In this document: in pieces, positions 1-64,000 of the stretch
Layout: each line of letters opens with the position of its first letter
How positions within the stretch are numbered: position 1 is the first letter of the stretch
Source of the DNA: a virus
UHGV virus genome: UHGV-0179428
Reading direction: 5' to 3' (one strand)
Length of the DNA stretch: 64,000 nucleotides
Made by a program: the position numbers and the translations under genes
Notes under the pieces: model-generated
What the model was told of the DNA's origin: nothing
Databases searched by the model: none
The model's input: only the letters and a program-made list of their open reading frames with translations

Positions 1-1193
1 ATTGCTTGCGCGTCGTTAATCTTCTTCTGATTATACCACCGGGCTTCACGAAAGACGTAGTTTTGACTGTCGAATTCGGTGGTGTTAAATACCCACTCAC
101 CCTCCTCCCATGTAGGCCAATAGCCCACCGTCTTTCCGAAACGATTATTTAAGTACCCTAATGGTTTTTCAGAATCAGGATCGCTAGGGTCCTTGAGATA
201 ACAACGTCCCCAAACTGCGTTATGCGATACACCCACAACCTCTTCTTCTAAATACGGATTATCTACCGTAAAGATAAACGAAGACTCGTGGAGTAAAAGC
301 GCCTTTAATGTTTCGGGGTTGCGAATACGTTGGACATTAGTAGGTGTTGATAAATCCCCTACACCGATGGCGTCCCAGTCGTAATAGCGGCGGGTTTCCA
401 GAACGGTCCGCGCAAGATCAAAATTCGGTAAAGAAATCATGATCGCACGGTCGGAGAAATAACCGCCCGGAGGCAACCAACGTAACAGTCCACCGATGAC
501 GAAACCCACCGTTTTTCCCGTGATAGATTCTGGCAGCGAAATCATTAGCGTGGAGTAATAGTCACGTGTAGTGTCGAGCTTGTTTAGGGTAAGGTTGGCA
601 ATGGGGTAAGTTTTAACATTCCCTAACTGACCAAAAACCATACAGCCGATATCTGGCGTACAGGCTCTTCGTACGATTTTACCGGCTCCAGGTAATCGCA
701 CACCTACGGTATCTGTCTGATGCGGTACCCATTGACCGTTAATGTTGTACAGTACACTATTACGGTATTTGTCCTTCCACTTGTCCTCACAAACGATGAC
801 AACGTCATCAGCATCGTCTAAGCTGAAATCTTGACTGTGGTGGTACCCAGGCGGACACAGATATGTTTCAACGGGTACGTCGGCATTAATCGATTGGTAA
901 TGTGCCCAACTGAATTCGAGTTTCGGCAATCCGGCCCTTAGAGTGGGGATGACGTTTCCGGCTTTTTCATTTAACCAATCTTGTAAAGTGTCTGTTCGGT
1001 TTTGTAGTTCGGCAAGATGGTATTGGCTGACTAACGTATAGTCTTTACCAAGTGCACTTAAACCGATCTCAAAGGTGTGGTAGTCTGAACACAACGTATT
1101 TAAGGGTTGCGTGACATCGATGGCTCCCCAGGTACGGGACTCTCGAGAGAAGCCAAAAGCGCTGTCGGGCCGCACTTGATAAGCAGTAGTCAC
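1..1193 (-). CDS. hypothetical protein, partial (C-terminal part lies outside the window)
   Basis: Stop-free minus-strand frame from the window edge to a GTG at 1191-1193 preceded by AGGA; translation begins VTTAYQVRPDSAFGF. Absent from the ORF track because no stop lies in the window. Hand-translated, so approximate. Confidence 0.55.
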   Translation of the reverse strand, partial: MTTAYQVRPDSAFGFSRESRTWGAIDVTQPLNTLCSDYHTFEIGLSALGKDYTLVSQYHLAELQNRTDTLQDWLNEKAGNVIPTLRAGLPKLEFSWAHYQSINADVPVETYLCPPGYHHSQDFSLDDADDVVIVCEDKWKDKYRNSVLYNINGQWVPHQTDTVGVRLPGAGKIVRRACTPDIGCMVFGQLGNVKTYPIANLTLNKLDTTRDYYSTLMISLPESITGKTVGFVIGGLLRWLPPGGYFSDRAIMISLPNFDLARTVLETRRYYDWDAIGVGDLSTPTNVQRIRNPETLKALLLHESSFIFTVDNPYLEEEVVGVSHNAVWGRCYLKDPSDPDSEKPLGYLNNRFGKTVGYWPTWEEGEWVFNTTEFDSQNYVFREARWYNQKKINDAQA

Positions 1194-1261
1194 AGCTCTT
1201 TTCCTCTATAGATTCAAGTCATAGTATGAACTTCGACGCCCACGGACTATAGGAGTAGAGA

Positions 1262-4200
1262 ATGGCTGTCGTCCTAGACCCACACTTCAAAAAACCGGGG
1301 AATAAAATAACCGGTGAAGCGGTCGCCGTCATTGGTACGAAATACCGAATGTTGGTACCTGCCCACGCCCCTTTTTTCACCACATCCCTGGTGGTCAAGA
1401 GCGGCGGCAAAACACTGACCTTAGGCGACGATTACATTATTACACACCCGTACGAGACCGGTATGTTGCGCACAGCCTATCTCATTCACGGGATGATTTG
1501 GATTGTTAATGACAAATACAAATCGAATTTTACGGTAGATTACCACGCCGTTGGTTGTGGTCAGGCTACCCAACAACAGATTACCGCAGAACGCGAACTC
1601 AATAAAGATAAATACCCGACTACGTGTCAGTGGGACACCGTCATCGGGGACGTTTACTTTCCGCCGGTCGATATCCAGTTCGATTGGGAGAATTGGAAAG
1701 GCGAACTGGAGTTAATGCAGGCTATTGCTGGATTAGGCGATTCGTTAGGGGAAGTCGTGAGTCGACTTAACCCCATCGCACGCAATACCCTGGATTTAGA
1801 ATACCGTGCTAACAGCAAGGTTATCACTTCCGAGCAGTATGCCGTATACGACAATAAAGGTGGTTTCACCTACAACACTACCCGTCATCGTTATAGCTTG
1901 AGTTATAAAACTGCAACCTTTAACGACTACGTCCTGTCCGTGAAACACAGAATTCCTGCTATTCTGCCAGACATGACGAAATTGAATCCAAACGAACAGA
2001 TCGATTGGATGCTCTGTTATGCTAACGGCGGTGCAAGCATTCTACGGTTGCAGCTAAAACAGCGCAAAATCTCACTGGTCTTAACGGTCGCTATTGGCAG
2101 CGGTTCAACAAACTACGATTATACGTTAATCAACGGTTTAACTGACGATGAGTTAAAAAACGATATCGATTTTAGTGTAACCCGTCAACCCGGAAACGGT
2201 GTTTACGTCATCGTAGTAAAAACAAATAAACAGACCATGGATTACACATTCAACGTCGATACGCCGCCTGATGAGTTCTCGGCAGGGTATTCGAAAACGG
2301 ATGTTGCTAAATGGTTGAAGTTTAAAACGAACATTAATCTAAACTGGTATGCGGCCGAAAACGATTATATTCAAATTCGTTCTTTACCCGGCGCACCAGA
2401 ACCTGACGTCGATAATGATGTTTACCAGTTAATAGTCAAATACCATCAGTTAGTTGAGCAGCTGTATCGTAACGCGCCTGCACACGAACACGTTACACGT
2501 AAGGACAACCCGCACACCGATACGTGGGGACCGATCCGTGCGTTAGAGCTGAATGGTATTGCGTCGGATGCCGCGTTAGCTTACGGGAAAACGAAACAGC
2601 AGTTAACGGATTACGTTAATGCTAAGTACCCAACACAAGCAACGTTAACCGCACAGAAAAAACTGCTTCGTGAATCGGCGAGCAAGAACGTTAACGGCAC
2701 GATTACCACACTTCCGGGTTTTACTTCGTTCACGACGGAAGTTGATCCGGTTTCGATGTCGAAATACGTGAGTCCTTATTTTAGCGAAAGCTATGTTAGT
2801 AGTGGTCACAGATATCACGGCGCGCTTCGTTACACAGGAACGAAAAGCGGTTTCAGTGCTAACTTTAATGCGGTGCCTGCCAACCTGCAAGATATTGACT
2901 TTATTGTTACTGGACGTAAAACAGCGTCTGGTAATGAAGCGGTCGGTAGGGTTGGTTTACGTTTCTACCAAAATCCTGGTAGTAACTCCGGTAAGTACGT
3001 AGAGATTACCGGTGAAATCTGGTCCGGTACTCTTACTATCGAACTGGCGTTGCACGGTTACGGTAGTCCGGTACCGGCAGTTCGGTATATTTCACAAGCT
3101 CCTAACCCGGCAATACCGGATGGGGATTTTACGCTACGTTTTCAACTGAAGCGTACAGGGAATGTGTTTGACGTCGTTATTACCGTAAACAGTAAAACGT
3201 ATAGCGGTCGGATTAACTTCAATAACATGGACGCTGCGTTAGAAGCATTAGAGAATCAGCACCACTTTAAATCGCTGATTAATAATGTTGCCGACGCCGT
3301 TACCATTAGTTCGCAAAACAAAGGTAACACAGTTACCATTAAGAAAGCACCGGATGTTGTTGACGAGACACGTTTAGGCGCTCAGTTTGTCGTTGATCCG
3401 AAATCCATTAAGTTCATCGGTCAAGGTTCTACTGATGTTAACGTGGGTAACAACCCCGTAACGTTCCAAGCAGGTACTAACCAGCTTGTGCTATACCCCG
3501 ATGACCGAGGATTGTTGTGGCGTGGTAAAAAACTCTTAGACCCCACCACCGTAGCCCCGTATCTGCCAGGCAATACCGCAGGTGGTACAGGTTTATTCTA
3601 CGCAAACTCGACAACAACGGTTACGATCACCGGTAGCGGGATAAAAGCCTCGCCGTTCGTAGCGACCTTTATTCTTCCTACCGCGACCGATACAACAGCT
3701 CTGGCGGCTTGGCAGTTGACCGATGAGTTTGGTACCGCTGAAAACCTTGCAGCAACGCCAGCACTGATTGAAAAACTCGATGCGGAGTTCACCGGTAAGT
3801 TAGTTGCAGTTAAATCGTACATTAACGACATGCAACTTACCAGCTCGGTTACTATCGATAAGATTACCTTTGGTTTAGGTAATGTTGCGAATACGCCTGA
3901 TGTTGATTTACCGATTTCTACAGCACAACGTGCGGAGTTAGATAAATACTCGCCTAAAGTTCACCAACACCCGTTTACCGCTTTTGGTACAGGGAACGCA
4001 ACCACAGCGAAACGTGGTCTGATTAAATTTGGTCTGGATGTGGATGATGCGACTTTAGCACTCGATGGGAGTGTGGTAATGGCGCAGACTTCCCAGATTG
4101 AAAAATTGGAGCGCGCTGTCAGCGGTGTTGACTCGGAGGCACGTCTTGACATTATACGTTTTGGTGAGTCTGGTAACGACTTAATAGACCTTACGGTCAA

Positions 4201-5584
4201 AGACAAAATTCTGGTCACGCTTCCAGCTTCAACGTATTTTATCGGTGGTGAAACATACGACGTTCCGTTGATGACGATTAACGTCAGTGAACGTTTTCCG
4301 AAATTGAATACAGAAATCTACGCAGGGATTTTTGTTGATATTGTTGACAACAAAGCGAAGTATATTGTCCATGACAGCTACAGTCAGGCTGAAACGGATA
4401 CCATGACGCGTGTAGGGTTGATTGGTGTTAACGACATTTCTGAGGTGTTCGTTACGGAGATGCGTAATGTCACACGGTTGGGTGATTTCCGTGAACTGAA
4501 AGATCATAAAGCCGATGACAACGCACACATTCAGCGCTCCGCGTCACGTGCAGCGCTTGGGTTAGCTAACTTAACCGTAGGCGCGCCTTGCTGGGCTTCT
4601 GGACTCCAGGCAGTAGTACGCGGTGAAGCAGATTGGCGTTATGTTGCCGGTGGGCAGTATAAAGCTTTAGACGGGGTGAAATACGACCAACTCGCATCAA
4701 AGTGGATTTTTGACGCGAAAGGGGTAAGCGATAACCTACACGGGTTTATCCACAACATGTTCCCAGCTTTTAAGAACGCAGGAATGCGGGTAAGTTGGGA
4801 AACAGAAAGCAACGCAAAAACCGGCACGGTGTTAGAAACTGTTTTAGGTTGTTGGAAAAACACCGACGGCGAGTTTATGCGGTTGTCGTTACTTATCACT
4901 CGTGGTTATCGTTTAACTGACAGCAATGGTGAATATTGTTACGCAGGGTTCGGTTTGAACTTCGGTAGCGGGAAATCGGTAGTGGTAGGTTTCACACCAA
5001 CGAAGCGTGTTACGCCTGCACCGTGGAATACGTTACAACCTGACGTAACGTTTACCCACACCCGTGCTGCAAACAACGCAATAACGTTTAACGCAACACT
5101 GACCTTAGCGGGCACTACGTATACCATCGTGGTGTTTTTATCTGCGACAGATAAATACGTAAGCTGCACGGCAGCAGGGGGAGCTACGCAGAAAATCCCT
5201 CTAACTGACCGTTTAACAGGGTTCAATATCGCACCTATCGTTAACGATCCGTATACCCCTATTTACTACGGTTTAGGGGGACTTTATGAGGATGAGGTTC
5301 GTGCCAACATCCGTTCTACGGCAGACAGCGCAACCTCGAATAAAGTCTATGGTACGTTGTTAGACTATATTAGCAACTATTCCTCATTAAATCGTGTGCG
5401 CGTTATGGAATTGACCGGTGTCAGTTCAGACCCCGAAACGCTTAATGCGTTAGTGGCAACTGAATTTAATAACAACCTGGCGGATTACGCTGCGTTACCG
5501 ATACCTCCTTATCTTAACAAGGAGCGCGTAATGTCGTTTATCGACACCAACAATAAAGTGCAGGCGGTAATCATTCGCGATTAA
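1262..5584 (+). CDS. giant tail fibre-like structural protein (1440 aa)
   Basis: Long ORF with AGGAG RBS; N-terminal module (PFF..LVV..G.TL.LGDDY) shared with the next three proteins; internal fibre-like motif FGLGNVANTPDVDLPISTAQ. Confidence 0.85.
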   Translation: MAVVLDPHFKKPGNKITGEAVAVIGTKYRMLVPAHAPFFTTSLVVKSGGKTLTLGDDYIITHPYETGMLRTAYLIHGMIWIVNDKYKSNFTVDYHAVGCGQATQQQITAERELNKDKYPTTCQWDTVIGDVYFPPVDIQFDWENWKGELELMQAIAGLGDSLGEVVSRLNPIARNTLDLEYRANSKVITSEQYAVYDNKGGFTYNTTRHRYSLSYKTATFNDYVLSVKHRIPAILPDMTKLNPNEQIDWMLCYANGGASILRLQLKQRKISLVLTVAIGSGSTNYDYTLINGLTDDELKNDIDFSVTRQPGNGVYVIVVKTNKQTMDYTFNVDTPPDEFSAGYSKTDVAKWLKFKTNINLNWYAAENDYIQIRSLPGAPEPDVDNDVYQLIVKYHQLVEQLYRNAPAHEHVTRKDNPHTDTWGPIRALELNGIASDAALAYGKTKQQLTDYVNAKYPTQATLTAQKKLLRESASKNVNGTITTLPGFTSFTTEVDPVSMSKYVSPYFSESYVSSGHRYHGALRYTGTKSGFSANFNAVPANLQDIDFIVTGRKTASGNEAVGRVGLRFYQNPGSNSGKYVEITGEIWSGTLTIELALHGYGSPVPAVRYISQAPNPAIPDGDFTLRFQLKRTGNVFDVVITVNSKTYSGRINFNNMDAALEALENQHHFKSLINNVADAVTISSQNKGNTVTIKKAPDVVDETRLGAQFVVDPKSIKFIGQGSTDVNVGNNPVTFQAGTNQLVLYPDDRGLLWRGKKLLDPTTVAPYLPGNTAGGTGLFYANSTTTVTITGSGIKASPFVATFILPTATDTTALAAWQLTDEFGTAENLAATPALIEKLDAEFTGKLVAVKSYINDMQLTSSVTIDKITFGLGNVANTPDVDLPISTAQRAELDKYSPKVHQHPFTAFGTGNATTAKRGLIKFGLDVDDATLALDGSVVMAQTSQIEKLERAVSGVDSEARLDIIRFGESGNDLIDLTVKDKILVTLPASTYFIGGETYDVPLMTINVSERFPKLNTEIYAGIFVDIVDNKAKYIVHDSYSQAETDTMTRVGLIGVNDISEVFVTEMRNVTRLGDFRELKDHKADDNAHIQRSASRAALGLANLTVGAPCWASGLQAVVRGEADWRYVAGGQYKALDGVKYDQLASKWIFDAKGVSDNLHGFIHNMFPAFKNAGMRVSWETESNAKTGTVLETVLGCWKNTDGEFMRLSLLITRGYRLTDSNGEYCYAGFGLNFGSGKSVVVGFTPTKRVTPAPWNTLQPDVTFTHTRAANNAITFNATLTLAGTTYTIVVFLSATDKYVSCTAAGGATQKIPLTDRLTGFNIAPIVNDPYTPIYYGLGGLYEDEVRANIRSTADSATSNKVYGTLLDYISNYSSLNRVRVMELTGVSSDPETLNALVATEFNNNLADYAALPIPPYLNKERVMSFIDTNNKVQAVIIRD

Positions 5585-5597
5585 GGAGAATTTTTTG

Positions 5598-8500
5598 ATG
5601 AAAGCGTATCCTTACGATCCTCGGGGGACGAAAGCCGAGAATCACTTCTTAGAGGAGCGTATCATCGGGTCAGAGAACAACAACGATCGGGTGGTGATTT
5701 TAGACCACCGCCCGTTCTTTGAAGATTTGGTCGTCAGACAACCAGGTTCAACCACCCCACTGAGTCGTGGGGTGGACTACGAACTGCAATATCAGCTGAC
5801 GGAACTGGATGACTCGGTAGCAGCCAACGTGTATTGTGGGGTACACCTTATCAACCCATCCATCAAGGGTATCGTAACCTTTGAAGGACAAATGCTCGGC
5901 GGTACGTTCTACGACCCGTTTGTTGATATTCTCGATGAACTGGTGAAATATTTGAATAACCCAGTCAGTGCTGACTGGTTGTTATTAGACGGTAGACCAT
6001 CGTTATATCCAGCGACGCCAGCAGCAACGTCCTGGGCGGATTTGCTGAACAAAAAATATTTAGCGTCGGCAGTTCACGACATTGAATTGAAAACCGACGA
6101 CGCTAACCAATTAATTAAAGACAAATTAGCTGAAGTTAAAGCGTTAGTGACTGCGTTGGGTAAAGAAATCGAAGCATTTAACTACCCAGCACATATCGCA
6201 GCGAAGAACCCGCACGAAACCACATCCGCGCAGATTAACGCGCATCCTGTTAACTTGAAAACCCCCGACACCTTTATGGCGTACGGGTTAAAGTTGAAAG
6301 CACTGACGGATGAGCTGAAAGCGTTTCGTTTACCCCAGTCAGTTATCGACACGTATATCTCTCACTGGATTTCTTCGGAAGTACGGGGCGTGTTTAACTG
6401 TACGGTGTCAGGAAACCGCGCACAGTTCCGTTCGAAAAACGGTGAGTCAGAAATCATTTTTGCCAACGATGGCTTTACGTTAAAATCCAACGGTTCTGTG
6501 GTATTAGCGGTAGGACATCTGGAAGGCACAGGTGCAGGACGTTACATTAATTGGCGTGCTGGTAAAAACACCTTACGTATCGAGTCAACCGGCGATGCTT
6601 TAGGGATGAACAAACTCACCCTGAATGGTAACCCGTTACTGACTACCACAGCTTTGATGGAATACCAACAAGATCCTGATGCTGGCGGGAGCGGCGGCGG
6701 TGATCCTGATGACTCGAAGGTGTACATCGAAGGCCGTAATGGGATTAGCTTCACCGGTAAAGGCTCTCGGACCGATCCTATCGTGGGTACTATCGACCCG
6801 ACGAAAGCGACAACCGCTGAAAAAGGTGTTGTTAAGCTTAAAACTGGTAAAGGTACAGAAACGGTTGGGGTTGCAGCAACGCCAGCGTCATTAACACCTT
6901 ATTCGACCGACCTATCAGGGTATGTGGCTAAAACGACCATGATTAACGGTAAGCCAATGAATGACGGCTCCAGGACAATCACGAAAGCTGACCTGGGGTT
7001 AGGGCAAGCGGATAACACCGCAGACCTTGACAAACCGTTGTCAACCGAGTTAACTAAGGCGGTTAGCGGTCTAGCAGATGTAGGCCATCATCACGATTGG
7101 TCGGAGTTAGGCATTTATAAAGCTTCTCAATCTGTTTACGGTATTGGTCGTTATGCAACTAACCAGAACGGTTTGGTTGAAAACCGTGCAGTGGTACCGA
7201 ACATCTTAAAAGAGCTTTCGGCACGTTTAAGTGTGGTCGCTGCGGCAATTGCAAATGCGAAAGAAGGAACAGTCACGGATTTCGCTGCTGTAAAAGGCGC
7301 AGACTGGCGATTTAATAGCCAGGGTACGGCAATCTCCGTTCAGGATTTGAAATATTTCTATTTGCTGGACGGCACGAAAGGTGACAGTACCGTTACCGGT
7401 GCGATTGACCTGCAAACCACCCCGATGTTTAACTGGTTCTCACCGAACAACCAACTTGAGCTGACTTGGGCTACGGGTAAGGTGAGTAACGGTACGGGAA
7501 TCAACTGGACGGGTATTGAAGAACCGCCATTGATGGGGTTCCAGTCTGTCCCGGTAGGTAAGACTGCTACACAGATGGGTGACCAGTCAGTTGTTACTGT
7601 ATTGGCAAAAACGCGTGTAAAAGCATACCAACCGAAGCTCTGGGTTTATGCTGCTGGGGGTGGTCCGGTTACGGTTTACATTAACGGTATCCAGGCAGCC
7701 ACAGGCCAGTCTCCACTCGTCGCGGTGTATGAAACGTCGTCAGACGTTGAAAATTACACAGTGGCGGTTAAAGCCGAGTGTAGCGACACGACTAAATCCG
7801 CAGCGGTACAGTTCGAAGTTTACGATGGTGACTACCCCGTTTATTTCAGTGGCCCTGAAACGCGCGTAGAGCTTCTCCAGGAGTTTGTTACAACGCACGT
7901 AGGGGTTCGTCACTATTTGTACGTTAACATGCTCACAGGCTCTCTGTATTCGCGTGCTGAACCGATTCAGAGTATTGCCGTCGACCCAGAACGCGGTTAT
8001 ATCGGTTATGTTGATATCGTTCCTGGTCAGTCTTACGCGAATAAAACTGTGGGATTTGAAACCACGTTTGATTTCGGGAAAAGTGCGGAAGTTAGCGAGC
8101 ACATCAGCACTCGTAAGGCACACGGTCTCAGCGCTGTTGACTGGGCGTTAACGGATAACCCACGGTTGCCGTTATTAAACCGTGCTATTGCTGAACCAAG
8201 AGCGTGTATCTTTAGGAAACCGTTAGCAACCGCTACAGGGGATGTTTTCCATCTTGTCAGTCGTGGCCTTTATACCTACGCACACAACCAAAACGTGAAG
8301 TCGAGTCTTCAATACGTTGTGATACCTGAAGGTGCTACGCCGTATTGTTGGTTTACACCATTTAACCCGAAAGAAAACAACGCACCGACATTCGAAGGCT
8401 CGTTTGCGTTCGATGTTGACGATGTTGGTGGAACGCAAGCCCTTGCTGCTGCGCCGGATTTGGTTCTATGCACGTCAACGCAAGGTAGCAGCGTTAAACG

Positions 8501-9779
8501 TCGCTATCTGCGCATTGACCTAACTACCAAAACCTGTAAGTTGGGGATTGGTTCCCGTTCAGATTCTGCTGTTACGGATATTCCGTTAGTGATGGAGGAG
8601 TCTGGGGAAACGGCAGTGGCCGCAACGTTTAAGGATGTGTTGTTCAACGGTGAGGAAACCAACGCGGCGACGCTCGACTTGATAGGTTGGGGTGCCAGCC
8701 GAGATAAAATTCCTGCAAACCATGCACCTCGTGGCATGATTCGCTATCGTTACAACGTAAACAGTCGGGTATTACGTTTAGCACTGACGTTCTCACAGTT
8801 CGGAACGACAACAGTTAAACATCGACAGCTGGAGATTCAATTCCCGTTCGATTTAGTGGATTATTTCACTGGCGACGGTGTGGGATTGTCGTTTAAAGAA
8901 CTGTCTGCGAAATGTCGTGTAACGATTAGTCACGCGCTGATTGATCCGGCTACGAGTAACGTCGACATTGATAAGTACCATTACTTACGTTCGTTGTTCG
9001 AATCGTATCTGGATTCGTCCGTTGGGTATTTGGCTGATACCAAAGACGTTGATTTTAGTCAGTCTGTGATTGACCCTGCGACTTATGAGGTTAGTCAAAA
9101 ATACCGCGTTACAGAAAGCATCGCGCTGCCAACCGGCCAGGGAAGTGTTGCTGTTTCCCATGACGGTCAGTTGCCTGCGCAGTTCTTTGACCGTAAGCTG
9201 TCTCGTGGTGCCTTGATGGCCAAGAAAGGTGAACTCAACGCTTCCTGGAATAATGAGTGGAGCACGACTAAAGCTGCTGCGAGTCGTTATCGCCATAAAC
9301 TCATTCTACGCTTTGCACAAGGTGCTGATAAACAGCAGTATCGCGTTGCAAAAGTGGCCGGGACGGTGAAGTCTAACTGGCCGGGTAAAGTGATTATCGG
9401 TGATGCCGGGAAGGACCCGTATGTATCGGCTATTGATAGCGTATCTTTTGCGCTTTCGACCGCCTCTGATACAGGTAAAGCGATTACTCTTACGCCAAAG
9501 GACTTACGTGTAGGTCAAGACATTTATATTGTCTTAGAACCGCCCGGCAATAATCCAGAAGGTTATGAACTTAACTTCACTTGTTCGTTAGATGTCACTG
9601 ACGAGAAAAGTGTCCGTCAAGATCAACTCAATGCACAGAGTTTCGAACTCCGTAGCGGCGAAAGTCAGTTCTTAATGGAGAAACGCAACCCGTACCACAT
9701 CACGAGTAAAGCGTGGAAGTGGATTCTGGCTGTACTGAAACGAGAACTTAACGGGAAGCAGTTAGGGGATCGTACTTAG
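5598..9779 (+). CDS. giant tail fibre protein (about 1393 aa)
   Basis: ATG at 5598 after AAGGAG (track start 5595 is TTG); shared N-terminal module (RPFFEDLVV...GVDYEL); fibre motif KADLGLGQADNTADLDKPLST and HHH box; terminator follows at 9817-9854. Confidence 0.85.
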   Translation: MKAYPYDPRGTKAENHFLEERIIGSENNNDRVVILDHRPFFEDLVVRQPGSTTPLSRGVDYELQYQLTELDDSVAANVYCGVHLINPSIKGIVTFEGQMLGGTFYDPFVDILDELVKYLNNPVSADWLLLDGRPSLYPATPAATSWADLLNKKYLASAVHDIELKTDDANQLIKDKLAEVKALVTALGKEIEAFNYPAHIAAKNPHETTSAQINAHPVNLKTPDTFMAYGLKLKALTDELKAFRLPQSVIDTYISHWISSEVRGVFNCTVSGNRAQFRSKNGESEIIFANDGFTLKSNGSVVLAVGHLEGTGAGRYINWRAGKNTLRIESTGDALGMNKLTLNGNPLLTTTALMEYQQDPDAGGSGGGDPDDSKVYIEGRNGISFTGKGSRTDPIVGTIDPTKATTAEKGVVKLKTGKGTETVGVAATPASLTPYSTDLSGYVAKTTMINGKPMNDGSRTITKADLGLGQADNTADLDKPLSTELTKAVSGLADVGHHHDWSELGIYKASQSVYGIGRYATNQNGLVENRAVVPNILKELSARLSVVAAAIANAKEGTVTDFAAVKGADWRFNSQGTAISVQDLKYFYLLDGTKGDSTVTGAIDLQTTPMFNWFSPNNQLELTWATGKVSNGTGINWTGIEEPPLMGFQSVPVGKTATQMGDQSVVTVLAKTRVKAYQPKLWVYAAGGGPVTVYINGIQAATGQSPLVAVYETSSDVENYTVAVKAECSDTTKSAAVQFEVYDGDYPVYFSGPETRVELLQEFVTTHVGVRHYLYVNMLTGSLYSRAEPIQSIAVDPERGYIGYVDIVPGQSYANKTVGFETTFDFGKSAEVSEHISTRKAHGLSAVDWALTDNPRLPLLNRAIAEPRACIFRKPLATATGDVFHLVSRGLYTYAHNQNVKSSLQYVVIPEGATPYCWFTPFNPKENNAPTFEGSFAFDVDDVGGTQALAAAPDLVLCTSTQGSSVKRRYLRIDLTTKTCKLGIGSRSDSAVTDIPLVMEESGETAVAATFKDVLFNGEETNAATLDLIGWGASRDKIPANHAPRGMIRYRYNVNSRVLRLALTFSQFGTTTVKHRQLEIQFPFDLVDYFTGDGVGLSFKELSAKCRVTISHALIDPATSNVDIDKYHYLRSLFESYLDSSVGYLADTKDVDFSQSVIDPATYEVSQKYRVTESIALPTGQGSVAVSHDGQLPAQFFDRKLSRGALMAKKGELNASWNNEWSTTKAAASRYRHKLILRFAQGADKQQYRVAKVAGTVKSNWPGKVIIGDAGKDPYVSAIDSVSFALSTASDTGKAITLTPKDLRVGQDIYIVLEPPGNNPEGYELNFTCSLDVTDEKSVRQDQLNAQSFELRSGESQFLMEKRNPYHITSKAWKWILAVLKRELNGKQLGDRT

Positions 9780-9873
9780 GACAGACTGCCTGCGGGCAGT
9801 TGTGTGTCCGTAGGTAACCCCTCCCTGTAATGGGGAGGGGTATCCATTTTATTTAAAAGTAGGAGTCTTTACG

Positions 9874-12800
9874 ATGCCGAGAGAAGACGCGGCGCAGTTT
9901 AACGGTACGCTAAGCACAGTGACGTACCCTAACCGATTTAACGTGGTCATTCCGCCTGAAGGACCTTTTTATCGTATCGGATTAAAACTCACAGTAGCCG
10001 ACGATACCGCGCCTAACGGACGTCGTACTCTGATTGAGGGGTTGGACTACTATTTAGGCTATTACTTTAAAGAACTCGCAGAAGCTGAACAAGATCAGAT
10101 TTATGGCGGGTTTATGTTGCTTACTGCAACAGAAATCGAATATGAGATTTTAGGGGTAGCACGGCAGTATCGTGTACCGCAATCTGAAATCGGGAAGTTC
10201 TTAGTTCGTACTGACCTGAAAGACCCACGTAACGTGGACTGGTCGGAGTTAATGGCGTACGCGCCGGTTATTCAACCAATCGACCCCCCTGCTAACTTAG
10301 AAGAAGCTATTCTGAGGGACGAGGTCGTTAAAGCGTTGAACGATATCCGCAAGAAAATCATTCAGCGTTCAACAGAGTTAGATGCGGCCTTCACCGAAGT
10401 CACTAACCTGATTTACGAGAACGGTAAAAAGATTTTCGATGAAGAACTATACCAACACCACCTTAATCCTAACGCTCACCAGTATACGACCAATGACGTT
10501 GGGGCCCTTCCGGTTTTAGGACGTGCTGTTGACGCTACAAAAGCGTTTGGGTTGACAATTGACCAACTGGCTACGCTGATGGGTTCGGCGGGCATTGAGC
10601 AATCAGACGTTGAACAGTTAATGGGCGAAGCCCTCGGTACCGTTTACGGTCGTTGGGGTACCACGAACGGTAATGAACTAACGTTTAAAACACCGGGTGG
10701 ACACATCATCAGCATCCGTGGTGATAAGTGGTTAATTACTTCACCACAACCGTTAGTGATTAAAGCAGACCAAGACAACAACGAATCCGGTTTGGCGGTT
10801 GAGTTTAGTGCGGGGCTGAATACGCTTTGGGTACACTCTGGGTCAGAACAGGATGTATTAGCACCGGTCTATAACTCTGTGTATTTGGTTACACCAGAAA
10901 TGGTGAACATGTACCTGACGTCTGTAACGTTACTTGAAGCGAACGCCTATTTCAAATCGTCTGACACCGTAAAACCGTACGGTACAGCGAAGCAGTCTAA
11001 CCCACTAACGTTGAATGCGAATATTCCCACAGCAACCGAGTCGGTTTATGGGGTGTTTTCGATTACGAATATCGCAACCTCTGTAGCGCTAGGCACTGCT
11101 ATTTCCCAAAAGGCTGTGACCGAGTTAAAAAACCGGTTGGACTTGTACGTTGATGATAGCTACACGGTTAACGGTAAAGGGTTTGTTAAGACAGGCGACA
11201 ACATGGTGTTAACCTTAACGAAGGCCGATTTCGGTATCGATAAGATGAATAACACCACACCCATCGCTAAACCGGTAACAAAAGCATTAGCGAACGTGCT
11301 GAAAAATAAAAGTTTGAAGGTACACACGCACACTACCGCTGATTTGGATAATGTCCCGATTGGTAGCGCAACAGTGGACGGTATCTTACAGCTGTGGGAT
11401 GCGATTGATACCACGAATGATAAAGCCGTTACATCACGCCAAGGGTGGTTGTTCGCAAAAGAGATTAAGAAGGTCTCTGATAAACTGAATACCCTCTTGC
11501 CCGCATGGACAACGGCCGGGAGCAAATATACCAACAATTCGATATTGCCGATCTTGTCGATGGGTAATTACGAAGGTTATGGTAAAAACATGGATGCGCT
11601 CCAGATGGTTATAGGGGTACAACAAGGTAAGCTTTACGCTTTAATTAGTTCTAAATCTGCCCTTCCGGGAACTGAGGGTATTTATTACGCTGTTGCTGGG
11701 TTAAAAAACGACAAAAGTCTCGGTGAAATTTACAAAACAACTTTCCGTTATAAGCCGAAAGGGTTAGAGACGAATTATCCGGGGGTGGAACTAAAAGAAA
11801 TTACCGTTACTGGTACCGAAGCATTTATAGCGAAGGGCAGCGACGATAATTATTATTTAGTTAAACTGAACGGTTCAATGGATTACACCAAACATACCGA
11901 TGTCAGGTTGGTAACTTTCTCAGAATTTGTTTCAGAAACAACATGGGAATTTGTGCCGAATATGTTCATGGATCGTGTGGTCATAGCCGATAACGGCGTC
12001 TATGTTTTGCGTACGATGCTAATGGCCGATCTGAAAAACAATAGTCTGGTGGACTACATTAAGGATACTCCGCAACCTATGTTCCGTGTTGGGTTATTGC
12101 GGCTTAATAAAACCGATCGGTTTGAACAGGTTGATTTAAGCTCTACACGAAAAATCGGTAAGTGTGCCGATTTGGTTGAACCTGGCGCGTTCGATGTAGA
12201 TAATCCGAATACGAAGCGTCTTGCCTACTTCACTGCGGAAGGCAAAGCGTTGTGGACAGTGAATTTACAATTAACTAGAGGGGTGTCAAGATGGATAACG
12301 CCCGTTGTTAAGGACGGTCACTTGTTAACCGTCGGCGTGTCTGGCGTTTGTCTTGGTTTTTCTTCAACGAAAGGTACCACATTCGGGCCATGGAATGGTG
12401 CTTATCGTCTCGACCTATTAACCGGGGAGGTTGGGTTAGAGACAACTAACATCTTCCCAATCAAAATCGATACTACAGGTTGCTACTTAAAAGACGGAAC
12501 AAAAATAGAGCTGAAATGGAAATGGGCTACTCGAAGTTCTGGCTATATGACCGACAATAGAATCTGTGTCGGTGATATGGTTTATTCTTGCTGCTGTTCG
12601 ACAGAAAAACAACTTGCACCATCTCTCCATTACCAGAAACTCCCAGAAGGAGTTAGTTATCTGGACTATGTTAAGTTGAGTGCGGGGTATGAGGGGCAAT
12701 CTACGTTTGAAAATCGGATAAACCCTGTGGTGGGTTCGGTGTGGAAACCGTCTATGACCTTCCCATTGTTCTTCCCAGGAACAAACAAAGTATGGCTTAA

Positions 12801-15060
12801 ACATCAAAAAACGGCTTATTTCATTGAAGCCGAATATGATAAAGATACGACTTATGGTTATCCTGGATACGGCGGGTTTGGACCAACATCCCGCCGTGTT
12901 GAAAAAAAAGCGAACGAATACGGCGTATTGACAAATATACCGCTGGTTGTTACGCCAGACATACCGAAAGGTCTACTAGATGGGGCTTACTTTATCGGTG
13001 CTGAAAGTAAACCATGTAAAGTTGTTTACGGTACCACTACGGTGGCTAGTGATCGGTTGTCTATCGATGCGGCAGAATGGGCGAAGTTGACTAATATTGT
13101 TCAGTCCAGCCAGTTCTCTGGGGCTTCTAACGGCAACGCCTATGAGCGGATTAGCGTAGCTAAGACCAAAAAGAACAACTACAGTTTGTCCTTTTGGGTG
13201 CTTGGTCAAACGATGTCTGGTGGTCCGCTTTGTATCGCGATAGTGAGTCTTATCTATAAAGACACTGACGGGGTAAATAAGTTTGCTTTTTACTTCTTTC
13301 AGGTAAAACCGACTATAACCAACGGGGTCATAAGGTTCGTTAGTTCGGAAGCGAGAATGATGACGTTCAGGGAAAAAGTGGCCAGTAACGCCATTAATCT
13401 CTCACCCACAGCTTTTAATGGTGAACTTAAACAACGCTCCGGTCAAGTTTTCCTTTATTCGCAAGACGGACAAAAGTTCAGATTCTCAATACATAACCTG
13501 GTTGGCGGGAATCTTGTAGGATCAGAGATTTCTTTTGCTTTTGGGATAAACTTGACTAAAAAAGGAGAATGGTTTACCGGCGAAATTCATCGGGCGTGGG
13601 GCTATACGTATACGCTGAATAATACATCTGAAGTCTATATACCCGATCTCTCGGGCATCGCGCTATTGACTTGTAACTCGGAAGATTTAAACGAGTTGTA
13701 TCTCGGTGGCGAACAGTATAGAATCTCTGATTTGTTTAACAAAAAATATACTGTTATCGATAAGATTATTATTGGCGGCGTACAAACACAGAGCGGTTGG
13801 AATTTCTATCTGACGGAGGAAACCGAGTTAAGTTTTGGAAATAAAAGATATACCGTTCCAAGATGGTCCGTTGATTTAAGCGATGAATTCCCGACTAATC
13901 ACGCTAACCAGACATTCTACGTTTATGCTGAAGTGGTCGGTTCTACTGCCCAATACCGCATCGGTTTAGAGCAGTTAGCTGATACCTCGTCGAGACTGTT
14001 TGTTGGGACAGTAACCACTGATTCGAACCGTATTACGGATATCAGTATCGATAAAGTAAAACGGTTAGGTCGTGTAAAAGAGCTGGAAAATCATGCCTCG
14101 GTTGTTGATCAGCACGATGTGGCGCAGGCGTTCGACAGGAAAACTGGTCCACTATTAACAGTGGTTAATAAACCCGTTAAAGCCATTACAGCATCTGCGA
14201 GCAAGGGTGCTGGGTATGTCGATGGTCAGAAATGGAATACGTTGTCCGGGATTGCAACGCGGCCCAGGTTGCCGGTACAGGAAACCTATTCAGGTTATAA
14301 AAGTATCAGCAGGGTGGCGTATGAGAACTGCGCTGACCAGTTCTGGCAGAAAGCGGTTGCTGCGAACGTTGCAGCGGCTACTGCTTCTGAGAACAAACAA
14401 GCAGCAACCGCGAACATGAAGTGGTTGGGTGCGTATACGAAACCGACTACCGGCGAGTATGCATATCTGGCATTGAGTCTGCGTGTTAAAGTACCTGGCG
14501 ATCCTGGTACTACTAATCGTCGACTGAAAATCAGGCTTGCGGCCCCGACAGGTATAACTCAAGTTCGTTACGGGCTAAATCAGTCTGGCGGTACGATGAC
14601 TGAACAGACAGTAACATTAACTGCTAACAGCTATCTGGAAAAAGAACACGCCGGATTTAAGCCAGCCGAAGAAGTCCGTGTACATGCTACGTTTGTCATT
14701 CCAAAAAATGAATACGATAGCTACCGTACGAAGTTCGGTGCTGTTCAGCTGATTGACGTTGAGTCGAACACTGTCATTAAACAGACAGATATCGACACAC
14801 CGTTTATCGTGTATACCGACACGGAGTTAGCAGCACAATCTGGTTTGGTGTATAAAGCGGTTAAGGGTCAGTTCCATCAACTCCCGTCTCAACCTGTCGT
14901 CATTGTAACTGATGGACAGACAGGGACTACGCCACCGGTGAAAACCTCGTTTGCTGACGGGACATTAACGGTCTACGTGGCAACCACGTACGACGCGGTG
15001 AATCCAGCACAAACGCGCGATATCGATAAGCTCCAGTTCAATCTTATGTTTACATCTTAA
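9874..15060 (+). CDS. giant tail fibre protein (1728 aa)
   Basis: AGGAG RBS; shared N-terminal module (GPFYRIGL...GLDYYL); fibre motif KADFGIDKMNNTTPIAKPV and HTHTTADLDNVP. Confidence 0.85.
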   Translation: MPREDAAQFNGTLSTVTYPNRFNVVIPPEGPFYRIGLKLTVADDTAPNGRRTLIEGLDYYLGYYFKELAEAEQDQIYGGFMLLTATEIEYEILGVARQYRVPQSEIGKFLVRTDLKDPRNVDWSELMAYAPVIQPIDPPANLEEAILRDEVVKALNDIRKKIIQRSTELDAAFTEVTNLIYENGKKIFDEELYQHHLNPNAHQYTTNDVGALPVLGRAVDATKAFGLTIDQLATLMGSAGIEQSDVEQLMGEALGTVYGRWGTTNGNELTFKTPGGHIISIRGDKWLITSPQPLVIKADQDNNESGLAVEFSAGLNTLWVHSGSEQDVLAPVYNSVYLVTPEMVNMYLTSVTLLEANAYFKSSDTVKPYGTAKQSNPLTLNANIPTATESVYGVFSITNIATSVALGTAISQKAVTELKNRLDLYVDDSYTVNGKGFVKTGDNMVLTLTKADFGIDKMNNTTPIAKPVTKALANVLKNKSLKVHTHTTADLDNVPIGSATVDGILQLWDAIDTTNDKAVTSRQGWLFAKEIKKVSDKLNTLLPAWTTAGSKYTNNSILPILSMGNYEGYGKNMDALQMVIGVQQGKLYALISSKSALPGTEGIYYAVAGLKNDKSLGEIYKTTFRYKPKGLETNYPGVELKEITVTGTEAFIAKGSDDNYYLVKLNGSMDYTKHTDVRLVTFSEFVSETTWEFVPNMFMDRVVIADNGVYVLRTMLMADLKNNSLVDYIKDTPQPMFRVGLLRLNKTDRFEQVDLSSTRKIGKCADLVEPGAFDVDNPNTKRLAYFTAEGKALWTVNLQLTRGVSRWITPVVKDGHLLTVGVSGVCLGFSSTKGTTFGPWNGAYRLDLLTGEVGLETTNIFPIKIDTTGCYLKDGTKIELKWKWATRSSGYMTDNRICVGDMVYSCCCSTEKQLAPSLHYQKLPEGVSYLDYVKLSAGYEGQSTFENRINPVVGSVWKPSMTFPLFFPGTNKVWLKHQKTAYFIEAEYDKDTTYGYPGYGGFGPTSRRVEKKANEYGVLTNIPLVVTPDIPKGLLDGAYFIGAESKPCKVVYGTTTVASDRLSIDAAEWAKLTNIVQSSQFSGASNGNAYERISVAKTKKNNYSLSFWVLGQTMSGGPLCIAIVSLIYKDTDGVNKFAFYFFQVKPTITNGVIRFVSSEARMMTFREKVASNAINLSPTAFNGELKQRSGQVFLYSQDGQKFRFSIHNLVGGNLVGSEISFAFGINLTKKGEWFTGEIHRAWGYTYTLNNTSEVYIPDLSGIALLTCNSEDLNELYLGGEQYRISDLFNKKYTVIDKIIIGGVQTQSGWNFYLTEETELSFGNKRYTVPRWSVDLSDEFPTNHANQTFYVYAEVVGSTAQYRIGLEQLADTSSRLFVGTVTTDSNRITDISIDKVKRLGRVKELENHASVVDQHDVAQAFDRKTGPLLTVVNKPVKAITASASKGAGYVDGQKWNTLSGIATRPRLPVQETYSGYKSISRVAYENCADQFWQKAVAANVAAATASENKQAATANMKWLGAYTKPTTGEYAYLALSLRVKVPGDPGTTNRRLKIRLAAPTGITQVRYGLNQSGGTMTEQTVTLTANSYLEKEHAGFKPAEEVRVHATFVIPKNEYDSYRTKFGAVQLIDVESNTVIKQTDIDTPFIVYTDTELAAQSGLVYKAVKGQFHQLPSQPVVIVTDGQTGTTPPVKTSFADGTLTVYVATTYDAVNPAQTRDIDKLQFNLMFTS

Positions 15061-15100
15061 CGCCACGAGACAAGGACGTCTCGGATTAAGGAGAGTGGCC

Positions 15101-16300
15101 ATGGCCTCCATTGTATACCAATACCCTTTAGATTTAACGGGAAGCCTAACCTCTAACGCCGTGGAGCGTCAGGTTACGTTAGGTACAGGTAAAGTTAACC
15201 GTGCGTTTGCTTTTCCTGATGGACCGTTTTATGCCGATACGTTCCGCTTGCGGGTTGCCAACCGACCCGATGCGACGTATGAGCGCGGAACGGACTATGA
15301 GTTGATTTTTGCACATCCGGCTTACGAGAAATTGACGAAGAACCGGGAAGTGGTAATGGCGGTTGTTGTAACGAACACCGCCATTCCGACCGATATCACG
15401 GTATCGGCGCAAGTAGTCGGGGGTCCGCAGTCTGCAAACGTGACTGCGATAGAACAGGCGATTGCTGAGTTGAATCTCGATAATCGAACTGTCGGCTTTA
15501 AAGACTTGCGAAATGTTCCTGATACATTTCCGTCAGCACCAACGTATAAAGACGTCGGTGATATTTACGGTTTCGAATATATCATTACAGTGCTCGCTGG
15601 CATTAAAGATGCGATAACGGCGGGCGATGCTGTACAGCTTGAGAACATCAAAGCGATTCTCGAAAGCCTGAAAAACGATTTCCTGGACGCGCTGAACGCA
15701 CACATTAACGCCACGGGTAACGTCCACCATCTGGATATTCACCAGGTTAACGGGTTAACAGAAACGGAGATCCGTGCACTTATCCGTGATGTACAGTCTG
15801 CCATCGATGCAACCATTACCGATATTAATGCGTTGAAGAAAGCAGATGAAGCGTTAGGAAAACGTATTGATGCTGTTGTCAAATCTTTGGAAGCGTGGAA
15901 CGACCAACTTAACATCGTTGCACAAAACTACCAGAAAATGGCATTGGCATTGGCGAACCTAAATTCGTTAGTGTTACAGTTACAGAAAAATATCAACGAT
16001 CTGAACACCAAACTCAACCAAGCGATTCAGCGCATTGCTGCGTTAGAACAGCGGGGTAATGAGTCCGATCAGAAAATTGATAATCTGCAACAAAACCTGG
16101 ATGCGCTTAAACAACAGGTTGCGAATAACACGAACGCAATCAGTCAGGCGAATCAGAACCTACAAAACCATATTGCGGCAGATAACCCACACACGGGCTA
16201 TCTCCACAAGAAATACGGTGGTGTGGTTCAGGCTCCAGTGCACGTTAACGCTAACTTGACGTCCCGTGATGACGTTCAGGCAGAAGCGGGTACGAAATAA
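15101..16300 (+). CDS. coiled-coil fibre/needle-like structural protein (about 399 aa)
   Basis: ATG at 15101 after AAGGAGAG (track start 15095 is GTG); shared N-terminal module (GPFYADTFRL...GTDYELIF); long heptad-like Q/N/L-rich coiled-coil region. Confidence 0.8.
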   Translation: MASIVYQYPLDLTGSLTSNAVERQVTLGTGKVNRAFAFPDGPFYADTFRLRVANRPDATYERGTDYELIFAHPAYEKLTKNREVVMAVVVTNTAIPTDITVSAQVVGGPQSANVTAIEQAIAELNLDNRTVGFKDLRNVPDTFPSAPTYKDVGDIYGFEYIITVLAGIKDAITAGDAVQLENIKAILESLKNDFLDALNAHINATGNVHHLDIHQVNGLTETEIRALIRDVQSAIDATITDINALKKADEALGKRIDAVVKSLEAWNDQLNIVAQNYQKMALALANLNSLVLQLQKNINDLNTKLNQAIQRIAALEQRGNESDQKIDNLQQNLDALKQQVANNTNAISQANQNLQNHIAADNPHTGYLHKKYGGVVQAPVHVNANLTSRDDVQAEAGTK

Positions 16301-16310
16301 CTTTATTACA

Positions 16311-16355
16311 GGAGGAACTATGCTTATGGGCGTAGTCCTCCATTCTTTTTTATTT
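16311..16355 (+). terminator. rho-independent terminator-like hairpin plus T-run between the fibre gene and the Cys-rich peptide genes
   Basis: Imperfect inverted repeat GGAGGAACTA...TAGTCCTCC followed by ATTCTTTTTTATTTT. Confidence 0.5.
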
Positions 16356-16367
16356 TAAGGATACGTG

Positions 16368-16763
16368 ATGGCGATCAGTGTTAAAAATGTACGTGACCGA
16401 ATCACCAACGTAGAGAACCAAATGGCAACTGGCCCACGTGTTGATCCGCAAGTTGCGTCGAAAGCACATAATGCCGCCGACACTTTTTCGGGTTGGACGC
16501 CAAGTCGGTTAGACTGCGGGGGGAGTTGCAGCTGGACGTGCTCAAACGGTTGTACGCATGGCTGTACGAGTTGTTCGGGCACCTGTACGTCAGTGTGTGT
16601 AGGTAGCTGCTCCTCTGCGTGCGGTAACCAGTGTACTGGATGTAGTTCAACGTGTTCCGGTGGCTGCTCAGGTTGCAGTGGGACCTGTGGGGGTGCTTGC
16701 TCGGGCCGTTGTTCTACGGGTTGTTCTGGTGCTTGCTCTGGTGGCTGTTCTGGCCCAACCTAA
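16368..16763 (+). CDS. Cys-rich repeat peptide A (131 aa), candidate radical-SAM substrate/precursor
   Basis: ATG after AAGGA RBS; N-terminus MAISVKNVRDRITNVEN, junction DCGGSCSWTCS, then about 80 aa of C-x3-C repeats rich in G/S/T; paralogous to the next two ORFs. Confidence 0.8.
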   Translation: MAISVKNVRDRITNVENQMATGPRVDPQVASKAHNAADTFSGWTPSRLDCGGSCSWTCSNGCTHGCTSCSGTCTSVCVGSCSSACGNQCTGCSSTCSGGCSGCSGTCGGACSGRCSTGCSGACSGGCSGPT

Positions 16764-16773
16764 GAGGTGAAAA

Positions 16774-17172
16774 ATGGCAATTGGATTACCTGCGCTACAA
16801 GCGCGGCTAAATAACATTGACAACACTGCATTGAAGAATACGGGTGCAGTACAAAACTATATTCGTGGGAAAGCGACGAACAACGCAGACTTATTCGGTG
16901 GGCAAGCTCGCAACCACTATGACTGTGGTGGGAGCTGTAGCTGGACCTGTTCGAGCTGTTCTGGTGGTTGTACAGGGAACGCATCAGGCGGCTGTGGTTC
17001 TTCCTGTTCTGCAAACTGTGTATCAGGTTGTAGTGCAGGCTGTAGTGGATGTTCGAATACCTGTTCTGGTGGCTGTTCAGGAAGCTGTACGGGGAGTTGT
17101 TCTAACTCGTGTGTAGGAAACTGTTCTGCAGGCTGCTCAGGTAGTTGTTCTGGTGGGTGTTCTGGGAGGTAA
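16774..17172 (+). CDS. Cys-rich repeat peptide B (132 aa), candidate radical-SAM substrate/precursor
   Basis: ATG after AGAGGTGA; N-terminus MAIGLPALQARLNNIDN, junction DCGGSCSWTCS, about 80 aa of C-x3-C repeats. Confidence 0.8.
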   Translation: MAIGLPALQARLNNIDNTALKNTGAVQNYIRGKATNNADLFGGQARNHYDCGGSCSWTCSSCSGGCTGNASGGCGSSCSANCVSGCSAGCSGCSNTCSGGCSGSCTGSCSNSCVGNCSAGCSGSCSGGCSGR

Positions 17173-17174
17173 TT

Positions 17175-17381
17175 GTGATTAGCCTTAAGAACCTTCGTGA
17201 TCGGTTAGTAACAGCGGAAGGGTATATTACGACCGCTAACGCAAACAACTATATTGCAAACCAGGGCACTGTGTCTTCAACCAATAACCTTGCCGGTTTA
17301 CCTTTAAGCCATTATAACTGTAACGGTGGATGTAGCTGGTCGTGCAGTGGTAGCTGTAGTAAAGGTGCGGGGGGAAGGTAA
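17175..17381 (+). CDS. Cys-rich peptide C (68 aa), short paralog of A/B
   Basis: GTG at 17175 five nt after GGGAGG, three nt after the stop of peptide B; N-terminus MISLKNLRDRLVTAEG, junction NCNGGCSWSCSGSCS, then only 8 more residues. The track start at 17145 is an upstream in-frame artefact. Confidence 0.65.
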   Translation: MISLKNLRDRLVTAEGYITTANANNYIANQGTVSSTNNLAGLPLSHYNCNGGCSWSCSGSCSKGAGGR

Positions 17382-17530
17382 CTAAGCCCTCCAGTGGTAG
17401 TATGTCTATTACGCAATAACCGAGTTAATTGTACGGGTTTACTACTGAGTTTCAAGTCACCGGTAGGCAATGGCGCGGTGGTTTCTATACCCTGAATGTC
17501 CGTTTGACCGTGAAATAATTGGAGCAATCA

Positions 17531-18418
17531 ATGAAGAATGATTTACATTTAGCGTACAAAACAATTTTCAATCATCCACTTCACATTTCTTCCCCTGATT
17601 CCGTACGTGCACACTTAGCAGATGAAGTTCGTCTGCTGACTCAGTTGCCGGGCGAATGGCCTAAAGTGCGCGGACGTTTCTTTACCGATCGTAAAAACTA
17701 TCGTGTAGAAAATACGTTTAAGATTCGTGATCTGACGGCAGAAAGTGTAGTGGTCTTTACCGGTGACTCCGAGTTGCGTGGTAAACTGGTTGCGGGTAAA
17801 TATTTCTTTAGTGACGGGATTTTGAATAACTCCGTAGATATGGAATTGTTCTTTACCCCATTTGAAGAAATGGGCGCAAAACCGGTTGCCCGTCGTTGGT
17901 GGTCACCGGATTACTTAGGCTCGTTCCCGTATTTCTTTACCCTGGTAACACCAGAAACGAAGAACTATTTCGATACGGAATCGTATATCGAAATTGAAGG
18001 GTACGAAGCGTTAGGGATTAATTGCTTAGCGGATTTAATGGCGTATAGCTATAAGTTCGTGTGGGATCGTGAACGTTCCGTGTGGGTTGCCCTGACGGAT
18101 GAACACGAAATCACAAAACGCATCCGTAAGCCTTGGATGCAGCATTTGATTCAAACGCGTATTGGCGAGCATCCGTCAACAGAAGCGGATCTGGCAAAAC
18201 TCGTTAGTTTCTTAATGACGAAAGTCACGTTAACTGACGAAGAGAAAGCAGCAGTGTCGGCGGTGTTGGACCGTAACGTAACGTTAGCGGATTTAGAACG
18301 TTTAAATGTCCGTTATAAAGACCTTAACCGTGTTTTGGAAGCGTATAACTCTCCATTTTTGTTAACCCCTGGTGCTAACGTAGACGACGATCCTTTGTTC
18401 GCCATTGATTATATTTAA
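17531..18418 (+). CDS. hypothetical protein (296 aa) inside the Cys-peptide/radical SAM locus
   Basis: ATG at 17531 seven nt after GGAG (track start 17519 is TTG); no recognisable motif; sits between the precursors and the radical SAM genes. Confidence 0.75.
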   Translation: MKNDLHLAYKTIFNHPLHISSPDSVRAHLADEVRLLTQLPGEWPKVRGRFFTDRKNYRVENTFKIRDLTAESVVVFTGDSELRGKLVAGKYFFSDGILNNSVDMELFFTPFEEMGAKPVARRWWSPDYLGSFPYFFTLVTPETKNYFDTESYIEIEGYEALGINCLADLMAYSYKFVWDRERSVWVALTDEHEITKRIRKPWMQHLIQTRIGEHPSTEADLAKLVSFLMTKVTLTDEEKAAVSAVLDRNVTLADLERLNVRYKDLNRVLEAYNSPFLLTPGANVDDDPLFAIDYI

Positions 18419-18439
18419 AAACGACCGGAGTCACCTGCA

Positions 18440-19363
18440 ATGACAACCAATGCAGAACCAAGGTTATCGAATCGTTTATACGATAAACCCACCGTATTGT
18501 CCGTAGTCGCTACGTCCAAGTGTAACCTGGATTGTAGCTTCTGCGGTGGAGCCTATTACATGAATCGTGAAGATTCTCCGCGAGAGTTTCAACGTGAGCG
18601 AATTTTGGAAGCGCTGGAAGCTAATCCAACCATTACCGAAATTCAGTGGACGGGTGGTGAGCCATTACTGGCAACCCGTAAAATTGAGGCGTTTGTTGAC
18701 GAATTAAAAGTGATTCGTCCAGAACTCAAACACCAGTTGTATACCAATGGCTTAAAGATGCGTAAATCGCATCTCCCGTTGCTAAAACAGTTTGACAATG
18801 TCTACGTTAGCATCGATGGGTTTAAGTCGTCTGAGCGCCCGTTTATGCGCTTTATTGACGAAGGCTGTTACGAAGCACTGGAAACGATCTACGAGCTGGA
18901 TAATGTCCAGACTTGGGGTGTCCTGACACGGGACCGTTTAGGGGACAAACGCTGGCACGAAGATATTATTCAGCTGCACAGCGCGATTTACCATTACGGT
19001 TTCCGTGCAATGACGTTACTCTTAGATGCGAAAATGCCAAAACCTTTATCGCCTGACCACGTCATGAACTTTATTTACGGCTACTATCAGGTTCAGGACA
19101 ACATTGAACGGCTGAATGTAGTAAATAGTCGTGAATGCGGCTTTACGGTAAGTAAAGTGTTTGAAGAAGGGTGTAACGTTTGCAGCGAAAGTCTTTGGAT
19201 TAATGCAGACGGTGGTGAGCACCAACTCCAGAATGCACCTAACGTTCTGGAATCGGGATGTAACCAACTGGCCTTCTCTATCGGTGTAGAGGCGTACGAA
19301 TATATTCGTCGTGTGGTGATGGCAGGGCGTAATAGAGGGGCGGCAAATGAGTCAAGTAAATGA
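18440..19363 (+). CDS. radical SAM enzyme (307 aa)
   Basis: CNLDCSFCGG (CxxxCxxC) near the N-terminus, GGEPLL glycine-rich motif, VSIDGFKSSERP segment, additional C-terminal cysteines (CGF...CNVC...GC). Confidence 0.8.
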   Translation: MTTNAEPRLSNRLYDKPTVLSVVATSKCNLDCSFCGGAYYMNREDSPREFQRERILEALEANPTITEIQWTGGEPLLATRKIEAFVDELKVIRPELKHQLYTNGLKMRKSHLPLLKQFDNVYVSIDGFKSSERPFMRFIDEGCYEALETIYELDNVQTWGVLTRDRLGDKRWHEDIIQLHSAIYHYGFRAMTLLLDAKMPKPLSPDHVMNFIYGYYQVQDNIERLNVVNSRECGFTVSKVFEEGCNVCSESLWINADGGEHQLQNAPNVLESGCNQLAFSIGVEAYEYIRRVVMAGRNRGAANESSK

Positions 19364-20669
19364 ATTCCCTAAGCAGTTAACGTATCAGATCGTAACCAAC
19401 CTTTCGTGTAACCTGGACTGCGAATATTGTTACGAACGTAAGTACCCGCGTAACAACAAAGCGGCTGACATTGTTGATTTCTTACACGCCTGTTTTGAAC
19501 GTGATAAAAACGAACCGAATGTTGAAGTTATTATCGACATTATCGGTGGTGAACCGTTCATGCAGCCTAAACTGCTGTTGGCTGCGTTTGAAACCGCTGA
19601 GCAGTTGTGTAAAGAACACAACCGACCGTTTATGTTTAGTATCTCCACGAACGGAACGCTGTTAGATCGTCCGTTGAACCGTGAGATTGTAGAACGTTGG
19701 AAAGATAAACTTTCGGTTGGGGTTTCGATTGATGGCTTACCTGAATCCCATGACCGTTATCGTATCTTCACAACAACACGCCAGGGTTCTTACGAAGCCG
19801 CAGTACGTGGCTATAACTACTTAAAAGAGGTTGGCATTGCAGAGCTCGGCGTAAAAGCAACCTTTACGTTAGAAACGCTGCCGTTCTATGCTGCGGGGAT
19901 GAAGTCATTAATTGACATTACTGGCGGTGGGACAATTTCTGGAAACGTAACTTTCGAAGACGTTATGCCACGTAGCATGGCGACGTCAATCGCTTTACAG
20001 ATGATGGATGTGATAGATTACTGGGTTGAGAAAGGATTACACACCAACCCACGTAATATCCTATCGCATATCATTCCAGAAGGGTTGGATTTCGACACGA
20101 TTTGGGAACCGAACTGGCGTGACCAGTTACTGTATAATGACACCGTACGGTTGAACCCGGAACGCTTACGTCCGTTCTGTGGGACGTTAACGCACATGAC
20201 GTGCTTAGGGTTTGACCGTAAGATCTTTGGCTGTAACCGCTTTATGTCAACGGTAACGTCGCGTTCTGCGGTGTTTGAGTTGGTAGGTCGGGAATTCGTC
20301 AGTCTGGACAACGGTAAATTGTTAGAAGAGATTCAAACGCAATATACCAACTACCCAGAGACCTGTTTAGGTTGTCCGATGAAACACGCTTGTGGTAGCT
20401 GCGCAGCGGCTTCTTACGAGAACGGGGAAGGAACGTTAGAAGACCGTAAAGCGTATCACGCTGAACGACGTCAGTGTGGCTGGACGACAGCGAAACTGAT
20501 GGTGGCGGAATACTGGAAACAGAAGATGGGTACGACGTCAGCAAAAGCGTTCCACGACACGAGTATGTGTTATTGCCCACGCTGTGTTCGTGAACGTGCC
20601 CAAAAGGAAAAATTATTAAGAGAAGCCAAAGATGAAACCAATTCTGATCAACAATATTACGAAGCGTAG
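19347..20669 (+). CDS. radical SAM enzyme with SPASM-like C-terminal Cys cluster (440 aa), anSME/peptide-maturase-like
   Basis: CNLDCEYCY (CxxxCxxC), GGEPF, SIDGLPESHDRYR, C-terminal CLGCPMKHACGSC plus further cysteines; overlaps the previous gene by 17 nt. Confidence 0.8.
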   Translation: MSQVNEFPKQLTYQIVTNLSCNLDCEYCYERKYPRNNKAADIVDFLHACFERDKNEPNVEVIIDIIGGEPFMQPKLLLAAFETAEQLCKEHNRPFMFSISTNGTLLDRPLNREIVERWKDKLSVGVSIDGLPESHDRYRIFTTTRQGSYEAAVRGYNYLKEVGIAELGVKATFTLETLPFYAAGMKSLIDITGGGTISGNVTFEDVMPRSMATSIALQMMDVIDYWVEKGLHTNPRNILSHIIPEGLDFDTIWEPNWRDQLLYNDTVRLNPERLRPFCGTLTHMTCLGFDRKIFGCNRFMSTVTSRSAVFELVGREFVSLDNGKLLEEIQTQYTNYPETCLGCPMKHACGSCAAASYENGEGTLEDRKAYHAERRQCGWTTAKLMVAEYWKQKMGTTSAKAFHDTSMCYCPRCVRERAQKEKLLREAKDETNSDQQYYEA

Positions 20670-21204
20670 AATTCGACTTCTGGATAAGTTTCTGGAAAAC
20701 AGTAAGCTATTTGGTTGTTATGTGGTGATTAACGGTGAAGATTTTACCGATGACGTAAAACGCTTGCTGATTCGTCACGGTGTGACTGTAATCATCCCAA
20801 TGTACTGCACCGAACTTACTGACCTGTCGGTCGCGGAAATTGAAAAACGTAACCCAGGGTTTGAAGAACGGGTATTGGATTTCCCACGTCACAAAATTGC
20901 GTTTCTACGCCGCTCTTTAAGCGAACCCAGCGCAGAATCTATCACTGTGTTGGCATTGTCCTTCCCCGGCATTACTATCTTCGCAACACGTAACCCGAAC
21001 TCACCGATTGATGGGTTTTACGATGAGCGGGAGAAATTTAATACCGTGATTTTTCCTGAGCTAACGCCAGAAGAATGCCAGGGTATCCGTATCGATTGGG
21101 AATCGGACTTCGACACAAGATTCCGTCATATCGATTTTGAACTGTTAATCGAATTAGGGTTGATTAAAGGAGACGATGAATGTCTGCTACTGGTGAAGGC
21201 TTAA
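20632..21204 (+). CDS. hypothetical protein (190 aa)
   Basis: ORF overlapping the 3' end of the SPASM gene by 38 nt; no motif recognised. Confidence 0.6.
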   Translation: MKPILINNITKRRIRLLDKFLENSKLFGCYVVINGEDFTDDVKRLLIRHGVTVIIPMYCTELTDLSVAEIEKRNPGFEERVLDFPRHKIAFLRRSLSEPSAESITVLALSFPGITIFATRNPNSPIDGFYDEREKFNTVIFPELTPEECQGIRIDWESDFDTRFRHIDFELLIELGLIKGDDECLLLVKA

Positions 21205-21851
21205 CGAAAGAAGAAATCCGTCGCCGTTATTTTGCGCATGATTTACCGATTGACCGTCATGGTAACTACATGGAGAAAATCGGTAGCGAAGATCACGGCC
21301 GTACAGGGTTTTGTGCGTTACTGCACTATAAGCTGATTGATGGGATGTCTGATCGCGAAGCATTGGAACAAATGCGTAACTACGACATGTCTGAAATCGA
21401 AGCACGGTTTACGCTACAGAAAGCGAAAGACTTTGTTAACGACACGTTGGGAATCGACCTGGAAGAAATTCGTACAGGTTTACGTTCCACGGTGCGGTAC
21501 ATCTTTACCGATGTTCAGAAAATTCTAAGCGCTCTGGAATTCCGTTATCAGGATGCACGCTATGCTGAGATTCAGGTAGGTGATTTCACTTTCCAGGCAG
21601 ATGAGAAGTCACAGGTAGCATTGAGTCGTTATATCCAGTCAGAAACTGCGCCAGCGTATTGGTTAACGGCTAACAACACCCGTATCGAACCGTTTACGTT
21701 AGAACAGTGCAAGACGTTGCTGGCAGCAATCGTTGAGCGTGATCAAAGACTACATCACGCAATGTCTGAGCAGAAAAGAGAAGTCAGGGCTTGGGCTGAA
21801 GCACGTGATTACGATTCGATAAAAGCGTTTGCGTTAGAGCAAGGGCTGTAA
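21180..21851 (+). CDS. hypothetical protein (223 aa)
   Basis: ORF with AAAGGAG RBS; last gene of the plus-strand block. Confidence 0.7.
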   Translation: MSATGEGLTKEEIRRRYFAHDLPIDRHGNYMEKIGSEDHGRTGFCALLHYKLIDGMSDREALEQMRNYDMSEIEARFTLQKAKDFVNDTLGIDLEEIRTGLRSTVRYIFTDVQKILSALEFRYQDARYAEIQVGDFTFQADEKSQVALSRYIQSETAPAYWLTANNTRIEPFTLEQCKTLLAAIVERDQRLHHAMSEQKREVRAWAEARDYDSIKAFALEQGL

Positions 21852-21874
21852 TCGACAGCGAAAAAAAAATAGTA

Positions 21875-21915
21875 TACCTACCTCCCGTAATAGGAGGTAG
21901 GTATTTTTATTTTTC
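21875..21915. terminator. bidirectional rho-independent terminator at the strand-switch point
   Basis: Perfect hairpin TACCTACCTCC-CGTAAT-AGGAGGTAGGTA flanked by an A-run upstream and TTTTTATTTTT downstream, between convergent gene blocks. Confidence 0.75.
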
Positions 21916-21930
21916 TGTTGTTGATTTTCA

Positions 21931-22461
21931 TTAGGCTGGAGTAAAACCGTCAAGTTCACTATTTAACGTTGACATGTCCGTAACAACACGTAGCGTCAGT
22001 GTGCACAAAGACCCAGGTTGAAATTTGAGATTACCACCTTTAACGTTACAGTTATACAGGGCTGTAGATTCTGTTACTGCGCCTTTAGCGATTATAACCT
22101 CACCTACCGCAAACTCATCGTCAACCCAACCGCGTTTCTGAATCAGCTCGTTGAGAATAGCGACAATCTGATCGTTATTCTTTTCAAGTTCTTCAGCAGT
22201 GGCTACATTGTAAGTTTGTGGGCCTAAAACATTAACCCCGGGAATTCGGGTATAGTGGAATACTTTAGAGCCTGTGAAATTTGCAGATGTGGGCCGTGCG
22301 GTGAGCGTTACTTGCGCGTTGCGGGAACTACCAGGTTCTGTAGGCTGGTAGTTGGCAACGCCTTCACCAAAGTCAACATCCTCTAAAGTCAGTGGTGCTT
22401 GAAGCTGATTGTTTTTAAGGTTTATTAAATCAATCAGCTGTTGTTCAGTGCTTTTAGCCAT
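21931..22461 (-). CDS. ELDGFT-family paralog (176 aa), probable virion-associated protein
   Basis: N-terminus QQLIDLINLKNNQL...LTLEDVDFG, C-terminal ELDGFTPA; paralogous to the two ORFs upstream. Confidence 0.75.
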   Translation of the reverse strand: MAKSTEQQLIDLINLKNNQLQAPLTLEDVDFGEGVANYQPTEPGSSRNAQVTLTARPTSANFTGSKVFHYTRIPGVNVLGPQTYNVATAEELEKNNDQIVAILNELIQKRGWVDDEFAVGEVIIAKGAVTESTALYNCNVKGGNLKFQPGSLCTLTLRVVTDMSTLNSELDGFTPA

Positions 22462-22529
22462 GGTAGCGATTTCTCTATCGTGAACTAAAAGATCTGGGGG
22501 TTAACACCCCCAGACGGTTCTTTTGGGAT

Positions 22530-23060
22530 TTAGGACGTAAAGCCGTCCAGCTCACCGTTGGTGGTAGCCAGGTCAATACGTTTGTCTTCCACTTTCGGGG
22601 TAATAACAAACGTTGCCATTACACCTGGTTTATAACGGAGGTTCTTTTCAGTAACAGTACACGTTACCGTACGCAGAGTAACGTTTTCATGTTCGTCTTT
22701 CTGGTCTTCGGTAGAATAAGAAACGTCCGCTGGATGAATAGCATCGTCCGGTTTAACTTTATTGATGTAATATTGTAACCATGCGCGCAATTCGTTTTGA
22801 TCTTCCCAACGAGACAGATCGTCAGTTAGTTCAATACGACCTACAACACCCGGTTCCAGACGATCGTAATGCAGTTCGATTGCGCCTTTGAAATTCTCAG
22901 AACCTGGTAGTGCAGTCATGGTAACTTTGGTATTCTTACCTTCGCCTTCCAGCGCAGTAGGGAGACCAAAGGACACTTCTTTATCAGTAATCTGATGTGG
23001 TAGCTCAGTGTTAGCAGCATTATAAAGCGCGACCAACATCATCTGGTTAGTAGCGGCCAT
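22530..23060 (-). CDS. ELDGFT-family paralog (176 aa)
   Basis: C-terminal GELDGFTS; same architecture as neighbours. Confidence 0.75.
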   Translation of the reverse strand: MAATNQMMLVALYNAANTELPHQITDKEVSFGLPTALEGEGKNTKVTMTALPGSENFKGAIELHYDRLEPGVVGRIELTDDLSRWEDQNELRAWLQYYINKVKPDDAIHPADVSYSTEDQKDEHENVTLRTVTCTVTEKNLRYKPGVMATFVITPKVEDKRIDLATTNGELDGFTS

Positions 23061-23125
23061 TATCTTAGATCCTTAATAATACGTTTTAAAGAAATATCGG
23101 GGGAGGACACCCCCCCCCGATTCAA

Positions 23126-23668
23126 TTACTCTTTAGGACTCGGTGCAGTGAAGCCCTCGAGCTCACCATCCAGGCTGTCCAGAGCTACCTTCTGAGGAGC
23201 CGGTACACGGTACTGGTAATTTGCAATCATACCAGCCTGGAACTTGATATGACCTTCTTTTACCTGTACAGTATAGTTGAAACCGCCTTCACCTGCATCA
23301 GTTTTCTGGATTTCCAGTTCTTCTGCGATAAAGGCATCATCGACATAACCTTTAGTAATCATGTCGGCATTCAGTGCAGCTACGATAACATCGTTAGCGA
23401 CATCAGTAGTTGCATCAGTAACGGTTTTCACACCGATTAAAGATTCGGCGACCAGACGGATATAATGGAACTCTTTGCTTCCGGTAAAGTTAGCGCTTTC
23501 GTCTTTTGCAGTCAGGACAACTTTAGTATTACGGTTGTCATCTTCGCCAGAAGGACTATAAAGTTCTACAGTACCGAAATTAACATCGCCAACAGTCAGT
23601 TGGTGTTCCAGGGAACCGTTTTTGGCATTAACGGCGTCAATAAGTTGCTGTTGAAAAGCTTTAGCCAT
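23126..23668 (-). CDS. ELDGFT-family paralog (180 aa)
   Basis: N-terminus QQLIDAVNAKNGSL, C-terminal GELEGFTAP. Confidence 0.75.
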   Translation of the reverse strand: MAKAFQQQLIDAVNAKNGSLEHQLTVGDVNFGTVELYSPSGEDDNRNTKVVLTAKDESANFTGSKEFHYIRLVAESLIGVKTVTDATTDVANDVIVAALNADMITKGYVDDAFIAEELEIQKTDAGEGGFNYTVQVKEGHIKFQAGMIANYQYRVPAPQKVALDSLDGELEGFTAPSPKE

Positions 23669-23808
23669 CGTTTTTACCTCGTGTGTGGCAGGGTGGATTG
23701 CATAGTATTGTTCGGATTATAGAAGTGGTGTTAATTGTTATGACAGACGGCAGTAAGGCTTGTCTGTAAAAATATTTTTTTAAACTTTTTATAAAAAAGG
23801 TGAAAAGT

Positions 23809-24291
23809 ATGATAAAGCGTTTTCTTATCGTTTTGGTTGGTGTTTTTTCGTTGGCAGGATGTGCTTTACAACCGAATAGTAACGGTCAATTCTCGACTGT
23901 GCCGGTGGAGCCACATGACATGGTTATTTACACCTGTATGGGTGTAGAGCAAGATTTTGCGAATTACAAACCTGTCGTCAGCTCGACTAACCTCATGTTA
24001 GGGTCAGTAACCGTACTCGATACTGGTGCTAATTGGGTAGCCACTTGGCCAAACGGTAAGATTGAGTCGCCACAACTTTATAAAGACTTATTAGGTAAAG
24101 TTAATGGGAATATTGATCCTATCACTGGACAACGTTACTACCGTGTAAATGGTTTACTTTCAAAAACACCAACATTTGCGTATTCTACTTTGGAATATAA
24201 AACGGGTGATGGTAAAGGCATTACTTTCTTCCGCTGTATAGAAGGTGTAGCGCCTGACACTGGAACAATGCTCCATCCTGCGGAACAATAA
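23809..24291 (+). CDS. predicted lipoprotein (about 160 aa)
   Basis: ATG at 23809 after AAGGTG; signal peptide with lipobox LAGC (MIKRFLIVLVGVFSLAGC); only plus-strand gene inside the minus block. Confidence 0.7.
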   Translation: MIKRFLIVLVGVFSLAGCALQPNSNGQFSTVPVEPHDMVIYTCMGVEQDFANYKPVVSSTNLMLGSVTVLDTGANWVATWPNGKIESPQLYKDLLGKVNGNIDPITGQRYYRVNGLLSKTPTFAYSTLEYKTGDGKGITFFRCIEGVAPDTGTMLHPAEQ

Positions 24292-24297
24292 AAACTA

Positions 24298-24333
24298 CCC
24301 TACTCCCGATAAGGAGTAGGGTATATTCATTTT
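24298..24333. terminator. bidirectional terminator between the convergent lipoprotein and peptidase genes
   Basis: Hairpin CCCTACTCC-CGATAA-GGAGTAGGG followed by TATATTCATTTT. Confidence 0.6.
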
Positions 24334-24406
24334 AACCGCCAAATAGTGCGTAAAACGCATTCTAAGCGTCTTTATACAAAATGAGGTATAAACACCTTAG
24401 AAATAG

Positions 24407-24922
24407 TTAAATATCGACTATGGCGCTCCAATCGATTGGTTTTTGCTTAACAACTTTCACAGTACCACGATTTGGTGACCAGAAAGTAATGTTAGGCTGG
24501 TTACGAACGTCGATGTGCAACCAACTGATGTCACATTCAATAAAGTGAATGAACGGAAACTCGTCAGGGTTAGCAGCGATATAGTCGTGGACCTGTTTTA
24601 CGGTGCTATCCAACAACGTTGCATCAATGGCGTTACCGAATTTGTGTTGACTTCCTGAATCGGCGTAAAGCTGCAATGCACGTTGTTTATAACTACCACC
24701 CTTAGGCTTTTCTTGATTAATAAAGAAATCTAAGGTTCTTAGTCCGCGTTGCTGTGCGGCAGTTGAGTTAATCACCATTCTACCGAAACGGTTACGAATC
24801 TGTTGTAGGGAAATCATTAGCAACGGATTCATAAACCGAATTGCGGAATCGCCGTATTTGGCAATGTAGGACTGTGGTACTAACTCTCTGAGTTTAAAGT
24901 TACTCGGATTTGGATGAAACAT
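24407..24922 (-). CDS. peptidase M15-like (D-Ala-D-Ala carboxypeptidase fold) cell-wall hydrolase
   Basis: Motif DSGSQHKFGNAIDA matches the S.H..G.A.D zinc-peptidase signature; sits in the lysis neighbourhood. Confidence 0.5.
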   Translation of the reverse strand: MFHPNPSNFKLRELVPQSYIAKYGDSAIRFMNPLLMISLQQIRNRFGRMVINSTAAQQRGLRTLDFFINQEKPKGGSYKQRALQLYADSGSQHKFGNAIDATLLDSTVKQVHDYIAANPDEFPFIHFIECDISWLHIDVRNQPNITFWSPNRGTVKVVKQKPIDWSAIVDI

Positions 24923-25574
24923 CTTCCCTCCCAGACAGAAATGCTCGTTTGATGTTCAGGTATTTGACATTAACGGGACAATCTGTGGTGATATCAATAC
25001 GTTCGTGGTCAGGGATTGCAGGTTCCTTAAACTCGCGAACGAATAAATAGTTTCGATTGTAATCTAACGTACGAAACGCGTTAGTGTTGTAGGATGGCTT
25101 TGCATTAGGATCTACGTAGGCATCCCAGCCGAATTCAACAACGGCCTTATAAAATGTTTGGCAGATATAAGGCGAGATTTCCAACGACTGCATAATACGC
25201 AGGAACGTTAAGTCAGAAAACTCTTTGTCGATAAAACGCGAAACGTTACCACCCGGTGTCATGGGATAGCTACGCTCCGTGTTACATTTTTGATAAAGTA
25301 GGTCGTGAATGCAGGCCGCAGGTGCCCACGGTCCGTCAGGATGAAAAATTCCCTGGAGGTGTTCAGGAATTGACGCTAAATCGGTAACGAACCCTTTCGG
25401 TGCCGTTAACCACAGTTGTGTGTCAGGCAATACACCTGTTAAATAAACCGCACGGTCTAAGTGTACGTGGTCGTGATAAATTTCACGTAACGTAAACGGA
25501 TAATGGTAATCCTCCGTTAATACAAACCACTTATTGTCTAAACGTTTATATTGAAGCTTCTCCATTACCCACAC
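24900..25574 (-). CDS. DUF1353-like protein (224 aa)
   Basis: FVTDLASIP ... IHDLLYQ motifs typical of DUF1353; overlaps the downstream gene by 23 nt. Confidence 0.5.
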   Translation of the reverse strand: MWVMEKLQYKRLDNKWFVLTEDYHYPFTLREIYHDHVHLDRAVYLTGVLPDTQLWLTAPKGFVTDLASIPEHLQGIFHPDGPWAPAACIHDLLYQKCNTERSYPMTPGGNVSRFIDKEFSDLTFLRIMQSLEISPYICQTFYKAVVEFGWDAYVDPNAKPSYNTNAFRTLDYNRNYLFVREFKEPAIPDHERIDITTDCPVNVKYLNIKRAFLSGREDVSSKSE

Positions 25575-25681
25575 CTTCCCTTATAGAAACCAGAAAAATT
25601 CGTATCCACGTTTTTCGTCTTTACGTTTCCGCCCAGACGTTAACGCCTTCCACAATAACGCTAAGAGTTTAGCAAACCAGT

Positions 25682-26272
25682 TCATTTTACTAACCCCGCC
25701 TTCGCCACATAATCCGGCATTTCCCTGAACACACGTGCGTACCAACCGTAAGCGAATTTTTCATTCTTCTTACGCTTTTCGGAGATTTCTGTGTAGTAAG
25801 TTACCTGGTGTGAGATTAATGCAAAGATTAAGATGCCTAATCCTTCGTCTTTACGGTATTTCAGATAAGCATTCAGGGCACCTAGCGTTTTAGGCCCCAT
25901 CCCCCCGTCGGTGTCAATATCTGCGTAAAGCTTCCCTTCGTTATTTAAAACGTTGAGAATACGTTGTAACGATTTCACACAGTTAACGCGGCCAGAGTTA
26001 ATAGCAAAATCAAACATCCGGTCTGCGAGCAAGGGTGAGATAGCGAAAATCTCATCGAGTTTAAGTTTCTTCCACCAACCGCGATCGTAAATATCAAACG
26101 CCTGCGCACGGGTCAGATCCTTCATTCTTCCTTTATACCCGTATTCGCGTGCAGTTGTTAGTGTTACACCGTGACAGGTTTCCCCACCTTTATCGTCGGG
26201 GTCGTTCACGTACCCACCTTCTAAATCTGTTTTCGAAGCAATAATACCTTCTTTAGTCCAACGTTCGGCCAT
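25682..26272 (-). CDS. endolysin, glycoside hydrolase family 108 with C-terminal peptidoglycan-binding region
   Basis: N-terminal LEGGYVNDPDDKGGETCHGVT is the GH108 signature; strong RBS AAAGAGGAG. Confidence 0.75.
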   Translation of the reverse strand: MAERWTKEGIIASKTDLEGGYVNDPDDKGGETCHGVTLTTAREYGYKGRMKDLTRAQAFDIYDRGWWKKLKLDEIFAISPLLADRMFDFAINSGRVNCVKSLQRILNVLNNEGKLYADIDTDGGMGPKTLGALNAYLKYRKDEGLGILIFALISHQVTYYTEISEKRKKNEKFAYGWYARVFREMPDYVAKAGLVK

Positions 26273-26285
26273 TTTGTTTAACTCC

Positions 26286-26328
26286 TCTTTTACACAAAAA
26301 AAGAAAAGAGGGTGGGATTACCCCACCC
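26286..26328 (-). terminator. rho-independent terminator downstream of gene 26334-26810
   Basis: Hairpin GGGTGGG-ATTA-CCCCACCC; on the minus strand it is followed by TCTTTTCTTTTTTTG. Confidence 0.6.
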
Positions 26329-26333
26329 TGTCG

Positions 26334-26810
26334 TTATTTCTTCTTAGCGCGTGATGGCTTAGCTGGCGGTGTTTCAACAGTCGGTTTACGCGCAACACGC
26401 ACTGTAAAACCACCGACCCAGGTTAGGCACTCAGGACGGAAGAAAATGCCGTGCTCGATTGCACTGCCGTCCAGCGGTAACTCACCAACCTGCTCTACCC
26501 ATACGTCGTCTTCAGTAAGGGTTAAGCCATACTGCTCGTTAATTACAGGCAACAGGTCCGCAGTCGTGGTTGCTGTCTCAACTAACAGTTTCGGCAATAC
26601 GTTGAGGAAATACAAACCTGCATCGATACGATTATACTGGAACGTTTGCTTATTAGCATAACCGAGATTCTTAACCGCCACAACCGTAATTTCGGTGTTG
26701 TACGCACCGGTACTTACGACGGGCTCACCCAATGTAACTTTGGCGGTGTCAAGCTCAGCGTCTGGGTTAGCCTTTTTAATAAGGTCGAAGATAGTTTCTT
26801 GACTGGTCAT
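26334..26810 (-). CDS. ELDGFT-family-related protein (158 aa)
   Basis: N-terminus ETIFDLIKKANPDAELDTAKVTLGEP resembles the family N-terminus; basic C-terminal tail. Confidence 0.65.
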   Translation of the reverse strand: MTSQETIFDLIKKANPDAELDTAKVTLGEPVVSTGAYNTEITVVAVKNLGYANKQTFQYNRIDAGLYFLNVLPKLLVETATTTADLLPVINEQYGLTLTEDDVWVEQVGELPLDGSAIEHGIFFRPECLTWVGGFTVRVARKPTVETPPAKPSRAKKK

Positions 26811-26823
26811 TACTGTAATCCTC

Positions 26824-27672
26824 TTAATCTAAGAATCCCGGTAAGACCGAATTAGTTTTAGCTAATTCAATCTTCGACTTCGGACGATCGGTTCCGTTAA
26901 AGTGGATTAACAGATTACCGGTCAGGTTAGCACACAGTCCACTGAGTGCGAGTACCAGCACACGCGTGTACTTCGTATTTGCGCCTTCGTAACCTGCGGT
27001 AGGGCCATCGTACATAACCTTGGCACCGTAGAGGTTATTAGCAGCGTTTTTAGGTACGCTTACCCATTTCTCATCAACGACGTTAACCAGTTTAGTGGCT
27101 AACTCAGCCAGGTCGACAGTGTCGTTAATGGTAATCGGATCGAGGTAATCTTTTTCTGCGGTGAAGTCAATTGGATAAGAATAAACCGCTGCGTTACCTT
27201 TCTTAGTGGACGGATACTCTACCAGGTTTTCTAATTGAGTAACAGGTAACAGTTTAGCCAGATCAATAGGATCGCGTAGCGTAAGTGTCACCTCGCCACA
27301 CCATTCGTAGGATTTCTCATTAGCGGTAAACTGATGGGTTTCACCTTCAACTTTCGCATCAATGATATCCGACGGCAGGATATTTAAATCGTATTTTGCG
27401 TTGATTGCATTAAGCAAATCTGCAGCGGTTACAACACCATCGTTACCGAATACCAACTCACCTGTTAGGTATTCGGGCAAGTTACGACGATGATAAGTCA
27501 CAGTTAAAGTAGTAGACTCATCGCCTTTGAGTTTAGAAGTCAGAACCACCTGGGTATCAACCCCAGTACCAGTAGGTTCGCCGATATCAACATCACTGAA
27601 GGTCAATGGCGGAACAATATTGTTTTCAGTGTTGATGAGTTTTAGCAGTTTCTGTTTTGACGTAAGAGACAT
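26824..27672 (-). CDS. ELDGFT-family-related protein (282 aa)
   Basis: N-terminus KLLKLINTENNIVPPLTFSDVDIGEP, C-terminal SVLPGFLD. Confidence 0.7.
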   Translation of the reverse strand: MSLTSKQKLLKLINTENNIVPPLTFSDVDIGEPTGTGVDTQVVLTSKLKGDESTTLTVTYHRRNLPEYLTGELVFGNDGVVTAADLLNAINAKYDLNILPSDIIDAKVEGETHQFTANEKSYEWCGEVTLTLRDPIDLAKLLPVTQLENLVEYPSTKKGNAAVYSYPIDFTAEKDYLDPITINDTVDLAELATKLVNVVDEKWVSVPKNAANNLYGAKVMYDGPTAGYEGANTKYTRVLVLALSGLCANLTGNLLIHFNGTDRPKSKIELAKTNSVLPGFLD

Positions 27673-27780
27673 CGCGTTAACTCACAATAAGTAAAAAAGG
27701 TTTAAGAGGTCGTTTTACATCCCTCAGCCAGCATAGGAATAGTCGAGTAGAGGGTAAGCAAAGTAATGTCAAAATAACAA

Positions 27781-27831
27781 AAAAGAAAAGGCAAAGAAAA
27801 TTAATTCCGCTATAGACCGAAGCCTATAGCG
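27781..27831 (-). terminator. rho-independent terminator downstream of gene 27840-28271
   Basis: Hairpin CCGCTATAG-ACCGAAGC-CTATAGCGG followed on the minus strand by a T-rich run. Confidence 0.55.
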
Positions 27832-27839
27832 GAGTGAGA

Positions 27840-28271
27840 TTAACGAACGTTGTGTGCTAAGTACATCAGAGAACGAGTGTCGGTGTCACGAGAAGTTTGT
27901 GACATCTGGCTCAGTAACTTGTTGGCGGTAGGATCGCTATAAAGACGTTTTAACCATTCGTCAACCATTTCTGGTACAGTGTCGACCAGCAGTGGATAGT
28001 TAAGATTTTCCAGTGTGTATTCAACGAATTCGTGCATCAGATTCTGGTCACGATACATGGTGTCACCTAACTCACCTGCGGGATACTCTTCACGAGGACG
28101 TTTACCCCAGCTACAAATCTCCATATAGGCCGTGTTTACAATCTCTTTGTATTCCTCTAACTTAAGTAAATCGAAGCCAGTATTCGGGCGGCAGAAACCT
28201 ACTAAAACGCTCAGAGCAATAGGGTTGTTACGAACGTAGTTACGGATTTCATCATTTAATACGAAAAACAT
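27840..28271 (-). CDS. hypothetical protein (143 aa), paralog of 29483-29911
   Basis: Strong RBS CCTAAAGGAG; similar to the ORF at 29483-29911 (NDEIRNYVRNNP vs NSDLRDYIRKYP, shared Cys/Trp positions). Confidence 0.7.
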   Translation of the reverse strand: MFFVLNDEIRNYVRNNPIALSVLVGFCRPNTGFDLLKLEEYKEIVNTAYMEICSWGKRPREEYPAGELGDTMYRDQNLMHEFVEYTLENLNYPLLVDTVPEMVDEWLKRLYSDPTANKLLSQMSQTSRDTDTRSLMYLAHNVR

Positions 28272-28340
28272 TTTAATACTCCTTTAGGTAAATACAATAA
28301 TGGAGGGGTGGTAAACCACCCCTTGTACGATTTTAGTTAA

Positions 28341-29462
28341 TTAACGAAATTTTTGACAAGCAGGGCAATCGCAGCCTATACCAGAAGATATTTCTCTAAA
28401 GATCGCGTCGAACGAGTGCTCATTATTCTTAAGAAAACGAGCTCCCGCCAAGTCACGCAGATGAGTTTTTAACTTTCCGATAATACCGGGTTCATAGTTG
28501 AGTAGAATGGTAAGTGTATTGTCTGTGTAAGTCCACTGACGGACTTTCTCAGGAAACCAACGAGCGATATCGCGCATAAACGTATCGGCATCTTCTTTCC
28601 CAATAGTAGTGATTGTTAGAAGACGTAGACGTTTGTCAACAATCTCATTAATGAGGTTGCTAATTTCTTCGTCAAGAGCAGCGTCCCACCATTTCCATTT
28701 AATGGTGAGTTTTTCGCCCTCGAGTTTAGTCTCTACTTTGGTAGGATAGAAAGCTGTCAAGGTATCATTAATCGCTTCGGCCTCTGGGCCAGTGTAAGTA
28801 AAGGAATACGGTTCTTCGAACCATTTAATAACGTCAGGATCATTATCAACAAGCACGGTTAGCGTGCCGTCGACATAATTAGACCCACGAATTTTCTTTT
28901 TGTATTCGTGAACAGCACTACGCATGACTGCATCTGCGTCTTCTTTTCCGATATCACGAACCGAAATAAGTCGAACGGCGTCTTTGACGATCAGAGCAAC
29001 GATGATGCGAATAGCTTTCATGATCTTAGGATCGAATTCCTTCATCCTGAAAGCCAACATGTCGTATTTTTGACTAATGTATAAGGCGTCGGGATAGAGG
29101 ATATTTAATGCTTCTTTAATTTTCTCGATCGTTTCGACATCATATTGATTTACGTATGACGTGTCATCATTGCCTACAGACCACTGCTGGTCTTTGACTT
29201 TCGGTTGCTCAGCCTCGGTCGCTTTTACCTTGGCGTTCTCGGCTACCGGGTTGAGTAACTCACCGATTTCCACCGCAATAGTGTCACAAAGATAATCGTT
29301 GCAGTGAGTCCAGTAGAATACGATGCTTTCATCGTTGACCTGCTCTACACGGAAATACACACCTTTATCCAGGAATATGCGATAAAGTTGATCGAGTAAC
29401 TGTGCTTCGGGAACCGGACGGATTTCAGTTTTAACGAGCGGGGTAATTTCGATATTAAACAT
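28341..29462 (-). CDS. hypothetical protein (373 aa) with internal duplication
   Basis: Two copies of an IGKEDAD.(V/F)MR...YTD.TLT(V/I)L segment. Confidence 0.7.
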   Translation of the reverse strand: MFNIEITPLVKTEIRPVPEAQLLDQLYRIFLDKGVYFRVEQVNDESIVFYWTHCNDYLCDTIAVEIGELLNPVAENAKVKATEAEQPKVKDQQWSVGNDDTSYVNQYDVETIEKIKEALNILYPDALYISQKYDMLAFRMKEFDPKIMKAIRIIVALIVKDAVRLISVRDIGKEDADAVMRSAVHEYKKKIRGSNYVDGTLTVLVDNDPDVIKWFEEPYSFTYTGPEAEAINDTLTAFYPTKVETKLEGEKLTIKWKWWDAALDEEISNLINEIVDKRLRLLTITTIGKEDADTFMRDIARWFPEKVRQWTYTDNTLTILLNYEPGIIGKLKTHLRDLAGARFLKNNEHSFDAIFREISSGIGCDCPACQKFR

Positions 29463-29482
29463 GTATTTTTCCTTTTGGTAAA

Positions 29483-29911
29483 TTAGCTGTAATTGTGCTT
29501 AAAGAACTCTAAAGCACGCTGGTCGTTTGTAATCGCCGTTGTGGACATTCGTTTCAACGCTTGGCGGCAGTAAGGGTCGTTCAGAATACGTTGCTGCCAA
29601 GCATTGACTATTTCCGTCACTGTTTCCCCTTCTACAGCAGTGTTAAGTTTATCGAGGCAGTGTCGCCCTAACAGAAACGCAACCGCATAATCTGTAAACA
29701 TCTCGGTGCCGAAATCCCCGTCGGGATAATCGCAACGTTTACGTACTGACGTTGCGGTAATGGAGTTATATGCGGTTTTTATTATCTCGTGAAATTGTTC
29801 CACAGTTAAGACGTTAACGTCAGTACCTGAAAGCGTAAGTGAAGCCAGTACAGGAATACTGGCTGGATACTTACGGATATAATCACGCAAATCTGAATTG
29901 AGTGTTTTCAT
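29483..29911 (-). CDS. hypothetical protein (142 aa), paralog of 27840-28271
   Basis: See paralog. Confidence 0.7.
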   Translation of the reverse strand: MKTLNSDLRDYIRKYPASIPVLASLTLSGTDVNVLTVEQFHEIIKTAYNSITATSVRKRCDYPDGDFGTEMFTDYAVAFLLGRHCLDKLNTAVEGETVTEIVNAWQQRILNDPYCRQALKRMSTTAITNDQRALEFFKHNYS

Positions 29912-30659
29912 TCATGAACCCCTTTGTTTTTATCCAATATAAGCAATTTGTACCAACCTGAACTGGTTCGATCCTATCGAGTTCTTCCATCAAAGCCAGA
30001 TAAGTCTGCCAAACGATTTGACGTTCGAGGAAAAATGATGTTGTGCCATTAGACCTAACACAAGCACGTACCAGGTGCTCGGTTTGTGAAAACTGAATAT
30101 TAACGTTGTTCAGGACACGTTGAATAGTATCAGAATCGTAATGCGCGAAACGATCTTTGTATACCAGAACCATCTCTATAGGCGTGGAGCCATCATTGAC
30201 TGAAAAAGGTTCGTCAATACGAATAAGGTTATTCCGGTGAGGTACCCCATCATAACCGAGCGTATAGACATCCATACCTTCCCCTGGGTTACAGTCGAAA
30301 TACTCCAGAAGTTTATCAGCGTTTTTCTCCGCTGAACGTTTAAAGTAAACAATATAAACGCCATGACTAACCTTCTCAACTTCGTATACTTTTTCGGAGA
30401 GTGCCCTGAAGATTGCCATGATGTTTAATCTTCCTTTGTCTTTAGCAACATAACTCGCAACCAAACACGTCGCGTTGCCATGAAGAACATCGTCAATGAA
30501 CTCTTTTGCACGTTTTAATTCTTCCTCGTTAAAACCACCGATAGTGAGCTCATTTCCACAAAACTGATAAGCGAGGTGCGAAGTAACGTTTTTCAGGAAA
30601 CTCGTAATGATGTGCGAGTATGCCCAAAGACTGCTATTTTTAAACTCAACAGTTTTCAT
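29883..30659 (-). CDS. hypothetical protein (258 aa)
   Basis: Long ORF in the co-directional block. Confidence 0.65.
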   Translation of the reverse strand: MKTVEFKNSSLWAYSHIITSFLKNVTSHLAYQFCGNELTIGGFNEEELKRAKEFIDDVLHGNATCLVASYVAKDKGRLNIMAIFRALSEKVYEVEKVSHGVYIVYFKRSAEKNADKLLEYFDCNPGEGMDVYTLGYDGVPHRNNLIRIDEPFSVNDGSTPIEMVLVYKDRFAHYDSDTIQRVLNNVNIQFSQTEHLVRACVRSNGTTSFFLERQIVWQTYLALMEELDRIEPVQVGTNCLYWIKTKGFMNENTQFRFA

Positions 30660-30714
30660 TTTTATCTTCCTTTTTAGTTTTTACATGTCGAAGTGATAAT
30701 GAGTTGATTTATGC

Positions 30715-31209
30715 TTAGAGATGTTTTCCGATAACTTCCGAAACTAATTCGTAAAGGTCATCGTCACTGCACAAGTCTACACTAATCCCAATGTCGATGC
30801 TACGGCTGCGGAATCCCACTTTCACCACTTTACCGAGTTCGGTTTGTAGGGCTTTATAGAGTCTATTCTTATCTTCTTCAGTGAGAGGAACGGGTAGCCT
30901 AACGGTGAACTTGTAATGTTCTTTCGAAACAAGCTCGTTGGAATAATTAAGTCGTTTGGCTACTTGCGTTCCGACAATCTGTGTTACCAGCTTAAACATT
31001 TCTTCGTCACTATACGGTGTTGCGCCATAACCGATATCAATAGAATTTCTACGGAAACCTGCGCAGAACAAAGCACCGAACTGCTCACGGAATTCTTTGT
31101 GTAGAATATCTTTTTCTACATCCAACAACCCGTAACCCAAGTCAACAGTGAATTTGTATTTTTCTTTGTCAACTAATTCGTTAGTGTAATCAAGTCTAGT
31201 GAAGTTCAT
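30715..31209 (-). CDS. hypothetical protein (164 aa) with tandem internal duplication
   Basis: Two about 75-aa repeats (YTNELVDKEKYKFTV...SIDIGYG / YSNELVSKEHYKFTV...SIDIGIS); promoter-like box and hairpin upstream. Confidence 0.7.
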   Translation of the reverse strand: MNFTRLDYTNELVDKEKYKFTVDLGYGLLDVEKDILHKEFREQFGALFCAGFRRNSIDIGYGATPYSDEEMFKLVTQIVGTQVAKRLNYSNELVSKEHYKFTVRLPVPLTEEDKNRLYKALQTELGKVVKVGFRSRSIDIGISVDLCSDDDLYELVSEVIGKHL

Positions 31210-31234
31210 GGTATATTCTCCTAAAATGGTTTTC

Positions 31235-31290
31235 GTTAAGTGAGAGCTTTTGTACTCTCACTTAAGTAATATATATCTGAAATTATTTTT
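31235..31290 (-). promoter_or_regulatory. promoter-like ATATATATTAC box plus conserved 5' hairpin (module c)
   Basis: Minus strand reads TTCAGATATATATTACTTAAGTGAGAG-TACAAAAG-CTCTCACTTAAC, then RBS and ATG at 31209. Confidence 0.4.
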
Positions 31291-31291
31291 A

Positions 31292-31573
31292 TTAAAAACC
31301 CGCAATAAAACTGCCTAGCGAGACACGCTGTAGGTATTTTGGCTTGCGAGCCAGGTAACAGTTCTTAGGATCACCTATTGCCATCTGCGCAACTGCACGT
31401 TCTAAACGCGGTGCTTCTAAGATGGCGCGATAGTTCCCTTCGTAATGCATTAACCACGCACATTCTTCAACGAAACGTTTTGCTTCTCGGTATTCTAATG
31501 TACGGATTAACTTCTTACCCCGGTACTGTTTTACATCACCGTTTTGACAAAATACAATAGTTTCACGCTTCAT
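31292..31573 (-). CDS. hypothetical protein (93 aa)
   Basis: ORF in operon context. Confidence 0.55.
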   Translation of the reverse strand: MKRETIVFCQNGDVKQYRGKKLIRTLEYREAKRFVEECAWLMHYEGNYRAILEAPRLERAVAQMAIGDPKNCYLARKPKYLQRVSLGSFIAGF

Positions 31574-31910
31574 TGATAATCTCCCAATTCGCTCTTATAA
31601 TCTCACGTTTACAGTCTTCAATATCTTTACGGTAAAACGACGTTTTTTCTTTTAATAGTTTTAATATCTCCTCTTTAGGCAATTTCCCCTCACAACCCAA
31701 TTCAGCAATAGCACAAACGAGAACAGTCAAATATTCTACTGAACCAGTTTTCGCACGGTATTCAGAGATAAGTTCTTGTTGTGTTTCAACTGTTTCTTCT
31801 AATAGCTTGATAAATTCTTCGTGCTTTGTGCACTCTTTGCATTTTCCGAAACCTAGCAATTTAAAAACCACTGTTACCTCCTCTGGCAATCCAGGTCGCC
31901 ACACGCACAT
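31563..31910 (-). CDS. hypothetical protein (115 aa)
   Basis: ORF in operon context. Confidence 0.55.
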   Translation of the reverse strand: MCVWRPGLPEEVTVVFKLLGFGKCKECTKHEEFIKLLEETVETQQELISEYRAKTGSVEYLTVLVCAIAELGCEGKLPKEEILKLLKEKTSFYRKDIEDCKREIIRANWEIINEA

Positions 31911-32172
31911 GGGCGTCCTGAAAGGATGAGATCAGTAAGATCACACCACCTAACGTACGAGGTACGCGTAAGGCTTCGAAACGTCGGCAGTAAGAGCGTA
32001 CGCAATACTCGGAACCTAAGATAGCGATTTCGCAGTATTCTGAACGAATAGGCAGTAGTTGAGAAACGAGTTTATCGCACGTTTCTTTGTTGTCTTCTAG
32101 TAACCCGCCACTGAGAATATAATTGACAATGTTCTCAGGTGCCGATGTGTTCGCGATTTTATTTTCCATCAT
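31861..32172 (-). CDS. hypothetical protein (about 103 aa)
   Basis: Start moved to ATG at 32172 (MMENK) after AGGAG; TAATG overlap with the upstream stop. Confidence 0.5.
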   Translation of the reverse strand: MMENKIANTSAPENIVNYILSGGLLEDNKETCDKLVSQLLPIRSEYCEIAILGSEYCVRSYCRRFEALRVPRTLGGVILLISSFQDAHVRVATWIARGGNSGF

Positions 32173-32570
32173 TAAACTCCTATTGTGATCTCCGTAATGT
32201 GCATTCTTCGCATCTCGCGGATCATTCTGTCCATTGCTCGTTGACACTCGAATAAATTGTCGTAGTATTTCTGGGCGGTAACATTGAATAAAACTCGACC
32301 ATCTTTCAATTGTTTAGCAGCGACTCTTATAGTTTCCGATTCAAACAACCGACCGCCACCCCTACCAACCTTAACCATAACGTCACGAATAGTAACGTTT
32401 ATAAGTTCACCGTTAGGGGAAGTCACAACCTCCGTATACCAGTCGCCTTCTTTAACGACATATTGTACCCTTTTACCGCACAGCCAGTTTTTAACTTTCT
32501 CGTTAACAAACAGTTGGGCTTTTAATGACAAACGCCTTTTTAAGTAAACTAAACGTATCATGTAAATCAC
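32172..32570 (-). CDS. hypothetical protein (132 aa)
   Basis: ORF in operon context. Confidence 0.6.
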   Translation of the reverse strand: MIYMIRLVYLKRRLSLKAQLFVNEKVKNWLCGKRVQYVVKEGDWYTEVVTSPNGELINVTIRDVMVKVGRGGGRLFESETIRVAAKQLKDGRVLFNVTAQKYYDNLFECQRAMDRMIREMRRMHITEITIGV

Positions 32571-32604
32571 CTTATCTCCCTCGGTATTCCCGAGGGAGAG
32601 ATAA

Positions 32605-32886
32605 TCACAGTTTCTCTTCTATTGTATCTAATCGAACTAGCGCATCGTGACTGACTTTACGTGCGTGTCCAATCGTACTACCTAAAGCTTTTGTTGTTGG
32701 GTCTAAGGTATTCAGACGGTGATACTGGTAATCGATATCTCGTATACAACGCGCCTGTTGTTTTACCATCCGAATTAATTGTCGTTTGGTTTGACGATTG
32801 TTACTAAGCTCCTGCCGTAATCGTGTGTTTTCTTTATAAAGCTCCTGTTGACGTGAGTTAATTAAACCCAACAACCAATCTAACAT
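32605..32886 (-). CDS. hypothetical coiled-coil protein (93 aa)
   Basis: ORF, Q/R/L-rich. Confidence 0.55.
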   Translation of the reverse strand: MLDWLLGLINSRQQELYKENTRLRQELSNNRQTKRQLIRMVKQQARCIRDIDYQYHRLNTLDPTTKALGSTIGHARKVSHDALVRLDTIEEKL

Positions 32887-32888
32887 TT

Positions 32889-33404
32889 TTACCCCCGGTG
32901 CAAGAAAATACGGTTAGTGTTTTCGAATTTCGGTTCTGTCCACTCCAGTTCCCAGTAAGCCTGGTTAATATCGCGAGACGTGAGTTTCAAATTCGAAACG
33001 CCGGGGATGTCGATCTGCTGCAGTAAATTAATAATCGTCACCAGCTCTTTACGAGGACGGTTCCAGATAACTTCAAGATATTCCTTTAGGCGTTCTGGGT
33101 AAGCGACAGGACGAATATAAACTAACCCAGAAGGATACTCAATTGCTGAGGGTGTTCTTGGCACTAACCAAACCCAGTCTTTTAATAGCGGTCCTGGGTG
33201 ATAGTTAGAGAGTTGAGTAAGCGCGTTTGCGACCGAACAACAACGGAAGTAGGTGATATCCCAATCGTGTTCATGGCAATTTCGCGCAACGATAACTTTT
33301 AAACGGTCAATAGGTTTACCGTCGATGGTCGTAACGCCAGGTTGATTCGCCAGAATCTGACGTTCACGTTTAGTATAAAGATTCATGTTAATATTTACTG
33401 ACAT
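32889..33404 (-). CDS. hypothetical protein (171 aa)
   Basis: RBS CCTAAAGGAG upstream. Confidence 0.65.
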   Translation of the reverse strand: MSVNINMNLYTKRERQILANQPGVTTIDGKPIDRLKVIVARNCHEHDWDITYFRCCSVANALTQLSNYHPGPLLKDWVWLVPRTPSAIEYPSGLVYIRPVAYPERLKEYLEVIWNRPRKELVTIINLLQQIDIPGVSNLKLTSRDINQAYWELEWTEPKFENTNRIFLHRG

Positions 33405-33447
33405 TTAATGCTCCTTTAGGTAAATGGTGGGGGTAGTTAATGCTTCG

Positions 33448-34275
33448 TTATTTAATATTCTGAATTTCTCTCATCTCGTTACAAAACTTATCAAACAGCT
33501 GGCCGTATACACACTCTCCAAAAAAGTGGTGTGCAAAGCGCTGTCTGATTTCCTTTTCGTATTTCTCGAGAACGTGTTTAAAAGATTCACTGTCTCTCTT
33601 AATTTTCTTCGCATGGGTTTCCAAAGTTTTAAGAAGTCGTGGTTCGTTTTTGATCAGGAGATGCAAGTCACCTTTAAGATATCTGCTTTGATAAATCATT
33701 ATTTTGGCGAGCTTGTGTTCACCTTTCACAACACTGATAAGCTCATCAGCACCGGCTTCTGTAATGTTTTCAACGGTAAATAGCAGAATATTTTCACCCT
33801 CTATATCTTTCAATAATTGATTTATACTAGCGCGATAAGCAGTATATTCATAGCTCACTTTAAGCATGTTGTCTTCAATCACATACGTGAATTTATCGCC
33901 GAAAAAATGGTATAGTATTGGTCCAATTTTATCTGCTTGTTTGGGGGTAAGTGGGAACTCCTTTGTGTAGTAAGCGACGTCTTTCGTAGTTGGCTTGTCC
34001 TTTAACCCACAAGTCGACTGTTCTGGTAATTCTGGATCTTTAGACACCTCAACAGACCGTACTAAAATATCCGTAATCGCACTAATGAGTTTGTTAGGAA
34101 AATCGACATCACCTTCTACCCAGAAAATGTTAAATGATTCCGATTTAACTTTATAGTAAAAGGTGTACGCTTTTTGTAGCTCAGCAATTTCCTTAATTTG
34201 TTCTTCAGTAGGGATAGGGGAGATCTTAAATCGGCTGATGACTTTTTCTTCTTCGGTGAGTTCGAACTGTAACAT
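33448..34275 (-). CDS. hypothetical protein (275 aa)
   Basis: Long ORF. Confidence 0.65.
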   Translation of the reverse strand: MLQFELTEEEKVISRFKISPIPTEEQIKEIAELQKAYTFYYKVKSESFNIFWVEGDVDFPNKLISAITDILVRSVEVSKDPELPEQSTCGLKDKPTTKDVAYYTKEFPLTPKQADKIGPILYHFFGDKFTYVIEDNMLKVSYEYTAYRASINQLLKDIEGENILLFTVENITEAGADELISVVKGEHKLAKIMIYQSRYLKGDLHLLIKNEPRLLKTLETHAKKIKRDSESFKHVLEKYEKEIRQRFAHHFFGECVYGQLFDKFCNEMREIQNIK

Positions 34276-34286
34276 GTTATAGTTCC

Positions 34287-34730
34287 TTAAATCATACCTG
34301 GGAATTCGAAATCGATTTTATCTAAAAGTTTGTAGTCTTCTTTTAGCTGAAGCATTAGCGTATTCTTAAACAGTTCAAGCGAACCGATAAAGTAAGCCGT
34401 ATAGCAGCTACCAAGAACAGAAGAGGAAAGACCCAAGTCTCTTAAACATTGTTTCAAGATTTCATGTTCTTCAGCGGTACCGAAAAGTTGGAAATTGATA
34501 ACGGTAATCTGTTTATTAATGATTGCCGATAACCATTCTTTAATTCTTCTCGTGGTTATACGTTCTTTGAAATCACTAGCTTCTGGCAACCAGGTAATGT
34601 GAACGAACGGTGCATCGTAATCCACGAGAACTTTCTGCTGCCAACGTACTTGCATCAAACCACGAATACGGTTTGCTAACGTTTCAGAATCACAAAGCAA
34701 CATAATGCCATTAGTAGTATTTGGTTTCAT
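34287..34730 (-). CDS. hypothetical protein (147 aa)
   Basis: ORF; 4-nt overlap with upstream gene. Confidence 0.6.
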   Translation of the reverse strand: MKPNTTNGIMLLCDSETLANRIRGLMQVRWQQKVLVDYDAPFVHITWLPEASDFKERITTRRIKEWLSAIINKQITVINFQLFGTAEEHEILKQCLRDLGLSSSVLGSCYTAYFIGSLELFKNTLMLQLKEDYKLLDKIDFEFPGMI

Positions 34731-35578
34731 AATTGCCCTTCCTTCTTAATGTAATCTTCAACCAACTTATCAAACACGATTTTTATCTTCTCGCGTTCTT
34801 TTTCACCCAATTCACCGGAACAGGTTAGTCCATTTATCTTTCCGTACCGTAATTCCAACACATATTTCAACCGATGACGTAAGGCTTGTTCAAAATGTGT
34901 CGGGATATAGATCGGTTCGAAGTTGTGCAATAAAGTAAAATTGTCTTCGGTGTGTTTAGGGGGTTCGAATTTTACTCTATCTAAGATAGTAAGCCAGCGT
35001 TGTCTGTCGACTAGCCGATCGTCCCAATAAACAGGTTTTGTTTTAGAGGGGGTAAGTGTATTGTAGTTACTGGAATCGGAGATACGGAAATTTGCTGTGA
35101 CGTAAGTCTTCGTGAGTAACGAGAGAAGACAAATCGTTCCTTCTTCGGAGTAACTTAAACCCTCGTCGAGTACGTCTTTAGCTTTCTTGAAGTAGTCTTC
35201 AATATAGTCTTCAGCAATTGGTTGAATCTCTACTTCTATAGCGCTAATTTGGGGCCCGTCTATCCGTAAAGGAAATTTTAGTTCAGCAATATATTGCCTA
35301 TCCGATGTATAAGCGCGTGTAATAATAGGGTAAGTAACAGGCTTAGCCAAATGACGATATTCACCAACCCTAATGACTGCGGAACGTCCAAAGTCACCTT
35401 TATTCGATTTTGAAAAACCGTAAAGGTCTTTTAGATACTCCAAATACTGGTCATCAGTCATTTCGTCGGTATTAAATTCACGAATGTAAAGTCGATTAAA
35501 AGATCCCTTTGTTTGTTCGTAGTAATAACCGGGGTCCCTATTTGCTAGAATGTGCGGGAGATAATACGGGTGATACAT
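34727..35578 (-). CDS. hypothetical protein (283 aa)
   Basis: RBS CCTAAAGGAGG; promoter-like box and hairpin upstream. Confidence 0.7.
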   Translation of the reverse strand: MYHPYYLPHILANRDPGYYYEQTKGSFNRLYIREFNTDEMTDDQYLEYLKDLYGFSKSNKGDFGRSAVIRVGEYRHLAKPVTYPIITRAYTSDRQYIAELKFPLRIDGPQISAIEVEIQPIAEDYIEDYFKKAKDVLDEGLSYSEEGTICLLSLLTKTYVTANFRISDSSNYNTLTPSKTKPVYWDDRLVDRQRWLTILDRVKFEPPKHTEDNFTLLHNFEPIYIPTHFEQALRHRLKYVLELRYGKINGLTCSGELGEKEREKIKIVFDKLVEDYIKKEGQL

Positions 35579-35605
35579 CTAATCCTCCTTTAGGCTATAA
35601 CTAAT

Positions 35606-35663
35606 GGAGTGAACGTAAATTTCACTCTCCCCTAGGTAATATATATCTGAGAAAAAATAAAAA
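35606..35663 (-). promoter_or_regulatory. promoter-like ATATATATTAC box plus conserved 5' hairpin (module a)
   Basis: Minus strand: T-run, TCAGATATATATTACCTAGGGGAGAG, hairpin GGAGAGTGAA-ATTTACG-TTCACTCC, RBS, ATG 35578; box nearly identical to the one at 53172-53197. Confidence 0.45.
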
Positions 35664-35697
35664 AGGTAGTAGGGGCTAAGCCCCTACTACCTAAAAA

Positions 35698-36318
35698 TTA
35701 CTTCATTCCGTTCTGAGAAAGTGTTGTCCCTGCAAGATGTTTAATAACGATCTTAACAGGTAAATTACCATTCTCGTACTGTACTTCGGTTTCAGACAAA
35801 TCGTCGATATTGATAACTTTAGAGGGTACCTTCGCTAAAACAACACGAATGGTGTGGGTTATTGTACTGGCTGTAGTTTTTGTATTACTAACGTAGAAAT
35901 ACGCATCAATAATACTACCATCCGCTGCCAGGTAAACCAATTTATTTTCCAACAGGCACTGGCTATAAATTGACACTCCTGATAATTGCGAAACACCCAG
36001 CCTGTTGTTAACGTCAACCGTTGTTTTGCAGATTACCGCACCACCCGTCAACGTTTTTTCTACTACCATATTTCCCGATAAGGTTTTTGCATCTATTTTT
36101 GGTACTACCGGATGAGCACCATTAACAAATAACCCATCGTTATTAGACTTAAGGATGTTATTCGCCGACGGACTCACTGTAACCTCAGTACCCCCTAATT
36201 TCTCAATCGGGAGTTGGTATTCAGTTTGTTCCTTAGACGCTAAGACTACTACACCCGTGACGTCTTCTGAAAGTGTCGGCAGTTCGTGAACGCGTACCTT
36301 TCCTACCAGTTCAGTCAT
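35698..36318 (-). CDS. short fibre-like protein (206 aa) sharing its N-terminal module with the long tail fibre
   Basis: MTELVGKVRVHELPTLSEDVTGVVVLASKEQTEYQLPIEKL aligns with the fibre N-terminus MAKAVKKIRLHDLRPYTGDIGEGVLLFSKDEKDYKLPVREI. Confidence 0.7.
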   Translation of the reverse strand: MTELVGKVRVHELPTLSEDVTGVVVLASKEQTEYQLPIEKLGGTEVTVSPSANNILKSNNDGLFVNGAHPVVPKIDAKTLSGNMVVEKTLTGGAVICKTTVDVNNRLGVSQLSGVSIYSQCLLENKLVYLAADGSIIDAYFYVSNTKTTASTITHTIRVVLAKVPSKVINIDDLSETEVQYENGNLPVKIVIKHLAGTTLSQNGMK

Positions 36319-36833
36319 TGGCGACCTCCGAATGTTAAGGCACGGTTATCTGCAGTGACGATTAAATCGTTGTCTTTTACTACAGCGGCTTCTTCGTCGT
36401 TACCGAAAACCAGAACGGAGAATTGACCTTTATAACCTAACGAGTTGGGTGAAACCTGTAATGTTACAGTGTCTCTCCCTACGGTAAATGGTTCGTCGGT
36501 AAGATCTTCGGCTTGTAAATTGCAACCACAAGCCGCGTTAATTCCGTCGATTAGATCGTGTGCGGTAAAGCCATTACCGAAAACCTTTACCAGAATAGGC
36601 TGCTGGTTTAACCACCGCTCTGCGGTTAAACGGTTGTAATAGATCTGTAACGTTCTGTTGCCAGGACGTTTGATCTTTACAACAGCGGTAGTATCACGAT
36701 CCATTTCATCGCTGATCTTTACTTCGCTGATTTCAACCTCATTCTCTTGCAGATTGAGCTGAAGGTCGTGGTTGATCAGCGAAATAACCATGTTAGGTGA
36801 GGTTAGCGACAAATCTGGCACGAATTGTCCCAT
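36315..36833 (-). CDS. hypothetical protein (about 172 aa), paralog of 42865-43431
   Basis: Probable start ATG 36833 (MGQFVPDLSLTSP); conserved VPDLSL, LINHD and CG.NLQ(A/P)EDL segments shared with the paralog. Confidence 0.65.
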   Translation of the reverse strand: MGQFVPDLSLTSPNMVISLINHDLQLNLQENEVEISEVKISDEMDRDTTAVVKIKRPGNRTLQIYYNRLTAERWLNQQPILVKVFGNGFTAHDLIDGINAACGCNLQAEDLTDEPFTVGRDTVTLQVSPNSLGYKGQFSVLVFGNDEEAAVVKDNDLIVTADNRALTFGGRQ

Positions 36834-36921
36834 AAGCTTACTCTCTACGGTTGGGGGATAAAATGATTCTAGCAATATTTTATCCCCGATTATATTTTCA
36901 AGCGCATTCAGTTGAAAATAA

Positions 36922-37425
36922 TTAGCTAATTCTCAAATCACGCAGCGCGCCTGTTGATTTCATCACGTTTTGGAACGCAGCGCTGATGTTATTAGTCCAG
37001 TAATAATGCTGTCCGTTAATAACCTGCTGATAGGTCAGCGCGCAGGTGTTGCCACCTAAATTTACGGTAATGTTAGAGCCTCTGCCTCCTTGTAAGTAAA
37101 CCGCTAAAGTAGGCTTTGCGTTGGCAACTATCGTTGTTAACTGTAACTCAATACCTACTAAAGTTCCCACCCCGCAGTTACCCGCGTTTTGAATGGTTCC
37201 CTGATTTTTCTGGTTTAACGGCCAGCTTGGTCCTACTGCGCCCCATTTCTTACCTAAAGAATCGCTATATGCAGCGGTTGCAATTTTACAGCCCATAGAT
37301 CGTCCCACCATTTGACTCATCATAAAAGGTCTACCCAATCCTAATTTACTACCAGCGGCGCTCATCCATTGTTCGCCCGTTTCGTTCTTGGCCGAAGAAC
37401 CGACCCATCCAGATGCTACCCCCAT
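36922..37425 (-). CDS. gp38-like adhesin paralog (167 aa) lacking the poly-Gly region
   Basis: N-terminus MGVASGWVGSSAKNETGEQWMS parallels the T-even gp38 attachment domain; C-terminus divergent. Confidence 0.6.
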   Translation of the reverse strand: MGVASGWVGSSAKNETGEQWMSAAGSKLGLGRPFMMSQMVGRSMGCKIATAAYSDSLGKKWGAVGPSWPLNQKNQGTIQNAGNCGVGTLVGIELQLTTIVANAKPTLAVYLQGGRGSNITVNLGGNTCALTYQQVINGQHYYWTNNISAAFQNVMKSTGALRDLRIS

Positions 37426-37441
37426 CTACCCTCTTTTTTAA

Positions 37442-38224
37442 TTAAACACGTGAACCGTATATTGCACCTACTGCGTCCCATCTTGGCGCATTACCAGTAA
37501 CAGCTTTACCAGCTGCTCCGCCGTTATATTCTGTACCGTTACCTTGAGTATTACATCTTCCTCCAGCAGCACCGACATTACCACCCGAACCGCCTGTATA
37601 TGCACTAAGAGACCCCTCACCAACAGATCCTCTACCAGGAGCGGAAATAGTACCAGCAGCTGCACCGGAACTCATATGAGAGGAAGACCCACCAGCACCG
37701 AATGGGCGACCACCGCCACCACCAAATATTAGTCTACCCCTGTTACCGCCACCACCGCCGCCACCGCCTCCGGCAATAGCGCCACGGTTGGTTATACGCA
37801 GTCTGTTTCCTATTCCGTTCTGTATTGCGGTTCCACCTGCACCGCCTGGTGAGTTAGAACCGCCGTTGCCTCCTCTGCCGTATACTGTAACCCCAGGATT
37901 GATGATGAGGGTAATATACGAATTTGGAAGATTGCTAGGGAATTCTAAACAAGGAACCGTGCTACTATGGGACACTAAATCCCCCGTAATAGTCACAACG
38001 ACAGCAGTAGAGCCTAAAGAACGTAAATAGTTAATAAGCGTATCTTTATTGTAATTGTGATTAGCCCCGATCGAATACTGAACCTCTTTTGATTTTCCCG
38101 CCAATTGCGACATCCAGCCTGGAACCGGCACACCAAGTGTGCGCATCGCGCCAGACATCCATTCGTTACCAGCTTCAGCTTTTGCTGAAGAACCAATCCA
38201 ACCACCTACGCCGACAACTGCCAT
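37442..38224 (-). CDS. T-even gp38-like tail-fibre adhesin with glycine-rich motifs (260 aa)
   Basis: N-terminus MAVVGVGGWIGSSAKAEAGNEWMS and multiple poly-Gly blocks (GGGGGGGGG, FGGGGGRPFGAGG, AAGKAVTGNAPRWDAVGAIYGSRV), recalled from memory as gp38-like; immediately downstream of the tail-fibre gene. Confidence 0.7.
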   Translation of the reverse strand: MAVVGVGGWIGSSAKAEAGNEWMSGAMRTLGVPVPGWMSQLAGKSKEVQYSIGANHNYNKDTLINYLRSLGSTAVVVTITGDLVSHSSTVPCLEFPSNLPNSYITLIINPGVTVYGRGGNGGSNSPGGAGGTAIQNGIGNRLRITNRGAIAGGGGGGGGGNRGRLIFGGGGGRPFGAGGSSSHMSSGAAAGTISAPGRGSVGEGSLSAYTGGSGGNVGAAGGRCNTQGNGTEYNGGAAGKAVTGNAPRWDAVGAIYGSRV

Positions 38225-41200
38225 TAGGATCTTCCTTTAATTTCGTTAACCTCTTGACGCAACGCTTTCATACCCTCTACTAACAGCGCAATAACGCCAT
38301 TGTAGTTTAGACGTAAACGTTTTTCGCCTGAAATGGCATCATCATCCTCAGACACAAGTTCAGGTAACGCTTCTAATGCGTCCTGAGCAATTAGACCTAC
38401 AGAAGTCTGCCAGCCGTCATCAGGATGCTGAATTTCGTACAAATAACCGGTTAGTAACTCTAACCGATCCAAAGCTTTATCCAGCTTCACCAGATTACGT
38501 TTGTTACGACGGTCAGAACGAATCTGTACGTCGTTAAACGAACCGTTACCGTTGCCAGTAACGTTATGTCCAAAGTTTACTTGGCCGTTAGAATTATTAA
38601 AAGACAACGGGCGTAATCCGTTCCAGGAACCCGCTGCGGCTTGTCCGGCGTCGGTTACTAAGAAATAGGTATTGGCACCGTCGTTACGTAAAATAAAACC
38701 GTAGGTACCGTAAGCGATTCGAAAATCAGGGTATTTAGTGGCCAATTTACCGTTAACGGTTAAATCGCCGCCTATAGTACCGCCCCCCGAAGGTAGTGCA
38801 CCCACTTCTGCAGCAGTTGGCTTGTTTCTCGTATTGTAAGCACGACGCCAGCCTGGTGAGTATGTATCGCCGTTAAATACGTAGATAAACTCCGCATTAG
38901 TGAGTGCGCCACCGACGCTCGCCGTTGTGGCAGTCGTTATACGGATCGTGTAGTTGTTTGTGCTATTACCGTTACTAATCACTTCTATAACGGCCCCAGC
39001 TAACGGAATAACACCACAACCCGTCTCGCTGTGTGGTATGGACGCACTAGCGGCATAAGCCCATGCACAGCGAGCAACCCACGATCTTGTGGTAAATGCG
39101 CCGTTATTTTTCAATAACGTCACTAGCTGTGCTGTAGTTATTGCGCCGCCATCTTTGCCAGTTTCTAACCAACCACTAGGCGATGCCGGACAACCTATAT
39201 CGGCAGGTCCTAACGATATATTTCTAGTGCCGTCAAATGCGATACCGTTAATGGTTCTTGCGGTTTGCAACTTTGTTGCCGTGGCTGCGTTTCCGGTGGT
39301 CGCCTGATTACCTGTTTGGTTTACTCCAGGTAAACTGATGTCTTTAGTACCATCAAAAGCTACACCACCTATATTTCGCGCAGTCTGGAGCTTAGTCGCT
39401 GTCGCCGCATTCCCCGTAGTCGATTGGTTACCGGTTTGGTTTACGCCAGGAAGATTAACGTCTTTTGTCCCATCGAAAAGCACACCGCCGATCTTACGTG
39501 CGGTTTGTAACTTAGTAGCGGTCGCTGCATTACCTGTCGTATTCTGGTTGCCTTGCTGGTTAACGCCCGGTAAATTGATATCACCTGTACCGTCAAAGGT
39601 AACGCCTCCGATCCTGCGAGCGGTTTTCAGTTTCGTCGCGGTAGCGGCGTTGCCGGTAGTATCTTGATTACCGGTGGCATTTACGCCAGGAATGCTGTCA
39701 CGGGCAGTATAAACTTGTGCCCAATCTGACCACGGCGCATCAGCCGTATCACGTCGACTACGAATATAAACTGGCGCGTGCGCACCACTCGTCCCCGACC
39801 ATCCGATTAACAGCTCGCCTTCACCTAGCGCAGTAGAACCACCCAAATGCAATAAGTTACCATAAGCGGTTGGATAACCGTTATTGTAAACTTCGTACAT
39901 CTGAATACCGGGTGTACCTTTGTTTGATCCAGTCAGTGCAGTAACACGTCCACGTCCTACCAACGTGTTGATATTGATGTCTCTAGACCCATCAAATTTC
40001 ACACCGTTGATGTTTCGAGCCGTTTGTAATTTGGTTGCGGTTCCCGCGTTCCCAGAGGTGTTTTGATTACCCTGTTGGTTCACACCAGGGAGGCTAATGT
40101 CGCCGCTACCGTCGAAACTTACACCGCCGATTAAACGGGCTGTTTTCAGTTTTGTTGCCGTTGACGCATTACCTGTCAATTCGCCCGATAACCCTTTTGC
40201 AAAGGTCTGTTTTTCTGCCCACGTATGCGCTGCATTCAATACGGGCATCTGGCGGCTAGTAATAGTACGTTTACCCTTTTCACCAGCGACGCGAACAGCA
40301 AAGAAGCGATAGTTAGCAGTAGACACTGTACCACGCCAGACCAACATACTCCGGCCAGTACCGGTGTCCTCCGACGCCCCTACAAGAATAGTGACCAAGT
40401 TACCGTCGATAACACCCCAATCCATTCCCGCAGGAATGTTTTTCATGGTATTCAACGGTGTACTTATCATCTGGCCAGGAACGAAGTCGAATGTTTGCCA
40501 GTCTAACGGATCGACCTTAGCAGCAACCCCACCGATCCCTAAAGTCAGCGGGAGTGAATAGGATGTGAAAATCTCTCGCCATTCGCTCCAGGCGTTTCCT
40601 GTACGAATTCGTTGGAACTTGCGACCTTTCGAAGTTGCGCCTGTACCGTATGTGGTATAATTTTGTTCAACACCTGAACCGTCTAAGCGTAAGGTAACTT
40701 CGCAAACGCCTAGCAAGGTTGCGCCAGCAGAGTCTGTTAACGGACTGTCTGTAGCCTCACCGGTAACACTAAAGCGACCTGGTTTAGTTAAGTCGTTAAA
40801 GCTACCCTTATAGTAGGCACCGTCTACCTGATACCCAACCTGAATCCAATCTTCCCACTGCGGATTAGACGAATCCCAAGTCGCAGTCAAACCACGGACA
40901 TACATCGTACCATGTCGTGTGGTGTATCGTTGCAACCGTCCGTAAAGACCACCTTCCATGACTTCTAATACGCCTTGCGCATTACCGCCCTCTTCAGGAT
41001 AATGTCTGTCGAACACCGCTAACGAACTGGACGAGTTACGCCAGTTACCCATGTGCTCAGCGCCGCCTAAGGAGTTCAGATCGATCGATGTAGATAACGG
41101 GCGTACACCGGTAGTTACCATTCTCCACGGTGACCACGGGCCATTAGTTCCGTTCCACGCACCTGACAACATACGGTTGTACACGTTACCATTACGGCAG

Positions 41201-42666
41201 GTAAAACGTTGCGCTCCACTGTAGTTGCCCGCTTTATACACTTCCAGATAACCGACTGCACCGTCTTCTGGGAAGTGTTTTGCCATCGACGCATTGGTTG
41301 ATGTCGACTTGGACCATGTTCCTGTGTAATTAGCATCTGGAGCAAATGTGTTAATATCAGCATCTACAGGCATTTCGCCACGGAAACGCAGATAGGTATC
41401 AGGAGATAGGCCGATATTGCGAGCAAAGGTTTCTTTATTGGGGATATCGGCACCGTTAGAATTTTTCTGTAATGCGCCGTTTGCTTTATCAACGGTGGGT
41501 TTCAAACCCAGGAAGTTAATGATATCCGCAGTTGACCCTTTCGCTAACAAGGATCTGGCAGTTTCTGTAAAATCGGTTAACTCGACTTTATTAGAGCCCG
41601 TGAAATACAGGAGTTTGTTTGCTGCACTTGTAACCGCAGCGATTGCGGTGAGTAACGGACTGAGAGGTTGTTTCTGAGCAAGCTCCTCAGTGATCGTTGT
41701 TGCGAAGTTAGGGTCATTACCTAACGCCTCTGCTAATTCCGCTAAGGTATTTAACGTCTCGGGTGAGGAACCAACCAATTCAGCAATCGCGTCACGCACC
41801 CAGGACGTTGTGGAGATGCTCGTGTCATTCGAGTCCTTCGGCGGTTTTGGTGTTGTCGGTTTACCCGTAAAATTCGGCGAATGTTTATTGGCTTTTAACT
41901 GTAATTCGTCGTTCAGCTGTTTAACAGTGGACGGCGTGGCAGCCTCCGTCACGGATTCGCTAGTCAGGGTATCGTTAAGTTTAACAATACCTTTACCGGT
42001 TGTAGTAGCGTCAACTAAGCCTTGGGCGGCGATTTTCTCCGCACGTAGGGCAGCTGACTCCGAACGCGTAGCTGCCCCTTCTGAGCTTTCTTTATCTTTC
42101 GCGACCTGTGCAGCAATCTTCTCCACTGCACCTTTACTGGCCTCAACTGAAGCCGCAGTATTTTCAACGCTGGTAGCCGCCTGTTGAACTTGTCCGGCCT
42201 GTTGCGTAACCGTTTCTGCTTTCTTAGTTACATCAGCCGCCGTAGCCGTCACAGATTGTTCGGATGTGGCGACAGCTTGAGCCTTCTCATTTACTGATTG
42301 TGAAACAGTATCTACGGCAGTTTTCGCTGCTAAAACCTCAGCGTGTTTTTTGTTAACCTCCGCAGTTTTAGTGGCAACGGTTCCCGCTTGCTCATTAACT
42401 GTGGAAGCTAACGTGTCAGTTTGTTGCTTCGCGGTTTCCGCTAAATTTTTTGCTTGCGCAGCTTCTGTTGCAGACTGTTGTGATTTGGCCGCAGCCGTTT
42501 GTGCATCAGCAACCGCGTTTCTGACGGTGTCAATGTCCGCAACGATTTCGCGGACGGGTAACTTATAATCTTTTTCGTCTTTCGAAAAAAGTAAAACGCC
42601 TTCGCCGATATCCCCGGTGTATGGACGCAAATCGTGTAAACGAATTTTCTTTACCGCTTTAGCCAT
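38224..42666 (-). CDS. long tail-fibre protein (about 1480 aa) with C-terminal intramolecular chaperone (peptidase S74-like) domain
   Basis: Start taken as ATG 42666 (MAKAVKKIRLHDL); about seven 37-aa repeats GNQ.TTGNAATATKLQTAR.IGGV.FDGT.DI.LPGVNQ; C-terminal segment SDRRNKRNLVKLDKALDRLELLTGYLYE...GLIAQDALEALPELV typical of self-cleaving chaperone domains. Confidence 0.85.
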   Translation of the reverse strand: MAKAVKKIRLHDLRPYTGDIGEGVLLFSKDEKDYKLPVREIVADIDTVRNAVADAQTAAAKSQQSATEAAQAKNLAETAKQQTDTLASTVNEQAGTVATKTAEVNKKHAEVLAAKTAVDTVSQSVNEKAQAVATSEQSVTATAADVTKKAETVTQQAGQVQQAATSVENTAASVEASKGAVEKIAAQVAKDKESSEGAATRSESAALRAEKIAAQGLVDATTTGKGIVKLNDTLTSESVTEAATPSTVKQLNDELQLKANKHSPNFTGKPTTPKPPKDSNDTSISTTSWVRDAIAELVGSSPETLNTLAELAEALGNDPNFATTITEELAQKQPLSPLLTAIAAVTSAANKLLYFTGSNKVELTDFTETARSLLAKGSTADIINFLGLKPTVDKANGALQKNSNGADIPNKETFARNIGLSPDTYLRFRGEMPVDADINTFAPDANYTGTWSKSTSTNASMAKHFPEDGAVGYLEVYKAGNYSGAQRFTCRNGNVYNRMLSGAWNGTNGPWSPWRMVTTGVRPLSTSIDLNSLGGAEHMGNWRNSSSSLAVFDRHYPEEGGNAQGVLEVMEGGLYGRLQRYTTRHGTMYVRGLTATWDSSNPQWEDWIQVGYQVDGAYYKGSFNDLTKPGRFSVTGEATDSPLTDSAGATLLGVCEVTLRLDGSGVEQNYTTYGTGATSKGRKFQRIRTGNAWSEWREIFTSYSLPLTLGIGGVAAKVDPLDWQTFDFVPGQMISTPLNTMKNIPAGMDWGVIDGNLVTILVGASEDTGTGRSMLVWRGTVSTANYRFFAVRVAGEKGKRTITSRQMPVLNAAHTWAEKQTFAKGLSGELTGNASTATKLKTARLIGGVSFDGSGDISLPGVNQQGNQNTSGNAGTATKLQTARNINGVKFDGSRDININTLVGRGRVTALTGSNKGTPGIQMYEVYNNGYPTAYGNLLHLGGSTALGEGELLIGWSGTSGAHAPVYIRSRRDTADAPWSDWAQVYTARDSIPGVNATGNQDTTGNAATATKLKTARRIGGVTFDGTGDINLPGVNQQGNQNTTGNAATATKLQTARKIGGVLFDGTKDVNLPGVNQTGNQSTTGNAATATKLQTARNIGGVAFDGTKDISLPGVNQTGNQATTGNAATATKLQTARTINGIAFDGTRNISLGPADIGCPASPSGWLETGKDGGAITTAQLVTLLKNNGAFTTRSWVARCAWAYAASASIPHSETGCGVIPLAGAVIEVISNGNSTNNYTIRITTATTASVGGALTNAEFIYVFNGDTYSPGWRRAYNTRNKPTAAEVGALPSGGGTIGGDLTVNGKLATKYPDFRIAYGTYGFILRNDGANTYFLVTDAGQAAAGSWNGLRPLSFNNSNGQVNFGHNVTGNGNGSFNDVQIRSDRRNKRNLVKLDKALDRLELLTGYLYEIQHPDDGWQTSVGLIAQDALEALPELVSEDDDAISGEKRLRLNYNGVIALLVEGMKALRQEVNEIKGRS
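39230..39700 (-). repeat. tandem about 108-111 bp coding repeats inside the tail-fibre gene
   Basis: Visible DNA-level periodicity corresponding to the 37-aa TATKLQTAR repeats; a second shorter block lies near 40010-40230. Confidence 0.55.
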
Positions 42667-42864
42667 GATATTTAATTCTCTATCTGGAGCTAAAAGATCT
42701 GGGAAGGTAAAACACCCCCCCAACATTTTTATAAGCGGACTATTATACTGGTTTTAATCCATCATCTTCTAACGTGAAAGTGATGTCCAATTCCGCGTTC
42801 TCATGATCTGGGTTTACTAAGTCTTGATAAAAGTTTGTTTTGGCCTCCGTTACCGGTAAAACCG

Positions 42865-43431
42865 TCAAGTTCCTGTAGCCGGGCTTTCCTCAGCTGTGTC
42901 GTCATCTGGAACCTCGAATGTAAGAACGGCTTCATCATCAATACAGAAGATTGCATCTTCTTCGTTTGCCAATGCCCGTTCGGTTGTATCAAATAACGTC
43001 ACCATAAACGCATTCATCCACGCAGGAGAATCGTCAGCAACGTTAACAGCAATGGGTTCGTTACCTAAGGTGATATCTGCAGCACGTAAATCTTCGGGTT
43101 GTAAGTTCGTTCCGCAGAATTCATTTACAACACCTAAAATGTCACGAAGGTTGTCTTCAGTACCGTCTAACGAAATCAAAATAGGTTCAGACGCTAACAC
43201 TTCGTCCGCATCCAAACGGTCGTAATAAACAACCACAGAAGCACCATCAGGTTTCCTGATTTTTGTAATCTCTGTCAGTGTGTTACGACGCGATGTGGTC
43301 GGGGACGGGTTTGCCATAGTGTTGCTAATACGGATTTCGTTTAGAGACAACCGTGAACCGTTATCGTGGTTGATTAAAGCGACCACCAATTCGGCTGAGG
43401 CCAGACTTAAATCAGGTACGTAAGTAGTCAC
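42865..43431 (-). CDS. hypothetical protein (about 188 aa), paralog of 36315-36833
   Basis: Probable GTG start at 43431 after GGGAGG (VTTYVPDLSLASA); conserved blocks shared with the paralog. Confidence 0.65.
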   Translation of the reverse strand: MTTYVPDLSLASAELVVALINHDNGSRLSLNEIRISNTMANPSPTTSRRNTLTEITKIRKPDGASVVVYYDRLDADEVLASEPILISLDGTEDNLRDILGVVNEFCGTNLQPEDLRAADITLGNEPIAVNVADDSPAWMNAFMVTLFDTTERALANEEDAIFCIDDEAVLTFEVPDDDTAEESPATGT

Positions 43432-43440
43432 TAAAACCTC

Positions 43441-43491
43441 CCAGATCAAAAAAAATAAAAACACCTACCGCCCATAGAATCGGGCGGTAGG
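43441..43491 (-). terminator. rho-independent terminator downstream of gene 43518-43892
   Basis: Hairpin CCTACCGCCC-GATTCTAT-GGGCGGTAGG followed on the minus strand by TGTTTTTATTTTTTTT. Confidence 0.7.
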
Positions 43492-43517
43492 CGGTCATTT
43501 TGCAGCTAAATATCAAA

Positions 43518-43892
43518 TCAGACCGTTAGTTCTCCACATAACTCAACATCGATACCGAACGTCATTCCCACTTCTTGAAGTTTGTTCGCCAGTAGGTGAC
43601 GATGACAAAACTTACCTGCGGGACAATAGCACATCAAAACCAAATCTTCGTGTCTAAGCAACGAGACCAACGTTTCGGCATCGGTATCTAACAGTCGTTC
43701 GAGTTTGTACAAATACTTTACCGTGTATTCACGCTCAGCGCCAGCGTCTTGGGCAGAATTTTTATACGCCATTAGGAAATCCCAGTCGGGGGCGAGTTCC
43801 TTTCGCCCTGACTTCACAGTGATATCCACTGCGTGAAATCCTTTTTGCTTAGCTAACCGCCACTTAGCGAGTTGTAGCGTCCAGATACGCAT
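43518..43892 (-). CDS. hypothetical protein (124 aa), possibly DUF488-like
   Basis: C-terminal LVLMCYCPAGKFCHRHLLA loosely resembles the DUF488 CHR..LA motif; weak. Confidence 0.5.
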   Translation of the reverse strand: MRIWTLQLAKWRLAKQKGFHAVDITVKSGRKELAPDWDFLMAYKNSAQDAGAEREYTVKYLYKLERLLDTDAETLVSLLRHEDLVLMCYCPAGKFCHRHLLANKLQEVGMTFGIDVELCGELTV

Positions 43893-44089
43893 TAGGAACG
43901 AGTCTGCGATTCAGCCATCAACGCACAGCTTCTTACAGCCTGTGCATGAAGCTCTGTACCGGGTGTATAATCCTTTATACAGTCCTGGTACAATTCACGT
44001 TTCGTTTCTAAAGTACGAGAGTCGTACTCGGCATTCGCTAAAGCCCCTGCAATAACGATAAAAACTACAATCGGCAACCAAATTTTCAT
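43892..44089 (-). CDS. small membrane-anchored protein (65 aa)
   Basis: N-terminal hydrophobic helix (IWLPIVVFIVIAGALA); paralogous to the next ORF. Confidence 0.55.
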   Translation of the reverse strand: MKIWLPIVVFIVIAGALANAEYDSRTLETKRELYQDCIKDYTPGTELHAQAVRSCALMAESQTRS

Positions 44090-44298
44090 TTCCCTCCTCC
44101 CATTCGTTTAGCGTATTCCGTACACGCCATTACTAATTCAGCGTAACGTGGGCTATCTACAGTAGTGCCTGACATACATTCACGATAAAGGGAGTCTCTA
44201 CGTGCTTCGTCAGACGTCTTAACGTAGAACATCAACATCGCTACAATCAACGCAGTTGAAACGATTGCTGAAATGATATATCCGTCATTTATTTTCAT
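44086..44298 (-). CDS. small membrane-anchored protein (70 aa), tandem paralog
   Basis: Hydrophobic N-terminal helix; conserved R..LY..C...T......A....C segment shared with 43892-44089. Confidence 0.55.
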   Translation of the reverse strand: MKINDGYIISAIVSTALIVAMLMFYVKTSDEARRDSLYRECMSGTTVDSPRYAELVMACTEYAKRMGGGK

Positions 44299-44815
44299 CT
44301 ATAAAGCACCAAGGTTCTGGATAAAAGTCTGTAAGTAAATCAACGTAAAAACTATGTAAATTTGTTAGCCTTATAACACACCCTAACAAATCGTGATCGG
44401 CGCGATGATAAATCACTACAGAAGTTTTTGATAATCGTTTAACATGTATAAACCCATCATCTTTTATTCTGCGATACAGCATCTTAAAATCGATTTCACC
44501 TACCGTATCAGGTTCACCTACGACGGAAAACCGAATATGTGGCCGTTCGCTACCTTGGGTTGATAAAAATTCCTCTGTCGTCATTGCATAAACCTGCCCT
44601 AAAAAGGATAGGTGGGGAATTACTTCTTTACGCAACTCGCTGCTCGAAATCTTAGCAAAAACCTGGCGTTCCGTTAAGTGCATTAACTCGCCTAATCTCC
44701 CCAAGTCTTTGTTATATCCCAAAAAAAGAGCCACTTTCTCGTCATGCGTAATAGGCGGCCATTCGACCGCCTTTGCCCGACGTTGCTTAAACCAACTCAC
44801 AAGTCGCGCTATCAC
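44285..44815 (-). CDS. hypothetical protein (176 aa)
   Basis: ORF. Confidence 0.6.
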   Translation of the reverse strand: MIARLVSWFKQRRAKAVEWPPITHDEKVALFLGYNKDLGRLGELMHLTERQVFAKISSSELRKEVIPHLSFLGQVYAMTTEEFLSTQGSERPHIRFSVVGEPDTVGEIDFKMLYRRIKDDGFIHVKRLSKTSVVIYHRADHDLLGCVIRLTNLHSFYVDLLTDFYPEPWCFIDENK

Positions 44816-44817
44816 GC

Positions 44818-45510
44818 TTAGTAATCCTCTTCCTGATTAACTACCGATTGGATACGCGTTGCGACTTCGCTAGTGTCCAGGTCAGTTTCGTCGACCTTAT
44901 CCACGAGCTTCTGTACTTTACGTACATGAGATTCGGTAACATCAAAACGACCACGATCGGCTAACAGCAACGTTACCATGTCCTTACGTGTAACCATCAG
45001 TTCTTCTTCAGGTAAGTGTAAGGATTTGTCTAACAGCCCAGAATGCATGAAGTTTTCCAGTAAGCGTTCTTCTCCCTGGTCGAAATCATAACGTTCGTTA
45101 GGTGCAGCAACAAAAGCATAACCGAAGTAGTTTTCTTCTGTCTCACGTAGCGATTTAATGATTTTGTCACCGTGTTGGCAGAAATCACTTAACGTGTAGT
45201 CGTCAAGTGTTGCCACGATGGTTTCTGCTTGTACACCGTTATCTGTTTCGTACAGATGCGCAACCCATAGTTTCCAGTTACGCGGTTCGTCAAACAGACC
45301 ACCGATTAACATATCAGTTGCTGCCATGCGCATACGCGGCGACGTTGTGAACTGGAAACCACGGCCCGCGTACGGGCCGATAGGACGAATAGAACTACCG
45401 ACGAAGGTAATGCGGTTTAACGCATTTTCAGCAATGGTATGCGCGGTACGGTTAGCAGCCGCTTTCGGGTTATACTTTTTGTTACGAGGTTTCTTTTGTT
45501 TGGTAGCCAT
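44818..45510 (-). CDS. hypothetical protein (230 aa)
   Basis: ORF with basic N-terminus. Confidence 0.6.
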   Translation of the reverse strand: MATKQKKPRNKKYNPKAAANRTAHTIAENALNRITFVGSSIRPIGPYAGRGFQFTTSPRMRMAATDMLIGGLFDEPRNWKLWVAHLYETDNGVQAETIVATLDDYTLSDFCQHGDKIIKSLRETEENYFGYAFVAAPNERYDFDQGEERLLENFMHSGLLDKSLHLPEEELMVTRKDMVTLLLADRGRFDVTESHVRKVQKLVDKVDETDLDTSEVATRIQSVVNQEEDY

Positions 45511-45992
45511 TATTTATTCTCAACTAATACTGTGTGAAATGCTTTGTAAAGAGCTTGACGTGTCTCAACTAACGCAGGGCGATTAATCAAGCACATGTAT
45601 CCGATTTTCCAAGACCAGTAAGAAGTGTCGTCGGTATTTAATCCATAGTCAGGTTCAAGATATACCAAATCCGTGTATGCATCTGGTATATAAAGACGAC
45701 ACAAACTAAGATTCCAAAAATTAGGTAAATCCGACTTTGCAAGTTCGGACATAACCTCCATTGGAAGCTGGCTTCCGATACCATCTGTTGCAAAAACGAT
45801 ATGCAGATTTCCAGGCGATTTAGAATACATACCGTGGCCTTCACAGCTCCACATCGTCGCCAGGTGCGGATGGTCGTTGATTAGTTTACAGGTATCACGA
45901 ACACCTTTCTCAATGTAACCGTTTTTAGTTGCAGACTGAGCACGCTCTTTAAATGACGCCAGTCTTTCTGCGTCAACAGAAAATTGAATCAT
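45510..45992 (-). CDS. hypothetical protein (160 aa)
   Basis: ORF. Confidence 0.6.
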   Translation of the reverse strand: MIQFSVDAERLASFKERAQSATKNGYIEKGVRDTCKLINDHPHLATMWSCEGHGMYSKSPGNLHIVFATDGIGSQLPMEVMSELAKSDLPNFWNLSLCRLYIPDAYTDLVYLEPDYGLNTDDTSYWSWKIGYMCLINRPALVETRQALYKAFHTVLVENK

Positions 45993-46453
45993 GACGGATT
46001 CTTCCCTAAAATTATCTCACGCATTTCCAGGTAGGTATCAAACGGCACTACGGTGTCTTTGTAACGCAACGTTACGTAAGTTACGAAGTGTTGCGGTGCC
46101 AGGAAAGCACGTTTTGGCGACCCGTCGTGGTTGTAATACTGTTTCGGACGATAGTTGTTGAAAATGTCTTCCCGTGGGAATAATGATTTCTGAATAACCA
46201 CTTCCCAGCGGTGTGGCGTTTCCAAGAGTCCAATACGGATCAGCATAGCATCTACCCACCGGCTCATGTTTTCGGTTAATACGAAACTGACGTGGTGGTG
46301 CTGTACCTCTGCTAACGCGACTTCGGGTTCTTTATCCAGTCGCATTAATACCGCAAACAGAGGACGATAGTCAGAATCGTACAGGTCACGGAAAGCGGTT
46401 TTCTCACGCTGTTTAAACAACTCAACAATTTCTTTAGATTCAAAACATTTCAT
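45989..46453 (-). CDS. hypothetical protein (154 aa)
   Basis: ORF. Confidence 0.6.
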   Translation of the reverse strand: MKCFESKEIVELFKQREKTAFRDLYDSDYRPLFAVLMRLDKEPEVALAEVQHHHVSFVLTENMSRWVDAMLIRIGLLETPHRWEVVIQKSLFPREDIFNNYRPKQYYNHDGSPKRAFLAPQHFVTYVTLRYKDTVVPFDTYLEMREIILGKNPS

Positions 46454-46498
46454 TTTCTTTTCTCCTAATCATTAAAATAGTCACAGTTGTAAAAAAGA

Positions 46499-47020
46499 CT
46501 ACGGGTTATAAGGCAGCGGTTTGCAATCCCGCTTTTTCAACTCCTCTACTAACTCAGGTAACGTACACCAGCGTTTAAATTGGTTGTTGGCTTTAAAGTG
46601 GCTAAGAATTTCCTCTACACGTTCAATAGACCAATTCCCTTTACCTACGTTATCTAAATCTTTACGTAGCGAGAGCGTCTCAATGGTAAACGCTAACTCT
46701 GAACTGTCCGAGTGGTCGTACAACAATCTTACTGGCGTGGACTGATGCAGCGTAACACGCCACCCTGACTCCTTAGCCCAATAGACATCCTTAATCCGAC
46801 CACTGACGTCAATTAAAGAGCTAATATAAGTCCATTCTCCTTCCAGTTTGTTCTCTTCGGCAGTTAATGCTTCTTCTAATCGCAAAGAGTTAGGGGACGG
46901 AATCCACCAACCGTACTTACCGTAATAATCGTCTATTACAGTAATACCTTCGTAATACAGATATTGTGTTTTTGTATTAACGAATATTTCATCGCCAATT
47001 AAGACAGCGTTTATCTTCAT
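46499..47020 (-). CDS. hypothetical protein (173 aa)
   Basis: ORF. Confidence 0.6.
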   Translation of the reverse strand: MKINAVLIGDEIFVNTKTQYLYYEGITVIDDYYGKYGWWIPSPNSLRLEEALTAEENKLEGEWTYISSLIDVSGRIKDVYWAKESGWRVTLHQSTPVRLLYDHSDSSELAFTIETLSLRKDLDNVGKGNWSIERVEEILSHFKANNQFKRWCTLPELVEELKKRDCKPLPYNP

Positions 47021-47505
47021 CGTAAGTGCTTCCTGTAAAACAAGTCATAGGTGGTCGAGCTAGATGGATCAATAGAACCTACCAATGGCATAATTTTCTT
47101 TTCTGATATTCCAGTTGCCCAAGCAGCCCGCGCAAAGTCGCCACCAGAACCCGTTGTCCAAACCGCATTTTTATTTATTACAAACGTTTTAAACTTATCT
47201 GCTACTAACGTCAACCAATGTGTTTCTCTAGCCGTAAAAATGACGATTTGATCGTATATTCGCTCTTTTTCGATAAGATCTGCAAACAGGGGCTCAACTT
47301 TCTTACGTTTATCCTCGTCTAAATATTTTTCTATAGCAGCGGTAATCGACATTTTCCAAAACTCGGTGTCCAGTACACGTTCACCCGTGTAGAAAACAAA
47401 CTTGTTTTTGTGTTTATGCAGTTTGGGCAATTCTTTAACCGTACCAGCATAATCCACAAGTCGGTCAGCTAAAATGTAATCCTTTGTTACTAATACCGTT
47501 GTCAT
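47017..47505 (-). CDS. HslV-like (proteasome beta-type, Ntn-hydrolase) peptidase (about 162 aa)
   Basis: Start ATG 47505 after GAGGTG gives MTTVLV (Thr after initiator Met, as in HslV MTTIVSV); GSGGDFARAAWA resembles HslV GSGGPYAQAAARA. Confidence 0.45.
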   Translation of the reverse strand: MTTVLVTKDYILADRLVDYAGTVKELPKLHKHKNKFVFYTGERVLDTEFWKMSITAAIEKYLDEDKRKKVEPLFADLIEKERIYDQIVIFTARETHWLTLVADKFKTFVINKNAVWTTGSGGDFARAAWATGISEKKIMPLVGSIDPSSSTTYDLFYRKHLR

Positions 47506-47521
47506 CACGCACCTCGAAGAA

Positions 47522-47556
47522 AAATAAAAGTACCCTCTCTCCAGACGGAGAGAGGG
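47522..47556 (-). terminator. rho-independent terminator downstream of gene 47564-47833
   Basis: Hairpin CCCTCTCTCC-AGAC-GGAGAGAGGG followed on the minus strand by TACTTTTATTTTT. Confidence 0.65.
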
Positions 47557-47563
47557 GCACTGC

Positions 47564-47833
47564 TTAAATCTTACGACTGCTACCGTAGCAGCCACAACCT
47601 GCTGTCGTTTTCGCAGCACTGGCCGGTGCTAACGCAACCATCGTGCCGTCGTCCTTAACAATCTGCAAGTTACCTGCGCGAATCAGACCTTTAAAGGTAA
47701 TCTTCACACCCTTACGTAAACTCTTCACATTGAAGCCGTCGAGTTTGAGTGTTTTAACTTTTTCAGGTTTACCTTCTTCGTAATAGGAAAGAACATTACC
47801 TGCACGTTTTTCAACAATATAAATCTTACCCAT
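47564..47833 (-). CDS. hypothetical small protein (89 aa)
   Basis: Promoter-like box and hairpin upstream, terminator downstream; lysine-rich with C-terminal CGCYG. Confidence 0.6.
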   Translation of the reverse strand: MGKIYIVEKRAGNVLSYYEEGKPEKVKTLKLDGFNVKSLRKGVKITFKGLIRAGNLQIVKDDGTMVALAPASAAKTTAGCGCYGSSRKI

Positions 47834-47856
47834 TTTAGATTACTCCATTTAGTTAA

Positions 47857-47897
47857 GTGAGAACTCTCACATAGATGAAATATATCTTAAATTTTTT
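47857..47897 (-). promoter_or_regulatory. promoter-like AAGATATATTTC box plus conserved hairpin GTGAGAG..CTCACTTAAC (module d)
   Basis: Minus strand: AAGATATATTTCATCTATGTGAGAGTTCTCACTTAACTAAATGGAG...ATG 47833. Confidence 0.4.
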
Positions 47898-47906
47898 AGA
47901 CAATTA

Positions 47907-48215
47907 TCAGTATAGCGCGATGTTAACCGACTTACCAGGTAGCGGGAAATGCTGTAGTTCTATTGACCGAAGTTTCCTGTCAATCGTCAGTATTTCATCA
48001 ACGTTGGGCGTAAGACGGAATACAGCGCGCGGTAGCGTGAAAGGCACGTTCGTCGAGCAGTTGTTTAACAGTAACTGATCCTGAGAATAGTCAATTTCTA
48101 CCACCCTCGCAATTACCCAACGTTCGTGAATCTCACCGCCTAGCGGTGCGGCGAGTGCCCGTTGCAAGCGCTGTGAATTCGTTTCGTTGGTATTAGTGTG
48201 GTTTTGGTTCGACAT
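47907..48215 (-). CDS. hypothetical protein (about 102 aa)
   Basis: Track start at 48245 is TTG; ATG at 48215 (MSNQNH) reduces the overlap with the upstream gene. Confidence 0.5.
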   Translation of the reverse strand: MSNQNHTNTNETNSQRLQRALAAPLGGEIHERWVIARVVEIDYSQDQLLLNNCSTNVPFTLPRAVFRLTPNVDEILTIDRKLRSIELQHFPLPGKSVNIALY

Positions 48216-48528
48216 AAGTTTCCCCAAACATGTATACGTGTTCAATCACGTATGCAGATTCTGTTTCAAGCGTCGGTTTAGCGACACGCCACTTCCATGC
48301 ACCGGTTTCAGGATCTTGCCAGGACAACAAAAGAGAACCCTCACAAATTTCAGAGGTATCGACCTCAGGGTGGAACAGCATGAATTCGTTTTCGTTGTCG
48401 TCCACTACGACGAATTGACCTTCTTCTACCCTTTCGAACTTAGCAACGCCTACTACAGTTGCTGGCTCGCCAACAGTAAATACCATTTCTTGTTTTGGTA
48501 AATCACGGTGAATCGCACTTAACCACAT
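48193..48528 (-). CDS. hypothetical protein (111 aa)
   Basis: ORF. Confidence 0.6.
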   Translation of the reverse strand: MWLSAIHRDLPKQEMVFTVGEPATVVGVAKFERVEEGQFVVVDDNENEFMLFHPEVDTSEICEGSLLLSWQDPETGAWKWRVAKPTLETESAYVIEHVYMFGETYVEPKPH

Positions 48529-48585
48529 TTAGCTGTTCCTCAATTAATTTTGTTTACGTGTGCATAATTAGACACGAAAGCGTAA

Positions 48586-48620
48586 AAATAAATTATCCCT
48601 CTCTCCGTTTGGAGAGAGGG
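48586..48620 (-). terminator. rho-independent terminator downstream of gene 48626-49132
   Basis: Hairpin CCCTCTCTCC-GTTT-GGAGAGAGGG, near-identical stem to the terminator at 47533, followed on the minus strand by ATAATTTATTTTTA. Confidence 0.6.
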
Positions 48621-48625
48621 AAGGT

Positions 48626-49132
48626 TTACAGTACGTTTTCTTCGCGATCGTCTACTAACACAGAAGTAATCACATAACGCGCTAAGCGATTACGTGCTTC
48701 TTCCGTTTCTTCTTCAGAAGGTAGCTGTTCGCCCGCAGGCGCACACAACGTTAGCCCAGACTCACGAAGCTGTTCGGCATAGTCTTCCACAGCGCTGTCG
48801 AACGTACCACGAATACCTGCTACCGCATCCATAATTTCGTCGTTCGGAATAATGGATTCTTTTAGCACGGCGTGAGCATCCGTAGGCTCCACCATTTGCA
48901 GGTTCTGTTCTACCAGCAACGCCTGTTTCGCTAAGCTGTCGGTGATAAAGCAAGACAGAATCTTTTCGAAATCGTCTAACGAGAATTCGGTGTCTTCAGA
49001 TGCCTCGGTAATCAGTTGCCCGTAGCGATTAAAGAATTCTTTACAACGTGTTTCGTAGTCAGCTTCTAAGTCGCGAACACCGAGATCAAAATCGTGCTGC
49101 TCCAGCTGATTAAAATCCAGAGTCTCTTTCAT
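48626..49132 (-). CDS. hypothetical acidic protein (168 aa)
   Basis: ORF, D/E-rich. Confidence 0.6.
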   Translation of the reverse strand: MKETLDFNQLEQHDFDLGVRDLEADYETRCKEFFNRYGQLITEASEDTEFSLDDFEKILSCFITDSLAKQALLVEQNLQMVEPTDAHAVLKESIIPNDEIMDAVAGIRGTFDSAVEDYAEQLRESGLTLCAPAGEQLPSEEETEEARNRLARYVITSVLVDDREENVL

Positions 49133-49170
49133 CTCTAAGTCTCCAGTTAAGAGGTCATATTACCTGCTGG

Positions 49171-49398
49171 TTAGAGTGCCAACGTTAACCCGGTATGGGT
49201 TTCTACTGAACCAACACCGTCACGTGCTTTTGCTTTGGCGATGAGTTTGTCAATCACGCGCTGATGGCTACGAGTAATGGCTTTACCTGGATAACCGATA
49301 ATCAGCACGTTCTCGTCATTAATAACCGCCGAGAACTCGTTATCACCTGCAACATAAGCAATCTTTTTGTCTTTGGTTACAATACGCTTGATTTCCAT
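49171..49398 (-). CDS. hypothetical protein (75 aa)
   Basis: ORF. Confidence 0.5.
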   Translation of the reverse strand: MEIKRIVTKDKKIAYVAGDNEFSAVINDENVLIIGYPGKAITRSHQRVIDKLIAKAKARDGVGSVETHTGLTLAL

Positions 49399-49407
49399 TC
49401 AATGTCC

Positions 49408-50181
49408 TTAAAAGATAAAATGGCCAGTTAATGCTTCTACCTCAACACCAGACATTGCTGGAGGTGCTGAGTATGGAAAAGTAAGACGCACGGTTGCACC
49501 CTTTAAATACGCAATACGGTAGTATGTGGTCAAGAGCGCAATCCCGTAAGTACAGTCGTTATAAAAGAAACCTTCGGTTGCAAACGTCTTTTCGTTGATT
49601 TTCGAATAGACTAAGATACCTTCAACTTTACCGTCTTTACGACAGCACAGCCCTTCAGCAGCCCCAATAGCTAACAATCCCAGGCAGTATGTATCTAAAC
49701 TGACATTAACCACCTTAGGGATCGTAAACGTTTCTTCTAACGTTAGAGATTCAATATCATCGACATCAGGTAAATCGGTACGAACCTCAGGTTTTTCAGT
49801 AAACGTCAGCTCATAGTCGATAGAGGTCGGTTGCATACTCAAGAACGCCATTAACTGATCGCGACGTTTTAGGTCGTTGGCAGGGTAAGTGATATCAAAC
49901 ACCTCCACATTTAACAACCGTTTGAGTTGTGCGAAATTGATGTTCTTCTTCGCAAACACAACGATTGCTGACATGTAGAAAATCTTACCGTCAGTGCGAC
50001 CGGAGAAGATTCCTTGCAGCTGATTCGTGTTCGAAAGAATGATAAAGGTCGGATCTTCAGATTCGCGAATGACGTCCTTTTCCAGTAACCCTTTCCGTAC
50101 ACGGGTTAGCGAAACCATTTTGCCATCCACACCAATTGCTAAATGGTCATTACGATAATCGTGGATATCCACTATGCGCAT
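49408..50181 (-). CDS. hypothetical protein (257 aa)
   Basis: ORF; start overlaps the dam stop region. Confidence 0.65.
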   Translation of the reverse strand: MRIVDIHDYRNDHLAIGVDGKMVSLTRVRKGLLEKDVIRESEDPTFIILSNTNQLQGIFSGRTDGKIFYMSAIVVFAKKNINFAQLKRLLNVEVFDITYPANDLKRRDQLMAFLSMQPTSIDYELTFTEKPEVRTDLPDVDDIESLTLEETFTIPKVVNVSLDTYCLGLLAIGAAEGLCCRKDGKVEGILVYSKINEKTFATEGFFYNDCTYGIALLTTYYRIAYLKGATVRLTFPYSAPPAMSGVEVEALTGHFIF

Positions 50182-50996
50182 TAGAGCACTCCCAGTAATT
50201 CAGTCACCGTTTTCCGAGCGGCACCAGACGCACCCATATAGCGACCGACCTCAATACTCCGCCACTCAAAACCGTAATAAATTTCGCGGGTGAGTAGGGT
50301 GTCTGCATTTGACAGCACGACGCTGTTGCCACGTTCCACCTGCTGCTGTAGTAACTTGGCTAATTCACGATGATCCGTTTGTGAGAATTCTTTACGGTGG
50401 TATTGTGCATGTTTCGCGGTATCCGAAAGCGGAATATAAGGAGGATCAGCATAAATCACGGCATCTTCAGGTGTCCGTGCTAATACAGAGCGAAAGTCCT
50501 CACAAACAATTTCCAGATACTCAACTTCTGCGCAACGTTTAGCCCAATCCCGAATTTCTTCTAATGGATAATAAACACCGTTCGGGTAACGTCCAAACGG
50601 AACATTGAACCCACCACTACTGTTATAGCGACACATCCCGTTATAGCCGTGACGCATTAAGTATAAAAACATTGCGGCACGTTCAACTTCGGTCATCGTT
50701 TTACCGCTATTAAACAGTTCACGACGTTCCATATACTTTACAGTGGTATTACCGTCTAAGAACAACGGTTGCGACGCAGCAATCAGTTCTTCAGGCTGTT
50801 CACGCGCAACACAAAGTAAGCGTATCAAATCAGGGTTAGAATCCGATAGAATATACCGGCTGTAATTCGTATTTAGGAAAACAGACCCTGCGCCCACAAA
50901 CGGTTCTACAAAGGTTGTACGTTTAGGTAAGACCTTTTGTAATTCACCCAAAACGCGTGTTTTCCCACCCATCCATTTAATTATCGGTTTCCGCAT
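50181..50996 (-). CDS. dam: DNA adenine methyltransferase (Dam family, GATC-type)
   Basis: Close motif-by-motif resemblance to E. coli Dam: VEPFVGAGSVFLNT, FLYL.R.GYNG.CRYN, FNVPFGRY, catalytic DPPY, LSN.DT.LTRE. Confidence 0.9.
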   Translation of the reverse strand: MRKPIIKWMGGKTRVLGELQKVLPKRTTFVEPFVGAGSVFLNTNYSRYILSDSNPDLIRLLCVAREQPEELIAASQPLFLDGNTTVKYMERRELFNSGKTMTEVERAAMFLYLMRHGYNGMCRYNSSGGFNVPFGRYPNGVYYPLEEIRDWAKRCAEVEYLEIVCEDFRSVLARTPEDAVIYADPPYIPLSDTAKHAQYHRKEFSQTDHRELAKLLQQQVERGNSVVLSNADTLLTREIYYGFEWRSIEVGRYMGASGAARKTVTELLGVL

Positions 50997-51975
50997 TATA
51001 TCCGCCTTGTAACGATGACATTTCGTCGCCTAACACCAACTCGACTCGATTTTTCCGACGCTCCCAACTGACAACATCGTCGTCACGCACTAAAACAAAT
51101 TCGTATTCGTAGGGGCGAAATTTAAATAATTCGACGGCCAGGTGCCTGAATGCAGGGTTGTTATTGAAACACCCTATCTCTAATGGTGCCGCTGTTGTCG
51201 ATGCAATCTGTAGAGCGCGATACAACAAAGTCCGTCCGATACCACGACCCCGATGTGTCTCACTTACCGCAATGGCTTTTAATTCACACTCGTTAAAATT
51301 ACGCAACTTAACTTGCACCACACCCACAACATCGTTGCCATCCATCCAAACGTAAGTGTGGTGGTTGACGTGGCGTACTAACTCCACCAACGTTTCGACT
51401 TGTGGCATGATTTGACGTGAGCGACTTACAGGGTCAGCGTTGATGTTTTCAACGACACTCGTACCCAAAAGCAACATAAGCTGTTCACGTTGTGCAGCGG
51501 TTAGCTCTTTATAAAAATCGCCGGAAATGTTCTTCACGTTTGTTGGTAGAGCGATATCCAATAACGAGCGTGTACCTAAACGATACGTAGTGTGGGTGTG
51601 TCTAAATCCTAAGTCATTAAGCTCAGCGATTTCTTCTACACCACTGGCGATTCGATTAAGATACGTAAAACCGGTATAGTCGAGTACCAGTAGCAGGTTC
51701 AGTTTGTTCAAACAACCCGGTACAATTTCATGCATATACAAACAGTGTAACGTTGGGTCGCCGTAAATGTGTTTTGTGATGATAAACCCTTGAATTGTTT
51801 TTCCTTTTTGTAAAGAGAACGTATTCAGCTCACTATTGCACAACGCCTCACGAATCACAGCACCGTTAGGGCCCGATAAACACGCCTGAAGTTGAGGATT
51901 GCGAATATCTCTACGTGCTAACCGACCTACTGTTAAATCCGTGGCGGTGCGTTCTATAGTCTTCCTAAAAGCCAT
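50977..51975 (-). CDS. protein with C-terminal GNAT acetyltransferase domain (332 aa)
   Basis: C-terminal ELKAIAVSETHRGRGIGRTLLYRAL (GNAT motif A R..G.G); N-terminal roughly 200 aa unassigned. Confidence 0.6.
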   Translation of the reverse strand: MAFRKTIERTATDLTVGRLARRDIRNPQLQACLSGPNGAVIREALCNSELNTFSLQKGKTIQGFIITKHIYGDPTLHCLYMHEIVPGCLNKLNLLLVLDYTGFTYLNRIASGVEEIAELNDLGFRHTHTTYRLGTRSLLDIALPTNVKNISGDFYKELTAAQREQLMLLLGTSVVENINADPVSRSRQIMPQVETLVELVRHVNHHTYVWMDGNDVVGVVQVKLRNFNECELKAIAVSETHRGRGIGRTLLYRALQIASTTAAPLEIGCFNNNPAFRHLAVELFKFRPYEYEFVLVRDDDVVSWERRKNRVELVLGDEMSSLQGGYNAETDN

Positions 51976-52023
51976 GTTAATTACTCCTTAAAAGGTCGTC
52001 TCAAAACAATACGCTAAAGTTGT

Positions 52024-52058
52024 AAAAACAAAAAAAGAAAGGGGAACCGAAGTTCCCC
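52024..52058 (-). terminator. rho-independent terminator downstream of gene 52071-52742
   Basis: Hairpin GGGGAAC-CGAA-GTTCCCC with a T-run on the minus strand. Confidence 0.6.
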
Positions 52059-52070
52059 AATTATTAAACA

Positions 52071-52742
52071 TCATGCAGAAGGGGCAGAGTTTGTAAAAGC
52101 AAGATTGGGTGTCAAGCCAGCTTTCCCTAATTTTTCATACAGGTAATTGAAAAATCTGAGATGGGCGTCGTAGTGGCCAGCCGCTACTCGCTGGCCGTAA
52201 ACTTCTACCAAGTCAGGCGAAAACTTAATATGGCAGTTTTGTCTAGAGAACAAAGGTTGTTGCACCCCGCCCTTAATTAAGATGCGATACTTTTTACCGT
52301 CGTCTGTTACGGCGTGAAGAATATTTGTACTGAAATGGAAATAGATAGAAGGGTTAAAACACAACCAGGTGGCGGCATTGATTAGTAAGTCAGCTAACTT
52401 AACAGCGATTTTGTCAAGTTCAGGCCCTTCAAACTTATGCATTAACCTCAGAAGAATTTCAGTAATAACCGTACCTGTAAGTAATTTGTCTCTATTAAGA
52501 CCAGGTGCAACCGCCAAAACATCACCATTATGAGTGCAGACAAGTGTGAATAGGTTGAAAGGCTGGTCTTGATAAAGTTCGAAAACCAGGTCAGTATACG
52601 GGCTAAAAGTTAAGAATTTCACCCCGAGTATTTCATTAACGCAGGGTAAAAGTTCAACCTTCGCAGCATGTTGAATTTCGTTGGCTTTAGTCTCGTTCTT
52701 TACAGTTTCTTCAATTACGGTTTTACCAATTTTCGGTGGCAT
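52071..52742 (-). CDS. hypothetical protein (223 aa)
   Basis: ORF. Confidence 0.6.
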   Translation of the reverse strand: MPPKIGKTVIEETVKNETKANEIQHAAKVELLPCVNEILGVKFLTFSPYTDLVFELYQDQPFNLFTLVCTHNGDVLAVAPGLNRDKLLTGTVITEILLRLMHKFEGPELDKIAVKLADLLINAATWLCFNPSIYFHFSTNILHAVTDDGKKYRILIKGGVQQPLFSRQNCHIKFSPDLVEVYGQRVAAGHYDAHLRFFNYLYEKLGKAGLTPNLAFTNSAPSA

Positions 52743-52763
52743 GATAATACTCCTTCAGGTTGA

Positions 52764-53123
52764 TTAGTGCGTTGCGGTGTTAGTGATAAAACGCACATTC
52801 TTCGTGGTGCGTTTAACGGACGTGTTTGCAACGTAGTCCAACGCGGACTCTACGTGAACGGTTACTGAGCAACGACCCTTAACGGAATTAAAACTAATCT
52901 GATATTTCAGACGAATCGCATCAGCAACTTTCATCATAATCGGTAAACTTAAACGTTCTACGCGGTCGTTCTTAATAGATGAGATAACGGGTTGTGAAAC
53001 TTTCGCAAGCTGGGCAAGCTCACGCTGGGTAATGTCTTTCGTGGTCAAATGACGAATTACGTAAGACAAGTGAAGACCGAATTTACGTTTTGCCAGAACG
53101 ATGGAATTGTGATTGTAAGCCAT
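52764..53123 (-). CDS. helix-turn-helix DNA-binding protein (119 aa), putative transcriptional regulator
   Basis: ITQRELAQLAKVSQPVISSIKN is a classic HTH segment; RBS CCTAAAGGAG. Confidence 0.5.
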   Translation of the reverse strand: MAYNHNSIVLAKRKFGLHLSYVIRHLTTKDITQRELAQLAKVSQPVISSIKNDRVERLSLPIMMKVADAIRLKYQISFNSVKGRCSVTVHVESALDYVANTSVKRTTKNVRFITNTATH

Positions 53124-53157
53124 GGTAATACTCCTTTAGGTTAAACGGTCGGTGTAA

Positions 53158-53210
53158 AGAGTTAATTGTAACTCTCCCCTAGGTAATATATATCTGAGAA
53201 AAAATAAAAT
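53158..53210 (-). promoter_or_regulatory. promoter-like ATATATATTAC box plus 5' hairpin (module b)
   Basis: Minus strand: T-run, TCAGATATATATTACCTAGGGGAGAG, hairpin AGAGTTA-CAAT-TAACTCT, RBS, ATG 53123. Confidence 0.45.
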
Positions 53211-53242
53211 ATAGGTACCACCGTTGGGTGGTACCTAAGCGG

Positions 53243-53866
53243 TTAGTTCGCTAAAATGTGCGTAACAATCTCTGCGGCTTTCAAACGGTAATCGTCATTC
53301 TGAGTTACCGGTAATAACGCGTGAAGACAACCGCCTTCTGTTAAGATGTGGTGTGCGAAACGATAATGGTCGCGTAAGCCATCCCAACATTGGTTGTCCT
53401 TTAGATACTTAACAGTAAGTACCTCGTCATCCCAATTCTTACCTTGTTCTTCTACACGTTTCTTAAATCGTGCTAACGCTGTTGGGTAATCAACATCTGT
53501 CCAAACATAAAGGTCAGGCGTGTGGAAATGACGAGTTAGTTTACGTTGGAAAACCACGTCCTTACCATCTGTCCCCTGATAAACAATCGTTGAAGGACAG
53601 AAGCGATCGAAAATAACGACATCGTATTCATCAACAACATGGTCCAACGTGTGAAGGAAATCATCACACATTGCTTCGGCAATTTTTGTTTTCGAAGCAG
53701 ACTGTACAACCAAGCTACGTGCACGAATGCCCGCCTCAGTTTCAGACGTCGGATGGTTCCGAATACAAACTTTTAATCCTGCGGACTCCAACATCGCTTT
53801 TACCATTTTACACAACGTTGATTTCCCAGAAAAATCAGGGCCATCAATAGACACTGTCTTAAGCAT
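53243..53866 (-). CDS. tmk: thymidylate (dTMP) kinase-like nucleotide kinase
   Basis: P-loop GPDFSGKST and FDRFCPSTIVYQG (DR(Y/F)..S...YQG motif). Confidence 0.65.
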   Translation of the reverse strand: MLKTVSIDGPDFSGKSTLCKMVKAMLESAGLKVCIRNHPTSETEAGIRARSLVVQSASKTKIAEAMCDDFLHTLDHVVDEYDVVIFDRFCPSTIVYQGTDGKDVVFQRKLTRHFHTPDLYVWTDVDYPTALARFKKRVEEQGKNWDDEVLTVKYLKDNQCWDGLRDHYRFAHHILTEGGCLHALLPVTQNDDYRLKAAEIVTHILAN

Positions 53867-53890
53867 TATTGTTTTACCTTTTTACGCACG

Positions 53891-53940
53891 TTAAGTGAAA
53901 CCTCTCACAATGAGAGTAACAGTTGTAATAATTTACAATA
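53891..53940 (-). promoter_or_regulatory. promoter-like AATTATTAC box plus conserved hairpin GTGAGAGG..CACTTAAC (module e)
   Basis: Minus strand: TAAATTATTACAACTGTTACTCTCATTGTGAGAGGTTTCACTTAACG then RBS AAAAAGG and ATG 53866. Confidence 0.35.
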
Positions 53941-53980
53941 AAAAAGAAACCCGCCCCTACCGTTAAGTAGGGGTAAGGTT

Positions 53981-54586
53981 TTATTGGTGATCAACAATCG
54001 GATCACTCCACACTTCTGACGTTTCCGGCGCGGTGAGGTTAGCAGCCTGTGCAGAAGTTACGCACAGCAAGACTAACCCTTGTTTAGCAAGATAATGTTG
54101 CATTCTTGCTGCCTGCACGGCGGTGTCCACAATAACGAGCTCAGCGCCACGTAGAAGCGTTAGAGCCGCTTGCCCCTCTTGCGGTGTGGTTAAAACATCG
54201 TTGTCGTCCAGAATGCGTTTAAGGCGGTTATATGCCAACCCAGTTACATTACTCCGGCCTGCACGAAGATCAACGACCATATTGCTGTATTCCCCCACCA
54301 CTTGTTGCGTCGAGTTTGGATAAAATCGAAACGCAGCACGGCGACGTTTACGTCGCACCTCAGAAATCGCGCGTTGTAAAACCAGCAATACGTATTTCGG
54401 AGCCGCTTCGCTATTCGGTCGTCGCATCTTGGCTAAACGTGCAGCTAAATCCAAAATTTTCGTTAAGGGATAGCGGTGTTTAAAGCCGTCACGTTCGATA
54501 GTAACGCCACGTTTAGGCAACTTGCCTGTTTTGTTGATATACGATACTGTAATCAATAGTAATGAATCGAGAATCATCTCTGACAT
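53981..54586 (-). CDS. hypothetical protein (201 aa)
   Basis: ORF, basic patches. Confidence 0.6.
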   Translation of the reverse strand: MSEMILDSLLLITVSYINKTGKLPKRGVTIERDGFKHRYPLTKILDLAARLAKMRRPNSEAAPKYVLLVLQRAISEVRRKRRRAAFRFYPNSTQQVVGEYSNMVVDLRAGRSNVTGLAYNRLKRILDDNDVLTTPQEGQAALTLLRGAELVIVDTAVQAARMQHYLAKQGLVLLCVTSAQAANLTAPETSEVWSDPIVDHQ

Positions 54587-54600
54587 TACAAGGCCCTCTC

Positions 54601-54972
54601 TTAGAACCCCTCAAGAACAGCTTTCACAAATTCGTAAACCGTGCGTCGGTGTTCTTCAAGCGGATAAACAAACTTAGAATAATCGTTGTTCCAGACAACC
54701 GGATAGAGGTCACCGTCACAACTTAAATAGCTCTTACGAACCATGTAATAATCTAAACCTACACGGAAGTTTAACGACAGACTCCCGTGTTTACTACAAA
54801 CGTGTAGCTGGAGCGATTTCACACCGTCATGAGTCGGCGATTCAATCGTTTCCGCATACAATACATCCGAACACTGTTCTATAGTGCTAACGACATCTCT
54901 GAGGTTGTTGTCCGCATCGATGGTCGCTTTTCGGAGAGCGTCGGTGTATTGCTGAAGTTCTCGATAGAACAT
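54601..54972 (-). CDS. hypothetical protein (123 aa)
   Basis: ATG with AGGAG RBS; its 5' end overlaps the 3' end of the upstream ORF by about 94 nt. Confidence 0.55.
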   Translation of the reverse strand: MFYRELQQYTDALRKATIDADNNLRDVVSTIEQCSDVLYAETIESPTHDGVKSLQLHVCSKHGSLSLNFRVGLDYYMVRKSYLSCDGDLYPVVWNNDYSKFVYPLEEHRRTVYEFVKAVLEGF

Positions 54973-55511
54973 CCTGCTAATCTCCTGTCTCTACCGTATG
55001 GCAGAGGAAATGCTTTGTGTTCAAATTCTGCAACGACATACGCAGGATAGAACAAAAGGTATTTATAGAACGTAGCTAACGTAACGTCCTTCGGGGTGGC
55101 TAAGAAGTAATTAAGATCGGGGTTGTCTGGAAAAGCAAAATGCAACCCTGTGTATACCTGACCTTTGTACTCCCCATTAAAGGGCGTCACTGCACACCGT
55201 GGACGTGTTGGTTCGACGTGTAACCAACGACTCCCAACATGATAAACACCGCGTACTACGGCGTTTCGTGTTTTGCCTAAATATCGACAACGGATATTCT
55301 TTTCCCACGCAGCACGTTGCGTGGGAGAACCCAGAGAAACAAACCGCGTTAAAGCTTCAGGTGTAAAGTAATCAAAAATACCCGTCGGTAAATACCAACA
55401 CGCCTTGTCGATTCGTACCACTCTCCAACCAGGACGAAAACCCACAGCGTAACGCTCTACACCAAAAGTATATCTAGACCCGTCGTGAAACGGTACGAAT
55501 CTTGCAGCCAT
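54879..55511 (-). CDS. hypothetical protein (210 aa)
   Basis: ORF; the C-terminal about 30 aa look low-complexity, so the true 3' end is uncertain. Confidence 0.5.
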   Translation of the reverse strand: MAARFVPFHDGSRYTFGVERYAVGFRPGWRVVRIDKACWYLPTGIFDYFTPEALTRFVSLGSPTQRAAWEKNIRCRYLGKTRNAVVRGVYHVGSRWLHVEPTRPRCAVTPFNGEYKGQVYTGLHFAFPDNPDLNYFLATPKDVTLATFYKYLLFYPAYVVAEFEHKAFPLPYGRDRRLAGCSIENFSNTPTLSEKRPSMRTTTSEMSLAL

Positions 55512-55512
55512 T

Positions 55513-55980
55513 TTAGATTTCCTTTATCATTTCCCTGCATTCAGTACGGAATCCCATTTTCTCATACAAGGAGATAGCTTTAACGTTGTTGTCCAGTACA
55601 TCCAAACTCATCCAACCACAACCTTTGGACTTTCCATATTCACGGACTTTGTCCATAAGCGCACGACCCACCCCTTGAGAACGCGCTTCGGGAATCACGT
55701 AGTAGTTCCCAATATAAACAAATGTGTCCTTCGAGCAAGAACCCATTGAAAAGGTCATGAAGCCCAGAAGTTGTTCGTTGTCATCCACGGCACACGCACA
55801 GAGATAATCTTGGGGCCAGATCTCTTCTAAGTGTTCAATTGGATTGAACGTGTCACGTCCGGTTAACTGACTAATACGCACTTTCTCTTCTGCGAACAAC
55901 ATGTTGTGCAGTTTGAGTACCTGGTCGCCGTATAACTTTCCGTATTTACTGTCGGGTTTGAGAATAATAGTGATACGCAT
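55513..55980 (-). CDS. GNAT family N-acetyltransferase (155 aa)
   Basis: YVIPEARSQGVGRALM motif A and typical C-terminal KAISLYEKMGF. Confidence 0.7.
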   Translation of the reverse strand: MRITIILKPDSKYGKLYGDQVLKLHNMLFAEEKVRISQLTGRDTFNPIEHLEEIWPQDYLCACAVDDNEQLLGFMTFSMGSCSKDTFVYIGNYYVIPEARSQGVGRALMDKVREYGKSKGCGWMSLDVLDNNVKAISLYEKMGFRTECREMIKEI

Positions 55981-57113
55981 TATTTAACCTCAATCAGTGA
56001 CAACCTGCACCATTCCAGTAACCCTTCCGCAACGCGCACTAACGAAGTAGTAAACGCATCTTCTAAACGCAGTGCGTTTTTATAACGTACGGTAGCGTCG
56101 CGTAACTCCCGCCCTTCAAGCGACTTAAGTTCCTTACGCATACGCTGAATCTCATCATAAATTCCTGTATACCCAACACTACGTCGTTTCGCACCACGCT
56201 GACGTAACGCTCGGATAATGTTTCTAACGGCGTCGAGTGCTGAACCGATTTCGTGCAAGTTCAGAGATTTAATTGTGTGGCCAAAATCGCCATCGCGGGC
56301 AATCGCCCACTCAATCTTACCGTTGTTGTGTTCAACGACCACCACGTTTCCTGGCCACGGGTATGCTTTCACCGTTTTAAACGGATCGATAATACCGAAC
56401 AGCCCTGCGCTTCGTTTAATCGCCCAGTTCGTTGACCGACCCACTTTCTCCAAACCGCTCTCGGTAACTTTCTTGCTCTTACCGATTAACGTACGTGTTT
56501 TAACGGTATACTCGTTGACCATCGCATCCATTGCACTCAGGTTCTTACTGAACTCAATACATGCTTTTACGTTAGGCTTGTCTTCTAAGCAAACTTTGGT
56601 TGTCCAACTTCCCGTGTCACAGTCAACCGGTTCTAAAGTGTCCTTGATACCGAGTAAACTTAAACGTGCTTCTAACTTCTGTAGCTTGCGCTCTAACGAC
56701 GATGCTTTGGACGTCGCTTCTTTCAGTTCATTAATAACTTCTTTACCGGCGGCTTCCGCGAAGTCGATAAACCGTAAGGCCAATTGCTTAGAATGTTTAC
56801 CTGCGAATTTTCCAGACGCTTTGGCTCCCGCCACTGCTGCTTTTCCAGCAACGCGTCCAACACCCTTAACCGCTCTGCCGGTCGCACGTGCGACCGCTTT
56901 ACCTACCCCTGCGTAAGGCTCGGTGTCCGCAACAAATTGCGCGCGTTCCATCATCGCTGCAGACTCCAACGCAACGTGGACATCATCTAAAGCCCACCGT
57001 TTTCGGATAGCGACAACCGCCGGATAGTTGTCTTTAACATTAAGCGATTCTAACGCGACCAAACGATCGTAGTCATCGCAAAGGACTTCTAAATCGGAAT
57101 CTAATGTTGACAT
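55980..57113 (-). CDS. hypothetical protein (377 aa)
   Basis: Long ORF with an Ala/Lys/Gly-rich central region. Confidence 0.65.
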   Translation of the reverse strand: MSTLDSDLEVLCDDYDRLVALESLNVKDNYPAVVAIRKRWALDDVHVALESAAMMERAQFVADTEPYAGVGKAVARATGRAVKGVGRVAGKAAVAGAKASGKFAGKHSKQLALRFIDFAEAAGKEVINELKEATSKASSLERKLQKLEARLSLLGIKDTLEPVDCDTGSWTTKVCLEDKPNVKACIEFSKNLSAMDAMVNEYTVKTRTLIGKSKKVTESGLEKVGRSTNWAIKRSAGLFGIIDPFKTVKAYPWPGNVVVVEHNNGKIEWAIARDGDFGHTIKSLNLHEIGSALDAVRNIIRALRQRGAKRRSVGYTGIYDEIQRMRKELKSLEGRELRDATVRYKNALRLEDAFTTSLVRVAEGLLEWCRLSLIEVK

Positions 57114-57163
57114 CCTTTACCCCATTTTAAGCTAAAGCGGGGAGAAGCCCGCCCTGACTAACT

Positions 57164-57712
57164 TCATAATAAGCGTAGGTCTTCTAACCACTTAGATGCA
57201 TCCGTAACATGATAATAACAAGGGATGTTCAGTGACTGTGCGTAGCGGACACCCATCGCCGTACCCCCTTTTGGATTTCCCTTTTTATCATGCTCAGCGT
57301 AATAATAGACGGCGTCTACATGATCGTCCAAAGAATCACCTGATACAATATTTAAGTTTCGTCCATGCAACACCCAAGCTATTTCCGATAGCTTATCAGG
57401 ATTAGGGTGAAGCGATGCCACAATCCCACGATAACGGACGTCTTGTGGAATAACGCGAAAATCCACATTCGGATGTAACTTACGTAACCACAACTTACGT
57501 TCGTCAGGCAAATAACAAATATGTGGTCCTGGTTCAGTACGTGCTAACATAAACTGTAATTGGTCTGGTCCTTTGTAACAACCGCCTGACCGCGTTTCGA
57601 TACTGTGCTGTTTATTACGAAGAATTTTGAACCCGCGTTGCAACACATCCAACATTTCATGCATCGTATCTTCGGGCGTTTCTCGAGAACCAATAATAGC
57701 AATTTTATACAT
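57164..57712 (-). CDS. hypothetical protein (182 aa), possibly Rossmann/SLOG-like
   Basis: N-terminal MYKIAIIGSRE resembles Rossmann-type nucleotide-binding starts; weak. Confidence 0.55.
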   Translation of the reverse strand: MYKIAIIGSRETPEDTMHEMLDVLQRGFKILRNKQHSIETRSGGCYKGPDQLQFMLARTEPGPHICYLPDERKLWLRKLHPNVDFRVIPQDVRYRGIVASLHPNPDKLSEIAWVLHGRNLNIVSGDSLDDHVDAVYYYAEHDKKGNPKGGTAMGVRYAQSLNIPCYYHVTDASKWLEDLRLL

Positions 57713-57741
57713 TTGTCACCTCCATACTGAAGTTGTGAAGT

Positions 57742-57785
57742 GAAAAAAAAGAAAGCAGGAGAGAACCTTTTCAGGGTTCTCTCCT
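57742..57785 (-). terminator. rho-independent terminator downstream of gene 57799-58437
   Basis: Hairpin AGGAGAGAACC-TTTTCA-GGGTTCTCTCCT with a T-run on the minus strand. Confidence 0.65.
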
Positions 57786-57798
57786 ATCGGTGATGTTA

Positions 57799-58437
57799 TC
57801 ACGCTTCTAAACCACTTAAAACGACGGTCTCGAGTAACGCTTTGCCCATCCAGACGTCCAACTCACCATCTAAGCCCCCTAAAGGACGTTTATTCAGTTC
57901 GTTGTTGTAATTAAGTCCGTCAAGGGTTTTATTCGTAATAATTTGCCCAATATGAAGCGGTAGAATAAATCGATTTCGTGCGCTATAAATAAACGAATCA
58001 CATTCGTAAATTACCACATAGCGCTCGAGATCCTCATCATACTCAACGTGACACTGCGAGCCCGTGTCCCACGCACGTGACAAAACCATACCACGATCCT
58101 GACACATCTTCTCTACCGACGCTTTCGCGGACTCTGCCCATTTATCGTAATTTTTCGGTTGGCCGTTTTCGAAATCGAACCAATCCAGATACTTACCGGG
58201 AATATCAAGAAAGTCGTTCAATTGAAGTTTCGTGTAAGATATCATCACCGCGTCGTTAATATCATTGCGGTTAGTTAACTTTACTCGATACCGACCTTCC
58301 GGTGTGGGTGCGCCTATTAAAGAAACATCCACTTTCTCAGCCGAAAGCTTTTTACGTACACTGCCGCTATTACAGTAACTAACGAGGTTGAGTAAGTTCT
58401 GTCTATGACCAACTTCAAAATCAATTACAAAAGACAT
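57799..58437 (-). CDS. hypothetical protein (about 212 aa)
   Basis: Start set to ATG 58437 after GGAG (MSFVIDFEV). Confidence 0.6.
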   Translation of the reverse strand: MSFVIDFEVGHRQNLLNLVSYCNSGSVRKKLSAEKVDVSLIGAPTPEGRYRVKLTNRNDINDAVMISYTKLQLNDFLDIPGKYLDWFDFENGQPKNYDKWAESAKASVEKMCQDRGMVLSRAWDTGSQCHVEYDEDLERYVVIYECDSFIYSARNRFILPLHIGQIITNKTLDGLNYNNELNKRPLGGLDGELDVWMGKALLETVVLSGLEA

Positions 58438-58460
58438 ACAAACTCCGCGGGGGTTAATCA

Positions 58461-58853
58461 CTAATACCCGTATAATGGGTACCGTGCGGTGATCTCATCA
58501 CCAACATAGAAAGTTAAACGTTGAACATTAATACTTTTATTTGCGTAGGGTACAGTTTCTAACGTTACCTTTACACTGGCAGAACAACTACCCGGATCAA
58601 CAAACTGATATGTACGCCGTTTGATGTTTACCAAATAGTAGCCGCCTGCCGGGCACAATTCGGTTTTACCGTAATTTACCGTGGCGAACTCATCGTTTTG
58701 AACTGCAACAACTGGCTGGTCGGTAGATTTAAAAACGACGGGTTTATCGCCCGGCACTGTAGGTTCAAAACGACTAATATCGTGCGGTTTAAATTCCGCG
58801 AACGCGGAAAACGAAAGTAACGTTAGAAATAGGGTAATAACAGATCGTTTCAT
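58461..58853 (-). CDS. secreted/periplasmic hypothetical protein (130 aa)
   Basis: N-terminal signal peptide MKRSVITLFLTLLSFSAFA. Confidence 0.6.
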   Translation of the reverse strand: MKRSVITLFLTLLSFSAFAEFKPHDISRFEPTVPGDKPVVFKSTDQPVVAVQNDEFATVNYGKTELCPAGGYYLVNIKRRTYQFVDPGSCSASVKVTLETVPYANKSINVQRLTFYVGDEITARYPLYGY

Positions 58854-59329
58854 CAGTCTACCTCATCAAGATGATCGCGTAGCCATGGCATCGACTCTAA
58901 GCGCGGAATCATATTCCGTGTGTTCGGCGAAAACCATAGCGCTTCACGATATTTCTTTTTGAAACGTTCCCAGTGATACGAGAAAGGTTTGGGTGTAAAA
59001 CCGCGCTCTTTTAGCACCTCCTCCCAAACCAAGTCTTTAATAAAATCGTCCACTAAAATTAATACCAACACTTTCCATTTACTGCGTCGGTAGTGCCGTG
59101 TAAAAGATTTGCGGAGATCAGAAAAGTCCTCTCGACGACGAGAACGTACTGCTGGAGTTGCCTTCTCTTTAAATTGCGAACAAGGATTATGTTGTAGTAT
59201 CGTTACAGGAACTCCCCGAACACGACCTGTACGTAAATCAACCTCGTGTGCGGGGATAACTTCAACGCAACGTAACACTTTTGCTTTATTGCCTTCCAAG
59301 CACCGCGTCTCATATTCGACACGAATCAT
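58853..59329 (-). CDS. hypothetical protein (158 aa)
   Basis: ORF, basic. Confidence 0.55.
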   Translation of the reverse strand: MIRVEYETRCLEGNKAKVLRCVEVIPAHEVDLRTGRVRGVPVTILQHNPCSQFKEKATPAVRSRRREDFSDLRKSFTRHYRRSKWKVLVLILVDDFIKDLVWEEVLKERGFTPKPFSYHWERFKKKYREALWFSPNTRNMIPRLESMPWLRDHLDEVD

Positions 59330-59348
59330 TTTGGGCTCTCAACTGTTT

Positions 59349-59825
59349 CTAATAAATCTTATCCGCAACAGAGAGAAAGATGGGGGTGTTTTCAATAAAA
59401 TCCACCAAATATCCTTCTTCCGGCGGGGCGTATGACGAATCAACGTTACTGTTCGTCATACGAAAATACCGACGGGAGTCACTGGCAATAAACCATCGGT
59501 CTATTTGGAAGCCTTTTTTGGAAAAGAAACACAGCCCGTCTATGTTTGAGGGATGGACACGACACATCACCATTTGACGATCTGAATTAAGTTGAACGTA
59601 TTTCAGTAGAAAGGAACCTACACCGCTACGACGAGAACCCTCGGCCACTACTAGATAGATAAGATTCCCCGGCTCCCAGATTGCAACCCCATGTGTAATA
59701 TCATCTTCAACGGCCAACGTGATTCTAACTGGCGTTTCCCGAATCGAATTTAAGTCTTTGACGTATTCACGTAATTCAGGAAATTTAGCGGAAATTTTGT
59801 CTTCGGTAATATCTAACTGCTGCAT
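59349..59825 (-). CDS. GNAT-like acetyltransferase (158 aa)
   Basis: VVAEGSRRSGVGSFLL resembles GNAT motif A. Confidence 0.5.
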   Translation of the reverse strand: MQQLDITEDKISAKFPELREYVKDLNSIRETPVRITLAVEDDITHGVAIWEPGNLIYLVVAEGSRRSGVGSFLLKYVQLNSDRQMVMCRVHPSNIDGLCFFSKKGFQIDRWFIASDSRRYFRMTNSNVDSSYAPPEEGYLVDFIENTPIFLSVADKIY

Positions 59826-60505
59826 TATTGTTCCCCTATCGATAAAACGTTTTTAACAAATTCATCCCACGTGGTGTTCCCACCAGAAGTAAATAAACTG
59901 CTAAGTGGAACGTTTCGATGCTGTGGAATAATCGCATCGAGTTTCGTTACTGGAACTTCGGCCCATAAAGCCCAACCATACAACCCTTCCACCGTTTTTC
60001 TCTCACCACGTAGGGATGGCACCCACCAGGTAAACTGTATAAATCTTTTGCCACGACAGATTTTAAGGCTGGTAGTAAAACCGTGGTCTAACATCCGAAC
60101 GTCATCAAACTTACAATTAATCGAGAAAAGACCATAACTGGCAAGCAATCTCCTTATCTGTAACATTAGGTCGTTTTGGTATTTGTTCAGTGTGGCAGTG
60201 TCTACAAAAACCTGTCCCTTCCCGACCCCAAACCCTTTCTTTTCTAAATGGTCCGCTATTAACGCAGACGTACTCCCCTCTACACCCGGACAATCTAGAC
60301 TGCCGGATAAAGGTACTGCACGATAATAGCGATGGAGCGTCTCTTGAAAAGCCGCCGTAACAATTTTTTCCTCTTTAACGAAATCAACAATTTCCCCATT
60401 AGAGGTGACCAACGGTCCAACCTTCAGGTCCTGAATAGGTATCAGTAACGTTCTGGTCATTAAGCGTAATGGTTCCACAATAGCACTCCTTCTTTTAAGT
60501 CTCAC
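59825..60505 (-). CDS. hypothetical protein (226 aa)
   Basis: ORF. Confidence 0.6.
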   Translation of the reverse strand: MRLKRRSAIVEPLRLMTRTLLIPIQDLKVGPLVTSNGEIVDFVKEEKIVTAAFQETLHRYYRAVPLSGSLDCPGVEGSTSALIADHLEKKGFGVGKGQVFVDTATLNKYQNDLMLQIRRLLASYGLFSINCKFDDVRMLDHGFTTSLKICRGKRFIQFTWWVPSLRGERKTVEGLYGWALWAEVPVTKLDAIIPQHRNVPLSSLFTSGGNTTWDEFVKNVLSIGEQ

Positions 60506-60519
60506 AGTATGTTTAAAAA

Positions 60520-60563
60520 TTGTAAAAATAAAAAGAAGTAACCTCTACCCGAAGGTAGAGGTT
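60520..60563 (-). terminator. rho-independent terminator downstream of gene 60568-61146
   Basis: Hairpin AACCTCTACC-CGAA-GGTAGAGGTT with a T-rich run on the minus strand. Confidence 0.6.
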
Positions 60564-60567
60564 AATG

Positions 60568-61146
60568 TTATTTCGTTGTTGGGCTTTCTGTCTTCGACTT
60601 AAGCTGGCCTGATTTCTCAAGCTTCTTCTCAACAACTTTTGTGGCTATCTCAAGAGACTTATAAGCCAACGTTTTAATCGGCCAAGTCGCAAAAACAACC
60701 AACGCAAAGAACGGTACCAACGTCACAATCAGAACATCTAAACTGTCTTCTGGAAAATGTTGATGCGTGTCGTATCCCAGGAAACCAGTTACAACAACCG
60801 TCGCTAACGTCAGAAGGGCAATAATGAACTTCTGGGGAGCAGATAATTTCGGCCATAAGGTTAGCATGGTTTCTTTGCTAATCTCATCCCCTAGAGATTC
60901 CACAGCGTCAGTTGCCTGCTGATGGAATTGTTCTGACAGTTTGCCTAAGTTATCGATTAGCGTCGGGCGTAAGTCGGAAAGAATCTTTGTTCCAGAACGG
61001 GTGACGTCAACGTCGACGTCATCCCCATACGCCGCTTTCAAGAGTTTCGTTAACTGTTCAGACTGTTCTTTACTTAACTTTCTGTTTCCAGCTTGGATCA
61101 ATAAGTCAAGTATTTCAGTGGGTAGTGCTTGTGTGCTCGGTTCCAT
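60568..61146 (-). CDS. predicted membrane protein (192 aa)
   Basis: Two hydrophobic helices (FIIALLTLATVVVTGFLGY; VLIVTLVPFFALVVFATWPI). Confidence 0.6.
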   Translation of the reverse strand: MEPSTQALPTEILDLLIQAGNRKLSKEQSEQLTKLLKAAYGDDVDVDVTRSGTKILSDLRPTLIDNLGKLSEQFHQQATDAVESLGDEISKETMLTLWPKLSAPQKFIIALLTLATVVVTGFLGYDTHQHFPEDSLDVLIVTLVPFFALVVFATWPIKTLAYKSLEIATKVVEKKLEKSGQLKSKTESPTTK

Positions 61147-61790
61147 TATCGTTTTCTCCGACGCCTTCTCCGCCTGGAGGTCTTAGTCGACTTTTGTTTA
61201 GGCGGTAGCAGGCTGTTTAAGTTTAACAGATTTACCCTGACGAAAATATTTCCCACCGCCACAGCATCAATACTGTGCTCATCTAACGTTGTAATATCAA
61301 ACAAAGCATGTTCACGGTAGAGCTTGGTCACGGCCCGAAACATATCGGTTTTATCCGTCCCCTTCGCTTCCACCCCAACGAATGATTTTACAATGATAGG
61401 ATTGAAGCCGTGTAAAATTTTCTCCGGGTAAACGTCCCACAAAGTACGTCGCAGCATTAATTGTAGTTCGACACCAGATTCATAAGCGGAGAGTTTTGCT
61501 CTCCGCATAAACGGTGTCTCTGTTGCAACGAAAGTTGGGCAGGCAATCCGAAGAAATTCACGGTAACAAGCTTCGAGCTTAACTAAACGATCGTCACGCT
61601 TACCGACACACTCTGCAAACGCATTTGGATGCGTTGGGTCTAATACATGCATGGTATCAGCCCAAACCACTTCGGCTTGATCGCTGCCGTATTCCCAATC
61701 CAATACTGCCATACCAAGATGGCTCGTACCGGGGTCTATTGCCGCGATTCTTACCATCTTATCTGGAAGTCTCGGCTCGGGTATCAACAT
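61146..61790 (-). CDS. RuvC-like Holliday junction resolvase with poly-Arg C-terminal tail
   Basis: VRIAAIDPGTSHLGMAV (RuvC-type IDPG start), FVATE, EHSIDAVAVG; C-terminal TSRRRRRRRKR; TGATG overlap with the upstream stop. Confidence 0.55.
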   Translation of the reverse strand: MLIPEPRLPDKMVRIAAIDPGTSHLGMAVLDWEYGSDQAEVVWADTMHVLDPTHPNAFAECVGKRDDRLVKLEACYREFLRIACPTFVATETPFMRRAKLSAYESGVELQLMLRRTLWDVYPEKILHGFNPIIVKSFVGVEAKGTDKTDMFRAVTKLYREHALFDITTLDEHSIDAVAVGNIFVRVNLLNLNSLLPPKQKSTKTSRRRRRRRKR

Positions 61791-62677
61791 CAGTTAGCTG
61801 TCCCCAGGAAGAACGGTGCAGGCTGCCCGATACGAATGGTCAAAGACAATTTGTCATTCGTCTGTGCCAGGTTGGTAAACATCGAAATATAGTACAACGC
61901 CTGAACACCGATCGCCTCGTTATAGCTGAATTTAGACCCAGTTGCAGAGTCCCCGGACGCGACCTGGTCTAACCCTGAGCAGAGTGCCAGTTCAGAGATA
62001 ATTGAACTACGCGGGCTACCACGCATAATGCTCGTTACGTTCATATATTCCTGAACATCAAAGTCTGTCCACGGAATAACCAGGTCAGCACCTGACTCCA
62101 CATAACGGCCATCTGGGATTGCAACGGTACCATCGTCGTCGTAATCGTAGTCCGGCAATACTTTCGGTACGGGGTTTAATTCCGTGTCTGTGTACACAAA
62201 GTCTTCGACGGTCTCAACACCGTTCTCACGCCTGATATCGTAATCGGTGGTTTTTACAGCGCGCATGTCGATGCGTTTTAAATAATACGCCCAGTATTCG
62301 CGTTTGTTAAACGTTTCCAAAGTACGAAAAGCGTAGTTCTTACGTTGTTCGTCAGACAGATCATTGTCTTTTGTACGCAGGACAAACGGAACGCGGGAAA
62401 ACATCCCGGAAGCAATAGGTTCTTTACCTACAGGCACAACGTCAGCCACCACATCAGAGGTGTCGACCATATGGCCACGGTTACCAATTGCCATGTACTG
62501 CAAATGAGGACGCGCTTTACCGTCCGGCACTGGTGTTTGCATGAGTTTATAGAACTCATTCAGTGTGGATTTTTGCGGGTATTGCACGTCAGCACCGGTA
62601 ATTAATGCGGTAGCCAAACGCATCGCATTAAGCGTTACCGTCGAGAGTTTACCGTCGTAAACTTTGACATTAGACAT
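61790..62677 (-). CDS. hypothetical protein (295 aa)
   Basis: Long ORF. Confidence 0.65.
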   Translation of the reverse strand: MSNVKVYDGKLSTVTLNAMRLATALITGADVQYPQKSTLNEFYKLMQTPVPDGKARPHLQYMAIGNRGHMVDTSDVVADVVPVGKEPIASGMFSRVPFVLRTKDNDLSDEQRKNYAFRTLETFNKREYWAYYLKRIDMRAVKTTDYDIRRENGVETVEDFVYTDTELNPVPKVLPDYDYDDDGTVAIPDGRYVESGADLVIPWTDFDVQEYMNVTSIMRGSPRSSIISELALCSGLDQVASGDSATGSKFSYNEAIGVQALYYISMFTNLAQTNDKLSLTIRIGQPAPFFLGTAN

Positions 62678-63197
62678 TGATTAATTCTCCTGGGCGGAAC
62701 CCATCCAACGCCAATTTCGTCACAAGAGACGCCAATTTGCGTGGGGTGGAATCAGTAAATACGACCGGAATCGTTCCTTTAAAAGACAAATGATTCGGGA
62801 CGAGACGAACATCATAAGAATCCAGCTCCTCTGAAATCGGCTCAATCATAATGTCGTCGGCACGCAGGTCAATCCCTGTTTGCGCAACGATATAATCAGC
62901 CAACTCCTCGCTGGACGTTACTGCGCCTTTCGGTACACTCACCGGTTCATCGGCCAGGAACGTTGCCAAATCAACGCGAGTTAAAATGAATTCCTGGTTT
63001 CCGACAACGCCGTTACGGAAGACGGCAGCAACCTTTGATTCTAGTCCGTAACGTTGACGTTCTGCTAAAGTTAGTGGTTGAACGCCGTTTGCGTTAAACT
63101 CGATGTTATCAGCAGTATAGGATAGACTAAATACGTAGTTAATCCGGTCTACTAAAATTTGTTTAGGTGCTTTCGTTAAATCGACACGATATGCCAT
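62670..63197 (-). CDS. hypothetical protein (175 aa), ELDGFT-family-like C-terminus
   Basis: C-terminal LALDGFRPGEL. Confidence 0.6.
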   Translation of the reverse strand: MAYRVDLTKAPKQILVDRINYVFSLSYTADNIEFNANGVQPLTLAERQRYGLESKVAAVFRNGVVGNQEFILTRVDLATFLADEPVSVPKGAVTSSEELADYIVAQTGIDLRADDIMIEPISEELDSYDVRLVPNHLSFKGTIPVVFTDSTPRKLASLVTKLALDGFRPGELINV

Positions 63198-63204
63198 GAT
63201 TCTC

Positions 63205-64000
63205 TCACTTAGGTAGCTGGTCTAACGTAAACCCTTCGAGATCGTTAATTTTCACCTGTTCGTTTAACGCCCAGTCGTCAAGTGAAGACTTGACCTTAAC
63301 AATCCCGGTGGTCGGTTCATTAATATCCACCACGACTTGCTGATTCACTCTCACGCGGATACCCATGTAAATGTTCATCCGTAGTTTGATGTGCTGCGGC
63401 ATGGACAGCTCTTTAATCACCGGCGCTGCGGGGAGCACTTTGTCCGTCGTCATGTATTGGTGTCGCGTAACTGACTGTACGCCTAAGAGAGGTTCAATGA
63501 TGGTAACTGTACCCTCCCCACTCATAGGGATATCCCCTAAGATTGGACAAAGCGGGTCCATAACGTCGTAAGAATCTGACCCCATTCGCGCAGCAAAATG
63601 TACGGTATACGACGAAAGCTTGGTCATCAATCGAACCATCGCGCGTTGTATTTCAGATTGCGAAATGGTTGCACGCGTTTCAAGGTTTGTTGCGGTGTTC
63701 AATGCATCGACTGCAATATCTTGCCACGTCTCTGCAGAGACCAACGTATAGTCTAGCCCAAAGGTCTTAAAGAACTCGTCGTAGTTACGATACTTTAACT
63801 TTAAATCACAGCGATAATCACGATAATGGTAATCGAACAGCATTAAGCCCGCGGCACGATCGGGAATCTTACGGCGGTTTTGGCTGTAACGCCAACGGCG
63901 TCGCTTCTGTAAGATAATTTCATTAATCGTATCGTAAAGTTCGTCGGCACTGAGAATGGTCCCGACTACCTCGCTGTGGGTGTCGGTGTAGTAGTTAATC
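63205..64000 (-). CDS. hypothetical protein, possibly 5'-truncated by the window edge
   Basis: Track ORF 63205-63843 begins at an ATG without a good RBS; the same frame stays open to position 64000 while both other frames contain stops, so the gene may start beyond the window. C-terminus ends NDLEGFTLDQLPK. Confidence 0.5.
   Translation of the reverse strand, partial: INYYTDTHSEVVGTILSADELYDTINEIILQKRRRWRYSQNRRKIPDRAAGLMLFDYHYRDYRCDLKLKYRNYDEFFKTFGLDYTLVSAETWQDIAVDALNTATNLETRATISQSEIQRAMVRLMTKLSSYTVHFAARMGSDSYDVMDPLCPILGDIPMSGEGTVTIIEPLLGVQSVTRHQYMTTDKVLPAAPVIKELSMPQHIKLRMNIYMGIRVRVNQQVVVDINEPTTGIVKVKSSLDDWALNEQVKINDLEGFTLDQLPK

What the first reader, a model, noticed from the sequence alone, without database searches (positions are those of the whole stretch)
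1262..16300. Four consecutive fibre proteins share a roughly 50-aa N-terminal module
The 1440-, 1393-, 1728- and 399-aa proteins all begin with a related segment: (A/R/G)PF(F/Y)...(L/V)......G..(T/D)..(L/Y).(G/E)..DY.L. Three also carry the tail-fibre motif K.D(L/F)G(L/I)(G/D)..(N/D)NT.D.DKP and histidine boxes. A shared N-terminal anchor on divergent fibres suggests several alternative or simultaneous fibres docking to one baseplate site, as in phages with branched receptor-binding arrays.
Basis: seen in the sequence. Interest (0 to 1): 0.55.

Follow-up and report, generated by a model that had tools for sequence, protein, structure and literature searches.

The report
Shared baseplate anchor on four fibre proteins
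Four neighbouring tail-fibre genes of a giant SPN3US-like phage start with the same anchor domain, which is the already described "gp131-like" domain that related giant phages use to bundle several fibre proteins onto one baseplate site.

Summary
All four proteins (window 1262-16300, + strand) begin with a homologous module, which no other reading frame in the window carries. It is about 170-200 aa long, not 50.

The window is a jumbo phage related to Salmonella phage SPN3US. The four genes are syntenic orthologues of SPN3US gp170, gp169, gp168 and gp167. They follow a divergently transcribed orthologue of gp171, which is related to phiKZ gp130.

The module is the known gp131-like N-terminal domain of phiKZ gp131/133/134/135. 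Related paralog sets are 201phi2-1 gp216-220 and SPN3US "paralog family C". In the 2026 phiKZ cryo-EM atlas, six such domains plus a six-helix bundle form each of 12 fibre attachment sites beneath gp130.

All four SPN3US orthologues are found in virions at similar abundance. This favours simultaneous incorporation over alternative use.

Possibly new: the family has two old subtypes. The short protein D is clearly gp135-type. The SPN3US lineage seems to have multiplied the long type, where phiKZ multiplied the short one. Stoichiometry is inferred, not shown.

Seen in passing: a CXXX-repeat peptide plus radical-SAM cassette, and a fifth, P1/T-even-like fibre without this module.

The parts
1..1193 (-). 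gp130-like / SPN3US gp171-like baseplate protein. It is divergently transcribed and its C-terminal end is cut by the window edge. It is the presumed platform under which the fibre base docks.
   Evidence: 77% identical to SPN3US gp171. BLASTP against phiKZ-type gp130 (KTN4_165) gives E = 9e-13 over 334 aa. Matches phrog_3337. SPN3US gp171 is an essential tail protein. In phiKZ the attachment sites lie beneath gp130.
1262..5584 (+). Protein A (1440 aa), orthologue of SPN3US gp170. Layout: N-module, insertion, helix with NPH motif, a second insertion of about 206 aa (aa about 495-700) that SPN3US lacks, shaft with fibre motif, divergent C-terminal part.
   Evidence: Identity to gp170 is 58-72% over aa 1-500 and falls to 27-37% from aa 1100 onwards.
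1262..1771 (+). gp131-like N-terminal module of A (aa about 1-170).
   Evidence: phrog_2163 match at aa 4-154, E = 6e-18. Leave-one-out HMM E = 1.4e-5. Family HMM E = 1e-37.
3851..4024 (+). Fibre motif of A with His box: TFGLGNVANTPDVDLP...HQH (aa 864-921).
   Evidence: Matches tail-fibre PHROGs 35419 and 24919.
5598..9779 (+). Protein B (1393 aa from the ATG at 5598), orthologue of SPN3US gp169.
   Evidence: Identity to gp169 falls from 70% at the N-terminus to 24-37% at the C-terminus.
5598..6110 (+). gp131-like N-terminal module of B.
   Evidence: phrog_2163 match at aa 4-216, E = 3e-30. Leave-one-out HMM E = 1.6e-5. Family HMM E = 5.5e-38.
6975..7148 (+). Fibre motif of B with His box: KADLGLGQADNTADLDKP...HHH.
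9817..9841 (+). Strong terminator-like hairpin (11-bp stem, 7 G-C pairs) between B and C.
   Evidence: Terminator-like sites as a whole are not enriched in the region (16 found, 17.9 expected).
9874..15060 (+). Protein C (1728 aa), orthologue of SPN3US gp168.
   Evidence: Identity to gp168 is 55-73% over the first 500 aa and 16-45% beyond. B and C are homologous over about 480 aa (E = 2e-19).
9874..10443 (+). gp131-like N-terminal module of C (aa about 1-190). Subtype: gp131-type.
   Evidence: Leave-one-out HMM E = 8e-8. 59 bits against the gp131-type HMM versus 14 bits against the gp135-type HMM.
11212..11385 (+). Fibre motif of C with His box: KADFGIDKMNNTTPIAKP...HTH.
15101..16300 (+). Protein D (399 aa from the ATG at 15101), orthologue of SPN3US gp167. 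Layout: N-module, long coiled coil (aa about 225-360), C-terminal NPH motif.
   Evidence: 77.5% identical to gp167, uniformly along its length. Coiled-coil Pfam and NCBIfam hits. Best phiKZ match is the gp135 position (KTN4_170).
15101..15739 (+). gp131-like N-terminal module of D. Subtype: gp135-type. A beta-sandwich (aa about 20-107), a helix (116-128), a linker, then helices 160-206.
   Evidence: AF2 models have pLDDT 80.5 and pTM 0.74 for aa 1-132, and pLDDT 70 for aa 1-215. 120 bits against the gp135-type HMM versus 58 bits against the gp131-type HMM.

Best explanation
The four genes are the fibre/peripheral-baseplate paralog array of an SPN3US-like chimallivirus, orthologous to SPN3US gp170, gp169, gp168 and gp167.

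Each protein starts with the gp131-like N-terminal domain. This is a small beta-sandwich of about 110 aa, followed by a short helix, a W..(I/L)...P..(F/Y)PP-type linker and a long helix.

By homology with phiKZ, these N-domains and helices from several different paralogs pack together. In phiKZ, six domains around a six-helix bundle form one fibre base that hangs beneath the gp130-like protein (here the divergent gene at 1-1193) on the peripheral baseplate.

All four proteins are therefore built into every virion at the same time. The conserved first 400-500 aa hold them in the machine. The fast-diverging C-terminal parts of A, B and C contact the host.

**Shown here:**
- homology of the four modules to each other and to the phiKZ domains;
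- conserved synteny with a gp130 homologue;
- the predicted fold;
- the N-to-C gradient of conservation.

**Taken from the literature on relatives:** virion incorporation and the location at the attachment site.

**Inferred only:** the stoichiometry. My preferred version is three copies of the gp135-type D plus one each of A, B and C per site. This mirrors the arrangement proposed for phiKZ, of three gp131 plus gp133, gp134 and gp135.
For: - **Module homology.**
- **Orthology and synteny with SPN3US gp167-171.**
- **Same family as phiKZ.** The family HMM hits phiKZ-type gp131/133/134/135 at E = 1e-24 to 1e-33. It finds tandem arrays next to a divergent gp130-like gene in phiKZ, 201phi2-1, RAY, Goslar and 2050HW. 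HMMs built only from those other genera hit A-D at E = 1e-19 to 3e-38.
- **gp130 homologue in the window.**
- **Fold.** The predicted beta-sandwich plus helices matches predicted structures of chimallivirus virion proteins, including phiKZ-like PA7, with 56 hits at E < 1e-3.
- **Position in the protein.** The module is always N-terminal, on proteins of 159-2488 aa, in 3240 cluster representatives.
- **Conservation gradient.** Identity to SPN3US is about 70% at the N-termini and 16-35% at the C-termini of A, B and C. D is 70-81% identical throughout.
- **phiKZ cryo-EM.** Six gp131-like N-domains plus a six-helix bundle sit beneath gp130 at 12 sites.
- **SPN3US proteomics.** gp167 scores 1.90, gp169 1.41, gp168 1.08 and gp170 1.00 spectra/kDa, against 0.93-1.29 for the 12-copy portal. 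The proteins are absent from tailless particles, and gp171 is an essential tail protein.
- **D as the threefold partner.** D is clearly gp135-type and is the most abundant of the four in SPN3US.
Against: - No structure or proteome exists for this phage itself. Everything about location rests on relatives with only 15-30% identity in the module.
- The phiKZ fibre-base model was rigid-body fitted at about 4.4-4.6 A, and its authors call it a "candidate" hetero-hexamer.
- The gp131-like N-domain chains did not turn up in the PDB copy, so I could not compare my model with an experimental one.
- Subtype assignment is weak for A (65 vs 57 bits) and tied for B (71 vs 71 bits).
- SPN3US gp167 is only 1.3-1.9 times as abundant as gp168-170, not 3 times.
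- A, B and C carry motifs typical of trimeric fibres. This fits homotrimers at least as well as one copy each per site.
Confidence: 0.8

Rival explanations
1. Same anchor function, different assembly. Each of the four paralogs forms its own homotrimer, and each six-domain attachment site takes two different homotrimers (3+3). With 12 sites this gives 24 trimer slots, filled by six trimers of each protein, or about 18 copies of each. The virion would then carry four distinct homotrimeric fibres.
For: - A, B and C each carry the GLG..NT...P / HxH motif common in trimeric phage fibres, and D has a long coiled coil.
- Goslar and 2050HW have only two members near the gp130-like gene, which fits 3+3.
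- The SPN3US abundances of the four proteins agree within a factor of two.
Against: - The phiKZ atlas fitted four different paralogs into one site, with gp131 present three times.
- RAY has three members, which does not divide neatly into 3+3. Only +/-20 kb was scanned, however.
- The abundances of gp168-170 resemble that of the 12-copy portal.
Confidence: 0.3
2. The four proteins are alternative fibres. They compete for the same docking site, so individual virions or infections carry different subsets, giving a bet-hedging host range.
For: A common anchor on divergent distal parts is formally compatible with competition. The C-termini diverge quickly.
Against: - All four SPN3US orthologues are present together at similar levels in purified virions.
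- The phiKZ density shows several paralogs in one site.
- The four lineages are conserved as a fixed, ordered set between this phage and SPN3US. This argues for non-interchangeable positions.
- I did not look for an inversion or switching element in 1-17500.
Confidence: 0.04
3. The shared N-terminus is only a remnant of tandem gene duplication, or an assembly/chaperone-recognition tag removed during maturation. On this view it is not a structural anchor.
For: The genes are tandem paralogs. No experiment on this phage exists.
Against: - The module is the best conserved part of A, B and C, while their C-termini have drifted to 16-35% identity.
- It is kept at the N-terminus of thousands of otherwise unrelated proteins.
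- It is fitted into virion density in phiKZ.
- The SPN3US fibre paralogs are not among the proteins reported as processed (one search lists the eight processed proteins, all of the head).
Confidence: 0.03

Closest known systems
phiKZ gp131, gp133, gp134 and gp135 (the gp131-like N-terminal domain; PMC13250141, and Sycheva et al. 2012 as cited there)
   Same: - Homologous N-terminal domain followed by a helix.
- A tandem array of four members directly after a divergently transcribed gp130-type gene.
- Divergent C-terminal parts.
- Two subtypes (gp131-type and gp135-type) are recognisable in both phages.
   Different: - phiKZ has one long member (gp131, 771 aa, with a C-terminal beta-propeller) and three short ones of about 460 aa.
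- This phage has three giants of 1393-1728 aa and one short member of 399 aa.
- Identity in the module is only about 15-25%.
- No propeller or other phiKZ C-terminal domain was detected here by sequence.
SPN3US "paralog family C" (gp168, gp169, gp170) plus gp167 (PMC5694885, PMC10052503, PMC5105663)
   Same: - Direct orthologues in the same order and orientation, next to the gp171 orthologue.
- In SPN3US they are virion tail proteins of similar abundance.
   Different: - The published family lists three members. The gp167 orthologue (D) is shown here to carry the same module.
- A has a 206-aa insertion that gp170 lacks.
- The C-terminal halves are only 16-48% identical, which suggests a different host specificity.
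201phi2-1 gp216-gp220 paralog family
   Same: The GenBank notes already call these virion proteins paralogs of each other and relatives of the phiKZ proteins. The family HMM hits four of them.
   Different: Their sizes are phiKZ-like: one of 738 aa, three of about 440-460 aa, and a 107-aa member.
T7 gp17 N-terminal tail-attachment domain and other podophage fibre or tailspike anchors
   Same: - The job is the same: an N-terminal domain fixes a trimeric fibre to the tail.
- A similar short L..G.DY string occurs in both.
   Different: - There is no detectable sequence relationship: hmmsearch scores 1.9 bits and hhalign gives probability 0.07%.
- There is no Pfam PF03906 hit.
Branched receptor-binding arrays of CBA120 (TSP1-4), G7C (gp63.1/gp66) and phiKp24
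   Same: Several different receptor-binding proteins are carried at once on one baseplate.

Membership tests
gp131-like N-terminal domain family (phiKZ gp131/133/134/135) | Sequence homology of the N-terminal 130-200 aa to the phiKZ proteins | tested here: met
   HMMs built only from phiKZ, 201phi2-1, Goslar, RAY and 2050HW members hit A-D at E = 2e-21, 4e-23, 2e-19 and 3e-38. The family HMM hits the four phiKZ-type proteins at E = 1e-24 to 1e-33.
gp131-like N-terminal domain family (phiKZ gp131/133/134/135) | The domain lies at the extreme N-terminus of proteins whose C-terminal parts are unrelated | tested here: met
   This holds for all four window proteins and for all 150 best representatives, which range from 159 to 2488 aa.
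gp131-like N-terminal domain family (phiKZ gp131/133/134/135) | A tandem array of paralogs next to a divergently transcribed gp130 homologue | tested here: met
   The window ORF at 1-1193 (-) matches phiKZ-type gp130 at E = 9e-13. The same layout occurs in five other genera.
gp131-like N-terminal domain family (phiKZ gp131/133/134/135) | Fold: a globular N-domain followed by a helix that can enter a helical bundle | tested here: inconclusive
   The AF2 model shows a beta-sandwich plus helices. It matches predicted structures of phiKZ-like proteins. No experimental coordinates of the phiKZ N-domains were found in the PDB copy for comparison.
gp131-like N-terminal domain family (phiKZ gp131/133/134/135) | Physical location: six domains per fibre attachment site beneath gp130 | not testable with these tools
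   Known only for phiKZ, from cryo-EM.
SPN3US paralog family C / virion tail proteins | Orthology with gp168-170 (and gp167), with conserved gene order | tested here: met
   Full-length BLASTP matches at 40-77% identity, in the same order and strand.
SPN3US paralog family C / virion tail proteins | Presence in the virion tail | not testable with these tools
   Shown for SPN3US by mass spectrometry of wild-type and tailless particles. Not shown for this phage.
T7 gp17 N-terminal domain (Pfam Phage_T7_tail) | Match to the family profile or to T7 gp17 itself | tested here: not met
   No Pfam hit at E <= 10 on the isolated modules. hmmsearch scores 1.9 bits. hhalign gives probability 0.07%.
T7 gp17 N-terminal domain (Pfam Phage_T7_tail) | Same fold | tested here: inconclusive

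The most novel reading that the evidence does not exclude
The family consists of two ancient subtypes, and every attachment site needs three of each. Different chimallivirus lineages have split different halves of this hexamer.

- phiKZ turned the gp135-type half into three genes: gp133, gp134 and gp135.
- The SPN3US lineage turned the long half into three giant genes: A, B and C.

On this reading, each of the 12 fibre complexes of this phage would be a D homotrimer plus one copy each of A, B and C. Three different receptor-binding arms of 140-190 kDa would then leave a single base, possibly through a heterotrimeric proximal shaft.
Probability: 0.3. Interest if true: 0.5.

Novelty: already known. 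Interest (0 to 1): 0.22.

Why it matters
The module explains how giant phages mount several different host-binding proteins on one baseplate site. It also marks where the constant "handle" ends and the exchangeable host-range part begins, at about aa 400-500 in A, B and C. That boundary is useful for engineering or predicting host range in SPN3US-like phages.

Because the family and its location are already published for phiKZ, 201phi2-1 and SPN3US, this finding adds another instance rather than a new principle.

The two-subtype and reciprocal-expansion pattern gives a testable prediction for fibre stoichiometry in SPN3US-type virions. No fibre structure was found for them in the searches made here.

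Tried and rejected
1. **PDB by sequence.** D alone gave only coiled-coil noise. The profile of 12 modules returned only a short W..L..P..FPP..H linker-motif match to 9d93 "tail collar fibers gp4", and no phiKZ N-domain chains. Full-length A, B and C gave nothing credible.
2. **Foldseek of the 215-aa model against the PDB.** No hit at E <= 0.001. The best was a Carin-1 tailspike N-terminus at E = 0.014.
4. **Pfam and NCBIfam.** No model covers the module, even for the phiKZ proteins. It is not DUF7941, which is present elsewhere in the window.
5. **The word-indexed protein search.** It found only 5 and 12 relatives. The exhaustive HMMER search was needed.
The N-terminal pattern matches none of the proteins, and the fibre pattern matches only B strictly.
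7. **Sigma-70 promoter and terminator scans.** They are not informative: counts are at or below shuffled expectation, and chimalliviruses use their own RNA polymerases.
8. **Assigning A and B to a subtype from the N-domain alone.** This failed. The scores are nearly tied.
Full report
**What is there**

The window has four consecutive + strand ORFs:
- A, 1262-5584, 1440 aa;
- B, 5595/5598-9779;
- C, 9874-15060, 1728 aa;
- D, 15095/15101-16300.

The gaps between them are 10-94 nt. A divergently transcribed gene lies upstream at 1-1193 and is cut by the window edge.

The ATGs at 5598 and 15101 have proper Shine-Dalgarno spacing. They also match the N-termini of the SPN3US orthologues and of a 399-aa database relative that is 93% identical to D.

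**Is the shared module real?**

Yes.
- An independent profile, phrog_2163, matches the N-terminus of all four at E = 6e-18, 3e-30, 4.5e-40 and 8e-103.
- Leave-one-out HMMs on the first 170 aa recover the omitted protein at E = 1.4e-5 to 1e-9. The best unrelated ORF among 378 six-frame ORFs scores E >= 0.14.
- With only the first 90 aa the recovery is marginal (E 0.01-0.05).
- PHROG and HMM alignments run to aa about 155-215. The module is therefore about 170-200 aa, not about 50.
- The invariant core is PF(F/Y)...G.DY.
- No other ORF in the 64 kb carries the module.

The second observation also holds. B has the strict motif KADLGLGQADNTADLDKP. C and A have looser versions. Each is followed about 34 aa later by an HxH box, and D has none. 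These regions match tail-fibre PHROGs.

**What it is**

DNA and protein searches place the window in a jumbo phage related to Salmonella phage SPN3US and to Erwinia phages such as Asesino and Stratton.

The array is syntenic with SPN3US gp171 (divergent), gp170, gp169, gp168 and gp167. Identities:

| Window protein | SPN3US orthologue | Identity |
|---|---|---|
| Upstream gene | gp171 | 77% |
| D | gp167 | 77.5% |
| A (N-terminal 494 aa) | gp170 | 68% |
| A (C-terminal 740 aa) | gp170 | 45% |
| B | gp169 | 48% overall |
| C | gp168 | 40% overall |

Along A, B and C, identity to SPN3US falls from about 70% in the first 400-500 aa to 16-35% at the C-termini. D stays at 70-81% throughout. A also has a 206-aa insertion (aa about 495-700) that gp170 lacks.

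**The module belongs to a large, known family**

- An exhaustive HMMER search found 3240 cluster representatives at E <= 1e-3, of which 2251 are at <= 1e-10. Among the 150 best, the domain always lies at the N-terminus, and the proteins range from 159 to 2488 aa.
- A family HMM finds tandem arrays directly after a divergent gene of about 410-430 aa in several phages:
  - four members in SPN3US, phiKZ (strain KTN4: the gp131, gp133, gp134 and gp135 positions) and 201phi2-1 (gp216, 218, 219, 220);
  - three members in RAY;
  - two members in Goslar and 2050HW.
- The window's upstream gene matches phiKZ-type gp130 at E = 9e-13.
- No Pfam or NCBIfam model covers the module.

**Structure**

- AlphaFold2 on D aa 1-132, with a 15-sequence alignment, gives pLDDT 80.5 and pTM 0.74. 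The model is a beta-sandwich (strands between aa 22 and 107) plus a helix at 116-128.
- The 215-aa model adds helices at 160-206, at lower confidence.
- Foldseek against predicted viral structures returns 56 hits at E < 1e-3. Those that carry a name are virion proteins of large myoviruses, mostly recognised phiKZ-like phages, including PA7, often with several hits per phage.
- Against solved structures nothing is significant by Foldseek.
- A sequence link to T7 gp17 was tested and rejected.

**What the literature already says**

- The 201phi2-1 GenBank record annotates gp216-220 as mutual paralogs found in virions.
- Thomas and co-workers defined SPN3US "paralog family C" (gp168-170). They described these as low-abundance tail proteins related to phiKZ gp131 and absent from tailless particles (PMC5694885, PMC10052503, PMC5105663).
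- Their supplementary table lists gp167 at 1.90, gp169 at 1.41, gp168 at 1.08, gp170 at 1.00 and gp171 at 0.74 spectra/kDa. The 12-copy portal scores 0.93-1.29.
- The 2026 phiKZ atlas (PMC13250141) reports 12 fibre attachment sites beneath gp130. [quoted passage not shown] The authors model this as a candidate hetero-hexamer of three gp131 plus gp133, gp134 and gp135.
- The Goslar preprint could not resolve this region.

**How it most likely works**

The N-module is a docking and bundling device. Copies from different paralogs assemble side by side under the gp130-like protein, so all four proteins are present in each virion. The conserved proximal part is structural. The divergent distal parts of A, B and C bind the host.

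This much follows from homology plus published data on relatives (confidence about 0.8).

The stoichiometry is inference. Two subtypes are cleanly separable in other genera. In cross-genus leave-one-out tests, members score 115-207 bits against their own subtype and 43-110 bits against the other. The distribution is also bimodal across the 150 representatives.

| Protein | gp131-type HMM (bits) | gp135-type HMM (bits) | Assignment |
|---|---|---|---|
| A | 65 | 57 | slightly gp131-type |
| B | 71 | 71 | tied |
| C | 59 | 14 | gp131-type |
| D | 58 | 120 | clearly gp135-type |

Goslar and 2050HW have one member of each subtype. phiKZ has one gp131-type and three gp135-type members. This phage has one gp135-type member and three long ones.

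A "three plus three" rule would give three D plus A, B and C per site. The main rival is two homotrimers per site. The spectral counts cannot separate 36:12:12:12 from 18:18:18:18.

Alternative use of the fibres is unlikely, given co-detection in SPN3US and the multi-paralog density in phiKZ.

**Verdict**

The feature is already known, so interest is low to moderate. Two points I did not find stated in the papers read:
- the gp167-type protein carries the same module as family C;
- the two lineages appear to have expanded opposite subtypes.

**Other things in the window**

- Directly downstream lie two 132-aa CXXX-repeat Cys-rich ORFs and two radical-SAM/SPASM genes.
- There are several DUF7941 paralogs.
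- There is a fifth fibre gene without the module. It is P1 S-like and T-even-like, and it comes with two gp38-like adhesin genes.

Noticed in passing
window 16365-17172 (+) and 17519-20669 (+): There are two tandem 132-aa ORFs. Each has a leader of about 50 aa followed by about 20 cysteines in C-x3-C repeats. Both match phrog_6085, and the second just reaches TIGR04114, "Cys-rich repeat-containing protein" (model name tSAM_targ_Cxxx). They are followed by a 299-aa ORF of unknown function and two radical-SAM genes. The 440-aa one matches the CXXX-repeat-target peptide maturase family TIGR04115 (E = 6.5e-33) and PapB-type ranthipeptide maturases, both below the curated cut-offs. Together this looks like a RiPP-type precursor-plus-maturase cassette right after the fibre genes. 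It is conserved in SPN3US-like phages. The annotated SPN3US gp166 looks like a wrong-frame call over the Cys-rich region. One literature search (radical SAM + jumbo phage + cysteine-rich) found nothing.
   Followed up: partly
window 36922-42726 (-): This is a fifth fibre gene (38224-42726, 1500 aa; the likely true start is the Met at residue 21). It has a Phage_fiber_2 repeat, a T4 gp34 trimerisation domain and a Peptidase_S74 chaperone domain. It is 54% identical to the phage P1 tail-fibre protein (gene S) over aa 252-1390. Two gp38-like adhesin genes follow it (37442-38224 and 36922-37425), about 80% identical in DNA to RB49/JSE gene 38. Local G+C is higher (0.47-0.49, against about 0.39-0.42 nearby). 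The protein lacks the gp131-like module. Its first 45 aa or so resemble the N-termini of neighbouring small virion paralogs, so it probably attaches by a different route. It looks horizontally acquired from E. coli phages.
   Followed up: partly
window 21931-23668 and 26824-27672 (-); also 36315-36875 and 42865-43464 (-): There are several small paralogous virion-protein genes carrying DUF7941 (PF25613) or matching phrog_2935. They probably correspond to SPN3US "paralog family B", but I did not test that. A 2026 Goslar preprint proposes that DUF7941 proteins form long filaments on the peripheral baseplate.
   Followed up: partly
window 2744-3361 (protein A aa about 495-700): Protein A has a 206-aa insertion that SPN3US gp170 lacks. 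A metagenomic relative of the same length (1440 aa, 94% identical) has it too. A also shares a domain of about 145 aa with C (A 994-1139 and C 1321-1460, E = 8e-5). The function of both segments is unknown.
   Followed up: no
window 9817-9841 (+): A strong hairpin (11-bp stem, 7 G-C pairs) with a T-rich tail lies between the stop of B and the start of C. It may be a terminator or attenuator inside the fibre gene array.
   Followed up: no
window 25682-26272 (-) and 21180-21851 (+): An endolysin-like gene (Glyco_hydro_108 plus PG_binding_3) and a DUF4376 protein with weak tail-fibre PHROG similarity lie just downstream of the fibre and radical-SAM block.
   Followed up: no

Follow-up and report, generated by a model that had tools for sequence, protein, structure and literature searches.

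Six genes on the plus strand of the window (the whole stretch of viral DNA analysed, 64,000 nucleotides) encode three small cysteine-repeat proteins (pepA, pepB and pepC), a 295-aa accessory protein and two radical SAM enzymes. On balance, we read this locus as a maturation module for tail-fibre tips, probably one that introduces thioether cross-links. The enzymes most likely cross-link a fibre tip, since the same cysteine repeat ends the tail fibre itself in other phages. That the products might be fibre tips rather than diffusible peptides was put forward as a guess in the earlier note, and it has become the best supported part of that account: elsewhere, the repeat terminates tail-fibre proteins just before the same enzymes. 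We found no description in the literature of radical SAM cross-linking of fibre tips as a virion modification.

The gene block and its cysteine-repeat proteins

Salmonella phage SPN3US is a relative of the jumbo phage from which the window derives. The features relevant to the argument are the following.

9874..15060, + strand: 1728-aa baseplate/fibre protein, orthologue of SPN3US gp168 (phrog_7449, 1638 bits; syntenic with gp168)
15095..16300, + strand: 401-aa coiled-coil virion protein, orthologue of SPN3US gp167 (phrog_2163 "virion structural protein", E 8e-103)
16311..16356, + strand: hairpin and U-run resembling an intrinsic terminator, between the fibre genes and the peptide/enzyme block (-19.7 kcal/mol)
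16368..16763, + strand: pepA, 131 aa, 21 Cys (phrog_6085, E 1.6e-40)
16774..17172, + strand: pepB, 132-aa paralogue, 20 Cys (phrog_6085, E 4.7e-38)
17175..17381, + strand: pepC, 68-aa paralogue, 4 Cys, GTG start (phrog_6085, E 2.5e-24)
17531..18418, + strand: 295-aa accessory protein (phrog_8030; orthologue of SPN3US gp165)
18440..19363, + strand: radical SAM enzyme 1, 307 aa (Pfam Radical_SAM 53 bits; phrog_1802, E 3e-61)
19347..20669, + strand: radical SAM/SPASM enzyme 2, 440 aa (Pfam Radical_SAM 57 bits; TIGR04115 114.7 bits and PapB 116.8 bits, below the respective cut-offs of 350 and 340 bits)
20632..21204, + strand: 190-aa protein (phrog_7988, E 1.8e-55)
21180..21851, + strand: 223-aa DUF4376 protein, last gene of the block (PF14301, E 5e-11; weak tail-fibre PHROG matches)
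21874..21904, no strand assigned: bidirectional terminator closing the plus-strand block and the converging minus-strand genes (12-13-pair stems, T-runs on both strands)

The genes of the block overlap or are closely packed, with a terminator at each end, an operon-like arrangement. The first hairpin has a z of -5.0, with equally good folding in 0 of 200 shuffles, and an equivalent of different sequence occupies the same place in SPN3US (z = -3.65) and in phiEaH2 (z = -3.58). The 190-aa gene overlaps its neighbours and lies in the same transcription unit; its family is found only in SPN3US-like jumbo-phage loci (L001, L002 and L006-L016). A DUF4376 gene is also present downstream of the radical SAM pair in an unrelated 170-kb contig (L167).

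The three tandem, paralogous, cysteine-rich ORFs reported behind the fibre genes are indeed there on the plus strand, each preceded by a Shine-Dalgarno sequence and each matching phrog_6085. We place pepC at 17175-17381 because its true start is the GTG at 17175, with GGGAGG upstream. In PepA, an N-terminal region of ~49 aa is followed by a CXXX repeat, with a junction reading NAAD.FSGW....LDCGGSCSWTCS. PepC has the N-terminal region and junction of PepA and PepB, yet only four cysteines, and its relatives P0183 and P0186 carry an extra C-terminal domain of ~70 aa beyond the cysteine motif. The repeat unit is C-(S/T)-G-(S/T/G): about 80% of the spacers between cysteines are three residues long, Ser or Thr fills X1 in 65-79% of units, and Gly fills X2 in 48-69%. 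Judged by their conservation, the three are real genes rather than chance ORFs in repetitive DNA. All cysteine columns are invariant in 10 phages (21/21 in PepA, 20/20 in PepB, 41/41 together), other core positions of the two being only 58-62% identical. Differences from SPN3US are concentrated at the third codon position: at positions 1/2/3 they number 37/24/68 for pepA, 27/31/76 for pepB and 10/4/39 for pepC, in which synonymous changes affect 33 codons and nonsynonymous ones 7. PepB reaches the cut-off of TIGR04114, a model of CXXX target repeats (20.4 bits against 20). AlphaFold2 returned no confident structure for PepB (pLDDT 43).

The enzymes and their candidate chemistry

Both enzymes pass the Pfam Radical_SAM cut-off of 29.5 bits, and every motif previously quoted for them is present: CNLDCSFC in enzyme 1, CNLDCEYC in enzyme 2, the GGEPL and GGEPF motifs, SIDGLPESHDRYR and CLGCPMKHACGSC. 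Enzyme 2 possesses the full SPASM set of eight C-terminal cysteines (C278, C286, C296, C340, C343, C349, C352 and C377), conserved in 22 homologues, and an additional CYCPRC close to its C-terminus. Its identification as a SPASM-type peptide maturase is borne out by an end-to-end alignment (model positions 3-345 of 359) with TIGR04115, "radical SAM peptide maturase, CXXX-repeat target family"; its closest PDB match is CteB (5wgg, E 6e-14). With 115 bits, where 350 are required, the enzyme falls outside TIGR04115 proper; by profile comparison, it is a sister clade of this uncharacterised family and of thioether-forming PapB. Residue 105 of CteB aligns with residue 19 of enzyme 2, which therefore lacks the N-terminal peptide-recognition (RRE) domain. 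Enzyme 1, aligned with 10 orthologues, shows two to three conserved C-terminal cysteines (C245, partly C248, C274), and in the close clade it always stands beside the SPASM enzyme.

The protein listed by the earlier note as an unknown of 296 aa also exists, with a corrected length: translation from the ATG at 17531 gives 295 aa, a start preferred to the TTG at 17519 of the ORF list (299 aa) because the orthologues are 295 aa long. It makes up a fourth, conserved part of the module and is not a bystander. A set of 1.84 billion proteins holds no more than 44 clusters of its family at 50% identity. No recognisable fold was found, so that a role can be guessed only from where the gene lies; as an N-terminal domain for peptide recognition is missing from the SPASM enzyme, presenting or chaperoning the substrate is the probable task of the accessory protein.

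We infer that the enzymes act on PepA, PepB and PepC and that they form thioethers, a chemistry that is extrapolated, as the curated cut-offs of all characterised families lie far above the enzymes' scores. Fibre-associated substrates could instead be modified by some other chemistry (formylglycine, dehydroalanine, C- or S-methylation, carbon-carbon links), with two enzymes for two steps. The low scores against every characterised family would suit this possibility, as would the constant pairing of two distinct radical SAM enzymes in the close clade, when a single repeated thioether reaction needs no pair. The core, moreover, has no conserved acidic acceptor (Asp/Glu of the PapB type is absent from the pep cores), and one of the families matched is that of the anaerobic sulfatase maturases (59 bits). 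However, the top characterised matches, namely PapB, CteB, SCIFF maturase and QhpD, all make Cys thioethers, the sulfatase target motif C/S-x-P/A-x-R does not occur in the pep cores, and searches with Pfam and NCBIfam/TIGR profiles found no cobalamin-binding or methyltransferase (methyl-donor) domain. We consider another chemistry unlikely, if worth keeping in mind.

The repeat as the end of tail fibres

The decisive evidence for fibre tips is comparative. In five other phage or prophage loci, a larger protein has the CXXX repeat at its C-terminus and is followed by the accessory and enzyme genes; three of the five proteins are recognisable tail fibres. A P2-like prophage of Campylobacter pinnipediorum encodes a fibre of 384 aa whose N-terminus matches PF12571 and whose end is the repeat, followed by a 250-aa accessory homologue, the SPASM enzyme, the short radical SAM enzyme, and sheath and tube genes. 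The GpJ-type prophage of Deferribacter abyssi has a 302-aa protein with HxHDxRYYTE fibre repeats, ending in "...KATNADQLGGQAGSYYRCSDCSWTCSSSC(TGxC)n", and then the accessory protein and two radical SAM enzymes, a layout shared by locus L166. The remaining proteins are one of 568 aa with the end "...NAVTLGGQPPDFYTCGGSCSWSC..." (L017) and one of 271 aa with a CXXX tail, for whose N-terminal part Pfam offers no more than a weak Apolipoprotein match (L169). Alignment reveals a junction motif, NAD.LGG....Y.C..CSW.C, common to the fused proteins and to PepA, PepB and PepC; its NAD.LGG....Y portion belongs to the fibre body in the fused versions. Four phage types have the module inside their tail gene clusters. 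SPN3US-like phages and L167 have free-standing small substrates, and no clear CXXX protein was found in the related loci L168 and L018/L019. In IMG/VR, 75 of 80 loci with a related SPASM gene contain a same-strand CXXX ORF, against 5 of 80 in a comparison set retrieved for more distant SPASM enzymes. Members above the TIGR04115 cut-off (L053, 497 bits; L074, 513; L036, 367) also sit beside tail-fibre genes or in virion structural-gene modules.

On the reading that we favour, the pathway would run as follows. PepA, PepB and PepC would be substrates made of a short helical N-terminal region, the junction N-A-D-x-L/F-G-G-x4-Y-x-C-x2-C-S-W-T/S-C and a C-terminal C-(S/T)-G-(S/T/G) run. The SPASM enzyme would modify the cysteines of this run, aided by its short radical SAM paralogue and by the accessory protein, the latter probably in substrate presentation or chaperoning. 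The most likely reaction would produce a series of small-ring thioethers (sactionine- or ranthionine-type), so that a flexible Gly/Ser/Cys tail becomes a stiff rod, laced covalently. These products would be tail-fibre or baseplate parts and not secreted peptides, the C-terminal repeat of the fibre having been split off as three small proteins in SPN3US-like jumbo phages.

The SPN3US virion offers a point of reference. Its gp168 is a tail protein, called baseplate/fibre, and its gp167 is present in virions and lost from tailless particles (Thomas 2016, PMC5105663). Mass spectrometry of virions detected gp167-171 and not gp161-165 (Thomas 2016, PMC5105663, Table S4). The missing set includes the orthologues of both radical SAM enzymes and of the accessory protein (the latter gp165), the 190-aa phrog_7988 protein (gp162) and the counterpart of the DUF4376 protein (gp161), and its absence is as expected for enzymes and chaperones. 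The pep proteins, which we place in the virion by inference, were outside the database searched, as the pep genes are unannotated in SPN3US and a wrong reading frame was chosen for gp166; their absence from the virion list is therefore uninformative rather than supportive.

The CXXX proteins might alternatively be non-virion assembly factors, such as chaperones that bind metal or iron-sulfur clusters, or folding aids that can be cleaved off, the fused tail being an intramolecular chaperone removed after trimerisation. Their position is that of P2-type tail-fibre assembly genes, the neighbours gp161-165 are non-structural in SPN3US, the Cys-dense, Gly/Ser-rich cores come out as disordered when predicted in isolation, and fibres with C-terminal intramolecular chaperones are well established. 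This explanation is nonetheless improbable: profile searches detected no protease or autocleaving domain, a folding aid would have no need for two radical SAM enzymes, 41 invariant cysteines and a dedicated SPASM maturase akin to cross-linking enzymes point to a covalent product, and the globular domain beyond the cysteine motif in PepC relatives resembles a functional distal part.

Somewhat less probable still is a classical RiPP, a diffusible bacteriocin-like, signalling or anti-defence peptide with its N-terminal 50 residues as leader, released at lysis. The small proteins do look like leader plus core, the SPASM maturase clan is dominated by RiPP enzymes, and the substrates of SPN3US-like phages and L167 are free-standing and small. 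Against this, tail-fibre or larger proteins carry the repeat and junction as fusions in the five loci above, the supposed leader motif is part of the fibre body there, the module keeps to tail gene clusters across the four phage types, and Pfam, NCBIfam/TIGR and PHROG profile searches revealed no leader peptidase, transporter or immunity gene in the block.

A non-peptide function with the Cys-rich ORFs as unrelated neighbours, suggested by weak matches of enzyme 1 to QueE (35.5 bits, cut-off 260), NrdG (34, cut-off 131) and MoaA (43.8, cut-off 284) and by a match to a QueE-like PHROG family (E 1.6e-6), is close to refuted, since these matches are confined to the generic N-terminal, cluster-binding core at 13-26% of cut-off scores, SPASM enzyme and CXXX ORF occur together in the 75 of 80 viral loci, and the enzyme pair travels with CXXX and accessory proteins across unrelated phage types.

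Relation to known systems

The earlier note knew of no described phage system of this kind. This needs qualification, as a CXXX target/maturase pair has been defined in silico (NCBIfam TIGR04114 target, TIGR04117 paralogue family, TIGR04115 maturase), of which the present locus is a divergent variant. To our knowledge, that system has had no biochemical characterisation. In both, a Cys-Xaa-Xaa-Xaa substrate gene adjoins a radical SAM/SPASM gene, enzyme 2 aligns over its full length, and cut-off-passing members likewise occur in phage tail or virion modules. Unlike classical TIGR04115 loci, the close clade adds a short radical SAM paralogue and an accessory protein of 250-300 aa, and unlike gut-phage CXXX proteins, which have a ~100-aa N-terminal domain, the window's substrates carry the fibre junction motif.

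Among characterised enzymes, PapB, the maturase of the ranthipeptide freyrasin, scores best (117 bits, under its 340-bit cut-off). It links Cys to the Asp beta-carbon in repeated C-x3-D motifs, and the analogy extends to a short cysteine motif modified many times, by PapB alone, and to a cluster motif near the N-terminus with no large recognition domain before it. In contrast, the repeats described here have no Asp/Glu acceptor, the substrates are proteins of 68-132 aa or whole fibres instead of a short secreted peptide, and two enzymes and an accessory protein replace a single enzyme. CteB/SCIFF (thermocellin) and the sactipeptide maturases AlbA, SkfB and RumMC are also SPASM enzymes, making thioethers on Cys-rich cores, and Thr can serve as acceptor in thioethers of these types; enzyme 2 differs from CteB in having no RRE domain and scores 51-60 bits against models with cut-offs of 425-720.

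The position directly after a fibre gene recalls T-even gp38 (Gly-rich, polyglycine-II), P2 gpG, lambda Tfa and the C-terminal intramolecular chaperones, as do Gly/Ser-rich low-complexity distal modules and non-structural helpers alongside. These proteins have neither radical SAM enzymes nor Cys repeats, and Pfam, PHROG and fold searches detected no sequence or fold similarity to gp38/gpG/Tfa-type proteins. QhpD is matched by enzyme 2 at 61 bits and by its relatives at up to 119, below the cut-off of 453, so that they are not members; its substrate, the QhpC subunit of quinohemoprotein amine dehydrogenase, is periplasmic and enzymatic, uses Asp/Glu acceptors and lacks a repeat architecture. 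The pair nevertheless sets a precedent for a SPASM enzyme that puts several Cys thioether cross-links not into a secreted peptide but into a structural protein subunit.

The gene block in the window and in SPN3US

The DNA of the region is about 72% identical to that of SPN3US and of related Erwinia, Escherichia and Proteus jumbo phages, and the gene order is that of SPN3US genes 168 to 161. The Salmonella phage SPN3US, a phiKZ-like jumbo phage (Seoulvirus), serves as a genetic model: amber mutants exist, and its virion proteomes have been published. The three small ORFs, the unknown protein and the two radical SAM enzymes claimed in the earlier note are all found in the window (six of six), as is every motif quoted there:

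16368-16763, plus strand: pepA, small Cys-rich protein, gene confirmed
16774-17172, plus strand: pepB, small Cys-rich protein, gene confirmed
17175-17381, plus strand: pepC, small Cys-rich protein, GTG start with GGGAGG before it
17531-18418, plus strand: accessory protein of 295 aa, gene confirmed
18440-19363, plus strand: radical SAM 1, the short enzyme, gene confirmed
19347-20669, plus strand: radical SAM 2, the SPASM enzyme, gene confirmed

That the small Cys-rich ORFs are genes is borne out by a family match, by Cys invariance and by third-codon-position bias. All three match phrog_6085 (E 1e-40 to 1e-24). In an alignment of ten phages, whose SPASM enzymes are merely 59-85% identical, every Cys column is invariant (21/21 in pepA, 20/20 in pepB) and the positions between these columns are 58-62% identical. 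Substitutions relative to SPN3US are concentrated at the third codon position in pepA, pepB and pepC; for pepC the changes number 10, 4 and 39 at codon positions 1, 2 and 3, with 33 synonymous and 7 non-synonymous codon changes. The SPN3US counterparts are unannotated in records NC_027402 and JN641803 (pepA 7950-8342, pepB 8353-8757 and pepC 8773-8979 in L001), and gp166 (8426-8761), as annotated, overlies pepB in the wrong frame. For gp164, the radical SAM 1 orthologue, the annotation puts the start at 10031, on the 3' side of the CNLDCSFC motif that belongs to the protein; orthologues point to a start at 9911 (gene 9911-10825).

Relatives show further irregularities. In the closest viral-contig relative (L016, 3150-4947; IMG/VR contig 3300045988_078609), an insert of about 1 kb relative to the window and SPN3US separates pepA from pepB. 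In a subset of the genomes of Salmonella phages SPFM (SPFM5, 6, 7, 9, 14, 15 and others; LR5359xx records), the radical SAM and accessory genes score strongly by HMM but align by BLAST over short stretches only (7-21% coverage), so that frameshifts or errors in the sequence of this locus are suspected in these records.

A conserved hairpin with a U-run lies 3' of the gp167-like gene, and a bidirectional terminator lies 3' of the DUF4376 gene. As the genes between the two are tightly spaced or overlap, the arrangement is consistent with a single transcription unit from pepA to the DUF4376 gene. A scan for sigma-70 promoters gave no enrichment (10 found, 10.7 expected from shuffles); such a scan has no bearing on a phage that brings its own RNA polymerases. 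Elsewhere in the window, the DNA at about 37441-38126 is about 80% identical to the gene for the gp38 adhesin, also named "distal long tail fibre assembly catalyst", in RB49, JSE and related T-even phages, and looks like a receptor-recognition gene that a SPN3US-like jumbo phage shares by horizontal transfer. At 21931-23668, on the minus strand, three tandem paralogues of 176-180 aa, each with a C-terminal ELDGFT, are by synteny the counterparts of SPN3US gp160, a protein abundant in virions and retained in tailless particles (Thomas 2016, PMC5105663).

The repeat proteins and their putative maturases

The three peptides are built alike, with an N-terminal region of about 50 residues, a conserved junction ending C-x2-C-S-W-(T/S)-C, and a repeat whose unit is C-(S/T)-G-(S/T/G). 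Of the Cys spacers, about 80% are three residues long and 15-20% are two; Ser, Gly, Thr, Ala and Asn fill the X positions, with Asp and Glu nearly absent from the jumbo-phage cores. Against TIGR04114, the NCBIfam model of the CXXX (Cys-Xaa-Xaa-Xaa) target repeat, pepB reaches the 20-bit cut-off (20.4), pepA (14.4) and pepC (12.4) fall below it, and 20 of 59 related CXXX proteins match at E <=0.01. A Pfam search of the peptides and the accessory protein gave no matches. The AlphaFold2 model of pepB (pLDDT 43) has two weak, low-confidence N-terminal helices and does not inform on the repeat. In P0183 and P0186, metagenomic proteins of the pepC type, a four-Cys motif is followed by some 70 more residues that form a beta-rich domain, which suggests that a short Cys motif can join an N-terminal anchor to a distal domain.

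Radical SAM 2 and SPN3US gp163 share 81.5% identity; the relatives that come closest to radical SAM 2 (93-99%) are known solely from metagenomes. The proposal that it is a SPASM-type peptide maturase is supported by a near-full-length match to TIGR04115, the maturase model of the CXXX system, by a match to the PapB family and by a full set of SPASM cysteines. The TIGR04115 match (114.7 bits, E 6.5e-33) covers model positions 3-345 of 359 and lies below the curated whole-protein cut-off of 350 bits; the neighbouring CXXX-repeat targets expected of that family are there, as pepA, pepB and pepC sit 2-3 kb upstream on the same strand. The match to the family of the thioether-forming PapB scores 116.8 bits, under a 340-bit cut-off, and PapB-family substrates carry repeated C-x3-D/E, whereas the jumbo-phage cores are essentially without Asp or Glu. 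Weaker matches are to the geopeptide maturase, HxsB maturase, YhhB, QhpD and SCIFF maturase, every peptide-maturase match being far under its curated cut-off. The enzyme has the CX3CX2C motif and the 7-8 C-terminal Cys, including CX2CX5CX2-3C, that mark a SPASM protein. Across 22 homologues there is no variation at C21/C25/C28 or at C296, C340, C343, C349, C352 and C377, and conservation is at least 90% at C278 and C286; the eight conserved C-terminal Cys make up the full SPASM pattern, with two predicted auxiliary [4Fe-4S] clusters. An anaerobic sulfatase-maturating enzyme was considered and rejected (59.2 bits against a 349-bit cut-off; the peptides lack the target motif C/S-x-P/A-x-R).

Among solved structures CteB comes nearest, its residues 105-266 aligning to residues 19-180 of radical SAM 2. 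With a cluster motif that begins as early as residue 21, radical SAM 2 has no counterpart of the N-terminal recognition domain of CteB. Sactipeptide/SCIFF (CteB-like) maturases, in contrast, have an N-terminal RiPP recognition element of about 100 aa, and the TIGR03974 score of radical SAM 2 (59.5 bits against a 425-bit cut-off) places it outside that family. The accessory protein may stand in for the missing domain. Its family is rare (44 clusters at 50% identity among 1.84 billion proteins), and its structure, though confidently predicted, has no match to known folds.

Radical SAM 1 is a shorter paralogue of radical SAM 2 (BLASTP E 2e-5) with just two or three conserved C-terminal Cys. Membership of a non-peptide family, which the earlier note had named as evidence against its proposal, was checked by HMM: scores for QueE (35.5 bits), NrdG activase (34.0) and MoaA (43.8) do not approach the respective cut-offs of 260, 131 and 284 bits, and the matches are confined to the generic core (residues ~20-132). 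A non-peptide radical SAM role for the enzymes is effectively excluded. By analogy with PapB, CteB and QhpD, the chemistry would probably consist of multiple thioether cross-links in the Cys repeats; the alternative at this level is that the radical SAM enzymes carry out a different chemistry on Cys.

Fusion of the repeat to tail fibres in unrelated phages

Beyond the SPN3US group, the nearest homologues of the SPASM enzyme lie in the tail modules of unrelated phages. In a P2-like prophage of Campylobacter pinnipediorum, gpW, gpJ and gpI are followed by a 384-aa tail fibre (PF12571) ending '...GCNGCSGSCSGSCSSGCTACSGCSGSCSGKSDGCGCRHS', and then by a 250-aa protein, a SPASM enzyme, a short radical SAM enzyme, DUF1353, sheath and tube. 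In a Deferribacter abyssi prophage, a 302-aa protein with HxHDxRYYTE fibre repeats, 3' of a GpJ-type tail-tip gene, terminates 'KATNADQLGGQAGSYYRCSDCSWTCSSSC(TGxC)n' and precedes a 250-aa protein and two radical SAM enzymes. The same layout recurs at three more loci: with a fibre carrying HxH repeats in L166, with a 568-aa protein in L017, and in L169 with a CXXX-tailed protein of 271 aa, the N-terminal part of which gives only a weak Apolipoprotein match in Pfam. The "precursor" in these relatives is the end of a protein of 258-568 aa. On the 170-kb contig L167 the CXXX protein, of 116 aa, stands free as it does in the window, and a DUF4376 gene again lies downstream.

The 250-aa proteins are homologues of the 295-aa protein of the window (pairwise E 4e-10; profile E to 6e-44), so that the conserved module consists of four parts: a CXXX-tailed protein, the accessory protein, a SPASM enzyme and a short radical SAM enzyme. 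Since three or split radical SAM genes, not two, follow the accessory protein in L166 (4306-7134) and L017 (4065-8107), the number of enzymes varies. In L019 (5883-9071 of a 279-kb viral contig) and L018 the accessory, SPASM and short radical SAM genes follow a 97-aa protein that ends in GCESCAMGCHGPQ and has three Cys only; upstream lies an apparent SNF2-family helicase with an intein-like insert, seen by eye in the translation. This protein represents a putative substrate of a reduced or different kind, encoded elsewhere than in a tail module.

A profile search with the junction alignment found small proteins of the pepA/B/C type and a separate Tat-signal Cys-repeat family, and no further fused fibres. 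In P0195 and P0197 a twin-arginine-type signal (SRREFFK...) precedes CXXX repeats, P0195 bearing the precomputed label PF27846; these appear to be a separate exported family, probably bacterial, with only the repeat in common.

A possible modification of virion proteins and its place in the CXXX family

Mass spectrometry of SPN3US virions detected gp167, gp168, gp169, gp170 and gp171, all of them missing from tailless particles, and did not detect gp161-gp166 (Table S4; Thomas 2016, PMC5105663). This makes the enzymes and the accessory protein non-structural, which is what one expects of maturation factors. The peptides could not appear in that proteome because, being unannotated, they were outside its database; examples of pepA tryptic peptides are VQIVEANMATGPR, IDAQVASK and FGGWTK.

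We lean, by a small margin of confidence, towards the view that the enzymes modify Cys repeats of proteins that form, or are attached to, the distal tail-fibre apparatus. A competing explanation gives the peptides an assembly role outside the virion. The peptides might also be a diffusible RiPP, but in relatives the repeat is fused to fibres and ends larger proteins, and the block lacks a protease and an exporter: Pfam, NCBIfam and PHROGs give no peptidase, transporter or immunity family in the genes at 16368-21851, and with leader peptidase and exporter absent by domain search the locus falls outside the general definition of a RiPP cluster, which calls for a precursor with a cleavable leader, a leader peptidase and/or exporter, and a free peptide as product. 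The fusions in relatives indirectly support the earlier suggestion of a fibre-associated product. The more specific idea, in which the distal ends of tail fibres receive ladders of thioether cross-links from the radical SAM enzymes, is put forward tentatively, as a possibility somewhat short of even.

Such ladders, if real, would amount to a structural post-translational modification of the proteins by which virions bind receptors, common to SPN3US-like jumbo phages and to P2-like/lambda-like prophages of Campylobacter and Deferribacter. Fibre tips laced by enzymes through their Cys repeats would matter for how stable the particles are, how they bind receptors and which hosts they infect, and multi-site cross-linking of a simple C-S-G-S repeat on a large protein might find use in protein engineering. 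To our knowledge, no radical SAM maturation of phage virion proteins has been described. A full-text literature search found no paper tying radical SAM/SPASM enzymes to tail fibres or CXXX repeats, an earlier description being possible.

The wider family points in the same direction. A same-strand CXXX ORF lies within a few kb at 75 of 80 IMG/VR loci with a related SPASM gene, against just five of 80 bacterial-genome loci with more distant SPASM enzymes; the GTDB scan with the SPASM profile, which returned mostly generic, N-terminal-only relatives, served as the negative control. Enzymes of gut viral contigs exceed the TIGR04115 cut-off (L053 497, L074 513 and L036 367 bits), and the gut-phage enzymes that pass it adjoin tail-fibre genes or lie in virion structural-gene modules. 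From this pairing and this position, the CXXX-repeat system defined in silico appears as a whole to belong to phage tail modules. A TIGR04116-like third component was looked for among the small ORFs beside classical SPASM genes, and these ORFs had no match in NCBIfam. We know of no role assigned to the CXXX-repeat/TIGR04115 system since its in-silico definition; if the proposal is true, this orphan family gains a context in phage tail modules rather than among antibiotic-like peptides, the modification extends through classical TIGR04115 members to hundreds of gut phages, and the "CXXX-repeat RiPP" family is a fibre-hardening or adhesin system, not a natural-product pathway.

The earlier claim that no phage system of this kind had been described stands in part: the pairing of enzyme and target was already known in silico, and, judged from the literature searched, the four-part variant, its systematic association with tail fibres and the substrates left without annotation in a model jumbo phage appear to be new. 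The clade of the window is a divergent variant of the CXXX-repeat system with two extra partners.

Follow-up and report, generated by a model that had tools for sequence, protein, structure and literature searches.

Three adjacent small genes on the + strand of a 64,000-nucleotide stretch of jumbo-phage DNA (UHGV-0179428; the window) encode Cys-rich peptides, here termed A, B and C, and raise the question of which role such peptides play in a phage. A preliminary description had read them as RiPP precursors with a conserved leader and a core of variable length. The open reading frames were confirmed, and the trio is laid out as follows.

16368..16763, + strand: peptide A, 131 aa from an ATG start; N-terminal part of 49 aa and tail of 82 aa with 21 Cys, ending CSGGCSGPT
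16512..16544, + strand: junction of peptide A, DCGGSCSWTCS (translation and alignment)
16774..17172, + strand: peptide B, 132 aa from an ATG start; N-terminal part of 50 aa and tail of 82 aa with 20 Cys
16921..16953, + strand: junction of peptide B, DCGGSCSWTCS, preceded by KATNNADLFGGQARNHY
17175..17381, + strand: peptide C, 68 aa from a GTG start; N-terminal part of 48 aa, junction and 10 further residues
17316..17348, + strand: junction of peptide C, NCNGGCSWSCS (translation)

The mechanical open reading frame of peptide C opens at TTG 17145; orthologues and a GGGAGG ribosome-binding site favour GTG 17175, and the start was therefore set there. Spurious reading of low-complexity DNA was considered as the origin of the three frames and rejected on the grounds of ortholog conservation, third-position changes and low dN (about 0.1-0.3, with dS saturated). 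Of the bases that differ from SPN3US, 68 of 129 in A, 76 of 134 in B and 39 of 53 in C lie at third codon positions. Other open reading frames that overlap the locus in the wrong frame or on the opposite strand are spurious products of this kind.

The measured lengths agree with the shared N-terminal region of about 50 aa and the tails of about 80 aa that had been described earlier; peptide C, with 4 Cys in all before its stop, runs 10 residues past the junction and not 8. The fourth-residue rhythm of Cys reported for A and B is equally well supported. Spacings of four make up 17 of the 20 in A, the others being three, and 16 of the 19 in B; none of 200,000 composition-preserving shuffles equalled the observed periodicity, the highest shuffle value being 10. 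Cys accounts for 25% of the core (1.15% in the long open reading frames of the window), the rest being small residues, and a composition count found no Asp or Glu in the cores of A and B. All three peptides match phrog_6085, a family whose function is not known (A 1.5e-40; B 4.7e-38; C 2.3e-24 over profile positions 2-66). No named tail-fibre family or other fibre domain was detected by Pfam or PHROG in any of the three, and nothing above threshold for A and C in Pfam and NCBIfam. The AlphaFold2 model of peptide A is of low confidence (pLDDT 39) and shows just one weak helix near the N-terminus, at residues 5-21.

The junction common to the three peptides follows the consensus C-[G/N]-G-x-C-S-W. 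Across 21 aligned A, B and C sequences, C50, G52, C54 and S55 are invariant and W56 is nearly so. The near-invariance ascribed to (D/N)C(G/N)GGCSW is thus borne out, except that its fifth residue is S or G and not a fixed G. The N-terminal motifs attributed to all three peptides are shared less widely: RDR is found in A and C, with QAR in its place in B, and N.AD.F.G is recognizable in A (NAADTFSG) and B (NNADLFGG) and absent from C (SSTNNLAG).

Directly downstream of the trio lie an accessory gene and two radical-SAM genes, followed by further genes of the same block.

17531..18418, + strand: accessory protein P299, 295 aa from ATG 17531 (the open reading frame opens at TTG 17519)
18440..19363, + strand: small radical-SAM protein, 307 aa; PF04055 at 6e-14, CX3CX2C and three conserved C-terminal Cys
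19347..20669, + strand: large radical-SAM/SPASM protein, 440 aa, presumably the maturase that forms the cross-links, with matches to TIGR04115 and PapB
20632..21204, + strand: protein P190, 190 aa, phrog_7988, probably a cassette member
21180..21851, + strand: DUF4376 protein, 223 aa, PF14301 at 5e-11, ends the co-directional gene block, in a fibre-related context
21874..21904, no strand: bidirectional terminator-like hairpin that closes the gene block

The conserved Cys of the small radical-SAM protein are residues 28, 32, 35, 245, 248 and 274, and its homologues adjoin the large enzyme in the phage and prophage loci L011, L016, L017, L018 and L019. The large enzyme has C21/C25/C28 (CX3CX2C) and C278, C286, C296, C340, C343, C349, C352 and C377, a set conserved in 8-9 of 9 homologues. 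Since a SPASM domain is expected to show CX3CX2C and about seven C-terminal Cys for two auxiliary clusters, the eight C-terminal Cys present here make this a full SPASM domain. Among solved structures, CteB (5wgg, 5.8e-14) and the anaerobic sulfatase maturase come closest to the large enzyme. The radical-SAM motif begins at residue 21, which leaves no room for an N-terminal domain, and searches of Pfam and NCBIfam found no match to a PqqD-like RiPP recognition element in the enzymes or their partner. P299 and P190 gave nothing above threshold in Pfam and NCBIfam, and a search with the predicted structure of P299 returned no significant structural neighbour; a role of P299 as chaperone or substrate adaptor is proposed. 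P190 has a homologue at the same position in the unrelated metagenomic phage L011 (1e-12), and the DUF4376 protein weakly resembles tail-fibre and tail families of PHROG. On the + strand, the region from 14800 to 21874 was found to be free of terminator-like sites. A RiPP-style attenuator between peptide C and the enzyme genes was considered and discarded, there being no terminator-like site in that interval.

Peptides and enzymes travel together. Among cultured phages, peptide B occurs in 62 records and the large enzyme in 63, and the organism breakdowns of the two match save for one faecal phage with the enzyme only. Synteny of the peptide genes with P299, both radical-SAM genes (small and SPASM) and P190 extends through all the jumbo phages, which span five genera, and L011 carries the cassette in the same gene order. 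In every context examined (nine kinds, on which this association rests), the Cys module is adjacent to a P299-family gene and to radical-SAM/SPASM genes, the P299-family gene always lying between the two. An apparent second locus in SPFM14-type records, with P299 paralogues and another radical-SAM gene, turned out to be an artefact: those records contain the normal genes, their blocks in reverse order. Because radical-SAM genes adjoin the trio, one of them with a full SPASM domain and distantly related to TIGR04115 and PapB, peptides A, B and C are very likely enzyme substrates. To this extent the RiPP-precursor layout suggested earlier stands.

Comparison with known radical-SAM systems offers a greater level of detail about the chemistry that may be at work. 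The CXXX-repeat system (target TIGR04114 / PF27846 tSAM_targ_Cxxx_rpt, maturase TIGR04115), a family defined in silico, likewise has Cys at every fourth residue of the target and a radical-SAM/SPASM maturase encoded alongside. Against the TIGR04114 cut-off of 20 bits, peptide B scores 20.4 and A 14.5, and C gives no match. The large enzyme aligns with TIGR04115 ("radical SAM peptide maturase, CXXX-repeat target family") over model positions 3-345 of 359 at 114.7 bits, well short of the cut-off of 350, and therefore represents a sister clade and not a member. A gut-phage relative, L013, is a genuine member (378.6 bits) and is encoded beside a Cys-repeat protein and tail-fibre genes. The cassette in the window differs in adding the small radical-SAM protein, the P299-family protein and P190, and its C-x-G-x-C-S-W junction and tail-fibre link are absent from the family name and short description in NCBIfam and Pfam. 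We know of no CXXX-repeat family member that has been characterised biochemically, and none was found in the literature.

Of the characterised families, PapB, which acts on PapA (freyrasin, a ranthipeptide), gives the large enzyme its best score, 116.8 bits against a cut-off of 340. In repeated Cys-X3-Asp motifs, PapB forms six thioethers and thereby closes a small ring in each repeat of 4-5 residues (PMC9413430); it is the closest mechanistic model for a tail with Cys at every fourth position. The phage cores hold 20-21 repeats against six and lack the Asp/Glu acceptors used by PapB, so that the model does not fix the cross-link chemistry; nor does the phage system show any sign of leader removal or export. 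Thioether-forming SPASM enzymes with Cys-rich peptide substrates also include the SCIFF maturase CteB, already noted as the closest solved structure, and the sactipeptide maturases of thuricin CD (TrnC/TrnD) and ruminococcin C (RumMC1/2). Two radical-SAM enzymes are described for each of the latter (PMC12093266, PMC8188230). In contrast to these systems, the large enzyme scores far under the family cut-offs, and the phage substrates exceed theirs in length, have a strict periodicity and share homology with the C-termini of tail fibres.

This last homology indicates where the peptides probably belong. Two structural genes stand upstream of the trio in the window.

9874-15060, + strand: tail protein, 1728 aa
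15095-16300, + strand: coiled-coil virion structural protein, 401 aa

The SPN3US homologue, gp168, is a tail protein similar to gp131 of phiKZ, whose place is the periphery of the baseplate, close to the fibres (PMC5105663). The cassette sits within one co-directional block, with tail and fibre genes on one side and the DUF4376 gene on the other. In other phages the link is covalent. A 384-aa tail fibre (Pfam Phage_tail_fib) of a Campylobacter P2-like prophage (L017) ends in a C-terminal Cys-repeat tail; its gene lies between baseplate and sheath genes and has a P299 homologue and two radical-SAM genes behind it. A Deferribacter prophage fibre, encoded after a GpJ-like gene, has the C-terminal end ...KATNADQLGGQAGSYYRCSDCSWTCSS with about 28 Cys, and its KATNADQLGGQAGSYYRC is near-identical to KATNNADLFGGQARNHY upstream of the B junction. 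In L016, a fibre with His-x-His repeats shares the junction and Cys module (phrog_6085) with A, B and C. L018 and L021 carry T7-tail-fibre-like genes followed by a free-standing Cys-repeat peptide, a P299 homologue and one or more radical-SAM genes. Overall, myovirus-, siphovirus- and T7-like prophages all have the cassette in their tail modules. Tail genes could not be recognised within 10 kb of the L011 cassette.

A profile search with the module returned 355 cluster representatives. Among the best 147 of these, most proteins are 100-1000 aa long and 138 contain Cys runs, which in 101 of the 138 stop no more than 15 aa short of the C-terminus. Five or six of ten long matches have N-terminal parts that PHROG assigns to tail fibres or tails, with phrog_6085 at the C-terminus. 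The homologous module is hence mostly the C-terminal end of a longer protein, whereas A, B and C are free-standing and only 68-132 aa long. The junction motif recurs in about 45 protein clusters outside the locus. In its extended form, N.AD.L.G....Y.C..CSWTCS, the supposed leader motif is the point at which the shaft meets the C-terminal Cys-repeat module in genuine tail-fibre proteins of many phages.

As the tail fibres of many other phages end in the same tail, A, B and C are probably parts of the fibre apparatus and not free antibiotic-like peptides. Specifically, we consider it somewhat more likely than not that they are free-standing mini-fibre proteins with an enzyme-cross-linked Cys tail that form part of, or are attached to, the host-binding fibre apparatus. 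In each, a short N-terminal segment of fibre-like character would lead into a recognition junction (N.AD.L.G....Y-C-x-G-x-C-S-W-T/S-C-S) and then the Cys tail, the latter being the substrate of the dedicated four- or five-gene maturation cassette directly downstream. P299 might dock on the junction and present the tail, much like a tail-fibre chaperone or a RiPP recognition protein. By analogy with PapB and CteB, the SPASM enzyme would then turn the regularly spaced Cys into a chain of thioether cross-links, making the tail a rigid, protease-resistant rod. The N-terminal part would be retained and not serve as a disposable leader, and the intact product would reside in or on the tail-fibre and baseplate apparatus of the virion. 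In most other phages, junction and tail are the C-terminal module of the tail-fibre protein itself. In SPN3US-like jumbo phages the module has turned into a set of three separate paralogues, of which two are long and one is short, and which may form one heteromer. More tentatively, we propose that in many tailed phages a cassette of P299 adaptor, small radical-SAM protein and SPASM enzyme cross-links the tail at the fibre tip into a "cysteine ladder", with a heteromer of two long and one short peptide in jumbo phages.

Precedents exist for parts of this scheme. Genes for tail-fibre assembly or adhesin proteins lie downstream of the fibre genes in T4 (gp38/gp57A) and in P2 and Mu (Tfa), the position found here, and these proteins are dedicated helpers acting on the C-terminal tip of the fibre. 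Virion parts reinforced by unusual bonds are known from the covalent chainmail of the HK97 capsid and from the T4 gp37 needle with its His-x-His iron sites, a likeness in idea. No similarity of the cassette proteins to gp38/gp57A, Tfa, HK97 or gp37 was found in sequence, and none of significance in structure (Pfam, PHROG, P299 model).

A classical RiPP pathway, in which the N-terminal part of about 50 aa guides the enzymes and is removed and the cross-linked core, freed when the cell lyses, serves as bacteriocin, signal or anti-defence molecule, appears unlikely to us. It would account for the leader-like and core-like layout, for several paralogous precursors beside SPASM-type enzymes and for the position of peptide B at the TIGR04114 cut-off. 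The L011 cassette, moreover, lies beside an Acb2/Tad1-type anti-defence gene and not beside recognised tail genes, and in thuricin CD, too, two radical-SAM enzymes are reported to act on a peptide pair (PMC12093266). What such a pathway does not explain is the lack of a recognisable peptidase, exporter or immunity gene among all cassette genes (Pfam, NCBIfam, PHROG), a host protease being possible, nor the recurrence of the cassette in prophage tail modules. In tail-fibre proteins of 200-1000 aa, furthermore, the supposed leader motif runs on within the chain, where a leader role is impossible.

The conservation pattern points in the same direction. The trio is fully syntenic in 10 related phage loci, and aligning homologous loci, as had been suggested, shows an N-terminal part that is no better conserved than the core. 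For peptide A, the three closer genera share 65-79% identity in the N-terminal part and 71-72% in the core; over all comparisons the values are 40-79% and 62-72%, with the core exceeding the N-terminal part in distant genera. Purifying selection acts evenly across the N-terminal part and the tail. Peptide C is the most conserved of the three (87-89% identity to Seoulvirus orthologues) and is short in every jumbo phage compared, a stable paralogue. Peptide A has 21 Cys in 11 of 11 jumbo phages from five genera, so that Cys number is fixed and not diversified; in B it ranges from 20 to 23 among genera, with spacings of three and four interchanging. L011 also has a long/long/short trio, with shorter cores of 15 and 16 Cys. 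The repetitiveness claimed for the tgt-tct-ggt-ggc DNA was overstated: Tandem Repeats Finder detects no more than three arrays, all of them weak, with a 12-nt unit and 2.0-2.7 copies, and the Cys-repeat DNA mixes its Ser and Gly codons. Given the equal conservation, the fixed Cys count of A, the low DNA repetitiveness and the missing protease and exporter, a leader with a variable core finds no support, and the three peptides do not behave in that manner. The variation of core length by slippage or recombination that the preliminary description envisaged is likewise largely contradicted, while the Cys periodicity is kept in the orthologues.

Less likely still than the RiPP pathway is a function in assembly, with the modified peptides acting as a transient template or chaperone for the 401-aa and 1728-aa fibre proteins without being kept in the particle. 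Their genes do lie downstream of fibre genes, the usual place of tail-fibre assembly genes, and free-standing forms occur in the jumbo phages, L011, L018 and L021. The covalent C-terminal position of the module in many fibre proteins is better matched by a permanent structural or receptor-binding tip, and no self-cleavage motif was seen in support of a transient one.

We regard it as very improbable that the tails are metal-binding proteins of a metallothionein-like, Fe-S or zinc-ladder kind, with free Cys and radical-SAM enzymes that act elsewhere. The Cys content of the core among small residues would suit metal binding, and metal-stabilised fibre needles such as that of T4 gp37 are known; set against this are the adjacency of Cys module, P299-family and radical-SAM/SPASM genes in every context examined and the placement of the enzymes in peptide-maturase clades. 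A contingency locus, in which the Cys-repeat DNA gains and loses units to give core-length variants, can practically be dismissed, as the variable Cys number and interchanging spacings of B and the shorter cores of L011 are outweighed by the weak arrays with mixed synonymous codons, by the constancy of A despite saturated synonymous divergence and by the stable short form of C.

Literature searches on SPN3US and Erwinia jumbo phages, on CXXX-repeat families, on phage Cys-rich precursors and on radical-SAM enzymes in connection with tail fibres turned up no description of these peptides and no link between radical-SAM enzymes and tail fibres. Phage papers list these radical-SAM enzymes as accessory genes only. 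To our knowledge, radical-SAM chemistry on a virion protein has not been described. If true, the proposed cross-linking of the fibre tip would be the first case of a virion protein reinforced by thioethers that an enzyme installs. It would assign a natural role to the CXXX-repeat family TIGR04114/TIGR04115, defined in silico and so far uncharacterised, and explain the radical-SAM genes that phage papers list as "accessory" with no function named. It would further join two fields so far apart, the radical-SAM cross-linking of RiPP peptides and the structure and host recognition of phage tail fibres, and open a new route to extremely stable fibre tips of relevance to phage engineering and peptide-stapling enzymes.

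The genes of the Cys tails and of the cassette are absent or mis-annotated in the majority of deposited genomes. A, B and C lack annotation in SPN3US as well, and published SPN3US virion proteomes were therefore unable to list them. The fibre assignment is directly testable in this phage, for which an amber-mutant genetic system and virion proteomics exist (PMC5105663). An example of an N-terminal tryptic peptide of the A, B and C set is ITNVENQMATGPR.

The window comes from a jumbo phage that is related to Salmonella phage SPN3US and shares ~72% DNA identity with it across the enzyme genes; a DNA search of the cultured-phage collection found no close match. Three small genes are tightly packed exactly where the preliminary description had placed them:

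16368-16763, + strand: A, 131 aa
16774-17172, + strand: B, 132 aa
17175-17381, + strand: C, 68 aa; GTG start with a GGGAGG site ahead

Each product consists of an N-terminal part of ~50 aa followed by a junction, which reads DCGGSCSWTCS in A and B and NCNGGCSWSCS in C. Past the junction, A and B continue with ~70 residues of Cys, Gly, Ser and Thr, harboring 21 and 20 Cys, respectively, and the gap between successive Cys is four residues in 17 of 20 cases for A and 16 of 19 for B. C ends ten residues beyond the junction. In 200,000 shuffles, the Cys regularity of the core was never approached. The originally noted architecture of N-terminal part, junction and Cys-periodic tail is confirmed by the ORF coordinates, the spacing and the shuffles. 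All three peptides match a single PHROG family of unknown function, phrog_6085, and peptide A was not foldable with AlphaFold2.

The trio is present in the same order and with near-equal lengths in ten relatives from five genera (SPN3US, SPAsTU, Stratton, Asesino, pSal-SNUABM-04, Huxley, CR5, Phobos, Wellington and pEa_SNUABM_11). Differences between A, B and C and their SPN3US counterparts gather at third codon positions, with dN of ~0.1-0.3 and saturated dS. A, B and C are genuine genes. They are followed by a cassette closed by a terminator-like hairpin, P299 and P190 being our working names:

17531-18418, + strand: P299, 295 aa; no known domain
18440-19363, + strand: small radical-SAM protein, 307 aa
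19347-20669, + strand: large radical-SAM protein, 440 aa
20632-21204, + strand: P190, 190 aa; no known domain
21180-21851, + strand: DUF4376 protein, 223 aa
21874-21904: bidirectional terminator-like hairpin, 12-13 bp stem, T-runs on both strands

The mechanical ORF of P299 opens at TTG 17519, but judging by its 295-aa homologues and a GGAG site, translation starts at ATG 17531; no significant structural neighbour was found for this protein. Two proteins are encoded upstream of A, one of 1728 aa and the other a coiled-coil virion protein of 401 aa. [quoted passage not shown]

The large enzyme carries CX3CX2C and eight conserved C-terminal Cys, making up a full SPASM domain; among solved structures, the thioether-forming CteB comes closest. 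The families that it matches best are PapB (116.8 bits) and, over the whole model, the CXXX-repeat maturase TIGR04115 (114.7 bits), both far under the curated cut-offs. The cassette enzymes are of the peptide-maturase type. The CXXX-repeat radical-SAM system (NCBIfam, Pfam models) is the nearest named kind; since it scores below that family's cut-off, the window enzyme belongs to a sister clade and not to the family itself. Peptide B barely reaches the cut-off of the partner target model, TIGR04114. In the cultured-phage collection, peptide B is found in 62 records and the enzyme in 63, with organism breakdowns that match save for one faecal phage. Adjacency to SPASM enzymes and co-occurrence of peptide B with them support the enzyme-substrate part of the earlier reading as a ribosomally synthesized, modified peptide (RiPP): A, B and C are very likely substrates, and the reading as a whole is supported in part.

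Homologous loci offer a greater level of detail about what the peptides correspond to. An unrelated metagenomic phage (locus L011) has a trio of two long and one short peptide with 15, 16 and 2 Cys, and next come homologues of P299, of both radical-SAM proteins and of P190. Tail modules of bacterial prophages encode distant homologues of the large enzyme, at 33-40% identity. Campylobacter pinnipediorum carries a P2-like prophage whose 384-aa tail-fibre protein (Pfam Phage_tail_fib) has MGCNGCSGSCSGSCSSGCTACSGCSGSCSGK within its C-terminal stretch; a gene for a 250-aa P299 homologue and two radical-SAM genes come after it, between baseplate and sheath genes. A Deferribacter prophage encodes a 302-aa fibre with His-x-His/RYYTE repeats that ends in KATNADQLGGQAGSYYRCSDCSWTCSS and then ~28 Cys, the equivalent position of peptide B reading KATNNADLFGGQARNHYDCGGSCSWTCSS; again, a P299 homologue and two radical-SAM genes follow. 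Two further genomes contain, in order, a T7-tail-fibre-like gene, a ~79-aa Cys-repeat peptide, a P299 homologue and radical-SAM gene(s). On another metagenomic phage contig, a coiled-coil protein with a Cys-tail end precedes the P299/radical-SAM cassette, and in a gut phage a Cys-repeat protein amid tail-fibre genes adjoins a genuine TIGR04115 enzyme (378.6 bits).

A profile search with A, B, C and four homologues matched 355 cluster representatives. Among the best 147 of these, 138 contain Cys runs, 101 of which stop no more than 15 residues short of the C-terminus, and the Cys-module proteins are mostly 100-1000 aa long. The extended junction N[A/D]xxLxG[Q/K]xxxxYY[R/D]CxxGCSWTCS is found in ~45 clusters, and five or six of ten long matches combine N-terminal parts assigned to tail-fibre or tail families of PHROG with a C-terminal phrog_6085. 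The Cys-repeat module with P299-family, small radical-SAM and SPASM radical-SAM genes is a conserved unit, usually within tail modules. Given the fibre homologues, extended junction and PHROG layout, the presumed leader is the conserved border at which a fibre shaft meets a C-terminal Cys-repeat module.

The proposal of a disposable conserved leader with a variable core lengthened or shortened by slippage is not supported. Among A orthologues, the N-terminal part is no better conserved than the tail (65-79% vs 71-72% identity in three closer genera; 40-42% vs 62-67% in distant ones). A has exactly 21 Cys in all 11 jumbo phages, though 3- and 4-residue spacings interchange, B varies from 20 to 23, and C always has 4 or 2. 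Tandem repeats in the DNA are limited to three weak arrays with a 12-nt unit and 2.0-2.7 copies, and synonymous codons are mixed. As the Cys number is steady, the DNA weakly repetitive and the trio recurs in L011, peptide length is under constraint, and the short form C is a stable paralogue.

The best explanation, which we hold with slightly better than even confidence, is a radical-SAM-matured Cys-repeat fibre module that is free-standing in the window, its presence in the virion being putative. P299 would bind the conserved junction and hand the tail to the enzymes. The SPASM enzyme may turn the periodic Cys into numerous small thioether rings or links between chains, the analogy being PapB, which makes six links in a substrate with repeated Cys-X3-Asp motifs (PMC9413430); PapB, however, uses Asp/Glu acceptors, which the A and B cores lack. 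The second radical-SAM protein might work with the first, as two such enzymes do for thuricin CD (PMC12093266). The product would be a stiff, resistant rod retained on the fibre apparatus. In the jumbo phages, three small proteins carry the split-off module and may co-assemble via their N-terminal helices and junctions. The main rival, a classical diffusible RiPP, shares the maturase-substrate pairing and is rather unlikely, as Pfam, NCBIfam and PHROG revealed no peptidase, exporter or immunity gene in the cassette. The tail-fibre link is the most novel supported aspect: our full-text search found no paper on the A/B/C peptides, the CXXX-repeat family or radical-SAM enzymes on tail fibres, and phage papers name such enzymes solely as accessory genes of unknown function.

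Several loci display additional features. L011 (4651-5835 and 9600-9821), and likewise L012, has a third radical-SAM gene (394 aa) ~5 kb upstream, an Acb2/Tad1-hairpin (anti-defence sponge) gene directly ahead of the peptides and a GroEL-like gene downstream. Some very large proteins from the profile search (P0173, 1610 aa; P0175-P0177, P0179 and P0180, 1582-1803 aa; P0181, 934 aa; P0249, 834 aa) contain hundreds of residues with Cys at every fourth position, up to 163 Cys, behind large unrelated N-terminal parts. The metagenomic contig L020 encodes two paralogues of the large radical-SAM enzyme (2398-3576 and 6001-7251), surrounded by large proteins without a known function. A look for Cys-periodic runs on it found none, and these paralogues may recognize a different substrate pattern.

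In the window, the strong hairpin at 21874-21904 lies between convergent gene blocks. Tandem small paralogues of 158-282 aa occupy the minus strand at 21931-23668 (three genes, all ending ...LDGFT) and 26334-27672 (two genes), share similar N-termini (e.g. MAK..QQLIDL.N.KN) and flank lysis-like and tail-assembly-like genes.

In many GenBank records, A, B and C are absent or supplanted by wrong-frame or opposite-strand ORFs. The Cys-repeat DNA is mis-annotated, with A and/or B missing, in SPN3US, SPAsTU, CR5, Phobos and Huxley. Mis-annotated regions in the compared loci are:

L001: 8426-8761 (SPN3US gp100 / SPN3US_0166)
L003: 6862-7002 and 7168-7446
L004: 6832-7044
L006: 6589-7410
L008: 6700-7437

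Several SPFM records look corrupted, e.g. L015 (LR535912.1, Salmonella phage SPFM14, 87917-107958), and the record description reads 'XXX.'. Their proteins (P0047-P0051, P0132, P0133, P0135 and P0140) read like the usual SPN3US-type proteins, except that blocks of ~14-20 residues stand in reversed order, as reversed sequence lines would; DNA matches H24-H30 belong here too. Because of this block reversal, the records match in ~42-bp pieces only, and they also create false 'paralogues' in protein databases.
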